A stretch of 32,000 nt of DNA from Candidatus Saccharimonadota bacterium (GCA_000503915.1 CP006915.1:360001-392000), one strand, 5' to 3'. Counted from the stretch's first letter, positions 1-32,000 are shown. Numbers and translations are program-made. The notes: generated from the sequence alone by a model not told the origin.

Positions 1-2
1 TC

Positions 3-1136
3 AGCCCCGAATATGTAGAAAGATTACAAAATGAAGCCGCTGAACATAAAGTTGCCTTACGAAGGTTTGATCAACGAAGTAGACGAATGGCGAAAAGGGC
101 ATTGGTTCAGACAGAACCTAGGATAGCTAATGGTTCGGAAGCTTTAGTGAAGACTGAACCTGAGCTTATACCAGATGAAGACCAACCGGCGTTACATTCG
201 AGTCGTGCGGACAGAGAGATTGAGGGTAGAGACTCGGTCGGATTATATTTGGATGATATTGCGAAGAATCCACTTTTAAGCGCTGAGCAAGAGGTAGAGC
301 TTTCCAAAACTATTGAGGCTGGCTTAATGGCTGAAAATTTACTAAAAAATGATCAAATTGGCAAGAAGAGTGAAGCACCAATGCGAGCCTCCCGAGAGGA
401 GCTAGAATGGCTCGCCGAGGAAGGTCGCAAGGCAGTAGACCAATTCATTACGGCAAACTTACGGCTGGTGGTCTCGATTGCTCGTAAATATGGCCGAGCA
501 CAAATGCCCATGCTGGATCTGGTTCAGGAAGGCAACACCGGCTTGATCCATGCAGTAGAGAAGTTTGACTACACCAAAGGTTATAAGTTTTCGACTTACG
601 CCACATGGTGGGTGCGCCAAGCAATTACGCGTGGCATAGCACAGCAGTCTAGGTTGGTGCGTCTGCCCGTCCACGTGGCGGAAGAACTCAATCAAATTGG
701 CGGGACTAAACGGATACTTGAGCGTCAACTCGGTCGTGAAGTAGAACCGAGAGAAATTGCTAAAGAACTGGGGATGGATGTAGACCGGGTTCTCGATCTG
801 ATAGCATGGGGTCGAGAGCATGTATCGCTTGACACGCCAGTGGGCGATGACGGTGATACATCACTCGGTGACTTATTGGCTTGTGAGACCAGCCCTGGGC
901 CCGATGAGGCGGTGTTTGATGAAGATACGCGAAGACGGCTCAATGACTTGATCGATAGGCTGGATGAGCGGTCAGCTGATATTATTCGCCTACGATTTGG
1001 TCTGGCCGATGGGCGCTCGCATAAACTTACTGATATTGGCATGAAACATGGCATCTCGGCCGAGCGGGTTCGTCAGCTGGAGCGGCAGGCGCTCGCAACA
1101 CTGCGTCAGATCGGTGACCCTGAGCTGGCTCTGTAA
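3..1136 (+). CDS. rpoD: RNA polymerase sigma factor, sigma-70 family (group-1-like); 5' end possibly outside the window
   Basis: Region 1.2/2 motifs DSVGLYLDDIAKNPLLSAEQEVELSKTIEAG, ANLRLVVSIARKY and DLVQEGNTGLIHAVEKFDYTKGYKFSTYATWWVRQAITR. Region 4 HTH ISAERVRQLERQAL. The first in-window ATG is at 87, but the frame is open back to nt 3 and no SD or -10 box precedes 87, so the true start may lie upstream of the window. Confidence 0.9.
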   Translation, partial: SPEYVERLQNEAAEHKVALRRFDQRSRRMAKRALVQTEPRIANGSEALVKTEPELIPDEDQPALHSSRADREIEGRDSVGLYLDDIAKNPLLSAEQEVELSKTIEAGLMAENLLKNDQIGKKSEAPMRASREELEWLAEEGRKAVDQFITANLRLVVSIARKYGRAQMPMLDLVQEGNTGLIHAVEKFDYTKGYKFSTYATWWVRQAITRGIAQQSRLVRLPVHVAEELNQIGGTKRILERQLGREVEPREIAKELGMDVDRVLDLIAWGREHVSLDTPVGDDGDTSLGDLLACETSPGPDEAVFDEDTRRRLNDLIDRLDERSADIIRLRFGLADGRSHKLTDIGMKHGISAERVRQLERQALATLRQIGDPELAL

Positions 1137-1150
1137 GGTATACTAGTACT

Positions 1151-3682
1151 ATGACCAAGCGTTTGGCGGTAATCGATGGCAAGAGTGTCTTCTATAGAGG
1201 CTACTATGCCATGCCGGGACTTTCGACGAAAGATGGTATACCGACGGGAGGCGTGTTTGGTTTTGTTTCTCTCGCGATCGAACTGATCAAGAAACTAAAC
1301 CCCGACTATGTGGCGGTGGCGTGGGACAAGCCAAAAACGAATATCCGTAAGCGCCGCGAGATTTATCCGGAGTATAAAGCTGGCCGCAAACCGGCGCCGC
1401 CGGACTTTTATGAGCAGATTCCGATCTTGCACGACCTGCTCGAAGCCTTCGGCTGGCCGCTGTATGAACTCGACGATTACGAAGCCGACGATATTATGGG
1501 CGCCTTTGCCAAACAGGCTGAGGCGAAGGGTATTGAGACTTGTTTACTCACCAGTGACCTCGACGCACTGCAGATTGTCAGCCCGCTGACACATGTCTAT
1601 GCACTCAAGAACGGCCTCTCGAATATCGAGCTGTTCAACGTCGAAGCATTTGAGAGTAAGTATGGCCTACGGGTTGATCAGTTTCTCGACCTCAAGTCAT
1701 TAAAAGGCGACTCATCAGACAATATCCCCGGTGTGCCTGGCGTGGGTGAAAAGACCGGTATCCAGCTGCTTCAGCAGTACGAAACACTCGACGGGATTTA
1801 CGAGCACCTTGATGACATCAAGGAAAGCGTCCGCAAGAGACTGGAGGCCGGTAAAGAGTCGGCCTACATGAGTAAAGAGATCGGCCGTATCTGGACTGAT
1901 GCGCCAGTCAAACTCGACTGGGACGTGGCCGATGTCAATGACTGCGATCTGCAAAAAGTTGCGGATATCTTGCGGCAACTTGAGTTCCATTCTTTAATCA
2001 AGCGTCTGCCGAAGAATATGCAACAAGTGGCTGATACGTCACTCTATTTCCAAGCAGCTGATGAGGTGGAGCTAAAAGAGGTGGCTTGGCCAGAGCAGGT
2101 GACGATCGACGGACCATTCGTGCTGCATGTGACAGATGATGAACTGTGGGCGTCATTTACTGCTACGACTGTCTCACATACGAAACTCACGGAAGTCGAC
2201 AAAAGTTTTTGGCGGGCGGTTGAGTTTGGTACGGTGATTAGCTACGACGTAAAAGCGCTGTATCACACACTCGCTGAACACGATATCGAAGTGCAGTTTA
2301 GTGACATTCATGATATTCGCCAGGCAGCGTTCTTGCTCGATCCATTACGCCGTGATCGTAGCCTAGAAGCATTAATTGGGGGTGAAATCGCTTCACCACG
2401 GGATGAGATGTCGGCGATGCGCCAAGTCTATGCGTGGCAGGTGAAAGCTTTTGAGGAAAAACCGAAAGTGAGCGACATCGCGCACCGCTTCGATTTCCCG
2501 CTGATCTACCATTTGTTCCGCATGGAATATCTTGGCATCAAGCTCGATACCGGCTTACTCAAAACAATGAGTAAGCAGCTTGATGAGCAGTTCAAAAAGC
2601 TCGAACAAGAAATGTATTCGCTCGTCGGCTACGAGTTTAATATCGGCTCGCCAGCACAACTCTCAGAAGTATTATTTACCAAGCTACAACTACCAACCAC
2701 AGGGATAAAAAAGGGTAAAACCGGCTACTCAACTGGCCAAAAAGAACTCGATAAATTACGTGGCCAGCATCCAATTATCGAGCTAATTGAGCAGACGCGT
2801 GAGCTTGCTAAACTAAAGAACACGTACGTTGATACATTGCCCGAGCAGGTTGATAAAAACAGCCGCCTACATACCACGTTTAACCAAGACGTCGCCGCGA
2901 CTGGGCGACTCTCCAGTACTAGTCCGAACCTACAAAATATTCCGATTCGTTCCGAGATTGGCCGCAAGATTCGTGAAGCGTTTATTCCGGAAAAAGGCAA
3001 AGTCTTTGTCAGCGCCGACTACAGCCAGTTTGAGCTGCGTCTGGCGGCGGTGCTGGCCGGTGACAAAGAGCTAATTGACGACTTCAATGGCGATCTCGAT
3101 ATTCATACCAAGACAGCCAGCGACGTCTACGGCATCCCGATGAATGAGGTGACGAAAAACCAGCGCCGCGACGCCAAGGTGATTAATTTCGGCGTGCTCT
3201 ACGGCATGAGTCCGCACGGTCTCTCCGCCGCGACCGGTATGTCGTTTCCAGATGCGAAAAAGTTCATCGATAGCTACTTTGAACTGCGAAAGCCAATCCG
3301 TAGATTTATTGATGACACCTTGGAGAAGGCCAAAACCGAAGGATATGTTGAAACCTTCCATGGTCGTCGCCGCCCGACGCCGGATGTGAACTCGAGCAAC
3401 TTCATGGTGCGCGAAGCCGCCAAGCGCGCCGCCGCTAATATGCCGATCCAAGGCACCGAAGCCGATCTCATGAAGCTCGCGATGATCAAAGTCGACGACG
3501 AGATGGGTGATCTCGGCCAGCAAATCCTCCAGATCCATGACTCGATCCTCGTCGAATGTCCCGATAAAAATGCTGGTAAAGTATCCAAGATTTTGCAAGA
3601 AACTATGGAATCCATCGCACCAGAGCTTGGTATTAAATTGAAAGTTGATGTGCATGTCGGTAAGAACTGGGGAGAAGTGTGA
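1151..3682 (+). CDS. polA: DNA polymerase I
   Basis: 843 aa. N-terminal 5'-nuclease domain (GVFGF, EYKAGR, DNIPGVPGVGEKTG). A-family polymerase motif A DYSQFELRLAA, motif B RRDAKVINFGVLYGMS, motif C QIHDSILVE. Confidence 0.95.
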   Translation: MTKRLAVIDGKSVFYRGYYAMPGLSTKDGIPTGGVFGFVSLAIELIKKLNPDYVAVAWDKPKTNIRKRREIYPEYKAGRKPAPPDFYEQIPILHDLLEAFGWPLYELDDYEADDIMGAFAKQAEAKGIETCLLTSDLDALQIVSPLTHVYALKNGLSNIELFNVEAFESKYGLRVDQFLDLKSLKGDSSDNIPGVPGVGEKTGIQLLQQYETLDGIYEHLDDIKESVRKRLEAGKESAYMSKEIGRIWTDAPVKLDWDVADVNDCDLQKVADILRQLEFHSLIKRLPKNMQQVADTSLYFQAADEVELKEVAWPEQVTIDGPFVLHVTDDELWASFTATTVSHTKLTEVDKSFWRAVEFGTVISYDVKALYHTLAEHDIEVQFSDIHDIRQAAFLLDPLRRDRSLEALIGGEIASPRDEMSAMRQVYAWQVKAFEEKPKVSDIAHRFDFPLIYHLFRMEYLGIKLDTGLLKTMSKQLDEQFKKLEQEMYSLVGYEFNIGSPAQLSEVLFTKLQLPTTGIKKGKTGYSTGQKELDKLRGQHPIIELIEQTRELAKLKNTYVDTLPEQVDKNSRLHTTFNQDVAATGRLSSTSPNLQNIPIRSEIGRKIREAFIPEKGKVFVSADYSQFELRLAAVLAGDKELIDDFNGDLDIHTKTASDVYGIPMNEVTKNQRRDAKVINFGVLYGMSPHGLSAATGMSFPDAKKFIDSYFELRKPIRRFIDDTLEKAKTEGYVETFHGRRRPTPDVNSSNFMVREAAKRAAANMPIQGTEADLMKLAMIKVDDEMGDLGQQILQIHDSILVECPDKNAGKVSKILQETMESIAPELGIKLKVDVHVGKNWGEV

Positions 3683-4233
3683 ACGAAGAAATCTTTGCCC
3701 GAGGAAAATTATTTGAACTCATCCACCTGAAGCAAGACGACGGGCGAGTATTTGAAGTTGCTAGGCGGGCACCGGGTGTGCGGCTGATCATTTGCGACGA
3801 AGAAAATGGAAAGATTTTACTCACGAAAGAATACCGCCAGGAGCTGGGCGAGTGGGATTATCGACTGCCTGGCGGGAAAGTATTTGATAGCCTCGAAGAA
3901 TACGAGACACATCGAAACGGCGGTGATGACATCATCGAAGCGGCCAAAAAGCAAGCAATCAACGAGGCGCAGCAAGAAGCCGGTATTGAAATCGCAAATC
4001 TTGAACTGTATAAAAAATCAGTCCTCGGCGCAACCGTCGAGTGGAATCTCTATGTTTTTGCAACGACCAACTGGCAAGCAAGTGTGCACGGACAAGAACT
4101 GGAGGTTGGCGAGAAGATCGAAGCCGACAATTGGTTTAGCTTTGACGAAGCAAAGAAAATGATTCTCGACGGTGCGATCCAAGAAGAGCGTATTGCGCTC
4201 ATATTACTGCAATGGCTGGAGGCTAGAAAGTGA
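3679..4233 (+). CDS. Nudix-fold hydrolase-like protein with a divergent Nudix box
   Basis: LPGGKVFDSLEE...IIEAAKKQAINEAQQEAGIE resembles the Nudix box GX5EX7REUXEEXGU, but it carries an insertion and reads NE..QE where RE..EE is expected. GTG start overlaps the polA stop (GTGA), with GGAG 5 nt upstream. Confidence 0.65.
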   Translation: MNEEIFARGKLFELIHLKQDDGRVFEVARRAPGVRLIICDEENGKILLTKEYRQELGEWDYRLPGGKVFDSLEEYETHRNGGDDIIEAAKKQAINEAQQEAGIEIANLELYKKSVLGATVEWNLYVFATTNWQASVHGQELEVGEKIEADNWFSFDEAKKMILDGAIQEERIALILLQWLEARK

Positions 4234-4730
4234 AACTTTATATCGCCGGCAAGGTAGGCAAGAACTCGCAGTTTGGTACGCACCACTGGCGGGATAATTT
4301 TGTAGAGACACTAGCGAATGCATCGGGCTTATCGCTGACGCATTTAGATCCTCTAGCCTACGAAGGAGACCGGGAGTATGATCCGCAGTTCGTGTTTGAC
4401 AAAGACTGTTGGCTGATCAACCAAGTCGACTGTGTGATTGTCTATCTCAGTGATGATATCAGCGTCGGCGGTTCACAAGAAATGCTCATTGCAAAATACC
4501 TACGGAAACCGCTCATTGGACTTGCGCCAAAAGAAGGGAAGTTCAATAAATCAGAGAAAGAACACTTAGCTAAGGTCATAAAGGACTACATCGATCCGTT
4601 CGTGTACGCAACCTGTGATGTGGTGTGTGCAGACATGGAGGAAATGGCGAATGCTTTACGGAATCTGCCATCACCGAAAACTATTTCGATCATCGATGAT
4701 GGTATTGAGAGGATGGAAAAGCAGCAGTGA
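4230..4730 (+). CDS. nucleoside 2-deoxyribosyltransferase-like fold protein (tentative)
   Basis: KLYIAGKV at the N-terminus, then DCVIVYLSDDISVGGSQEMLIAKYLRKPLIGL. This matches the N-terminal glycine-rich strand plus the ...G(T/S)xxE(I/L)xxAxxxxKP(V/L)I... pattern of the NDT/Rcl family. GTGA overlap with the upstream gene; GGAGG 7 nt upstream. Confidence 0.5.
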   Translation: MKLYIAGKVGKNSQFGTHHWRDNFVETLANASGLSLTHLDPLAYEGDREYDPQFVFDKDCWLINQVDCVIVYLSDDISVGGSQEMLIAKYLRKPLIGLAPKEGKFNKSEKEHLAKVIKDYIDPFVYATCDVVCADMEEMANALRNLPSPKTISIIDDGIERMEKQQ

Positions 4731-5257
4731 AAGTAGTAATAAACATCTTTGGTCCATCAACGGCCGGAAAATCGACCGTTAGCGAGTTATTGCAGGAGCG
4801 GATTGAAAGACTATATACCGTAGATTTTGATGTCATAAAGCGTCAACTTGCCGGCTACTACTGGAAGCGCGATGCGGAAATAGCAAGAGATTTAACCTAT
4901 GAAACGCTTCGGTCTGTGTCGATGACCGAGCTTCCCATTCTGGCGCTTTTGCCAACGCCGAAAGATAAAACTGAGTATAATCGTATTGTTGACATTGCAC
5001 GACAAACAAAGCGCAAATTGCTTAATATTGAAATCACTGCCCCAGATGAGGTGCTGATCCAGCGCTACGAGGAGCGACTGAAAGCTATCAAAGCATCCGG
5101 CTCGACGTGGAAGTTTAAAACACTCGACGAGTTCAAAGAAAAATTGGCTCAGCGATACTATATACCAACTGACGTTCAGACATTTGATTCGTCGGTATCT
5201 TCACCTCAAGGAATCGTCGACAGAATTATGAAGATTATTGAAGAGGGTGCTAAATGA
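4727..5257 (+). CDS. P-loop NTPase, small kinase-like (AAA_33 / nucleotide-kinase-like)
   Basis: Canonical Walker A GPSTAGKST at residues 9-17. The 176-aa size and helical remainder are typical of small-molecule/nucleotide kinases. GTGA overlap with the upstream gene. Confidence 0.6.
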   Translation: MKVVINIFGPSTAGKSTVSELLQERIERLYTVDFDVIKRQLAGYYWKRDAEIARDLTYETLRSVSMTELPILALLPTPKDKTEYNRIVDIARQTKRKLLNIEITAPDEVLIQRYEERLKAIKASGSTWKFKTLDEFKEKLAQRYYIPTDVQTFDSSVSSPQGIVDRIMKIIEEGAK

Positions 5258-5661
5258 CAAAAGTTCTTTTTGTCTGCGAAGGCAACATGATGCGCTCGCA
5301 GATGGCAGAAGCGTTTTATAACGAGCTGACAAAATCGAGCGATGCCGTGAGCGCTGGTGCGACGGCGGAGACGAAAGAACACATCTCAAAGCGAGCCATC
5401 GAAGCAATGAATGAGATCGACTACGACGTGACGCATTTGAAGCCGAAGCAGCTGACTGAAAAGCTGGTGGACGATGCAGATACGGTAATATATTTTCCAA
5501 GCGACTACATGCCGGAATATGTCACCAAAAGCCCGAAGGCGACACACTGGGACGTCATCGATCCGCATTATCACCATGAAGAGGGTATGGAACTGGTGCG
5601 ACGGGTGCGTGATGATATTCAGAAGCGGGTTGAAAAACTCATAGGAGAAAGCAAGGTATGA
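5254..5661 (+). CDS. low-molecular-weight phosphotyrosine phosphatase / ArsC-family protein
   Basis: N-terminal CX5R(S/T) P-loop VLFVCEGNMMRSQMAEAF, followed by SAG and WDVIDP motifs. The C82/C89-type resolving cysteines of thioredoxin-coupled ArsC are absent, so a phosphatase role is more likely than arsenate reductase. ATGA overlap with the upstream gene. Confidence 0.8.
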   Translation: MTKVLFVCEGNMMRSQMAEAFYNELTKSSDAVSAGATAETKEHISKRAIEAMNEIDYDVTHLKPKQLTEKLVDDADTVIYFPSDYMPEYVTKSPKATHWDVIDPHYHHEEGMELVRRVRDDIQKRVEKLIGESKV

Positions 5662-6470
5662 TTCGTCACCGTTGGCGGCGATTTTTGCCGTATGCTGGTC
5701 CGAGAAAAGTCAGGGCGCCACGATCGGTGGAGGCGCTGAATGAGCAGATTGAACAACTAAAACGTTCGCTGCCCGAGATGAACCGTGCGAATAAAAAACT
5801 GGCACTACAAAAACTACTCGTTCTGCAGACACCACGTGCGGCCTTGGCGCAAAACCAGATGGATCGGCACAAACATGGGTATCATAACCGAGAGAAGCGG
5901 CTGTATGAGCTGATTGATTTCAACGATACGTTTGTGGCGGTGGTGCTGGCGCTTGACCGTAGTGAACTGGCAAGATTTACGCCGGATATCAAGCAGCGCA
6001 TGAGTGATTTTTGTCGTCAACAAGACACGCTGATGTTTAGCGACGAGCAGTTCGAAGCGATCGTGCATGGCTTGTCCGTGGAGATTTCTGTCTACCGAGC
6101 GGCGCATGACGACGGCCTGGATGTGGAAATGACCAGCCGTACCCAGGACGCTTTTGGTATCGATATGGTGGTTGGCGATCCGTCGGTTAGGCGACAAATT
6201 AATATTGACTGTAAAACGCCCTCAGCTTTTCGTTATAGGCTGGAGGAACTTCGTAAAAAAGGCCGGATCACCGATAGCGAGGTGCTACAGGCCGACGAGC
6301 AGGATTTTATCACGACTATGAACCGCCATGACGATGAAAAAGTTCCGGTCACAACCCTATGCATCCGCCCGGAACGAGTGGGCGATATTGCTGATTTTTC
6401 GCTTGGTGACACGAAGCCACTTGGTAGCTTATTACGCTCTGTTATTGCAGTCGACGGCTACCCATATTAG
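5658..6470 (+). CDS. hypothetical protein with a candidate PD-(D/E)xK nuclease core
   Basis: 270 aa. ATGA overlap with the upstream gene. GLSVEISVY ... FGIDMVVGDPSVRRQINIDCKT fits the E...hD...(D/E)xK arrangement of restriction-endonuclease-fold proteins. This is pattern recognition only. Confidence 0.6.
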   Translation: MIRHRWRRFLPYAGPRKVRAPRSVEALNEQIEQLKRSLPEMNRANKKLALQKLLVLQTPRAALAQNQMDRHKHGYHNREKRLYELIDFNDTFVAVVLALDRSELARFTPDIKQRMSDFCRQQDTLMFSDEQFEAIVHGLSVEISVYRAAHDDGLDVEMTSRTQDAFGIDMVVGDPSVRRQINIDCKTPSAFRYRLEELRKKGRITDSEVLQADEQDFITTMNRHDDEKVPVTTLCIRPERVGDIADFSLGDTKPLGSLLRSVIAVDGYPY

Positions 6471-6475
6471 CGCTT

Positions 6476-7171
6476 GTGTTTTTTCGCTTGCCAGCGCATA
6501 TTATGTACATGAGCGCCCATGAGACCGAAGCAGCTGAACGATTACTGCGAGGGCTTGATGCGGACGCCGTCGATATAGCCAAAAATCAGGACTATTTCGA
6601 CAACTTGGAAGGCTTTGTCCGTGCGTATGTAAGCCCGGAGACGTTTACCGTAGATGACGTAGAGATTGCTTATACGGCTGCTAACATGATCAGCGGCCTG
6701 GAGCTTGGCGGTATGATGTTGAATGTTCGGCAGCGGCGTACGCAAGCAGGTGAGACTTCGTACGATCCGGATAAATTCTATGCGGTTGCCGTTGGCTGGC
6801 TCGATTCGGATAAGACACCGGAATTCCGCTTTGTCCCTTCCCGCGTCAAACGAAGTCCCGATGGCAAACTGATAAGGAATGAACTGCTACTGGACGGCAC
6901 GTGGAATGAGCTTGAAGATAAGCTAGTGGCAGATCCGTCACGCAGTACGCTCGAGCAGGCTGAAGCAATACTGGAACGTCAGCGTATCCACAATGTGCAG
7001 CTGGCACAAACGACGCGGATTGTCATGACGTCGGAGGGAAGGTGGCTGTATCTGCCAGGTCATGTGGTGCACCGTCTGAAGCCGCTCGACGAAGCGCTCG
7101 CGTGTACGCGCCTGGCGCGAGAACGTGGCTTTGGCCGGCAGGCTACTGAGCAAACAATCGTGACAGATTAG
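6476..7171 (+). CDS. hypothetical protein
   Basis: 231-aa ORF directly after the previous gene, with no recognisable motif. The start is ambiguous: GTG 6476, ATG 6503 or ATG 6509. Confidence 0.55.
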   Translation: MFFRLPAHIMYMSAHETEAAERLLRGLDADAVDIAKNQDYFDNLEGFVRAYVSPETFTVDDVEIAYTAANMISGLELGGMMLNVRQRRTQAGETSYDPDKFYAVAVGWLDSDKTPEFRFVPSRVKRSPDGKLIRNELLLDGTWNELEDKLVADPSRSTLEQAEAILERQRIHNVQLAQTTRIVMTSEGRWLYLPGHVVHRLKPLDEALACTRLARERGFGRQATEQTIVTD

Positions 7172-7178
7172 AACTGTA

Positions 7179-7207
7179 TTGACATTTTTGATATAAAGTT
7201 GTAATAT
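7179..7207 (+). promoter_or_regulatory. sigma-70-type promoter: TTGACA, 17 nt, TAATAT; the -10 box ends 6 nt before ATG 7214
   Basis: Perfect -35 at 7179-7184, an exact 17-nt spacer, and -10 TAATAT at 7202-7207. There is no room for an SD, so a leaderless transcript is predicted. Confidence 0.6.
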
Positions 7208-7213
7208 CTAGTT

Positions 7214-7840
7214 ATGCAACGGAGTAGAAGCACGCGGTTATTTCCGCTATTTATCAGTCTTGTCGTCATCGCGCTGGTGATCGCGGTGGTTGTTTCATTG
7301 GTACGGACATTTTTTGCCGGTAATGACAATGCAACAAACACAAGTCAAGTCGCCGATCAGAAAAGCAGTCTACTAAAAACCGACGAAACTCACAGTGTCA
7401 AAATGACCGTTCGCGGACCGATCGTGGCGAATGAGCAATTTACTTCCTACGCTATCGAAGTTTCTTCCGATGAGCGCAGTATGAATATCTATAAAGGCTA
7501 CGAAGAAGATCAGGTCGACGGGAAGCGTTTTGCTAACAATGCGAAAGCCTACGAACAATTCGTGTATGCGCTTGATAAAGCCAACATGATGAAAGGCGAG
7601 GTACCGGCTGACGTTAATCAAAACGACCTGCGCGGTATCTGTGCAACCGGTTACGTGTACGAATTTAGTGTCCTCAAGAACAACGACACGGATAAGCGTC
7701 TCTGGACTTCGACCTGTTCGGGCTCAAAGGGAACGCTCGACGCCAGTCAAGTGCAGCTCAGCAACCTTTTCCTGGCACAAATTCCAGATTCGGGTAAACT
7801 CGTGCCATTCCAACAGTCGCCACTGCAGCTTCATTTTTAA
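7214..7840 (+). CDS. membrane-anchored/secreted hypothetical protein
   Basis: 208 aa. N-terminal basic stretch plus a hydrophobic helix (LFPLFISLVVIALVIAVVVSLV). Has its own consensus promoter. The soluble part has two Cys. Confidence 0.7.
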   Translation: MQRSRSTRLFPLFISLVVIALVIAVVVSLVRTFFAGNDNATNTSQVADQKSSLLKTDETHSVKMTVRGPIVANEQFTSYAIEVSSDERSMNIYKGYEEDQVDGKRFANNAKAYEQFVYALDKANMMKGEVPADVNQNDLRGICATGYVYEFSVLKNNDTDKRLWTSTCSGSKGTLDASQVQLSNLFLAQIPDSGKLVPFQQSPLQLHF

Positions 7841-7869
7841 CTAAAGAGTAAACACGGTACAATAAGCGT

Positions 7870-8445
7870 ATGATTCATGCGCTTATTTTTGACTGTTTTG
7901 GCGTGCTGTATAGCGAGGGGCGGCGGGAGATTGATGCGTTGGCGCCGCCGCACCTCAAAAGCGAGATGAATGACCTATATCTTCAATCAGATTATGGATA
8001 TATTACGCGGGAGGAGTTCCTAGCTCAATTGGCGGCTATGACGGGTTTGGATGTTGAGCGGCTTAGTCTAATGATTGAGCAGCATTACGTGCGGAATGAG
8101 CCCCTGATAGACTTTGTTCGTACAATGAAAGGTCGTTACAAAGTCGGTATGTTAAGTAATGTTGGTGATGATTTTGTGGAATCGCTCTTCTCTGAAGCGG
8201 AACGAGAAGCGTTATTTGATGATATTGTGCTATCAAGTAATGTTGGCCTACTGAAGCCCAGCGCGGAAATATACGAGCTTGCGGCGCAGCGGCTCGGTGT
8301 ACTGCCCGAAGAATGTGTGTTTATCGATGACAGACCGGTCAACGTGGAAGCCGCTCGGTACGTCGGCATGAAGGGAGTTACTTACACGGCCTTTCCGCAA
8401 CTCAAAACGGATATGACGAAGCTTTTGGAGCAATTCGATGCCTGA
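7870..8445 (+). CDS. HAD-superfamily hydrolase (subfamily IA-like)
   Basis: Motif I LIFDCFGVL (Asp nucleophile present, but residue D+2 is Phe, as in DxYGTL dehalogenase-like members rather than DxDGTL phosphatases). Motif II MLSNVG, motif III LLKPS, motif IV VFIDD. Confidence 0.8.
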   Translation: MIHALIFDCFGVLYSEGRREIDALAPPHLKSEMNDLYLQSDYGYITREEFLAQLAAMTGLDVERLSLMIEQHYVRNEPLIDFVRTMKGRYKVGMLSNVGDDFVESLFSEAEREALFDDIVLSSNVGLLKPSAEIYELAAQRLGVLPEECVFIDDRPVNVEAARYVGMKGVTYTAFPQLKTDMTKLLEQFDA

Positions 8446-9307
8446 ACTGCCTGAAGTTGAAACAATACGACGTGGCTTGGAGCTACTCATCGTCGGTAAA
8501 AAGATCGTCAAGGTGACCTATGATTGGCCGAAAGGCTTTCCGAATAGCGAAGCCGACATAAGCGAATTTCTGGTTGGTGCGAGCATTAGCGCCGTACGAC
8601 GACGCGCAAAAGTTCTACTCATCGAATTATCAACCAATTACACGCTTGTCACACACCTCAAAATGACTGGACAATTGGTATTTCGCGGCAAGGAAACGTT
8701 TGGTGCTGGGCATCCGAACGCTAGTTTAGTTGGTGAACTACCTGATAAATCGACGCGCGTCATCATTTTATTCGATGACGACTCAACACTTTATTTCAAC
8801 GATCAGCGTAAGTTTGGCTGGATGAAGCTGTATCCGACACCGGAAGTAGCGAATATCGATTTTATGAAAAAAGTCGGTCCGGAGCCGCTCGAAGACGACT
8901 TCACGGCTAAAGAATTTGTTCAGCGGATTCGTCGACGAAATGGGACAACTATCAAGGCAGCTATACTAGATCAAACGGTTCTTGCCGGAGTGGGTAATAT
9001 TTATGCTGATGAAAGTCTGTGGGGCGCGAAGCTGCATCCAGCCACGCGAGTACGCGATGTGAGTGACGAGCAGGTCGCCGAATTGCTAAAAGAAATCAAA
9101 TATGTCATGAATCTCGCTATCGAGAAGGGTGGCTCGACGGACAAAAATTATGTCAATGCCGAAGGTAAGCGCGGTAGCTACATCGATTTCGCCCGAGTGT
9201 TTCGCCAGGAAGGTAAAGCCTGCCCGCGTCATCCCGACGTACTGATCGAAAAAATTCGCGTTGCTGGCAGGGGAACGCATATTTGTCCGGTTTGTCAGCT
9301 ACAATAG
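8438..9307 (+). CDS. mutM: formamidopyrimidine-DNA glycosylase
   Basis: Hallmark N-terminus MPELPEVETIRRGL, H2TH region, and a C-terminal zinc finger CPRH...(x16)...CPVC (C-H-C-C variant). Overlaps the HAD gene by 8 nt. Confidence 0.93.
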   Translation: MPELPEVETIRRGLELLIVGKKIVKVTYDWPKGFPNSEADISEFLVGASISAVRRRAKVLLIELSTNYTLVTHLKMTGQLVFRGKETFGAGHPNASLVGELPDKSTRVIILFDDDSTLYFNDQRKFGWMKLYPTPEVANIDFMKKVGPEPLEDDFTAKEFVQRIRRRNGTTIKAAILDQTVLAGVGNIYADESLWGAKLHPATRVRDVSDEQVAELLKEIKYVMNLAIEKGGSTDKNYVNAEGKRGSYIDFARVFRQEGKACPRHPDVLIEKIRVAGRGTHICPVCQLQ

Positions 9308-9311
9308 AGTT

Positions 9312-10223
9312 ATGATTTATTTCTTAATTGGTGAGAATTGGTATGCGCGCGACAAAGCGGTGAAAGCTATTGTCGAGCGAGCTGACGGACTGCCAGAATA
9401 TATCGACGCTGAAAAAGTCACTGCGGGTAGTTTGCGTGAGCTTTTGAGTGCACAAACACTTTTTAGTCAGACTCGTACAGTTGTGCTGCGACAGCCGTCG
9501 GAGAATAAGGATCTGTGGGACTCTCTCGAAGACATAGCGTCAGGGGTTGCCGACGACGTTACACTGATTATCATCGAAGACAAACCCGATAAGCGGACGA
9601 AGACCTACAAGGCGCTACAGAAACAGGCGACGACGAAGGATTTTCCGAACTGGACAGAACGTGATACAGGATTCGCAACCGAATGGCTACTCAAAGAGGC
9701 CAAAGCACGGGCAGTACCGCTGAAAACTCGTGACGCTCAGCTGATTATCCAGCGAGTAGGGGTCGACCAAGGAGGGCTGGCGGCAGCACTTGAAAAGATT
9801 AGTCTCATGCCGGCAATCACTCCCGAAGCAATCGAAGCGAGCATCGACACCACCCCGACCGAAAATGTCTTTGTACTGCTAGAGACCGCACTGAGTGGCA
9901 AACGGGAAACGCTGGCTACTATGATCGCGACCTTACGACAGACCGAAGATGCCTATCGTGTATTTGGCCTGTTGAGTAGCCAATTGCAGCAACTTGCACT
10001 GCTCGTCTATGCCAAGAAGCCAGCGGCTGAAGTAGCGCGCGATATTGGTGCGAAGAGTCCGTACATGCTGCAAAAGCTAGAGGGTACGGCGAAACGACTC
10101 GGTAAAGAGCACGTTGCTACACTACTGACAGTCTTTGCTAATGCCGATATGCGGCTGAAATCTACCGATAACGATCCATGGTCGGTAGTTGAGAGCGCAC
10201 TGTACTCGAGTCTAAAAGACTAA
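9312..10223 (+). CDS. holA: DNA polymerase III delta subunit
   Basis: MIYFLIGENWYARDKAV..., LFSQTRTVVLRQ, TLIIIEDKPDKRTKTYKAL and LAAALEKISL follow the HolA pattern. ATG 9312 is chosen over the ORF-track start 9261, which lies inside fpg. Confidence 0.8.
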   Translation: MIYFLIGENWYARDKAVKAIVERADGLPEYIDAEKVTAGSLRELLSAQTLFSQTRTVVLRQPSENKDLWDSLEDIASGVADDVTLIIIEDKPDKRTKTYKALQKQATTKDFPNWTERDTGFATEWLLKEAKARAVPLKTRDAQLIIQRVGVDQGGLAAALEKISLMPAITPEAIEASIDTTPTENVFVLLETALSGKRETLATMIATLRQTEDAYRVFGLLSSQLQQLALLVYAKKPAAEVARDIGAKSPYMLQKLEGTAKRLGKEHVATLLTVFANADMRLKSTDNDPWSVVESALYSSLKD

Positions 10224-10245
10224 ACGCCTACTGGGAGTAGGCGTT
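10223..10245. terminator. hairpin between convergent holA and rpsT
   Basis: AACGCCTAC (10223-10231), loop TGGGA, GTAGGCGTT (10237-10245): a perfect 9-bp stem. On the minus strand a short T-run (TCTTTT) follows it. There is no T-tract on the plus strand. Confidence 0.45.
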
Positions 10246-10264
10246 ATAAACTTGTCCTAGAAAC

Positions 10265-10645
10265 TTATTTCTTTGCGGCGGGTTTTTTAGCAGCAGTTTT
10301 TGCGCTAGGTCTCTTGGCCGTCGCCTTCTTGGCTACGGGCTTTTTAGCGGGAGCTTTAGTAGCAGCAGGTTTTGTAGCCGGCTTCTTAGTAGCCGCTAGC
10401 TTTACGCCGGCATCTTTTGCTTCTTTAGCGAGAGCAGCTTTACGGCGAGCCACCGTATTCTTGTGCAGCAAGTTTTTCTTCAGTGCTTTGTCGAGCTCGG
10501 AGTGAGCTTTGGCGAGTGTCTCGCTTGACGGCTTGGCCTCAAAAGCCTTGACGGCTGCCTTGATGGCGCGCTTTGTAGCGACGTTGCGTTCGCGGGCGAC
10601 ATTAGCTTGCTTTACGCGCTTAATAGCGGACTTAATAATGGGCAT
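10265..10645 (-). CDS. rpsT: 30S ribosomal protein S20 with a Lys/Ala-rich C-terminal extension
   Basis: MPIIKSAIKRVKQANVARERNVATKRAIKAAVK is the canonical S20 N-terminus. SD AAAGGAAAG lies upstream. About 45 extra C-terminal residues of AKKP/ATKP repeats. Confidence 0.92.
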   Translation of the reverse strand: MPIIKSAIKRVKQANVARERNVATKRAIKAAVKAFEAKPSSETLAKAHSELDKALKKNLLHKNTVARRKAALAKEAKDAGVKLAATKKPATKPAATKAPAKKPVAKKATAKRPSAKTAAKKPAAKK

Positions 10646-10697
10646 GTGGTTCTATCTTTCCTTTTCCTTACACGTTGATGTAATAGTCTAGGGCTGA

Positions 10698-10726
10698 ATT
10701 ATAGAGGAAAATACCCCAGTTGTAAA
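10698..10726 (-). promoter_or_regulatory. sigma-70-type promoter for rpsT (TTTACA, 17 nt, TATAAT on the minus strand)
   Basis: The reverse complement of 10721-10726 is TTTACA and of 10698-10703 is TATAAT. The spacer is 17 nt. It predicts a ~45-nt leader containing the SD. Confidence 0.5.
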
Positions 10727-10800
10727 GAGGACGGTGAAATGTTGACGGAGTGGAGATGCTTATGATAAAGTAATACCAAACTGTCACTAAAAGAAACAAC

Positions 10801-12660
10801 ATGGAAAAAACGAACAACATGAACGACAGCCAGGGCGCAAAGCAACAGATTGTCGAACGAATCAAAAGTTCGAGTAATATTTTAGTGACCGTCAGTACCG
10901 ATCCGTCGGTTGACGAATTGTCGGCTGCCCTCGGTCTCACCATCATGCTGAACAATATCGATAAACACGCGACAGCGGTGGTCAGTGGAGCGATCCCGCC
11001 AGCGATAACGTTTCTCGATCCGGAAAAAACATTTGAAAATACGGTCGACTCACTGCGAGACTTTATCATCGCGCTTGATAAGGAAAAAGCCGACCACTTA
11101 CGCTATAAAGTCGACGGTGATGTCGTAAAAATCTTCATTACACCGTACCGCACGACGATTACATCTGATGATCTGGAATTTAGCCAGGGTGACTACAACG
11201 TAGAATTAGTCCTTGCTCTTGGGGTTAAGACGAAGGAGCATCTGGATGCCGCACTTACTGCTCATGGACGGATTTTGCATGACGCTACGGTCGCGACCAT
11301 TAGTTGCGGTGGCGAATCGAGCAATCTCGGTAGTATTGATTGGACTGAAGCCAACGCGAGCAGTCTGAGTGAAATGCTCGTGGCGCTCTCTGAAGCGCTT
11401 AAGGGCGACAAACCGCTCCTCGACGAGCAGGTAGCAACCGCCTTTCTGACGGGTATCGTTGCGGCGACGGACCGTTTCAGTAATAATCGTACCAGCTCGA
11501 AAGTGATGACGATGGCGGCACAACTAATGGCCGCCGGTGCTAATCAACAGCTGATTGCTGCGAAACTAGAAGAAGCACATGAAATCGGTGAAGATAAAGG
11601 CGCCAAGGATGGTGGGCAAGGAAATCCTGATGGCACGACACCTCTAGACGAAAACACGCCTACCAAGCTGAAAAAGGAAGACGCAACCGCTCCAGACAGC
11701 GCAACAAAAGACGACGGCTCACTCGATATTTCCCACAAGAAAGAGGAAATGATCGAAGAAGCTGCAGCGGCTACGGCTGAGAAAAACCAGACTGATGCAG
11801 CGAAGCAAGCCGAGGAAAATCTGGCCAAGCAGCTCGAAACGGTTGCACCAGCGGCAGCGAAACCTTCGGTCGCTGACCTTCAAAAGGATCTGGCGGCTGC
11901 CAGTAGTGAAGTAGAGAAGGCAGCTGAGCAGCCGATCGGTTCACCGGAAGCAGCCTTGCCACCAGTTAGTCCAGCCTCCGGACAAGAAGCCGGTCCGGTC
12001 ATGGGGGGAACGCTGAACGCGACAGCCGAACAAGCCCAAAAAGACAAAGAGAAAGAGCTTGAAGACGACCGCAACAAAACAATTTTGACTCATGAAGATG
12101 GCGATTATGCAAAGAGCAATGATTCGTCATTCCAGGCACCGTTTAACGCTGCTAGCAAACCAAGTGATGAGCCGCCAAGCGTCGATATCTTTAAGGATCA
12201 AGGTCTGATAGCCACACCGGAACAATCTCCGTCAACGCCACCGACCAGCGGGGAAACACTTGCCGATATCGAACGTCAGCATCGCCACAGCGATGATCAT
12301 AACGAAGCTCAAGCCGCGGTCGCTGCGGCGTACGAAGCAGCACCGTTTGATCCTGCGCACAACCCACAAGTGGATATTGGTGCTCAGCCTCTTGGAGATG
12401 TGCCGCATAGTAGTCCACTCACCGCTGCGCTTCCTCCTCAGCCAAGTGTAGTACCTCCAGCATTGCCGCCAGTCCCGGATGATTTTTCAGCGTTGCCGCT
12501 GCCACCACCGCCACCGGTTCCGAGCTTTGACCAACCACAAGGGCCACTACCGCCCGAGCAACTTGGGCAAATCTTTGGCTCGCCGTCTCCCGACCAGCCA
12601 ACAGCGCTTCCTCCTCAGCCAAAAGATCCAAACCAGTTCCAGATTCCAAACCAACGCTAG
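10801..12660 (+). CDS. DHH/DHHA1-like domain protein (motifs degenerate) with a ~350-aa low-complexity Ala/Glu/Pro-rich tail
   Basis: N-terminal ~270 aa resemble NrnA-type DHH phosphoesterases (ILVTVSTDPSVDELSAALGL; KADHL; SCGGESSNLGS), but the DHH and GGGH signatures are not intact. The remainder is compositionally biased, ending in PPxP-rich sequence. Confidence 0.6.
   Translation: MEKTNNMNDSQGAKQQIVERIKSSSNILVTVSTDPSVDELSAALGLTIMLNNIDKHATAVVSGAIPPAITFLDPEKTFENTVDSLRDFIIALDKEKADHLRYKVDGDVVKIFITPYRTTITSDDLEFSQGDYNVELVLALGVKTKEHLDAALTAHGRILHDATVATISCGGESSNLGSIDWTEANASSLSEMLVALSEALKGDKPLLDEQVATAFLTGIVAATDRFSNNRTSSKVMTMAAQLMAAGANQQLIAAKLEEAHEIGEDKGAKDGGQGNPDGTTPLDENTPTKLKKEDATAPDSATKDDGSLDISHKKEEMIEEAAAATAEKNQTDAAKQAEENLAKQLETVAPAAAKPSVADLQKDLAAASSEVEKAAEQPIGSPEAALPPVSPASGQEAGPVMGGTLNATAEQAQKDKEKELEDDRNKTILTHEDGDYAKSNDSSFQAPFNAASKPSDEPPSVDIFKDQGLIATPEQSPSTPPTSGETLADIERQHRHSDDHNEAQAAVAAAYEAAPFDPAHNPQVDIGAQPLGDVPHSSPLTAALPPQPSVVPPALPPVPDDFSALPLPPPPPVPSFDQPQGPLPPEQLGQIFGSPSPDQPTALPPQPKDPNQFQIPNQR
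12427..12622 (+). repeat. 19-nt exact direct repeat GCGCTTCCTCCTCAGCCAA (12427-12445 and 12604-12622)
   Basis: Both copies are in frame and encode ALPPQP within the Pro-rich tail. Their starts are 177 nt (59 codons) apart. Confidence 0.85.
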
Positions 12661-12791
12661 CGAGACCAGTCTCTCTTATAGAAAGAGCCGCCGAGCCAGG
12701 GCATCACCCTTAACAGGGGTAAAAAGTCCGAATTTGCTTTTTGGTTGGTACGCTATGCTGTCAAAGCTGCAGTGCGATATAATTAGTTCTA

Positions 12792-13481
12792 GTGCAGTTT
12801 GATCTCTCGAAAGCCAAAGACGGTGTTCTACTCGTCGATAAGCCAGCCGGTTGGACGAGTTTTGACGTTTGTGCAAAAATCCGCGGACAGATACGCGCCG
12901 AATACCAGCAGCAGGGTATCAAGCCAACTAAACGCCAGCTAAGAGTTGGTCATGCCGGCACGCTCGATCCGTTTGCGACAGGGCTGTTAATTGTGCTGCT
13001 CGGTGACGCCACAAAAAAGGCAGATGAGTTCCTGAAACTTGATAAAGTCTATGAGGCTACTATTCGACTTGGACAGGTGAGCACGACCGGTGATCCGGAA
13101 GGGGATCTGACAAATGTTTCCGACCGCCAACCGACGCGTGAGGAAATCGAACAAGTACTTACACAGTTTACCGGTGACATCGAGCAGCGACCACCAGTCT
13201 TTAGCGCGATCAAAATCGATGGAAAACGTGCCTATAAGCTAGCGCGAAACGGAGAAATGATCGAGATGCCACTCAGGAAAGTGACGATCTACTCACTAGA
13301 GCTCCTCGGCTACTCATATCCTGAGCTAAAAATTCGCACGCATGTCAGCAGCGGTACATATATTCGAAGCCTTGCGGTGGATAGTGGAGAAGTATTAGGA
13401 ACTGGGGCGTACTGTAGCGAACTACGCCGTGTGAAGATAGCAAATTATAGTGTCAAAGAAGCGAGTCTACCTTCTGGGTAA
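12792..13481 (+). CDS. truB: tRNA pseudouridine(55) synthase
   Basis: GVLLVDKPAGWTSFDV and the catalytic-Asp motif RVGHAGTLDPFATGLLIVLLG. GTG start. TATAAT at 12778-12783 ends 8 nt upstream. Confidence 0.92.
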   Translation: MQFDLSKAKDGVLLVDKPAGWTSFDVCAKIRGQIRAEYQQQGIKPTKRQLRVGHAGTLDPFATGLLIVLLGDATKKADEFLKLDKVYEATIRLGQVSTTGDPEGDLTNVSDRQPTREEIEQVLTQFTGDIEQRPPVFSAIKIDGKRAYKLARNGEMIEMPLRKVTIYSLELLGYSYPELKIRTHVSSGTYIRSLAVDSGEVLGTGAYCSELRRVKIANYSVKEASLPSG

Positions 13482-13492
13482 AGCATGATCCA

Positions 13493-13521
13493 TTGACATT
13501 ATTACCAAAATATGCTAATAT
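13493..13521 (+). promoter_or_regulatory. sigma-70-type promoter: TTGACA, 17 nt, TAATAT; the -10 box ends 6 nt before ATG 13528
   Basis: Same architecture and identical hexamers as the promoter at 7179-7207. A leaderless transcript is predicted. Confidence 0.6.
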
Positions 13522-13527
13522 GTACTT

Positions 13528-14112
13528 ATGGTAAGTCATGAATATGATGACAATTCTCTCGAACTTGAATTATCTCAGGAAGAGCTTCGATCGCTCCTCG
13601 GGCTGCTTGCCCAGAAACTTATCTCCAAAGGAGAGATCACTGAGCCAGACGGGGTGATACCGGCAACTCCTGAGGCAGGGCAGCCTAGAGCGTTCACGTT
13701 GCCGCTTAACTCAAAAGTGGTACGAGAGGTATTTTATCCTGATGATCAAGAACTTATCCCTAGTACAGGCAGTCAGATTGAATACACCACGGCGCATAGG
13801 TTGGAGCCAGATGACCCCGCAGTATATGAAGGGATCGTGGTGCGCTGCGCCTCGCGGCTATTTAATACTGATATCACTGTAGAAGACTTCTTTATAATCG
13901 GCAGACAAGATGATCATTTTACTGGCACTATTGATCGTGATTATTCCAAGGACAATCGAGTGATTAGCCCGAATGATTTCGGGTATGATAATGCTCTCGA
14001 CTCAGACGATAAGATCGTTGAGGCGCTATGGGACGCAAACGCCTTACAGCGCCCACTAACGCTTGATGATGCGCAAAAGCTACGTCAGTTGGCTGACATC
14101 TTGGGCAACTAG
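13528..14112 (+). CDS. acidic hypothetical protein
   Basis: 194 aa, rich in Asp/Glu, with no recognisable motif. Has its own consensus promoter. Sits between truB and rpsO. Confidence 0.65.
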   Translation: MVSHEYDDNSLELELSQEELRSLLGLLAQKLISKGEITEPDGVIPATPEAGQPRAFTLPLNSKVVREVFYPDDQELIPSTGSQIEYTTAHRLEPDDPAVYEGIVVRCASRLFNTDITVEDFFIIGRQDDHFTGTIDRDYSKDNRVISPNDFGYDNALDSDDKIVEALWDANALQRPLTLDDAQKLRQLADILGN

Positions 14113-14121
14113 GGTAACCTC

Positions 14122-14150
14122 TTGCTTGCCGAAGGAATTTCTGCTACAAT
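14122..14150 (+). promoter_or_regulatory. sigma-70-type promoter for rpsO (TTGCTT, 17 nt, TACAAT); -10 ends 9 nt before the ATG
   Basis: Hexamers at 14122-14127 and 14145-14150, with ATG at 14160. No SD is present. Confidence 0.5.
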
Positions 14151-14159
14151 TGACACCTA

Positions 14160-14426
14160 ATGATCACTAAAGAGAATAAAGCGAACGCAATTGCTGCGAC
14201 ACAAACGAGTAAAAAGGATGTTGGGAGTCCGCAGGCGCAGGTATCTGTCCTGACTGCTCGTATTAAAGAGATAACCGATCACCTAAAAGGCAACAAGCAC
14301 GACCACATGGCACGCCGTGGGCTGATTCAGATGGTAGGCCGTCGTAAGCGCCTCCTGAAGTACCTCGAACGGCGCGATTTTGATGCTTACAAGACAGTTG
14401 TTGCAAAACTCGGCCTCCGCAAATAG
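14160..14426 (+). CDS. rpsO: 30S ribosomal protein S15
   Basis: LTARIKEITDHLKGNKHDHMARRGLIQMVGRRKRLLKYL is the canonical S15 core. 88 aa. Confidence 0.95.
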   Translation: MITKENKANAIAATQTSKKDVGSPQAQVSVLTARIKEITDHLKGNKHDHMARRGLIQMVGRRKRLLKYLERRDFDAYKTVVAKLGLRK

Positions 14427-14441
14427 CGGAGCCAGTTTTTT
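14412..14441 (+). terminator. intrinsic terminator after rpsO (possibly also serving convergent hpt)
   Basis: GGCCTCCGC / GCGGAGCC stem (8 bp with one bulge, loop AAATA), followed 2 nt later by TTTTTT (14436-14441). Confidence 0.55.
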
Positions 14442-14443
14442 AT

Positions 14444-15022
14444 TTATTTGGCTTCCCAGATTTCTTCGAGCCAGCGGTAGCCTTCTTTGGCAACGTGAGG
14501 GTCATCCATACCCATGCCGACCAACCACTTGTCGCCGAAGATAAAGCCTTTATACTCGGCAACGATAGGGAGTTCGCGGCCAACGTCCTTCTCGCAAATC
14601 ACGGCGAGTTGGAGATGGCTCGCCCCTCGATTGCGTAGGTGATTGAAGACAAAGCTTGCCGTGATACCCTTGTCGAGTACATCGTCAATGACGATAACAT
14701 CACGTCCGTTCACTTCAGTAGAAGGAGCGAGATCGGTGACAATATGCGGTTCGCCGGCGTGACGGCCGTCGCCGTAGGTACTGACCATCATATAGTCGAG
14801 TTCCGGGTGGTAAGTGGGCGATTTGCGGACGATTTCAGTCATTAGTCGCGAGCTAAATGGCGCCGCACCGCGCAGTAATGACACGAACAGGGGAGATGTG
14901 GGATGGTCGGTGATAATCTGTGTAGCAATCTGGGAAACTTTCGCCGATACTTCGGCATAGTCAGCGAGTTTAACGTAGCGATCATTCATAGTAATTACTG
15001 TAGCACATCGTCGTCTGTTCAT
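14444..15022 (-). CDS. hpt: hypoxanthine(-guanine) phosphoribosyltransferase
   Basis: PRPP-binding motif VIVIDDVLDKGIT plus a type-I PRTase fold pattern. The start is ambiguous: ATG 15022 has GAAGGAA upstream, and ATG 14989 is the alternative. The ORF-track start 15106 would run through the pnp promoter and adds a hydrophobic, non-homologous extension. Confidence 0.85.
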   Translation of the reverse strand: MNRRRCATVITMNDRYVKLADYAEVSAKVSQIATQIITDHPTSPLFVSLLRGAAPFSSRLMTEIVRKSPTYHPELDYMMVSTYGDGRHAGEPHIVTDLAPSTEVNGRDVIVIDDVLDKGITASFVFNHLRNRGASHLQLAVICEKDVGRELPIVAEYKGFIFGDKWLVGMGMDDPHVAKEGYRWLEEIWEAK

Positions 15023-15046
15023 TTGAACGACGGTTCCTTCTACAAA

Positions 15047-15055
15047 TGATATAAT
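15047..15055 (+). promoter_or_regulatory. extended -10 promoter element TGaTATAAT upstream of pnp
   Basis: TGATATAAT at 15047-15055 predicts a ~90-nt 5' UTR before the SD AAAGGAGA and ATG 15152. Its reverse complement also reads TTATAT, which might serve divergent hpt. Confidence 0.4.
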
Positions 15056-15151
15056 GAATAGGTAAACAAAGCGGATGGTGATAGATGGGAATGTTTGTCC
15101 GAACAAATTTTCGCACCTGTTACTCTCCGCGATATGAAAGGAGACAATAGA

Positions 15152-17263
15152 ATGTCTACAATAAACCCTAATGGCAAGGAAATTATTTCCGTTTCTGCCG
15201 ATGTGTGCGGCAAGCCGCTCACACTCGAAGTTAATCGCGTCGGCTTTCGTACAACCGCTAGTGTGCTGGTAAAGTACGGCGACACCATCGTGCTTGGCAC
15301 CACACAGATCGGCAGCCGGCCGATTCAGCTCGACTATTTCCCACTGAGTGTCGACTATGAAGAAAAAATGTATGCAGCTGGGAAAATAAGCGGCAGCCGC
15401 TTTATCAAGCGCGAAGGCCGTCCTAGTGACGAGGCAGTCTTAATCGGTCGTATTATCGACCGTCCGATCCGCCCGCTTTTTCCAAAAGGCTATCGCGCCG
15501 AAGTACAAGTAGTTGCCAGTGTGCTTTCGATGGACCCAACGTTCCGCCCCGATATGGTTGCCATGATTGCCGCCAGTGCCGCACTAAGCATCAGTGGCGC
15601 GCCGTTTGACGGTCCGGTAGCGGGGTTACGGGTTGGTCGTGTAAACGGCGAATTTAAGGCTTTCTTGACCCCCGAAGAGCGGGAGGCATCTGATCTTGAT
15701 CTTGTCGTCGCCGGTATCGAAAGTGGCGTCGTCATGGTAGAAGCTGGTGCTAACCAAGTCGATGAAGAAGTTATTATCGACGCGATCACGTGGGCACATG
15801 GCGCCATGCAGCCGGCAATTGCACTGCAGAAGGAACTGGCTGAGAAGATCGCTACCGCACCAATCGACTATGAGTTGGTCTTACCTAACGAAGCTATTCA
15901 GGCCGAAGTTGACGAGTGGACACACGAAAAACTTGGCGAAAAGCTCCAGCGACCCTACCCAGAACGCAATGAAATGATCAATGAACTTCGTTGGAAGTTT
16001 CATGAAGATATGGCTAAAAAAGTCGGTGATACATACGATGAGCAGCGCGATGAATACGATGAAGCCTTTACGATGGCGCTTCATAAAGACGTCCGCCGCG
16101 GTATCGTGGAAGAGCAAACCCGTCCTGACGGCCGTAAGCTCGATGAAATCCGCCCGCTCAGCTCTGAAGTTGGCATCCTACCGCGCACGCACGGCTCGAG
16201 CCTGTTTACGCGCGGCGTCACTCAGGGCATGAATATTATCACGCTGGCACCACTGAGCTACGCACAGATGGTTGACACTATGGAAGTTACTGATGGCGAA
16301 CGTCGGTACATGCACCACTACAATGCGCCAGGCTATACGGTCGGCGAAGTTCGTCGCCTCGGCTCGCCGGGACGTCGTGAGATTGGTCATGGCTACCTAG
16401 CTGAACGTGCCGTTTTGCCGGTGCTACCAACCGAAGAGGAATTCCCGTACGCGATTCGCAGCGTCACTGAAATTATGAGCCAAAACGGTTCAACCTCTAT
16501 GGCCGCTACCTGCTCAAGTGTTCTCGCGCTGATGGACGCCGGAGTACCACTGAAAGCGCCTGTTTCGGGTATTGCTATGGGTCTGATGATGGATGGCGAA
16601 AAGCCGTACGTACTGTCTGATATTGCCGATGCCGAAGATTTTGCTGGTGATATGGACTTTAAGGTGACCGGTACCGAGCACGGTATTACGGCTGTCCAGA
16701 TGGATATGAAGTTGCACGGCTTGCCTGTCTCTGTCCTCGCAGAAGCAATTCGTGGTTCGACTGCAGGTCGCAAGCACATCTTAGAGCATATGCTGACGAC
16801 TCTGGCGGCGCCTCGCACCAGCCTCAGCCCGTATGCGCCACGCATCGAGAAGATCAAGATCAATCCTGAGAAGATCGGGGCAGTGATTGGCAAGGGCGGT
16901 GAAGTCATCAATAAGATTACGTCTGAAACCGGCGCCGAGATCGACATAAAGGATGACGGCCTCATCACGGTAGCCAGCGCCAATGCTGACTCGATCAAGA
17001 AAGCACTTGATTGGATCAAGAGCCTGACTGAAGAGCCTGAAGTTGGTCGTATTTACGAAGGAACCGTTGTGTCGATCAAAGACTTTGGCGCCTTCGTGAA
17101 TATTATGCCGGGTACCGACGGTATGGTGCATATTTCGCAGTTGAGTGACAAGCGTGTTGAAAAAGTCACCGATGTCCTGCACGAAGGACAGGTCGTCAAG
17201 GTAAAACTAACCGGTATCGATGAACGCGGTCGCCTTAGCCTCAGTCTTAAAGACGCGGAGTAG
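15152..17263 (+). CDS. pnp: polyribonucleotide nucleotidyltransferase (PNPase)
   Basis: Two RNase PH-like domains, a KH domain (IGAVIGKGGEVINKI) and an S1 domain (GTVVSIKDFGAFVNIMPGTDGMVHISQL). ATG 15152 is chosen because of the strong SD AAAGGAGA 8 nt upstream. Confidence 0.95.
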   Translation: MSTINPNGKEIISVSADVCGKPLTLEVNRVGFRTTASVLVKYGDTIVLGTTQIGSRPIQLDYFPLSVDYEEKMYAAGKISGSRFIKREGRPSDEAVLIGRIIDRPIRPLFPKGYRAEVQVVASVLSMDPTFRPDMVAMIAASAALSISGAPFDGPVAGLRVGRVNGEFKAFLTPEEREASDLDLVVAGIESGVVMVEAGANQVDEEVIIDAITWAHGAMQPAIALQKELAEKIATAPIDYELVLPNEAIQAEVDEWTHEKLGEKLQRPYPERNEMINELRWKFHEDMAKKVGDTYDEQRDEYDEAFTMALHKDVRRGIVEEQTRPDGRKLDEIRPLSSEVGILPRTHGSSLFTRGVTQGMNIITLAPLSYAQMVDTMEVTDGERRYMHHYNAPGYTVGEVRRLGSPGRREIGHGYLAERAVLPVLPTEEEFPYAIRSVTEIMSQNGSTSMAATCSSVLALMDAGVPLKAPVSGIAMGLMMDGEKPYVLSDIADAEDFAGDMDFKVTGTEHGITAVQMDMKLHGLPVSVLAEAIRGSTAGRKHILEHMLTTLAAPRTSLSPYAPRIEKIKINPEKIGAVIGKGGEVINKITSETGAEIDIKDDGLITVASANADSIKKALDWIKSLTEEPEVGRIYEGTVVSIKDFGAFVNIMPGTDGMVHISQLSDKRVEKVTDVLHEGQVVKVKLTGIDERGRLSLSLKDAE

Positions 17264-17267
17264 TAGA

Positions 17268-17876
17268 GTGGATAAAAAAGCTCTACTTGAGCAAATTGCG
17301 GCAGACATTCGAAGCGAGAATGTCTGTCCAGATTTGGCCAAGGGTGCACATAGCTTAGTAATGGGCGATGGCAATGCAGATGCCGATATCATCTTTATTG
17401 GTGAAGCGCCAGGAAAGAATGAGGACGAGCAGGGATTGCCATTTGTCGGCGCCGCAGGGAAGTTTCTCAACGAAATGCTGGCTGCCGCCGACATGGATCG
17501 TAGCGATGTCTTTATCACCAATATTGTGAAGTACCGCCCACCGAATAACCGTGACCCCCTGCCAGAGGAAAAACAGGCTTTTTGGCCGTACTTAGCGCGG
17601 CAGCTGGAGATCATTGATCCTAAAGCGATTGTCACGTTAGGTCGTCATAGCATGGAATTTTTCTTACCAGATGCCCGCATCAGTCAAATCCACGGACATG
17701 CTGTCAGGAAAAAGGTAAAATACCATGACGGAAAAGAGTATGAATGGCTAATCATTCCGCTTTATCACCCCGCAGCAGCACTCTATAATGGCAGCATGAG
17801 GCAGACATTAATCGACGACTTCTTACGAGTACCGCAAATGATAAAACAAATGGAGGACTTGTCAAATATCGACTAA
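17268..17876 (+). CDS. uracil-DNA glycosylase, family-4 type (cysteine-less variant)
   Basis: Signature IIFIGEAPGKNEDEQGLPFVGAAGKFLNEML, plus NIVKYRPPNNRDP and HPAAALY. GTG 17268 with GGAG 7 nt upstream is chosen because the ORF-track start lies inside pnp. Confidence 0.85.
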   Translation: MDKKALLEQIAADIRSENVCPDLAKGAHSLVMGDGNADADIIFIGEAPGKNEDEQGLPFVGAAGKFLNEMLAAADMDRSDVFITNIVKYRPPNNRDPLPEEKQAFWPYLARQLEIIDPKAIVTLGRHSMEFFLPDARISQIHGHAVRKKVKYHDGKEYEWLIIPLYHPAAALYNGSMRQTLIDDFLRVPQMIKQMEDLSNID

Positions 17877-17888
17877 GTGTGCTATAAT
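17859..17888 (+). promoter_or_regulatory. promoter for rnj: TTGTCA, 18 nt, TGcTATAAT (extended -10)
   Basis: Hexamers at 17859-17864 and 17883-17888, with TG at 17880-17881. It predicts a ~108-nt AU-rich 5' UTR ending in the SD AAAGGAGA. Confidence 0.5.
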
Positions 17889-18002
17889 CAGAGCACTTGC
17901 AAAAGGGAATGTCTTGTAAACCTGCCGTAACCCCTCGCCTTGTATTTATATTTAATTTTGAAATTATTAAACACATTTCTATTAAAAGGAGAAAAATAAC
18001 TT

Positions 18003-20132
18003 ATGGGTCAACGACGACTCGCGAAGCCGCAATCTGACGATATGTCGAAGCGGCCGCAAAACCAACAAAAACGACGATCCGACAACACGGTTCTCAACAA
18101 TACCAGTACCCGTCGCGGTGAAGTCTTTCGCGCGCAGCGCCGCACGTCCGAAGACGTCAATCTGCGCGCCTCACAGCATATCATCAATATCCCGGTCAAC
18201 AAGAGTATCTATAACGGCTATGAAGGCCGCCAATTCAGCCTGGCTGACCAAAAGAAGCAACCCAAGATGGCCGGACCGAAGCTCCGCGTTATTCCTATTG
18301 GTGGGCTCGGTGAGATGGGTATCGGTAAAAACATGATGGCGATCGAATACGACAACGACATTATCGTCATCGACATGGGATTTTTGTTCCCGGGTGGTGA
18401 CTACCCAGGCATCAATTACATTACCCCAGACATTACCTGGCTGGAGGCAAATAAGCACAAGATCCGCGGCCATGTCTTTACGCACGGTCACCTCGATCAT
18501 ATCGGTGCCTTTCGTCATATAGTTCATAAGATTCCAGCACCAGTCTACGGCAGTAAATTTACGCTTGGTATGCTGAAGCGGACGATGGAGGAATCACAGA
18601 GTGGCTACGAACCCGAGTACTATGAGCTTAATCCAGAACTGCACGAACGTGTGCAACTCGGCGACAGCTTCAGTATCGAGCTGGTGCGTGTCAATCACTC
18701 TATCCCGGACGCCACTGCCGTCGTCATTCGTACGCCGCTTGGCGTACTGGTCGACACCGGTGACTGGCGCTTTGAAGAAAATCCGGTCGACGGTAAAAAG
18801 TTTGACCTGGAGCGTCTAACTGAAATTTCTGCTAAAGAAGGCATCCTGATGCTGATGAACGAGAGTACCAACTGTGAATCGGAAGGTACGCACAATCACG
18901 GCGAATTTGATATTCAGCGCTCAATGGGGCAGGTGATGGAAAAATATCCAAACTCCCGCCTTATTATCAGCTGCTTCTCGTCGCAGCTCCACCGCATGCA
19001 GGTTATCCTCGATGAAGCCAAGAAGCACGACCGAAAAGTCGCGTTTGCCGGCTACAGCATGATCCAAAACCTCGAAGTCGCCTTGCGTACTGGCATTATC
19101 AAAGTGCCGAAAGACGTTGTCATGAAGATGGAAGACGTCGTCAAACTGCCCGACGGCAAAGTAACGATTATTTGTACCGGAAGCCAAGGTGAGTTTAACG
19201 CGGTGTTGAACCGTATGGCGAGCGGTGCACACAAGCACATCAAGATTAAAAACTCTGATGTGGTCGTCTTTAGCTCTAACCCAATTCCGGGTAACGAAAA
19301 GTACGTTGTGCGTACGGTTGACGGCTTGATGCGTGAAGGTAGTGAAGTTATCCAAAACGGTAAGACGCACCTGACTGGTGTTGGTCCGCTCCACCTTTCT
19401 GGTCACGGCTACTACGACGACCACGTCAAGCTGGTGACAGCGCTCAACCCGACCTATTACATGCCGATTCACGGTGAATTCCACATGTTGGTACACAACG
19501 CTGAGCTGGCCGAAAAGGAAGCTGGCATTCCACGTCGTAATATCTTTGTTTGTGACGCCGGTGACATTGTAGAGATTACTACCGAGGGTGCACGTAAAGC
19601 TGGCCGTATCCCGGTCGGTGGTATCATGTACGACGACAGCGGTGCTGTGGTCAGTGAAGTGGTTTTGAAAGATCGCATCCATATGGCCAACGAAGGTATG
19701 TTCGTGGTGGTTCTAACCGTCCAGCGAGGTACTGGCCGCTTACTGACCAGCCCGGATATTATCTCACGCGGGTTCATCTACTTACGTGACTCGGAAGAAC
19801 TCATGGGACTCATCCGTCAGTACTTGAAGCAAAAAGTTGCTCGCAGCTTTAGTGGTAAGAAGATTGATCTTGATCAGATCAAGAAAGAGATAAAGGACGA
19901 GATTACCCATGTTCTTTACGACCAGACCCGTCGCACGCCAATTGTTATTCCGGTTATCAATGAGATCGGTGGAGCCGGCCAAGTTGCCAGAACGCCTCGA
20001 CCTGAGCAGAGACCAGCCCAGCAGCAACAGCAGCCGTACCGTCGTCCGGCACCAAAGCAATTTCAACCGCCCCAGGTACCCGACACCGAGGCAATCGCCC
20101 CGCACACCAAAAGTGATAATCGAGGTTACTAA
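18003..20132 (+). CDS. rnj: ribonuclease J
   Basis: Metallo-beta-lactamase motif FTHGHLDHIGA, beta-CASP region, and the conserved RVIPIGGLGEMGIGKNMM entry. Carries a ~90-aa basic N-terminal extension and a Gln/Pro-rich C-terminal extension. Confidence 0.93.
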   Translation: MGQRRLAKPQSDDMSKRPQNQQKRRSDNTVLNNTSTRRGEVFRAQRRTSEDVNLRASQHIINIPVNKSIYNGYEGRQFSLADQKKQPKMAGPKLRVIPIGGLGEMGIGKNMMAIEYDNDIIVIDMGFLFPGGDYPGINYITPDITWLEANKHKIRGHVFTHGHLDHIGAFRHIVHKIPAPVYGSKFTLGMLKRTMEESQSGYEPEYYELNPELHERVQLGDSFSIELVRVNHSIPDATAVVIRTPLGVLVDTGDWRFEENPVDGKKFDLERLTEISAKEGILMLMNESTNCESEGTHNHGEFDIQRSMGQVMEKYPNSRLIISCFSSQLHRMQVILDEAKKHDRKVAFAGYSMIQNLEVALRTGIIKVPKDVVMKMEDVVKLPDGKVTIICTGSQGEFNAVLNRMASGAHKHIKIKNSDVVVFSSNPIPGNEKYVVRTVDGLMREGSEVIQNGKTHLTGVGPLHLSGHGYYDDHVKLVTALNPTYYMPIHGEFHMLVHNAELAEKEAGIPRRNIFVCDAGDIVEITTEGARKAGRIPVGGIMYDDSGAVVSEVVLKDRIHMANEGMFVVVLTVQRGTGRLLTSPDIISRGFIYLRDSEELMGLIRQYLKQKVARSFSGKKIDLDQIKKEIKDEITHVLYDQTRRTPIVIPVINEIGGAGQVARTPRPEQRPAQQQQQPYRRPAPKQFQPPQVPDTEAIAPHTKSDNRGY

Positions 20133-20554
20133 TGGATAAAGACGCCATTTTGACTCGTATGGCGTCAATCCACTTTCCTGATCCAGGCGGCGTCATTATC
20201 GTAGGAGGCACGGCAATGGCAATGCTTGGCATCCGTAAAGCAGAGGATATTGATCTACTTCTCAGCTGGCAGAACTGGCGGTACGTAAGTACGCTGCCGG
20301 ACTGGAGGCTGACGACTTCATACGGAAGACGGCATTTTATTAGCATAGATGGCGATTTTGATGCATGGCGGTGGTGGTTCGATACAAACGCGAGACGACG
20401 GATCTCCTTTCAAGAGATAGCTTCTCACTGCCTCGTTACCCAGGCGGGGTACCTTCTCCCAGCGGCCGATTACCAGATAGTAATGAAGCGTCAACTAAAT
20501 CGCCCCAAAGACCGGGCCGATATTGAACGGATCGTACAGCATCGGTCGACATAA
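20132..20554 (+). CDS. nucleotidyltransferase-fold (minimal NTase-like) protein
   Basis: VIIVGGTAMAMLGIRKAEDIDLLL matches the G(G/S)x9-13DhDh NTase motif. A third acidic strand ISIDGDFD follows, and RPKDRADIERI at the C-terminus. The start overlaps the rnj stop by 1 nt (TAATG). Confidence 0.5.
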   Translation: MDKDAILTRMASIHFPDPGGVIIVGGTAMAMLGIRKAEDIDLLLSWQNWRYVSTLPDWRLTTSYGRRHFISIDGDFDAWRWWFDTNARRRISFQEIASHCLVTQAGYLLPAADYQIVMKRQLNRPKDRADIERIVQHRST

Positions 20555-20559
20555 GTCTC

Positions 20560-20588
20560 TTGTAAAATAGAGCTAAGTATGTTATTAT
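20560..20588 (+). promoter_or_regulatory. sigma-70-type promoter (TTGTAA, 17 nt, TATTAT) upstream of the PQ-loop gene
   Basis: Hexamers at 20560-20565 and 20583-20588. It predicts a ~58-nt leader before ATG 20653. Confidence 0.5.
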
Positions 20589-20652
20589 ATAAAAGTAAAT
20601 AACTTTAGCGGGTGTAGATCTCGCTATCATAAAACCAACAGTACCAAACACC

Positions 20653-20961
20653 ATGCATATTATTGAAGTCATCTATATTGTTAGTGCGACGTCGGCGATC
20701 ATCGCCTGCATGCCGCAGCTTAGCCAGATATATAAGGCAAAAGCCTCGGATGAGTTGAGCCTAGCTACTTGGACAACGTGGATGATCACCCAGATGGTGT
20801 CCCTCGGCTATGTTAGTTATGTCGGTAATGGTTTGTTGGTTGTCGTATCGACAGCGTGGGTGAGCTTCTATGCGTTGATGGTCTGCTTGATTGTAAAATA
20901 CCGCCGGCCGGTTGCTGTATTGGCCGAGGCTCCATCCCTTACTGACGAAGCTGAAACATAA
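20653..20961 (+). CDS. SemiSWEET / PQ-loop family small membrane transporter
   Basis: 102 aa with three predicted TM helices. PQ-loop signature ACMPQLSQIYKAKASDELSLATW in helix 1 and the following loop. Confidence 0.7.
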   Translation: MHIIEVIYIVSATSAIIACMPQLSQIYKAKASDELSLATWTTWMITQMVSLGYVSYVGNGLLVVVSTAWVSFYALMVCLIVKYRRPVAVLAEAPSLTDEAET

Positions 20962-20966
20962 GCTGC

Positions 20967-20995
20967 TTGCAAAACATTGTAAATTTTGCTATAAT
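20967..20995 (+). promoter_or_regulatory. sigma-70-type promoter (TTGCAA, 17 nt, TATAAT) upstream of ftsK
   Basis: Hexamers at 20967-20972 and 20990-20995. A second TATAAT at 21022-21027 ends 9 nt before ATG 21037. Confidence 0.55.
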
Positions 20996-21036
20996 ATGCA
21001 TGTATCTGCCGTTAAGCAGGGTATAATAAAACAGTT

Positions 21037-23259
21037 ATGGCTAAAAAGAAAAAGCGAACTACTCGAAAAAAAGCCGCCGCTAAACCAGCTCCGCAGCATG
21101 CATTGCCGACGGGTTTTTGGGGGCAGGTAGGTGCTGTCTTTTTGGCGGCTGTCTCTATATTGTTTATTGTGGCGTGGTTTGGGGTCGGGGGGCCCATCCT
21201 CGAGTGGCTCCAGCAAGCGGCGCTGGCAACGATTGGCTACGCCGTCTATATCCTACCGCTGCTATTTGTCTATCTCGCTGTTGAAATATTTCGAGCCGAA
21301 GGGAATCGTATCCCGATGGTGATGAAACTGAGTGCAGCGCTCCTAATCCTCTGGTTTAGTGGGCTGTTTGGTCTGATGGATCAGCGGGCGGCGCAAACTG
21401 GCGGGTTCTTTGGGCAACTACTCAACAACGGCGTATTGGCACTTGTCGACAAGGGAGTAGCGGTGTTTGTTTACGTGCTGCTAATCCTCGTTACCGTCCT
21501 ATTTATTGTCCGTGTCTCGCCGATTACACTGGTGAGAAAGCTCTGGGAGCTAATTCGTACCCGTAGTGAAGATGGTGAGCAAGCTGAAAACGTCAAAGTT
21601 ATGCGTAAGGCCGCCGAGTCCGATAACGTTGGTGCAGAGTTCAAGCTCAATGCTGGCGTACCAACGCTTGATTCGTCGGAGAGTAAACGTTCGGCACGTT
21701 TGTCGAGTTTGAAGAGTAGCGTTAAGCAAGATAAGGCGGCCGAAGAGCAGGCGGCACTCGTCGCAGTGAGCGACCCGAACTGGCAGCGTCCAAGTGTCGA
21801 TCTCCTAGAGAAAAAACAGAGTCCAGCCGATGCTGGCGATGTTCAGCATAACGCTCAGATTATCAAGGAAACGCTTGGCGAGTTCAGCATCGATGTCGAG
21901 ATGGAAGGCGCCAACATCGGGCCAAAAGTTACCCAGTACACCTTGAAACCACCAAGTGGGGTCAAGCTGACGCGTATCACGCAGCTAGAGACGAATATCG
22001 CGCTCAATCTCGCGGCTCAGAGTTTACGTATTGAAGCGCCGATCCCTGGCCAGCGCGCGGTCGGTATTGAAGTTCCAAACCTCAAAGCGGCCGATGTGCG
22101 TATTCGCGGTATCTTAGAGTCAAAGCAGTGGCAGGGCAATCGTGAGCCGCTTGGCTTTGCGATCGGGCGTGATATTTCCGGTGATGCCGTCGTTGGGCAG
22201 CTCAATAAGATGCCGCACCTACTGATCGCTGGACAGACCGGCTCTGGTAAGTCTGTCATGATCAATACGCTACTCACCAGCCTGCTGTATCGTAATAGTC
22301 CGAGCGAAATGAAACTCATCTTGGTTGATCCAAAGCAGGTAGAGATGGCGCCATATGCTGATATCCCACATCTATTGACTCCAGTTATCACCGAGCCGGA
22401 AAAGACGATCTCAGCACTGAAGTGGGCGGTCAATGAGATGGAGCGCCGCTATCGACTCCTCGCCGAAGAGAAAGTACGTGATATTAAGAGCTACAACCAG
22501 AAGGTTCAAAGTGGCGGAGCAAAAATATCTGTTCAAGATGATGAAGGCAATGCCCAAGAGGTTGACCAAGGTGCTATGCCGTATGTCGTCATTGTTATCG
22601 ATGAGCTGGCCGACCTGATGATGGTCGCAGCCCGCGACGTCGAAGCGCTGGTTGTCCGCCTAGCGCAAAAAGCCCGTGCCGTTGGAATCCATCTGGTACT
22701 GGCCACACAGCGGCCGAGCGTCGACGTGATCACTGGTCTGATCAAGGCTAATATCCCAGCTCGTATCGCCTTTACGGTTGCGAGCCAAGTTGATAGTCGC
22801 ACGATTCTCGACCAGGTGGGCGCCGAGAAATTACTAGGTCAAGGTGACATGCTTATGAAAACTGCTGAAATGCCGAAACCGCGCCGTCTCCAGGGAGCTT
22901 GGGTTATGGATGACGAGGTAGTGAAGGTAACCGATCACTTGCGCATGCAATCAGCGCCGCAGTACAACGACGAAGTCGTCTCGCAGCCTGTTCAGCTCAA
23001 TGGTAAGGGCGGCGTCGTAATGGACTTTGACCACGAGGGTGGCGATGATATGTATAAAGATGCGCTCCGCGTCGTCGTGGATAGCGGCAAGGCTTCGACC
23101 TCCCTGCTGCAGCGCCGCCTGCGCATCGGCTACGCTCGTGCTGCTCGTATTATCGAAGAGATGGAAGACCAAGGGGTGATTGGCCAAGCCGACGGTTCGC
23201 GGCCGCGCGAAGTGCTGATATCGAGTCTCGACGATCTCAATGCTTCGGATGATTTTTAG
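21037..23259 (+). CDS. ftsK: DNA translocase FtsK
   Basis: N-terminal TM helices and a linker. Motor domain with Walker A GQTGSGKS and Walker B VVIVIDELADLM. Gamma winged-helix domain STSLLQRRLRIGYARAARIIEEMEDQGVIG. Confidence 0.95.
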   Translation: MAKKKKRTTRKKAAAKPAPQHALPTGFWGQVGAVFLAAVSILFIVAWFGVGGPILEWLQQAALATIGYAVYILPLLFVYLAVEIFRAEGNRIPMVMKLSAALLILWFSGLFGLMDQRAAQTGGFFGQLLNNGVLALVDKGVAVFVYVLLILVTVLFIVRVSPITLVRKLWELIRTRSEDGEQAENVKVMRKAAESDNVGAEFKLNAGVPTLDSSESKRSARLSSLKSSVKQDKAAEEQAALVAVSDPNWQRPSVDLLEKKQSPADAGDVQHNAQIIKETLGEFSIDVEMEGANIGPKVTQYTLKPPSGVKLTRITQLETNIALNLAAQSLRIEAPIPGQRAVGIEVPNLKAADVRIRGILESKQWQGNREPLGFAIGRDISGDAVVGQLNKMPHLLIAGQTGSGKSVMINTLLTSLLYRNSPSEMKLILVDPKQVEMAPYADIPHLLTPVITEPEKTISALKWAVNEMERRYRLLAEEKVRDIKSYNQKVQSGGAKISVQDDEGNAQEVDQGAMPYVVIVIDELADLMMVAARDVEALVVRLAQKARAVGIHLVLATQRPSVDVITGLIKANIPARIAFTVASQVDSRTILDQVGAEKLLGQGDMLMKTAEMPKPRRLQGAWVMDDEVVKVTDHLRMQSAPQYNDEVVSQPVQLNGKGGVVMDFDHEGGDDMYKDALRVVVDSGKASTSLLQRRLRIGYARAARIIEEMEDQGVIGQADGSRPREVLISSLDDLNASDDF

Positions 23260-23280
23260 ATAATACGCTCCAATTTATCG

Positions 23281-23289
23281 TGCTATTAT
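23281..23289 (+). promoter_or_regulatory. extended -10 promoter TGcTATTAT ending 6 nt before the pilin ATG
   Basis: TGCTATTAT at 23281-23289 and ATG at 23296. No SD is present, so a leaderless transcript is predicted. Confidence 0.5.
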
Positions 23290-23295
23290 GGGGGC

Positions 23296-23892
23296 ATGAG
23301 AAAAACCATAAGCATGTCCGGTAGTGAATCTTTGTGCGCAAAGGGTCTACTGCGGCGTGGTTTCACGATTATTGAACTCCTGATCGTCATCGTGGTGATT
23401 GCAATTCTCGCAGCGATTACGGTCGTGGCGTATAACGGTATTCAAACTCGAGCGAATAATACGCAGACAATTGATGCCGTGAAGCAATTCGTTAAAGCAT
23501 ATCATCTCTACGCGATCGATAACGGTGACTACCCACAGTTTGCAGGCTGCTTAGGTGAAGGATATCCGGCGCCGAATGCTCGTTGTCTGTCTCAGAGCAC
23601 GGCAGAGTGTTGGGGCACTGGCGGTGCAACCAGCCTCGCTATAAACGAGGCGCTGAAGCCCTATATGAACGGTCGGGTGCCGTCTCCGAGTATGCAGCAA
23701 GCTACTTGCGGGGCTACTACCTATGTTGGTGCGTACGGTTCTTATTCAAGTACCACGAAAACAGTAACTGTATACATGATCTTGAAAGGTAATCAGGTCT
23801 GCCCGCCAATGAGTCCAAATACGGTTACCGTAGGAACGTCATTTATTGGTGATGCCACGAGGTGCTTCTATAGGATAGAGGCAGCCGCATAG
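23296..23892 (+). CDS. type IV pilin / prepilin-type N-terminal cleavage-methylation domain protein
   Basis: Class III signal LLRRG|FTIIELLIVIVVIAILAAITVVAY. The mature globular part contains 7 Cys. Confidence 0.85.
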   Translation: MRKTISMSGSESLCAKGLLRRGFTIIELLIVIVVIAILAAITVVAYNGIQTRANNTQTIDAVKQFVKAYHLYAIDNGDYPQFAGCLGEGYPAPNARCLSQSTAECWGTGGATSLAINEALKPYMNGRVPSPSMQQATCGATTYVGAYGSYSSTTKTVTVYMILKGNQVCPPMSPNTVTVGTSFIGDATRCFYRIEAAA

Positions 23893-23925
23893 CTAGCATA
23901 TTTCTAACAAGTATCGTATAATATC

Positions 23926-23950
23926 TAGGATATCAACTCAGCTTATCCTA
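23926..23950 (+). promoter_or_regulatory. hairpin in the rpsF 5' leader (candidate S6:S18 autoregulatory leader)
   Basis: TAGGATA (23926-23932) pairs perfectly with TATCCTA (23944-23950) around an 11-nt loop. It lies downstream of TATAAT (23917-23922) and upstream of the SD AAAGGAG. Confidence 0.35.
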
Positions 23951-23989
23951 CGAGGTAAGCATCCATAACGGATTCCAAAGGAGAACTAC

Positions 23990-24331
23990 GTGGAGTATGA
24001 ACTAACCGTTCTAATTCATCCGGATCTAGAAAGTGATCTGGAAAAGCCGCTGACGAAGGTCCGCGAGCTCATCAAAAGTACCGGTGGTACGATTAAAAAC
24101 GAAGATGTCTGGGGTAAGAAAAAGCTGGCTTACCGCATTAAGAAAGAAGACTTTGCTGTCTATGTGTGTTTTGAAGTAGAGCTACCCGCCGATGCGCCGC
24201 TCAAAATTTCCAACACGCTCAATATTACCGACGAAGTATTACGCTACCTACTGGTGAAGGTAGATGAAAAAGAACGCAAGGCGCTAGCCGCCGCCAAAAA
24301 GAACGCTGGAGAAGACAGCGAGGAGGAGTAG
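23990..24331 (+). CDS. rpsF: 30S ribosomal protein S6
   Basis: (M)EYELTVLIHPDLE..., WGKKKLAYRIKK and an acidic C-terminus. GTG start with SD AAAGGAG 6 nt upstream. Conserved rpsF-ssb-rpsR order. Confidence 0.9.
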   Translation: MEYELTVLIHPDLESDLEKPLTKVRELIKSTGGTIKNEDVWGKKKLAYRIKKEDFAVYVCFEVELPADAPLKISNTLNITDEVLRYLLVKVDEKERKALAAAKKNAGEDSEEE

Positions 24332-24334
24332 ACC

Positions 24335-24781
24335 ATGGCTCGTTCAATTAACCAAGTAATCCTGATGGGGCGTCTGACGCGTGATCCGGAAATGCGCACC
24401 ACCACGACTGGCAAGAGTATCGCAAGCTTTGGGCTGGCGGTTGACCGCAATACGCAGGACGACCAAGCGGACTTTTTCGATATTACCGCCTGGGAGAAAC
24501 TCGGCGAACTAGCAAATCAGTACTTAAGTAAAGGTCGCCGTTGCCTCGTACAGGGACGCTTGCGCCAAGACAGCTGGGACGACAAGGAAACGGGTAAGAA
24601 ACGCTCACGCGTTGAAGTCGTGGCGACAGATATTACCTTTCTCGATGGCCCAAATAGTAGCGACAATGGCGGCGGAAATGCCCCAGCAAGTAGCAATTCA
24701 TCTTCGAGCAAAAAGTCTGACGACGTCGTGATCGAAGAGATTGATGATAAACCAATTGATTTAAGTGAAATTCCATTCTAG
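24335..24781 (+). CDS. ssb: single-stranded DNA-binding protein
   Basis: OB-fold N-terminus INQVILMGRLTRDPEMRTTTTGKSIASFGLAV, a Gly/Ser-rich linker, and the acidic tip DDKPIDLSEIPF. Confidence 0.95.
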   Translation: MARSINQVILMGRLTRDPEMRTTTTGKSIASFGLAVDRNTQDDQADFFDITAWEKLGELANQYLSKGRRCLVQGRLRQDSWDDKETGKKRSRVEVVATDITFLDGPNSSDNGGGNAPASSNSSSSKKSDDVVIEEIDDKPIDLSEIPF

Positions 24782-24794
24782 GAGAATATAATTT

Positions 24795-24998
24795 ATGGCA
24801 CCAAAACGATACAAAAAAGCTGCATCGATGTACTTTGACTATAAAGACGTCAAAACCTTGCAGCGTTACATCAATGCATACGGACAGATTGAAAGCATTG
24901 CTAAAACTGGCTTGAGCCTGAAGCAGCAGCGTCAGCTCGCTGTGGCGATCAAGCGAGCTCGTCACTTGGCACTACTCCCATTTGTTGCATCAAATTAA
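24795..24998 (+). CDS. rpsR: 30S ribosomal protein S18
   Basis: [51 protein letters not shown] is the canonical S18 core. Confidence 0.95.
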
Positions 24999-25010
24999 GG
25001 AAACTACTTC

Positions 25011-25220
25011 ATGGGCGAAAAAAGACTTCACCACGATGATGAGTGGGGGTGGGACGAAGACTCAAATACAGAAGACGAACCGCGGGTGAGAATCCCTGAG
25101 ATTCCTAAAGGAGTCATTATTACAGCTGCCATTGGGCTTTCAGCGACAGCGCTCGGGCTCGGCATTAAACGGCTATACGATAAAGCACACGAAGGAAAAG
25201 GTGATGTATCAACCGACTGA
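25011..25220 (+). CDS. small hypothetical protein with one TM helix
   Basis: 69 aa. SD AAGGAAA about 8 nt upstream of the ATG. Acidic N-terminus, then the hydrophobic segment GVIITAAIGLSATALGLGI. The 3' end overlaps the efp start by 17 nt. Confidence 0.5.
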   Translation: MGEKRLHHDDEWGWDEDSNTEDEPRVRIPEIPKGVIITAAIGLSATALGLGIKRLYDKAHEGKGDVSTD

Positions 25221-25764
25221 CTTAAAGAAAGGTACTGTTATCCAGCTCGACGGCACGCCGTATCGAGTGACAGAGTATGGTCAAAAAGTTATGGGACGTG
25301 GCGGATCGATCGTCAATGTACGCCTGAAGAATCTACTCGATGGTAGTGTGGTGCCAAAAACGTTTAAGGGAGCCGATAAAATTGAGCCAGCAGAGGTGAA
25401 CACAAAAAGTGTTCAATACCTCTACAACGATAGCGACACCTACTTCTTTATGGATCCGGAAAGTTTTGAACAATTTGAACTTTCTTCAGAGGTTGTCGAT
25501 ACGGCGAGTGACTACTTAAAAGAAGGCGATATGCTCGGTCTACAATTCTTCGCTGGTCGTGTTATCAACGTCGAACTACCTAAAAATATCTACCTCGAAG
25601 TGACCTATGCCGAGGATATCGTGAAAGGTGATACGACCAGTGCGGTTATGAAAGACGCCACGCTTGAAACCGGGCTTAAGATTCGTGTACCAGCTTTTAT
25701 TAAGACCGGTGATATTGTTTCGGTCGATACCGCTACGGGTGAGTACCGCGAACGGAAGAAATAA
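25204..25764 (+). CDS. efp: elongation factor P
   Basis: Aligns by eye along its whole length with E. coli EF-P (LDGTPYRV..., YLYND, GDT, VPAFIKTGDIVSVDTATGEYRER). ATG 25204 is preceded by GAAGGAAAAGG. Confidence 0.93.
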   Translation: MYQPTDLKKGTVIQLDGTPYRVTEYGQKVMGRGGSIVNVRLKNLLDGSVVPKTFKGADKIEPAEVNTKSVQYLYNDSDTYFFMDPESFEQFELSSEVVDTASDYLKEGDMLGLQFFAGRVINVELPKNIYLEVTYAEDIVKGDTTSAVMKDATLETGLKIRVPAFIKTGDIVSVDTATGEYRERKK

Positions 25765-25765
25765 T

Positions 25766-26482
25766 ATGAAACAGCGCTTGGACGTGCTGATGGTAAAACG
25801 CTGGTTGGCGCAGTCTCGCTCCCAAGCTGAGAACCTGATCCGACTCGGTCAGGTTATGGTGAACGGGGTGCCAGTGCAAAAAGCTGGTCATTTCGTTTTG
25901 GAGACCGACGACATTTCTCTCTCGAGCGATGAACGTTACGTCTCACGTGCCGGTTTGAAGCTGGCGAGTGTGAGCCAGGCGCTCGGTCTTGATTTCCAAA
26001 CTAAGACCGTACTTGACGTCGGTTCGAGTACCGGCGGATTTACCGATTATGCGTTGCAGCATGGTGCTAGGAAAGTGTTTGCCGTTGATGTCGGTACGGA
26101 GCAGTTGCACCCGTCACTGAGAGGTAACTCTGCTATTGAGTTGCATGAAAAGACCGATATCCGTGATTTTAGGCCGACCGAGCCAGTCGATATAGTGGTG
26201 ATGGACGTGAGTTTCATTAGCTTGCGGGAGGTTCTACCGCAGATTGCTACGTTTTGTTCGCCAACTACTCAGGTCGTGGCGATGCTCAAACCGCAATTTG
26301 AAGCAGGCCGCCAGCAGATAAACAAAGGTATTATCAAAAATGATGCGATCCGTCGCCAGATCCTAAAAGATTTTGAAGCTTGGGTAAGACGGTATTTTGT
26401 CATCCAGGATAAAAAAGACAGCGAGGTGCATGGTAGCAAGGGCAATCGCGAGCGATTTTACTTACTGAAAATTATTTCGTGA
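25766..26482 (+). CDS. tlyA: TlyA-family rRNA 2'-O-methyltransferase
   Basis: N-terminal S4 domain (RLDVLMVKRWLAQSRSQAENLIRLGQVMVNG) and an FtsJ-like SAM motif VLDVGSSTGGFTDYAL. ATG 25766 lies 1 nt after the efp stop. Confidence 0.88.
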   Translation: MKQRLDVLMVKRWLAQSRSQAENLIRLGQVMVNGVPVQKAGHFVLETDDISLSSDERYVSRAGLKLASVSQALGLDFQTKTVLDVGSSTGGFTDYALQHGARKVFAVDVGTEQLHPSLRGNSAIELHEKTDIRDFRPTEPVDIVVMDVSFISLREVLPQIATFCSPTTQVVAMLKPQFEAGRQQINKGIIKNDAIRRQILKDFEAWVRRYFVIQDKKDSEVHGSKGNRERFYLLKIIS

Positions 26483-27554
26483 CGTTGAAGCGGAATTCGA
26501 CCACGTCACCGGGCTGCATGATATACTCCTTGCCCTCGGTGCGCATTTTGCCTGCGGCGCGGGCAGCTACTTCCGAACCAGCCGCGACCAGATCATCAAA
26601 ATCGACAATTTGGGCGGCGATAAAACCTTTTTCAAAATCACTGTGAATAACACCGGCGGCTTGTGGTGCAGTCGCACCTTTATGAATCGTCCAAGCACGG
26701 ACTTCTTTTTCGCCGGCGGTTAAGTAGCTTTGCAGGCCAAGCGTATCGTAGGCTGTTTTGATCATCTGGCGAAGGCCAGTTTCAGCGACTCCGTAACTTT
26801 CGAGTAGTTCTTTTGCGTCGGCTTCATCGAGTCCTTTGATCTCTTCTTCGAGCTTGGCGCAGACAAAGAGGCAGTGGGCGGGCGCAACTAGGCTCGTGAG
26901 GTCATGTTGTTTTGCGCTATCGGCCAGGGTGGCTTCGTCAACGTTAAAGGCATAAATAACTGGCTTGGCCGTGAGCAAGTGCAGGTCAGCGATCATTTCA
27001 TAGTCTAAGCTGGGGAGGGCAGATAATGGAGTGCCACCTTCGAGGTGTCGCTTGAGGGACTCGAGGTACTGCACCTGCTCACGCGCTGCAGGACGAGCTT
27101 TTGCTTCTTTTGTCAGTTTCGGAATGCGACTGTCAATACTTTGCAAGTCAGCTAAGATGAGCTCGGTGTTAATAATCTCGATATCAGCTTTCGGATTTAC
27201 CGACCCGTTGTCGTGGCGCAGAATGTCATCATTTTCAAAAGCGCGGACGATGTGCACGATCGCATCGCCCTCGCGGATATTAGCAAGGAATTTATTTCCT
27301 AGGCCTTCACCCTTTGAGGCGCCAGCCACGAGACCGGCGATATCGACGAAGGTGACGGTTGCAGGGATGACTTTCTGGGCCGAATACATTTTTTCCAAGG
27401 TCGCCAAGCGATCGTCTGGTACTGGTACAATACCGGTATTTGGCTCGATTGTCGCAAATGGGTAGTTGGCGGCCAAGATATCATTATTAGTAAGTGCATT
27501 AAAAAGCGTCGATTTGCCGACGTTTGGTAGACCAACGATGCCAATGGTTAACAT
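26472..27554 (-). CDS. ychF: ribosome-binding ATPase YchF
   Basis: G1 motif IGIVGLPNVGKSTLFNALT, the full Obg-like GTPase/TGS architecture, and the C-terminal GDVVEFRFNV. 360 aa. Confidence 0.95.
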   Translation of the reverse strand: MLTIGIVGLPNVGKSTLFNALTNNDILAANYPFATIEPNTGIVPVPDDRLATLEKMYSAQKVIPATVTFVDIAGLVAGASKGEGLGNKFLANIREGDAIVHIVRAFENDDILRHDNGSVNPKADIEIINTELILADLQSIDSRIPKLTKEAKARPAAREQVQYLESLKRHLEGGTPLSALPSLDYEMIADLHLLTAKPVIYAFNVDEATLADSAKQHDLTSLVAPAHCLFVCAKLEEEIKGLDEADAKELLESYGVAETGLRQMIKTAYDTLGLQSYLTAGEKEVRAWTIHKGATAPQAAGVIHSDFEKGFIAAQIVDFDDLVAAGSEVAARAAGKMRTEGKEYIMQPGDVVEFRFNVTK

Positions 27555-29109
27555 TTAACACAACCTGTTCTGACGTTGGAATTGGTAATAATCCCCATAT
27601 AGTTATTTCTTCTTTCGTTGCAACAATATTTGTAACCAGTTTTTCGATTACTTTTCTCTTGTCGTTAAAGCTCAGTTTTCCTACTAATTTTACCACACCG
27701 TCAACAAGTTGTTCCAGAGGTACAGTGGGCTTGTTCATTAACTCAGCCTCAATAGCATTTAGTTCATAGACTACTGCTTCACGTTTTTCATTCAATTCTT
27801 GAACTACTTCTTTGTAAATTTTCTCAGGCATAGTACCTTTGCCATAGGCTTTCACATATCTTACCTCTTCGTCGTCAAAGGCTTTTAAGCGATTTTTTAG
27901 CTCTTCTGAGCGGTGTTCGAGTGGGGAAGCGGACTTCTGCCATCTTTGGGCTTGTTCTACGACTAGGGAAGGATTAGCAAGTAAATCTTTGACGTTCTCC
28001 CAGACTAATGAATCTAGGACAGTTACGTTGATTCCTTTTTCATAGCAGGTTCGAGGTAGAGGATATTTGTTCAGTCTATCGGTGCATCGGTAGTAAGCAC
28101 TCCCATTAGCAGGGTCGCCCGCACGAGAACAGCCACATGGACACTTAATTAGTCCTGTAAGTAAGTATTTATTCTTACTATTATTGCGTGAGTTAAGCCG
28201 TTTATTTATACCCAGTTGTACCTGCACTTTATCGAATAAAGACGGCTCTACTATTATAGGAACATCAATGGCGAGCCATTCTTCTTTGGGGCGTTGTACT
28301 CGACTGCCTTTAACTACTTTTCGATATTCTTTGTCAGGGTTCTGTGGTTTTTTGGTCTCAACTGACTCACTTTTGTTGTAGTAGTGCTTACCCATATAGG
28401 TCGTATCTCTTACTAATCGGTCAAGTGTACTGCTACTCCACTGGTCACGAAGACCTTTTGGCGGTTTCATATCTGCATCAACAAGTAGTCTTTTTACTTC
28501 ATGCTTAGATTTTCCTTCTGCAATCCAGTTGAAGATTTGACGTACAATTTCTGCTTGTTTTTCGTTTATAGAGAAGTATCCTTCTTTAGCATCTGGACCA
28601 GTTTTAACCCTGTGGTGGTAGTCATAACCAAACTTTGGATTATAGCCGAGTAGCTTCTTATTTTCACGAACTTTTCTGACCTTACCGATACGCATACGCT
28701 CTGCTATTTTTACACGTTCATATTCATGGAAAATACCCATAACACTTCCCATAAGGACTTCTTCTGTAGAAGTGCCATTGATGTCGTGTAAACTGATGCA
28801 CTCAATGCCGTTATCTTTTGCTTCGCCAAGAATAATTTCTTGATGCACATATTTTCTGGATATACGACCTCGGTCATAAAAGTATAGAATATCAAACTTT
28901 TTGCTTTGCATATCTGCCCGTAAGTCATCAAGTCCAGGTCTTTTAATAATTGCACCACTCCAACCATCATCTTTATAAATTAGGTCGGGAGATAGTACAT
29001 AACCATCAGCCAAGATTCTAGCTTCAAGTTCCATGTATTGGCTTTTAATCGTTTCTTCATCTTCTTGGTGAGCTGTACTCACACGCATATATATTGCCAC
29101 TTTTTTCAT
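27499..29109 (-). CDS. large serine recombinase (integrase)
   Basis: Resolvase-type catalytic domain VAIYMRVSTAHQ (Ser nucleophile) and DRGRISRK. Recombinase domain, zinc-ribbon CPCGC...YYRC, and a C-terminal coiled coil. The last 56 nt overlap ychF. Confidence 0.93.
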   Translation of the reverse strand: MKKVAIYMRVSTAHQEDEETIKSQYMELEARILADGYVLSPDLIYKDDGWSGAIIKRPGLDDLRADMQSKKFDILYFYDRGRISRKYVHQEIILGEAKDNGIECISLHDINGTSTEEVLMGSVMGIFHEYERVKIAERMRIGKVRKVRENKKLLGYNPKFGYDYHHRVKTGPDAKEGYFSINEKQAEIVRQIFNWIAEGKSKHEVKRLLVDADMKPPKGLRDQWSSSTLDRLVRDTTYMGKHYYNKSESVETKKPQNPDKEYRKVVKGSRVQRPKEEWLAIDVPIIVEPSLFDKVQVQLGINKRLNSRNNSKNKYLLTGLIKCPCGCSRAGDPANGSAYYRCTDRLNKYPLPRTCYEKGINVTVLDSLVWENVKDLLANPSLVVEQAQRWQKSASPLEHRSEELKNRLKAFDDEEVRYVKAYGKGTMPEKIYKEVVQELNEKREAVVYELNAIEAELMNKPTVPLEQLVDGVVKLVGKLSFNDKRKVIEKLVTNIVATKEEITIWGLLPIPTSEQVVLNVNHWHRWSTKRRQIDAF

Positions 29110-29291
29110 TGCTTTTTCCTTTTAGTACTGTCTGAAATAAACTTGGAGAGTGAGGTGGCACTTATTCGATAACCCTTACCTAATTTCACCGCTTTCAGCT
29201 TGCCGCTCTTAATGTAATTCAACACGCTTTGCCAGTGAACTTGGAGTATTTCTGCAACTTCCGCAACTGTATAAAACTTATATTCAGACAT
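29106..29291 (-). CDS. excisionase-family helix-turn-helix DNA-binding protein
   Basis: 61 aa. YTVAEVAEILQVHWQSVLNYIKSGKLKAVKLGKGYRI matches the HTH_17/MerR-like excisionase pattern. ATGA overlap with the integrase start. Confidence 0.85.
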   Translation of the reverse strand: MSEYKFYTVAEVAEILQVHWQSVLNYIKSGKLKAVKLGKGYRISATSLSKFISDSTKRKKQ

Positions 29292-29301
29292 AGTACTTAT
29301 T

Positions 29302-29329
29302 ATTATAAATAGTTATTAGTATTTGTAAA
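29302..29329 (-). promoter_or_regulatory. promoter for the HTH-integrase operon (TTTACA, 16 nt, TATAAT on the minus strand)
   Basis: The reverse complement of 29324-29329 is TTTACA and of 29302-29307 is TATAAT. The -10 box ends 10 nt before ATG 29291. Confidence 0.5.
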
Positions 29330-29331
29330 CA

Positions 29332-29481
29332 TCAATCCGTTGGATTGTTATTTTCTTCTACCATTTCGAACAGCATGTTAAATACCTGTTCAATCAGAAT
29401 CGTTTCTTTTTCTACTTGTCGATAAACGACAGTAGGTTCTTTATTTTTCTTTTTTTGCGAGTCGTTTAGAAAATCAGTCAT
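29332..29481 (-). CDS. possible small ORF (49 aa)
   Basis: My own translation of the minus strand: MTDFLNDSQKKKNKEPTVVYRQVEKETILIEQVFNMLFEMVEENNNPTD. It fills the gap between the RepA-like and HTH genes. No SD precedes it, and it is below the ORF-track size cut-off. Confidence 0.25.
   Translation of the reverse strand: MTDFLNDSQKKKNKEPTVVYRQVEKETILIEQVFNMLFEMVEENNNPTD
29333..29347. promoter_or_regulatory. perfect palindrome CAATCC-gtt-GGATTG abutting the -35 box (candidate operator or terminator)
   Basis: Inverted repeat with 6-bp arms at 29333-29338 and 29342-29347, 4 nt from the -35 hexamer of the HTH-integrase promoter. Confidence 0.3.
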
Positions 29482-29497
29482 ATATAGTAATACGTTT

Positions 29498-30490
29498 CTA
29501 ACGCACTCCTGTATCGGTTCTGATATGGTAGTAAACGGCAGTTCTTGGACCTTCGGAGGTGAAGACTAACTCATCAACGATTAGTTCTTCAAGGTATTCA
29601 CCAAGTCGATTCATACCAATCTTTTTACCATTACTCGCAAGTAACTCATAAAGCAGCTTCTTTGTAATATCCGACTCGTTAATCTTCAATGTATCGACGA
29701 TATATTGTTTGTCGTCAGCTCGTTCACTTGACCGATTTTTTTCTTCGCCTACAAACTCAAAATAACTGGTTTCGTTTTCCAAAACAAAGCGTAATTTGAA
29801 GGGTCGTATTTCTGGCATATAACGGTTTTTAGTCTGCTGAACTAAAACGTATTCACTGCCATTTTGACGGCTCATCGCCATGTGACAATCAACTGCGGCA
29901 AGTATGTCGGAACTACCTCTCATATCTCCCGATGGATTGTAGTTCCCTTGGTTAGGTTTTCGATTGTGGTGAGCGATAAGTACAGACAGCCCACTATCAG
30001 TAAGTTGTCTAAATAGGTTAAACAACTCCGACATATCTTTGGAGGCATTTTCGTCGCTTGAATGAAGTCGAACTAAAGAGTCAAACATCACTAAGCCGAT
30101 TTCTTTTTCCTTACAGATAACTAAAAGGCTTTCGACGTATGCCTCTGTTACTCTCGTATTCTGACGAGAGGTATAGTGTATCGGTAATCCTTCAACAGAG
30201 CCTAGCTGCTTAAAGCGTTCTTGTAGCATTCTAGGACCCGATTCTTCGTCTACAAATAGGACGCCTGTTTTGTTGGTACTGTACTTTCCAAAAAGGCTTC
30301 TACCTTCCGCAATGGAGAGAGTTATTTCAAGCATTAGCCACGTTTTGAACGAGCCTGGTGCTGCTGACAATATGGTCAGCCCTCCCTCTGGTATGATGCT
30401 CTCCACCGTCCACCTTGCAGTAGGGAAGTACTGCGTCATAAGTGAATCGAGTGAAGCCACATCAATTATTTTCTTTTCTGATGTAACCAT
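29498..30490 (-). CDS. RepA-like RecA-fold ATPase (AAA_25-type) with a C-terminal winged-helix-like region
   Basis: GGLTILSAAPGSFKTWLMLEITLSIAEG is a deviant Walker A, with Phe where the Gly before Lys is expected. GVLFVDEES, GLVMFDSLVRL (Walker B) and VLIAHHNRK match the RSF1010 RepA / AAA_25 pattern. SD AAGGAAA lies upstream. Confidence 0.8.
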   Translation of the reverse strand: MVTSEKKIIDVASLDSLMTQYFPTARWTVESIIPEGGLTILSAAPGSFKTWLMLEITLSIAEGRSLFGKYSTNKTGVLFVDEESGPRMLQERFKQLGSVEGLPIHYTSRQNTRVTEAYVESLLVICKEKEIGLVMFDSLVRLHSSDENASKDMSELFNLFRQLTDSGLSVLIAHHNRKPNQGNYNPSGDMRGSSDILAAVDCHMAMSRQNGSEYVLVQQTKNRYMPEIRPFKLRFVLENETSYFEFVGEEKNRSSERADDKQYIVDTLKINESDITKKLLYELLASNGKKIGMNRLGEYLEELIVDELVFTSEGPRTAVYYHIRTDTGVR

Positions 30491-30561
30491 TTTATTTCCT
30501 TGTAAGCACCATAGCGGACAAACTATTAACTACGATGCTTTTTGCTGTTTGTCTATTCTTA

Positions 30562-30591
30562 ATTGTATGCCCATTTTTGAAGAAAATGTAA
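30562..30591 (-). promoter_or_regulatory. candidate promoter for the RepA-like gene (TTACAT, 18 nt, TACAAT on the minus strand)
   Basis: The reverse complements of 30586-30591 and 30562-30567 give the hexamers. The predicted leader contains the inverted repeat GACAAAC (30517-30523) / GTTTGTC (30547-30553). Confidence 0.4.
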
Positions 30592-30631
30592 CCGAATGCG
30601 GTGCTAATTCTTGAGGTGAATAAAGATTTTT

Positions 30632-31321
30632 TTAACGATTCTTATCTGTTATTTTTACGTCCGCAAATAATTGCAGGACATTATTCTGATACCTGAGATG
30701 CTCTTTGCTAAGACCCCTTAAACCTGCTCGAAGTTTTGAAACTTTTTTGCTAAAATCGTTAATTCCATCAGGGTCTTTTACTGTTGTTCGGAGGTTTACG
30801 ACTTTCATTGCTTCCGAGCGGCTTAAACGATAATCGGGGGAGTTAAGCAATTTACCAAACAGCTTTCGGTTGTCTTTTTTCCTGTATAATTTGAAACCTT
30901 CGCCGTTGATTTTACCTTCACCAGTTTTCATTGAATAGATGATTCTAGGTAGGTTACCTTTTGAGGGTATAGACTCATCGAGTAATTTATACCGTTCGAG
31001 TAAGGCATCTACGTCTACGATAGATACTCGTATTCCGTCTAAAGTACCGAACATAGAGAGAATTTTTATAAGTCCCTGGGTTTCCAGACGTTGAAGTGTC
31101 TTTTCAATCTTTAATAATTCGTGTACTTGAAACATTGACTCTCCGCTCATTATGGAGTTTGAATCAAACGCAGGCGTAGGTATTTGTATTTTTTCTGGCT
31201 TTTTGTAGCGAGTGTACTCATCAACAATCGGAAGTAAAATCTCTAGTTCTGCCTGTTTGTCTGTTAGTGATTCGCTACTCATTATTACTATTGTATGCGA
31301 TAGCTGTTGATATGTACTCAT
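30632..31321 (-). CDS. hypothetical protein, possible winged-helix DNA-binding C-terminus
   Basis: 229 aa, Lys-rich. The C-terminal segment GFKLYRKKDNRKLFGKLLNSPDYRLSRSEAMKVV...VSKLRAGLRGL loosely resembles OmpR/PhoB-type effector domains (weak). Alternative start at ATG 31282, preceded by TACAAT 7 nt upstream. Confidence 0.6.
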   Translation of the reverse strand: MSTYQQLSHTIVIMSSESLTDKQAELEILLPIVDEYTRYKKPEKIQIPTPAFDSNSIMSGESMFQVHELLKIEKTLQRLETQGLIKILSMFGTLDGIRVSIVDVDALLERYKLLDESIPSKGNLPRIIYSMKTGEGKINGEGFKLYRKKDNRKLFGKLLNSPDYRLSRSEAMKVVNLRTTVKDPDGINDFSKKVSKLRAGLRGLSKEHLRYQNNVLQLFADVKITDKNR

Positions 31322-31395
31322 GCGAATGGTTCAAGAACTGCTAGCTGAAAATATTTCGTGAATCAAATACGGACTATCCATATTAAGATATATAC

Positions 31396-31866
31396 ATGAC
31401 GAAAGGTATTTATGGTGCGTTCAATAAAACAACGGGTGAGTGTATCTATGTTGGCAAGTCTAACAGTTCTATTACAGGTCGCTGGAATCACCACAAAAAA
31501 CTTTGGAAGGCAGGCAGACCCATACATCGCCAACCGCTACTGACCCAGTATTTATATTTCTTTGGCGACCAAGTCGAGTGGAGAATACTTTCAGAGTTGA
31601 GCGAACTCAAACCTGCTGACTGGATATATACGGACAATGATTTACTAGAAGCTGCCGAAAGAGAAATCTTCTTTCAACTTAAACCCATCGCTAATGCATA
31701 TATACCGAATGGCTGGGATACCTTGCGATTGGTGGAAAATAATGGAGAACCATATCCCATTAGCGAGTGGAATCCGTATGCTGTCGAGGTTAGGATTTCA
31801 AAGGGTCAGTTTGCTCGATTTTCTGATGATAAGCCACATTTCACCAATCCGAATATACTTTCCTAA
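31396..31866 (+). CDS. GIY-YIG domain nuclease
   Basis: GIYGAF-(x7)-ECIYVGKS gives the GIY...YVG pair at canonical spacing. It is followed by ITGRWNHH (Arg) and AAEREIFFQLKP (Glu). Divergently transcribed from the 229-aa gene. Confidence 0.7.
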   Translation: MTKGIYGAFNKTTGECIYVGKSNSSITGRWNHHKKLWKAGRPIHRQPLLTQYLYFFGDQVEWRILSELSELKPADWIYTDNDLLEAAEREIFFQLKPIANAYIPNGWDTLRLVENNGEPYPISEWNPYAVEVRISKGQFARFSDDKPHFTNPNILS

Positions 31867-31889
31867 TTCTGCTATGCAGGTATATAATA

Positions 31890-32000
31890 CTAATAGACGA
31901 CATACACACTGGCATCTGCAAAGCGTCCCTGAAAGTCTTTATACAATACTCGGCTCCCTGTCGTGAGGATACTATCAACGGTTAGTACACTCCACCAGAT
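31890..32000 (-). CDS. 3' end of a minus-strand ORF entering from beyond the window (partial)
   Basis: My own translation of the minus strand from the window edge: IWWSVLTVDSILTTGSRVLYKDFQGRFADASVYVVY, with stop TAG at 31892-31890. Too short to assess. Confidence 0.25.
   Translation of the reverse strand: MWWSVLTVDSILTTGSRVLYKDFQGRFADASVYVVY

Follow-up and report, generated by a model that had tools for sequence, protein, structure and literature searches.

The window analysed here is a 32,000-nt stretch of DNA from Candidatus Saccharimonadota bacterium (CP006915.1:360001-392000). In it, polA is followed by five genes, and every junction is a 4-nt overlap of start and stop codons (GTGA at 3679-3682, 4230-4233 and 4727-4730; ATGA at 5254-5257 and 5658-5661). 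The features of the locus are collected in Table 1. The six reading frames and five overlaps that an earlier reading of the sequence (the original prediction) had described were all recovered as proposed.

Table 1. Features of the polA locus, numbered from the first nucleotide of the window.
Feature	Position	Strand	Description
TATACT −10-like box	1139..1144	+	6 nt upstream of the polA ATG; putative leaderless-type promoter at the head of the unit
polA, DNA polymerase I, 843 aa	1151..3682	+	5′-3′ exonuclease domain and family A polymerase domain
Nudix-fold protein, 184 aa	3679..4233	+	Split, altered Nudix box (…NEAQQEAG…)
NDT-superfamily protein, 166 aa	4230..4730	+	Candidate N-glycosidase/transferase on nucleotides or nucleosides
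P-loop small-molecule kinase-like protein, 176 aa, AAA_33	4727..5257	+	Walker A G9..G14-K15-S16
LMW-PTP/ArsC-family phosphatase-like protein, 135 aa	5254..5661	+	Single Cys
p270, 270 aa	5658..6470	+	Helical N-terminal domain and PD-(D/E)xK-like core; conserved downstream anchor of the slot
p231	6476..7171	+	No family match; 5 nt after p270; start uncertain (GTG 6476, ATG 6503 or ATG 6509)
TTGACA-17-TAATAT promoter-like site	7179..7207	+	Before p208 (ATG 7214); start of the next unit
Post-slot backbone	7214..9307	+	p208 (membrane protein), HAD phosphatase (7870-8445), fpg (8438-9307)

Each overlapping start is backed by an N-terminus that is conserved among homologues, for example MNEEI in the Nudix-fold protein, MKLYIAGK in the NDT-like protein and the Walker A motif at residues 9–16 of the P-loop protein. 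A GGAG-type SD motif had been proposed for every junction. Four of the five do carry a GGAG/GAGG-type motif 6–10 nt upstream, but the P-loop junction has GAGG only at 13–14 nt, or a weak GGAA. Junctions across the 845-kb genome were counted with a crude greedy longest-ORF caller, which yielded 554 same-strand gene pairs, 34 with a −4 junction and 112 with any overlap. By this crude call no series of −4 overlaps other than the polA chain of five reaches even three in the genome, and the chain is exceptional for this genome; with p = 0.06 for each junction, ∼5e-4 runs of five would be expected per genome.

The view that polA heads the chain is borne out by the hexamer TATACT, which stands at the identical 6-nt spacing from the polA ATG in 15/15 relatives. 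The sequence flanking the box and the gene upstream vary among the same 15. No comparable box is found ahead of the internal starts, which bear SD-like motifs instead, and promoter or terminator motifs are not over-represented. The conserved box suggests that transcription probably starts at the polA ATG and gives a leaderless mRNA, and translation of the downstream genes would re-initiate, led by SD motifs, at the overlapping stop and start codons. From this arrangement we infer a single transcript with translational coupling. Because p270 has a separate −10 box in two of the relatives, the stronger claim that co-expression with PolA is obligatory does not hold generally.

Profile searches and fold comparison mostly upheld the original domain calls, and the products have folds that act on nucleotides or DNA. 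PolA matches TIGR00593 with 833 bits (cut-off 600) and PRK05755 with 849 (cut-off 720), as well as PF02739, PF01367 and PF00476. The Nudix-fold protein scores 36.2 bits with PF00293 (gathering score 21.1). The intact box GX5EX7REUXEEXGU is not found in it: an insert of ∼15 residues splits the box, which reads NEAQQEAG, with R changed to N and one E to Q. The protein may therefore not be a hydrolase. Sister orthologues read EAAEEAGV, and the box Arg is not conserved; in one relative the gene is fused to a SAM-methyltransferase.

The NDT-like protein reaches 18 bits with PF05014, below the gathering score of 28.8, and some of its homologues carry a precomputed match to this family. Its identity, sub-cut-off by sequence, was confirmed by the fold of an AlphaFold2 model (pLDDT 92). 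In a Foldseek search of the PDB the model matches MilB, BcmB, NDT and DNPH1 with a best E of 6e-5; the first 48 matches all belong to the NDT superfamily save the uncharacterised 7m5h, and E is ≤ 1e-3 for 28. All 55 aligned sequences have E84, which matches the catalytic Glu (GTAFE) of 2a0k in the alignment and opens the helix that follows β3, as required for the catalytic residue. The fold, the motif Y-x-A-G near the N-terminus and the position of the Glu are shared with the nucleoside 2′-deoxyribosyltransferases of Lactobacillus, Trypanosoma brucei (2a0k) and Chroococcidiopsis (8pqr). However, six residues ahead of the catalytic Glu the invariant Ser78 takes the column of the Asp, the N-terminal Tyr is followed by AGK and not AGP, and profile E-values to the NDTs in the PDB are 0.75–1.1. 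Ser78 speaks against assignment as a true nucleoside 2′-deoxyribosyltransferase.

The Ser and the AGK resemble the nucleotide-specific DNPH1/Rcl branch more than the true transferases, with the Ser presumably equivalent to Ser87 of Rcl. DNPH1/Rcl and the CMP N-glycosidases MilB and BcmB have the same fold (top Foldseek matches 4ohr, 4jen, 4kxm, 8rps and others), and E84 aligns with their catalytic Glu, located on the helix that follows strand β3. Identity to them is just 12–19% at TM 0.45–0.67, and the function is predicted from fold and sequence together. The NDT-like protein differs from them in an extra β-hairpin (residues 106–121) and an AGK..K.S N-terminal loop, and, unlike DNPH1/MilB, its family is as far as seen limited to Saccharimonadales and positionally tied to polA. 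Judged from the model and the alignment, it is most likely a DNPH1/MilB-like N-glycosidase that would act on nucleoside monophosphates.

The P-loop protein matches AAA_33 (PF13671, 29.5 bits, cut-off 27), as do 18 of the 19 family members, and G9, G14, K15 and S16 are invariant. A deoxynucleoside kinase was considered and rejected, PF01712 being matched by just 1/19 members (E = 0.009). The gene lies directly downstream of the NDT-like gene with a 4-nt overlap, an arrangement that speaks for a deoxynucleoside salvage line. Here the NDT-like enzyme would exchange bases among scavenged deoxynucleosides and the kinase would phosphorylate what results, with the phosphatase and the Nudix protein keeping the pool in balance, so that dNTPs reach PolA. 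The model for such a line is the NDT and deoxynucleoside kinase pair of lactobacilli. The NDT fold with its catalytic Glu, the small genome and the general absence of de novo nucleotide synthesis from CPR bacteria count in its favour. Yet the kinase is AAA_33/APS-kinase-like and not of the dNK type, it stands beside an NDT-like gene in no other genome examined, and the NDT-like protein departs from true transferases at both motifs and stays below the PF05014 cut-off. We regard a salvage line as improbable.

The LMW-PTP/ArsC-family protein scores 70 bits with PF01451 (cut-off 23.2). Its loop C8-EGNMM-R14-S15 follows CX5R(S/T), and the DP motif of ArsC has its aligned counterpart in D103-P104. 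By sequence the protein is closest to 1lk0 and 1jf8 (E about 3e-11), and CX5R(S) and DP are common to it, ArsC of pI258 and LMW-PTPs such as YwlE. In contrast to pI258 ArsC, Cys82 is replaced by Pro and Cys89 by a gap, which leaves Cys8 as the sole Cys. Without Cys82 and Cys89 the protein can therefore not run the canonical disulfide cascade. A thioredoxin-coupled ArsC was rejected, with TIGR02691 at 71 bits (cut-off 174) and the Cys10/Cys82/Cys89 triad absent. The sequence thus predicts a phosphatase as more likely than an arsenate reductase. The gene adjoins p270 again in six other genomes.

In a public gene call p270 begins 23 codons further downstream and has 247 aa. The ATG at 5658 is supported because a conserved WRRFxP motif, whose W6 and P11 are ≥90% conserved, lies upstream of that later start. 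p270 has no family match above threshold, no PDB sequence match and no significant fold match (Foldseek E 0.03 or worse). In its model (pLDDT 89) the invariant residues E142 (helix 129–151), D169 (before strand 170–174) and D184-x-K186 (end of strand 179–186) lie on an α-β-β-β-α unit, an E…D…DxK arrangement also seen in PD-(D/E)xK nucleases such as Mrr, MTES_1575 and VRR-NUC. Its only recurrent sub-threshold Pfam matches are to families of this nuclease fold (MTES_1575 in 15/48 members, best E 0.005; Mrr_cat_2 in 9/48), and in BFVD it matches PD(D/E)XK, VRR-NUC and resolvase proteins over short local stretches. p270 differs from these nucleases in a 150-residue helical N-terminal domain that resembles nothing solved and, besides WRRFxP, carries the very conserved motif TPRA..AQ.QMD.H..GY..R.KRL.ELI.FND.

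Downstream of p270, p231 is probably the last gene of the polA unit. Homologues were found by tblastn after p270 in three genomes, and similar ORFs of ∼230 aa, probably also homologues, follow p270 in five more. The TTGACA-17-TAATAT site agrees at 10/12 positions and is the best promoter-like match in 1–10000. The order p208-HAD-fpg is identical in the genus and in distant genomes.

Conservation of the gene order in relatives was the test set beforehand for a fixed six-gene unit. The six-gene set in this order was found in 0/60 relatives, and the four genes between polA and p270 co-occur nowhere else. What is conserved is polA and p270, the latter present in 19/19 same-genus genomes, within a backbone rpoD-polA-[slot]-p270-p208-HAD-fpg that is common across the genus. 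The slot genes are found less often (Nudix 12/19, LMW-PTP about 5/19, NDT-like 1/19, P-loop 1/19 and there on another contig). With families assigned by Pfam, the polA-p270 interval has at least 15 different architectures in 20 loci. It holds Nudix, SAM-methyltransferase, PNPOx-like, LMW-PTP, HAD, deaminase, dUTPase, HIT and toxin-antitoxin genes, among others. The interval is an accessory slot with flexible content and does not form a fixed machine of six genes. It is tightly packed whatever genes fill it: 42 of 74 slot junctions overlap and 21 are exactly −4, against the 112 and 34 of 554 counted genome-wide.

Such variability fits hitch-hiking, by which the interval behind polA would be a permissive hot spot for insertion and deletion. 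Accessory genes of any function would be expressed by read-through from a constitutive promoter, and the overlaps would stem from deletion pressure, not from coupling to PolA. Slot content is unlike in nearly every species, and the slot is empty or nearly so in three genomes. Some of the cargo has no nucleotide link (SAM-methyltransferase, PNPOx-like, GNAT, VapBC, an RM-like 1054-aa gene, membrane proteins). The P-loop gene, which has the lowest GC of the chain, wanders: its small family (26 matches) occurs in three unrelated gene contexts, one near a serine recombinase and a relaxase. Elsewhere it has unrelated neighbours and no link to polA. The genome also encodes seven other Nudix genes, three MazG, one DCD and two UDG outside the chain, which is therefore not the cell's sole sanitation unit.

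Against hitch-hiking stands the composition of the slot, where more than half of the gene instances (42/79, a raw share from related, non-independent genomes that was not set against a measured genome background) are Nudix, dUTPase, MazG-like, HIT, deaminase, NDT, kinase, HAD or LMW-PTP, and packing is far tighter than the genome average. The NDT-like gene argues in the same direction. It is rare (16/301 genomes of the order) but holds its place: in 17 of 18 informative genomes, from many families, it is co-directional with and downstream of polA, a link that extends across the order. The arrangement polA-Nudix-NDT recurs at two other loci, where orthology of the Nudix genes to the one in the window is not detectable, and an orthologous Nudix184-NDT pair with a 4-nt overlap recurs at a third. 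This linkage could have a passive origin, the gene having simply kept its ancestral place within a conserved backbone. In distant Saccharimonadales the hygiene and salvage theme behind polA is seen again, and dUTPase, HAD and fpg cluster with the NDT-like gene. We consider hitch-hiking a possible but rather unlikely explanation. The proposed role in sanitation or salvage is supported in part: Nudix, dUTPase, deaminase, HIT, HAD and MazG-like genes recur in the slot.

The toxin-antitoxin pairs and the RM-like gene in the slot of some relatives, the restriction-endonuclease-like core of p270 and the appearance of ThsB at rank 49 of the NDT-like fold matches could instead point to a module for defence or DNA modification. 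In such a module the NDT/TIR-like, Nudix, kinase and nuclease proteins would together counter phage, or would synthesise or eliminate a non-canonical base. However, a search of seven proteins against PADLOC-DB 2.0 gave no match with E better than about 0.01, and no chain member matches a known defence system. The NDT-like fold matches are metabolic (NDT, MilB, DNPH1), not TIR or ThsB, polA reaches only 170 bits where the DpoZ cut-offs demand 500, and the chain lacks a base-modifying synthase. p270 is a genus core gene, unlike typical defence genes, and the four slot genes are not together elsewhere. These results weakly refute the original suggestion of such a module, which we consider very improbable.

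Taken together, we lean towards a leaderless operon headed by polA, with a plug-in slot in which enzymes of nucleotide house-cleaning are enriched. The fixed parts would be polA and the PD-(D/E)xK-like p270 alone, and the slot would gain and lose small genes between species, more than half of the instances being enzymes that act on nucleotides or phosphoesters. No description of a variable plug-in slot chained to polA was found in the literature searched. Pool-sanitation enzymes such as MutT/Nudix, dUTPase, MazG and HAD nucleotidases are found beside repair genes (concept reviewed in PMC12887539), much as Nudix, dUTPase, MazG-like, HIT, deaminase and HAD genes lie here between polA and fpg. 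Unlike known sets, the polA slot is variable, chained to polA by overlaps and different in composition in nearly every species.

Salvage admits damaged and modified nucleosides to the dNTP pool, which dUTPase, MazG-type and Nudix enzymes clean (PMC12887539). In the genome studied here, the slot holds an altered-box Nudix protein, an NDT-superfamily enzyme, a wandering AAA_33 kinase and a single-Cys LMW-PTP-type phosphatase. Acting on substrates that we infer, these enzymes may remove or recycle non-canonical nucleotides taken up by a scavenging epibiont while PolA is being made.

The polA-headed chain in this genome (G000; a single contig of 845,464 bp, 99.7% complete, of which the window covers C1 positions 360001–392000) is laid out as originally predicted. 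The ORF list and the sequence agree on all six genes and on the five (G/A)TGA overlaps of 4 nt joining them. Every overlapping start is backed by a conserved N-terminus among homologues, and the named homologues found come from Candidatus Saccharimonadales/Saccharibacteria MAGs. The 270-aa protein encoded last in the chain (p270) has been called publicly as 247 aa, beginning 23 codons downstream of the ATG at 5658. A WRRFxP motif lies upstream of the public start, and its W6 and P11 are at least 90% conserved in the homologue alignment. This argues for ATG 5658 as the better start, and the public call looks too short (affected region 5658–5726).

An SD motif had been noted at every junction. 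GGAG- or GAGG-like stretches are indeed found 6–10 nt upstream of four starts, but at the P-loop start the motif is either weak or distant. Genome-wide, 34 of 554 same-strand pairs have a −4 junction, as counted crudely with a greedy longest-ORF caller, and the run of five is the only one with at least three consecutive −4 junctions. For this genome, the run is not due to chance. Integron-like cassette boundaries were sought at the five junctions, which have nothing in common except SD-like purine runs. A recent foreign origin was rejected on composition. Only the P-loop gene, whose GC is lower than that of any other chain member, stands out, at ∼1.8 sd under the genome mean; the rest deviate from that mean by no more than 1.1 sd.

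Features of the polA locus (positions in the window)
Feature	Position	Basis or remark
polA	1151-3682	ORF list and sequence
Nudix-like gene	3679-4233	ORF list and sequence
NDT-like gene	4230-4730	ORF list and sequence
P-loop gene	4727-5257	ORF list and sequence
LMW-PTP-like gene	5254-5661	ORF list and sequence
p270 (270-aa gene)	5658-6470	ORF list and sequence
p231	6476-7171	5 nt after p270
TTGACA-17-TAATAT promoter-like site	7179-7207	before p208; best promoter-like match of the region

The gap between the rpoD stop and the polA start is 14 nt and contains a TATACT hexamer 6 nt upstream of the polA ATG, a layout typical of leaderless-type promoters. The hexamer is found with identical spacing in 15 of 15 relatives, another genus among them, amid flanking sequence and even an upstream gene that vary. 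This conservation supports the proposal that polA heads the unit. The internal starts have SD motifs and lack a box like that of polA. The promoter-like site downstream of p231 suggests that the unit likely comprises seven genes, polA through p231. Promoter and terminator consensus scans gave no excess over shuffled sequence. In two relatives (G001 and G013) the p270 gene is preceded at leaderless distance by a TACAAT box of its own, but in the window genome and four others (G004, G007, G008, and G016) it has an overlapping, SD-coupled start, which argues that the operon wiring itself is plastic, as judged from the start signals.

The start of p231 is ambiguous within 6476–6511 (GTG 6476, ATG 6503 or ATG 6509). 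Its homologues in relatives open with M(A/S)RFETP, favoring one of the ATGs, immediately upstream of which are TATTAT/CATATT hexamers. Another leaderless-type start is seen further downstream, where TACAAT (7858–7863) lies 6 nt before the ATG of the HAD gene at 7870. The HAD and fpg genes overlap by 8 nt (8438–8445) and their adjacency is kept across the order. Further along, at 17364–17807 and 8 kb downstream of fpg, the window encodes a member of the uracil-DNA glycosylase family (PF03167, E 5e-36).

Conservation of the six-gene set was not borne out among 60 relatives, in which its members are patchy. The NDT-like gene is found in three of these and the P-loop gene in one, there on a different contig. 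Among 19 same-genus genomes, the Nudix-like gene is present in 12 and a close homologue of the LMW-PTP gene in about five, while p270 is present in all 19 and in three further genera. In three genera the gene just before p270 is that for LMW-PTP. A gene for a PNPOx-like protein (PF01243) of 114–124 aa takes this position, mostly overlapping p270, in roughly half of the genomes of the genus, for example at 8156–8512 (oriented) in locus L008; the window genome lacks it.

The interval between polA and p270, here termed the slot, was fetched from 22 loci, and architectures were counted in the 20 complete ones. The fetched loci share a fixed backbone, rpoD-polA-slot-p270-(p231)-p208-HAD-fpg. The slot itself ranges from 0.15 to 5 kb, is empty or near-empty in three genomes and shows at least 15 architectures in the 20 loci, so that nearly each species differs; one relative (G004) has a chain of equal length made of other genes. 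Pfam assigns the residents to SAM-methyltransferase, PNPOx-like, HIT, GNAT, cytidine/dCMP deaminase, two more Nudix types, dUTPase, HAD phosphatases, a weak MazG-like protein and a guanylate-kinase-like P-loop protein. Further residents, recognized by sequence similarity or size alone, are an RM-like protein of 1054 aa, a membrane protein of 827 aa and toxin-antitoxin pairs of AbrB/PIN-like type. The tight packing is independent of this content: 42 of 74 slot junctions overlap and 21 are exactly −4, compared with 20% and 6% genome-wide. Of the 79 slot gene instances, 42 fall into families of nucleotide or phosphoester hydrolases, kinases or glycosidases, a raw count that may not differ from the genome background. 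The main rival explanation, which we consider less likely, is simple hitch-hiking, with the slot a permissive hot spot where genes would land without any functional tie.

The NDT-like protein (166 aa) belongs to a family with 444 matches, yet among the 301 genomes examined for the order only 16, from 15 of 218 genera, carry it. Where it occurs, it is tied to polA. It is co-directional with and downstream of polA in seven distant metagenomic contexts (53–59% identity), where dUTPase, Nudix, HAD and fpg genes surround it, and also in seven additional genomes within the order. The gene lies downstream of polA in 17 of the 18 genomes with sufficient upstream sequence (G000, G018, and G025 included), G043 being the sole exception. 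The order polA-Nudix-NDT is also seen in two loci (L033 and L035), although no orthology could be detected between their Nudix genes and the one in the window, and a further locus (L034) carries the orthologous Nudix-NDT pair with a 4-nt overlap. On the hot-spot explanation, the polA linkage could be passive retention inside a conserved backbone. The NDT-like gene is split in two in G283 (L049, 7263–7743), and the G278 copy (C18, 2386–2874) is interrupted by an in-frame TAG; both copies look like pseudogenes, consistent with continuing gene loss.

The assignment of this protein to the deoxyribosyltransferase fold was confirmed by an AlphaFold2 model (pLDDT 92, pTM 0.87). Its nearest solved structures in Foldseek are the MilB/BcmB CMP N-glycosidases, nucleoside deoxyribosyltransferases and DNPH1/Rcl (best E 6e-5, TM 0.45–0.67). 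E84, within an invariant DDISVGGSQE, aligns to the catalytic Glu of Trypanosoma brucei NDT. Whereas NDT has an Asp six residues before this Glu and an AGP motif, the NDT-like protein has an invariant Ser and AGK. We take a Ser at that position, together with a basic N-terminal loop, to be marks of the nucleotide-specific DNPH1/Rcl branch. Because the Ser and AGK resemble that branch, we favor, with moderate confidence, a predicted (d)NMP N-glycosidase over a transferase. Among the papers searched, none connects Saccharibacteria or Patescibacteria with a deoxyribosyltransferase in this sense.

The other folds named in the original prediction, Nudix-like, kinase-like P-loop and phosphatase, were also recovered, but the Nudix box is altered. 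The Nudix-like protein (184 aa; Nudix184) scores above the Pfam cut-off, but ∼15 residues interrupt its box, the sequence of which is NEAQQEAG. EAAEEAGV is retained in a sister clade, which points to a probable origin of the family from an active hydrolase, and metal binding may still be possible. A SAM-methyltransferase is fused to Nudix184 in G011 (L013, 957–2111; 384 aa) and is encoded just before it in six or more others (G001, G002, G013, G015, G017b, and G018), which by Rosetta-stone reasoning hints at a joint role. The window genome has Nudix184 but lacks the methyltransferase. The 135-aa LMW-PTP-like protein is nearest to pI258 ArsC (E 3e-11) and keeps its CX5RS and DP motifs, but lacks Cys82 and Cys89. 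A canonical arsenate reductase was rejected on this ground, and we predict a phosphatase-type enzyme.

The 176-aa P-loop protein has an AAA_33 small-molecule kinase fold, with APS kinase and BH3686 as nearest relatives, and was rejected as a dNK on family comparison. Among PDB sequences, the Nudix and P-loop proteins matched nothing but designed proteins or entries sharing just the Walker A motif. The P-loop family is small, with 26 matches, and was seen in three unrelated neighborhoods. In one locus (L036) the homologue (5001–5537) may travel on mobile DNA, as a large serine recombinase and a Replic_Relax gene (region 7789–10380) are ∼2.3 kb away. The window genome has a distant paralogue at contig positions 217410–217769 (30% identity, E 1.6e-6).

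The model of p270 (pLDDT 89) gave no significant Foldseek match in PDB or BFVD, and its profile gave none against PDB sequences. Invariant E142, D169 and D184-x-K186 sit on an α-β-β-β-α unit of the model, and the recurrent weak Pfam matches are only to restriction-endonuclease-fold families. We therefore predict that p270 is PD-(D/E)xK-like and that its helical N-terminal domain, which is highly conserved, is new.

Outside the slot, the window genome encodes seven more Nudix proteins, three MazG, two UDG and a DCD protein beside ThyA, so the chain is not the cell's sole sanitation unit. Trimeric dUTPase (PF00692) was sought in the genome and is absent. The DCD-family, MazG and thyA genes cluster at contig positions 647622–650308 and may provide a bifunctional dCTP deaminase/dUTPase route; the idea that the chain stands in for the lacking dUTPase was dropped in view of this cluster.

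Saccharibacteria are obligate epibionts, commonly held to depend on scavenged nucleotides, and must therefore prevent bases that are foreign, damaged or modified from entering their DNA. That salvage-reliant organisms need sanitation enzymes is general logic (PMC12887539), and the slot fits it. The best-supported reading is a polA operon with a leaderless mRNA and a downstream slot that would gather small enzymes, mostly of house-cleaning types, by gain and loss and express them through translational coupling. The proposed sanitation unit is partly supported, but not as a conserved six-gene set. A defence or modification module is poorly supported, with PADLOC returning only noise and no defence match for the chain proteins. 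A dedicated salvage line of NDT plus kinase is likewise poorly supported. We regard a fuller version of the slot reading as unlikely, though worth stating: selection would keep the coupled slot anchored to polA, the enzymes of each species would match the damaged or modified nucleotides of its host, the NDT family, the most constant occupant of the slot, would be a bacterial DNPH1 counterpart destroying non-canonical (d)NMPs before PolA, and p270 a new repair nuclease associated with PolA.

Taken together, we conclude that the six-gene combination is peculiar to one genome and does not qualify as a new system. The arrangement, which our literature search did not find described, extends known kinds, namely repair/sanitation gene clustering and flexible genomic islets. 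Of more interest than the chain are the order-wide polA-anchored slot, a clear natural case of gene turnover with operon packing preserved, and the two uncharacterized families to which the locus points, an order-wide polA-linked NDT-fold enzyme and the genus-core p270, whose predicted fold has no solved counterpart. A conserved promoter and polymerase gene pulling along species-specific cleaning enzymes would be a simple genomic device for excluding unwanted bases from the DNA.

Follow-up and report, generated by a model that had tools for sequence, protein, structure and literature searches.

An integrative island carrying a large serine recombinase gene at the 5' end of ychF in Candidatus Saccharibacteria bacterium RAAC3_TM7_1

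The window analyzed here comprises 32,000 nucleotides of the closed genome of Candidatus Saccharibacteria bacterium RAAC3_TM7_1, an ultra-small CPR bacterium. A preliminary description, made from the sequence alone, had supposed a Saccharibacteria-like host, which is correct, and had placed an integrated serine-integrase element upstream of the host gene ychF (AHB42285.1; positions 26472 to 27554, minus strand; Pfam MMR_HSR1 and YchF-GTPase_C). At the edge of this element lies a gene for a large serine recombinase (AHB42286.1; 27499 to 29109, minus strand), 536 aa long when integrated, in which HMM searches recovered the three Pfam domains named earlier. Resolvase (PF00239, 86.5 bits) covers residues 4 to 151 and represents the serine-nucleophile catalytic domain, and the C-terminal Recombinase (PF07508, 52.3 bits) and Zn_ribbon_recom (PF13408, 31.4 bits) domains both exceed their cut-offs. 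The motif AIYMRVSTAHQ aligns with the catalytic domain of TP901-1 Int (3bvp, E 7e-11), the nearest match. The best NCBIfam matches are CcrB, XisF, CcrA, and CcrC, with scores of 82 for CcrB (cut-off 900), 60 for CcrA (cut-off 700), and 58 for CcrC (cut-off 900). The enzyme presumably recombines attP with attB.

Besides the integrase, the backbone consists of an excisionase-type HTH protein, a small ORF, a RepA/DnaB-like helicase, and an OmpR-type winged-helix protein, and all of its ORFs are intact. These genes had been proposed from the sequence, and each was found as described. The 61-aa excisionase-family HTH protein (29106 to 29291, minus strand; HTH_17, 50 bits; TIGR01764, 42.5 bits against a cut-off of 28.8) has a stop codon that overlaps the integrase start (ATGA), and an HTH gene occupies the equivalent position in the related islands L082, L083, L084, and L090; it is a candidate recombination directionality factor or regulator. 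The 49-aa ORF (29332 to 29481, minus strand) matches no family, and an ORF of 46 to 49 aa lies in the same place in L082 and L084. Upstream of the HTH and integrase genes (and of ychF) is a promoter-like site (29302 to 29329, minus strand; TTTACA-16-TATAAT, 11/12), which is a consensus match only; promoter-like sites in the region are no more numerous than in shuffled sequences.

The 330-aa AAA_25 ATPase (29498 to 30490, minus strand; PF13481, 99.9 bits) has a helicase core like those of RSF1010 RepA and DnaB, matches the RepA structure 1g8y (E 1e-3), and groups in PHROGs with the helicase domains of primase-helicases. It is presumed to be a replication module, and in L082 its place is taken by a DnaD_N/HTH_36 protein. 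The 229-aa ORF (30632 to 31321, minus strand; likely start M14 at 31282, giving 216 aa) has no match in Pfam, PHROG, or PADLOC searches and only 11 cluster representatives among 1.8 billion proteins. Its AF2 model (pLDDT 85.7) predicts a novel N-terminal domain and a C-terminal OmpR/PhoB-type winged-helix DNA-binding domain, for which Foldseek returned the effector domains of PhoB, ToxR, and AdeR (probability 0.97 to 1.0, TMt 0.5 to 0.68, E 0.02 to 0.1). The helicase and the winged-helix protein suggest that the element replicates after excision; we looked for origin-like iterons and found none, so this suggestion is drawn from gene content only. Divergent from these genes is a 156-aa ORF (31396 to 31866, plus strand) with an N-terminal GIY-YIG-like motif (GIYGAF...IYVGKS). 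The orientation and motif agree with the GIY-YIG nuclease proposed earlier, but the PF01541 score of 21.5 bits lies under the cut-off of 22.6, so the assignment is weak. No called gene crosses position 32000, where a further ORF had been thought to enter from outside.

The in-window part of the element (27542 to 32000, minus strand; 4.46 kb) was delimited by GC content, by its match to the k127 contig L001, and by its absence from the contig L091. L001 contains the element plus approximately 126 bp of host DNA on each side. Its positions 7854 to 12435 are 100% identical to window positions 32000 to 27419 (4,582 bp), and its positions 127 to 7853 hold the remaining element DNA, which places the second boundary, sought by extending the contig, 7.7 kb beyond the window end. 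The full element is 12,190 bp long, and the window holds its integrase-proximal third. L001 ends approximately 126 bp from the junctions, as expected of a break in the de Bruijn graph if alternative alleles coexist in the sample. The compositional break reported near ychF was evident in both GC and tetranucleotide scans. GC content is 0.4995 for host positions 1 to 27541 and 0.3947 for the 12,190-bp element, and the ranges of 1-kb windows are separate (host minimum 0.458, element maximum 0.436). The single maximum-likelihood change point in composition is at 27474, and tetranucleotide correlation with the host is 0.80 to 0.89 for host chunks and 0.28 and 0.16 for element chunks. The insertion is not flush with the ychF ATG (27554), as had been thought; the junction is at 27541/27542, 12 to 13 nt within ychF (codons 5 to 6).

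L091 (Logan SRR6486448) represents a strain with an empty site. It is 99.94% identical to window positions 20499 to 27548 and 100% identical to L001 positions 1 to 126, and the two flanks directly adjoin each other with the element absent. An empty site in so similar a strain establishes a precise 12,190-bp insertion. The attB site in L091 (...TATAATAAGAAAAATGAGTCTTACTATTGGCATCGTTGGTCTACC) matches the one we had predicted by reconstruction, and approximately 28 other Saccharibacteria ychF loci also lack the element. The empty site, both junctions, the protein domains, and the composition thus all uphold the integrated element of the preliminary description.

We reconstructed attL, attR, attB, and attP. 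The attL site (27516 to 27564, minus strand), consisting of P arm, core, and B' arm (GTTGTGTTA-AATGTTAACC-ATTGGCAT-CGTTGGTCTACCAAACGTCGGC), was defined by comparison with attR (L001 87 to 145), attB (L091 9980 to 10050), and 30 empty Saccharibacteria sites. An 8-bp core, ATTGGCAT (27538 to 27545, minus strand), is common to attL, attR, and attB and lies at the center of symmetry of attP, which reads GTTGTGTTA-N10-ATTGGCAT-N10-TAACACAAC (approximately 46 bp; 9+10+8+10+9 bp). The crossover dinucleotide is probably the GG at 27541 to 27542, with which a conserved glycine codon of ychF begins. It is bracketed by an ATT/ATC difference between attL of L002 and attR of L088 and by GGC/GGA host variation in attL of elements with at least 90% identical integrases. 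attL and attR have no more than 8 bp in common (5 bp in L002/L088), and long direct repeats are absent from the element ends. Short att sites of this kind, imperfectly symmetric about a 2-bp crossover, are the type used by large serine recombinases.

The insertion leaves ychF with a chimeric 5' end. Its start codon and first three codons, ATG TTA ACC A(TTG), derive from the element, and the N-terminus reads MLTIGIVG instead of the native MSLTIGIVG, with the P-loop intact; the native 361-aa YchF is present exactly in the empty-site strain. Because the P arm of the element provides the new start codon and three codons, ychF stays intact. On the proposed mechanism, attB would span the ychF promoter and first codons, and strand exchange would occur at the GG just upstream of the P-loop codons. 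Insertion would part ychF from its own promoter and set it behind the HTH-integrase operon, and the displaced promoter with a 10-codon stub would remain at the far end, directed into the cargo. Conversely, integrase residues 525 to 536 (RWSTKRRQIDAF) and the stop codon are host ychF DNA, so that the two genes overlap by 56 nt, as they also do in L082, L084, and L090.

Comparison with other genomes shows that the element moves between divergent hosts and is specific for this site. Alignment of the window with L002 gives 95.1% identity over 5.0 kb of element DNA and 72.2% in ychF, with the break at the core. The same element occupies the same site in at least eight ychF alleles, and the 12 integrases of the ≥90% identity cluster carry at least eight different host-encoded tails. 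All of the 120 best integrase homologues (53 to 96% identity) end in ychF-derived sequence, a frame-shifted translation of the P-loop region, and integrases also adjoin ychF in L082 (76% identical), L084 (63%), L090 (53%), and L067 (45%). Elements of the family range from 7 to 12 kb, and composite tandem arrays with repeated att-type junctions occur in L001, L083, L086, and L089. Some copies are clearly immobile: L086 is an integrase-less module, and L089 keeps only a 3' remnant of the integrase gene. The case for activity of the RAAC3 copy draws on its intact ORFs and on the near-identical copies in many hosts. The element belongs to a large ychF-specific island family that is apparently undescribed.

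The remainder of the element is cargo, which is swapped among relatives. In RAAC3_TM7_1 it includes the GIY-YIG-like protein (97% aa identity in L002), a DinB-like Y-family polymerase with a 94-aa partner, a Macro domain protein, DedA/UptA, an amino-acid permease, and secreted or membrane proteins, one of them Sie/BLIP-like. Relatives carry defense, toxin-antitoxin, and metal-resistance genes. On a backbone that is 95% identical, L002 has DUF305, DsbA, VKOR, and a CDF efflux protein; L082 has Hachiman HamA and a helicase; L083 has a methyltransferase, RE_NgoFVII, and Z1; and L090 has a KAP NTPase. The preliminary description saw no capsid, terminase, relaxase, or primase gene in the window, and this holds for the complete 12.19 kb, which narrows the element type. 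Pfam and PHROGs searches of the complete element found no capsid, portal, terminase, tail, or lysis genes and no primase domain, and no called gene has a relaxase, T4CP, or T4SS domain, as an ICE or IME would. Among 2.9 million IMG/VR contigs there is no relative of the element. We therefore reject a prophage and regard the element as a cargo island. Seven of its 16 genes have no assignable function, and packaging or hijacking functions could hide there. Given that virion and conjugation genes are absent, transfer from cell to cell would proceed by natural transformation or with an unknown helper, a question also discussed for SCC elements; ComEC and DprA have been reported from the RAAC3 genome (PMC3812714).

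We considered whether the element could instead be a phage satellite of the PICI type, in which a helper phage induces excision and replication and the unassigned ORFs redirect helper capsids to package the genome of approximately 12 kb. The order of integrase, AlpA-like HTH, and helicase genes and the size range of the family resemble those of PICI-type satellites, whose integrase, regulator, and pri-rep module are present here in analogous form, and an element that stays 95% identical in hosts sharing only 72% identity would need an efficient vehicle. However, no packaging gene was detected: no ORF has a PHROG match to capsid, scaffold, small terminase, portal, or packaging-interference proteins, even though seven remain unassigned. 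The variable region holds typical cargo (defense, toxin-antitoxin, metal efflux, permease) rather than a conserved morphogenesis module, IMG/VR has no relative, and environmental TM7 genomes including RAAC3 have been reported to be without prophages (PMC7739484). We consider a satellite unlikely.

Less probable again, and in our judgment very improbable, is that a prophage or larger element has decayed to a remnant, now fixed and immobile in the lineage, with a relic integrase. Decayed islands do exist at the ychF site (L089 and L086), and no attP form was found. Against this, every backbone ORF is intact, both att arms are intact and symmetric, the element is polymorphic for presence between 99.94% identical strains, and its spread over ychF alleles and into a 72%-identical host at 95% nucleotide identity points to movement. 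Chimeric assembly has next to nothing left in its favor as an explanation, and neither has a low-GC region native to the chromosome with no insertion. Repeats can also end a contig close to both junctions, as L001 ends, but the junction agrees between the closed RAAC3 genome, an independent contig assembled with MEGAHIT, and an unrelated lake MAG whose element is 95% identical, and the empty site with 99.94 to 100% identical flanks refutes this explanation. We are largely confident that the element is an integrative mobile island in the RAAC3_TM7_1 chromosome, integrated at ychF by a large serine recombinase, with swappable cargo and a rebuilt ychF 5' end.

The closest analogues of this island are SCC-type islands. 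In both, a large serine recombinase brings cargo into the chromosome at one end of a housekeeping gene that is conserved and is not inactivated, virion and conjugation genes are absent, and the backbone has a helicase-type replication gene, which in SCC is Cch. Both also form composite tandem arrays with repeated att-type junctions, and the NCBIfam models that score highest with the integrase include three Ccr recombinases of SCC. Swappable cargo with defense genes is a further common feature (PMC11470126). In contrast to SCC, the integrase is not a Ccr (CcrB, 82 bits), insertion takes place at the 5' end of ychF rather than the 3' end of rlmH (orfX), there is a single recombinase gene with the att core inside its ORF, and the host phylum is Saccharibacteria. 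We found neither a Ccr equivalog nor integration at rlmH and do not assign the element to SCC.

Bacillota pipolins with large serine recombinases also integrate at ychF (PMC11551731) and are likewise defense-carrying islands. They differ in having piPolB; among the called genes of the complete element we found no family-B polymerase domain, the only polymerase being the Y-family IMS/DinB-like cargo protein, and the element is not a pipolin. Phage recombinases (TP901-1, A118, SPbeta SprA, and phage WO) share the three-domain architecture and attP/attB logic, but the element is not a phage, and its integrase is at most 34% identical to any GenBank phage integrase (best, Wolbachia phage WO, 30 to 34%). 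In mycobacteriophages such as BPs and Brujita, recombination is by a tyrosine integrase, the repressor gene is the one that is split, and a degradation tag is lost. They resemble the present case in that attP lies within a coding sequence and the C-terminus of the encoded protein differs between free and integrated forms; in our element it is the gene of the serine integrase that is split, and the free-form tail is a predicted product. The phage system is known as integration-dependent immunity (PMC3694055). The dusA-specific islands also enter a conserved housekeeping gene at its 5' end, for which they supply a replacement (PMC4482086), but with tyrosine (DAI) integrases and in Proteobacteria.

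The att core lies within the integrase ORF, and the reading frame of the integrase crosses it. Excision to a circle would extend the integrase to 563 aa, and it would then end in a conserved 39-aa tail from the P' arm (SEFLTQLPFEIKLAMPPTDSGNRGYSDKY....), with the predicted pattern SEFLTQLPFE..MPPTDSGxRGYSD... The tail frame is open and the same as the integrase frame in 10 arms, from subfamilies whose integrases are 53 to 100% identical to this one. Substitutions by codon position number 54/39/132, with third positions predominating, and an 18-nt length difference in L090 keeps the frame, with no ATG ahead of the motif. The frame relation is broken in two arms, both of the L089 island, which lost its integrase. 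The tail has no recognizable tag or family. No excised circle was found: neither JGI metagenome contigs nor IMG/VR contained the attP junction pattern, and a collection of 15 billion proteins lacked the integrase predicted for the circular form.

On integration, the tail would give way to approximately 12 arbitrary residues read from ychF, and the ychF promoter captured at attR could also drive production of the tail peptide alone. Either form of the tail would then tune the directionality, stability, or expression of the integrase according to the free or integrated state, while the housekeeping GTPase gene ychF would come under element control. We offer this built-in state sensor as a tentative proposal, somewhat less likely than its absence. 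If true, a serine integrase itself would be under an integration-dependent switch, and this switch would be conserved in a mobile-island family of the CPR. The integrase and its att sites could also become a genetic tool for Saccharibacteria.

We compared the composition and gene content of the window on either side of the 5' end of ychF (26472-27554, minus strand; AHB42285.1). The preliminary description had read this region as an integrated serine-integrase element at ychF, and that main reading proved correct. GC content is 0.4995 over positions 1-27541 and 0.3947 in the element, and the 1-kb GC windows of the two do not overlap (host minimum 0.458, element maximum 0.436). The maximum-likelihood single change point falls at 27474, and the tetranucleotide correlation to the host mean, 0.80 to 0.89, falls to 0.28 and 0.16, in agreement with the compositional boundary reported near ychF. 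The large serine recombinase is a 536-aa protein (27499-29109, minus strand; AHB42286.1) with Resolvase, Recombinase, and Zn_ribbon_recom domains each above the Pfam cut-off. Coupled to it by an ATGA overlap is the expected excisionase-type HTH, a 61-aa HTH_17/TIGR01764 family protein (29106-29291, minus strand), and a 49-aa ORF lies between the HTH gene and that of the RepA-like ATPase. The latter is a 330-aa AAA_25 protein whose PHROG matches are helicase domains of primase-helicases and whose sole PDB match is RSF1010 RepA. The 229-aa ORF is present and has no family match; among 1.8 billion proteins it has only 11 cluster representatives. Its predicted fold (pLDDT 85.7) suggests, by fold search, that the C-terminal ~95 residues resemble OmpR/PhoB effector domains. 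The divergent gene described as a GIY-YIG nuclease exists as a 156-aa ORF, but its GIY-YIG match is below threshold (21.5 bits against a cut-off of 22.6), and the further ORF said to enter from outside the window was not recovered, as no called gene spans position 32000.

To extend the element past position 32000, we used L001, a 12,435-bp contig (MEGAHIT k127) from the same project, which is 100% identical to window 27419-32000 and adds 7,853 bp with a GC content of ~0.39 throughout. The second junction was found at its other end. Both AHB42285.1 and AHB42286.1 match the window proteins exactly and come from Candidatus Saccharibacteria bacterium RAAC3_TM7_1, whose genome is closed, at 845,464 bp. 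We rebuilt the native YchF as MS+LTIGIVG... (361 aa) and sought it as an exact sequence; this protein exists in the protein collection, encoded on contig L091. L091 is 99.94% identical to window 20499-27548 (four mismatches in 7,050 bp) and 100% identical to L001 1-126, and in it the two flanks meet in a sequence identical to the predicted attB, the empty host site whose reconstruction from a strain lacking the insertion had been proposed. Near-identical strains thus differ by the presence or absence of a precise 12,190-bp insertion, and the empty site in L091 rules out an assembly chimera.

Upstream of ychF, L091 1-9919 carries a type IV pilus cluster (PilM, two T2SSE-type ATPases, and T2SSF) together with 999-aa and 179-aa proteins. 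Because this cluster directly precedes ychF in the empty-site strain, the RAAC3 element is wedged between the pilus cluster and ychF. L001 starts 126 bp before the point of divergence at attR, the far-end junction, and ends 119-127 bp past the core of attL, the integrase-side junction (window 27419). A k=127 graph breaks at such points if alternative alleles coexist in a sample; the branching at both junctions is thus an indirect sign that sample SRR944699 contained occupied alleles alongside empty (or excised) ones.

In ~30 element-free Saccharibacteria genomes, ychF starts with ATG AGT TTA TCT ATC GGC ATC GTC GGC (MSLSIGIVG), whereas in the window it starts with ATG TTA ACC ATT GGC ATC GTT (MLTIGIV), with coding sequence of the integrase upstream. 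The far end of L001 carries the native promoter, now displaced, at 87-100 (CCTCTGGTATAATA) and a ychF stub at 107-139 (ATG AGT CTT ACT ATT GGC ATA GTG AGT TTC TAA). Common to both junctions is the core ATTGGCAT, at L001 119-126 and again at 12309-12316, which corresponds to window 27545-27538. Joining the element ends yields attP as GTTGTGTTA-AATGTTAACC-ATTGGCAT-AGTGAGTTTC-TAACACAAC, with the reconstructed junction sequence GTTGTGTTAAATGTTAACCATTGGCATAGTGAGTTTCTAACACAAC; it contains a perfect 9-bp inverted repeat equally spaced from the 8-bp core, whose centre is GG (window 27541-27542). Two comparisons bracket the crossover. Core position 3 reads ATT in attL and ATC in attR of the copy from a lake metagenome-assembled genome (L002, with its far end on L088), and position 6 (GGC/GGA) in attL follows the host among elements with integrases at least 90% identical. 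From these alignments, the predicted crossover is the GG itself, bracketed to 2 bases from both sides. These two bases are what never varies in a conserved glycine codon immediately upstream of the P-loop codons. Thus the element adjoins ychF, as had been noted, but its crossover at 27541-27542 lies inside the first codons rather than at the ATG.

After insertion, the P-loop and remainder of YchF are unchanged and its N-terminus is altered by one residue only, and ychF overlaps the integrase ORF by 56 nt. The integrase-side ends (P arms) of L083, P0005, and L090 resemble the native MSLSIG start more closely. The native ychF promoter, displaced by 12.2 kb, now faces a 10-codon stub, a small ORF, and a permease gene. 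Upstream of the HTH and integrase genes is a promoter-like site (29329-29302) with 11/12 consensus matches, and transcription of ychF would presumably occur by read-through from this site or from an internal promoter. A CTGTTA(T/A)AAT-like box, (C)CTCTGTTA(T/A)AAT, is conserved among Saccharibacteria (L003-L033) only 5-12 nt before the ATG of ychF, at the empty-site equivalent of window 27555-27600; this box just upstream of ychF is the promoter displaced by the element. Its distance from the ATG suggests that ychF mRNA may be leaderless or have a very short leader.

The same element occupies the same site in L002. Identity between the two copies is 95.1% over 5.0 kb (integrase 95.2%, helicase 96.4%), that of ychF is 72.2%, and the switch in identity occurs at the core. 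A search of 5.8 billion protein clusters returned at least 374 integrase homologues at E<=1e-20; the best 120 of them (53-96% identity) all end in a frame-shifted translation of the ychF P-loop region, for example ...H|RRPAKRRQIDAF. The cluster at >=90% identity has 12 members with at least 8 distinct host-encoded C-terminal tails. Four further loci share the layout at ychF, with integrases 76% (L082), 63% (L084/85), 53% (L090, closed genome CP060232.1), and 45% (L067) identical. The called genes of L082, L084, and L090 follow the order HTH_17, integrase, ychF, and the overlap of integrase and ychF in L082 and L084 is 56 nt, as in the window. With the far ends of L082, L084, and L067 located by a peptide-motif search (G.RGYS), family elements range from ~6.7 to 12.2 kb. 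Among GenBank phages, the nearest integrase is that of Wolbachia phage WO (30-34% identity), and IMG/VR holds no relative; the best NCBIfam matches (CcrB, XisF, CcrA, and CcrC) are all far under their cut-offs. In one integrase subfamily (P0025, P0027, P0029, P0032, P0044, and P0046), a tandem duplication affects the last ~21 residues ahead of the host-encoded tail, so that the motif NS(L/Y)FA(T/N)HLEN..(R)..LNV.H occurs twice; this is a 63-nt duplication of P arm and core within the integrase ORF.

Because the core lies within the integrase ORF, the excised form would encode a protein ending ...VVLNVNHWH|SEFLTQLPFEIKLAMPPTDSGNRGYSDKYIDRLKINLTR* (563 aa). The frame that continues that of the integrase is open from the core in ten far-end (P') arms (L001 outer and inner, two in L083, L086, L088, L002 inner, L082, L084, and L090), and the remaining two frames are stop-rich. 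Substitutions by codon position number 34/9/25 from the att arm to a Met codon, with I/L and A/T/S swaps, and 54/39/132 after it. In L090, the spacer is 18 nt longer with the frame kept, and there is no ATG there. The frame relation is broken in two arms, both in L089, where the integrase has been lost and the peptide is instead fused in frame to the ychF stub. Against an integrase tail, however, the Met is conserved in most P' arms, and gene callers give only short ORFs on the attR side. A search for the tail peptide among 5.8 billion clusters likewise returned four short attR-side ORFs, none fused to an integrase; the protein collection lacks the rebuilt circular-form integrases of 563 and 556 aa, and the peptide matches no known family, with nothing in Pfam at E<=10. 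Weighing the reading-frame pattern against these observations, we tentatively entertain, with more doubt than belief, the idea that the free-form integrase includes this tail and that the tail matters. In its logic, such an arrangement would be closest to integration-dependent immunity in mycobacteriophages (PMC3694055).

Read in L001 orientation from the far end to the integrase end, the complete element comprises a P' arm with a small conserved ORF; an amino-acid permease; a 177-aa membrane protein; a Macro pseudogene followed by a second, internal P' arm; a DedA/UptA-like protein; a Macro-domain ADP-ribose hydrolase; a 136-aa Sie/BLIP-like membrane protein; 175-aa and 209-aa proteins; a DinB-like Y-family polymerase with an overlapping 94-aa partner; a 52-aa ORF; and the GIY-YIG-like protein, the 229-aa winged-helix protein, the helicase, the 49-aa ORF, the HTH protein, and the integrase. 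The 49-aa, 52-aa, and 94-aa ORFs have no Pfam match at E<=10. The 94-aa ORF (L001 7334-7618), which matches no family, overlaps the start of the polymerase gene (6094-7347) by 14 nt, and L002 has a 95-aa ORF at the matching position. By analogy with UmuD or YolD, to which no similarity was detected, it may be a polymerase accessory factor. PADLOC identified no defence system in the RAAC3 copy, returning only a negligible DarG match for the Macro protein. The backbone is conserved between family copies and the cargo differs: DUF305, DsbA, VKOR, and CDF efflux in L002; Hachiman in L082; a restriction-modification pair and Z1 in L083; Ham1p-like proteins in L084; a KAP NTPase in L090; and three PIN proteins, Zeta, ParE/Phd, and HD in the decayed island of L089. 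At the far end of the L002 element, L088 2780-3210 holds a gene missing from the RAAC3 copy, whose product has a CxxC…H motif (…CRICGIEKKLTQEHYIPRAAGG…) and looks HNH-like. The helicase slot of L082 holds a DnaD_N/HTH_36 protein, which would support a replication role for this slot.

Several copies are composite. In L001, the internal P' arm (2637-2731, within the region 2385-2731, ~5.1-5.5 kb beyond window 32000) is 80% identical to the outer arm (123-217), with similarity beginning exactly at the core GCAT, and adjoins a truncated Macro pseudogene (2385-2640) that is 77% identical to the intact Macro gene (3572-4042). The RAAC3 element therefore consists of an outer 2.5-kb module (permease, 177-aa protein, and Macro fragment) and an inner 9.7-kb element. 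L002 has an internal P' arm at ~1080-1300 (…IKVLTQLPFNKLKLRMPNTDRGGRGYSDEY…) adjoining a 78-bp fragment of a Y-family polymerase gene, hence the same nested architecture with another truncated cargo gene. Two tandem attR-type junctions occur in L083 (116-195 and 1650-1730), each with ychF promoter and stub followed by a P' arm; the promoters and stubs come from different ychF alleles (ATGGCATTAGAAATCGGCAT and ATGAGCTCACTTCAAATTGGCAT), and a host-type B arm is internal to the array. An integrase-less 1.2-kb module in L086 (838-2143; P' arm, small ORF, and 136-aa and 182-aa ORFs) is flanked on one side by an attR-type junction and on the other by a second promoter, where attB is intact and ychF starts in its native form, so that attB stays usable for a further element. 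The module has the look of one that is cis-mobilisable or was left behind. In the decayed island at ychF in L089 (8046-17348), toxin-antitoxin and related genes span 6 kb, and there are two junctions of the attR type. The integrase of this island is deleted save for the last ~19 codons, which still adjoin ychF, and its ychF stub, MSLSLSIG, reads in frame into the P' peptide (P0124). Such arrays might have arisen by secondary integration with a later int-int homologous deletion, or from cis-mobilisable modules.

The absence of capsid, terminase, relaxase, and primase genes, reported for the part within the window, holds for the complete element, which likewise lacks portal, lysis, and coupling-protein domains. 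We dropped a prophage for want of structural genes, an ICE or IME for want of a relaxase, and a pipolin for want of piPolB. The element is best described as an SCC-like integrative, probably replicative, cargo and defence island. It contains no iterons, tandem repeats, or notable inverted repeats suggesting an origin. Neither the attP junction nor its degenerate pattern occurs in IMG/VR; in JGI metagenome contigs, the attP (P|P') pattern is absent, and the P'-arm pattern has three matches, all attR-type. Given that the RAAC3 genome encodes ComEC and DprA (PMC3812714), natural transformation is a plausible route of transfer.

The gene ychF is the integration site of pipolins bearing large serine recombinases (LSRs) in Bacillota (PMC11551731), and a pneumococcal prophage adjoins ychF and affects its expression (PMC8637289). 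In the RAAC3 genome paper, the words recombinase, integrase, and mobile do not occur, and no integrase or mobile element is mentioned (PMC3812714); Shaiber et al. reported prophages to be absent from environmental TM7, RAAC3 included (PMC7739484). Full-text searches of largely open-access literature gave no description of these Saccharibacteria elements. Cargo islands that carry an LSR and restore the end of a housekeeping gene are a known kind of element; as far as we could find, the family, the host phylum, the att architecture, and the possible state-dependent integrase tail are new.

Characterisation of mobile elements has barely begun in Saccharibacteria and other CPR bacteria; here a complete element is delimited, together with all four of its att sites and a strain in which the site is empty. 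Through this family, defence systems, toxin-antitoxin modules, metal-resistance genes, and a translesion polymerase pass between divergent Saccharibacteria. Its integration swaps the ends of the integrase gene and ychF, with a conserved peptide encoded across attP, which raises the questions of whether a serine integrase senses its own integration state and whether a mobile element takes over expression of a housekeeping GTPase. With an attP of ~46 bp, and with attB naturally present in most Saccharibacteria as the conserved 5' end of ychF, the integrase is an obvious candidate on which to build site-specific integration vectors for a phylum where genetic tools are scarce.
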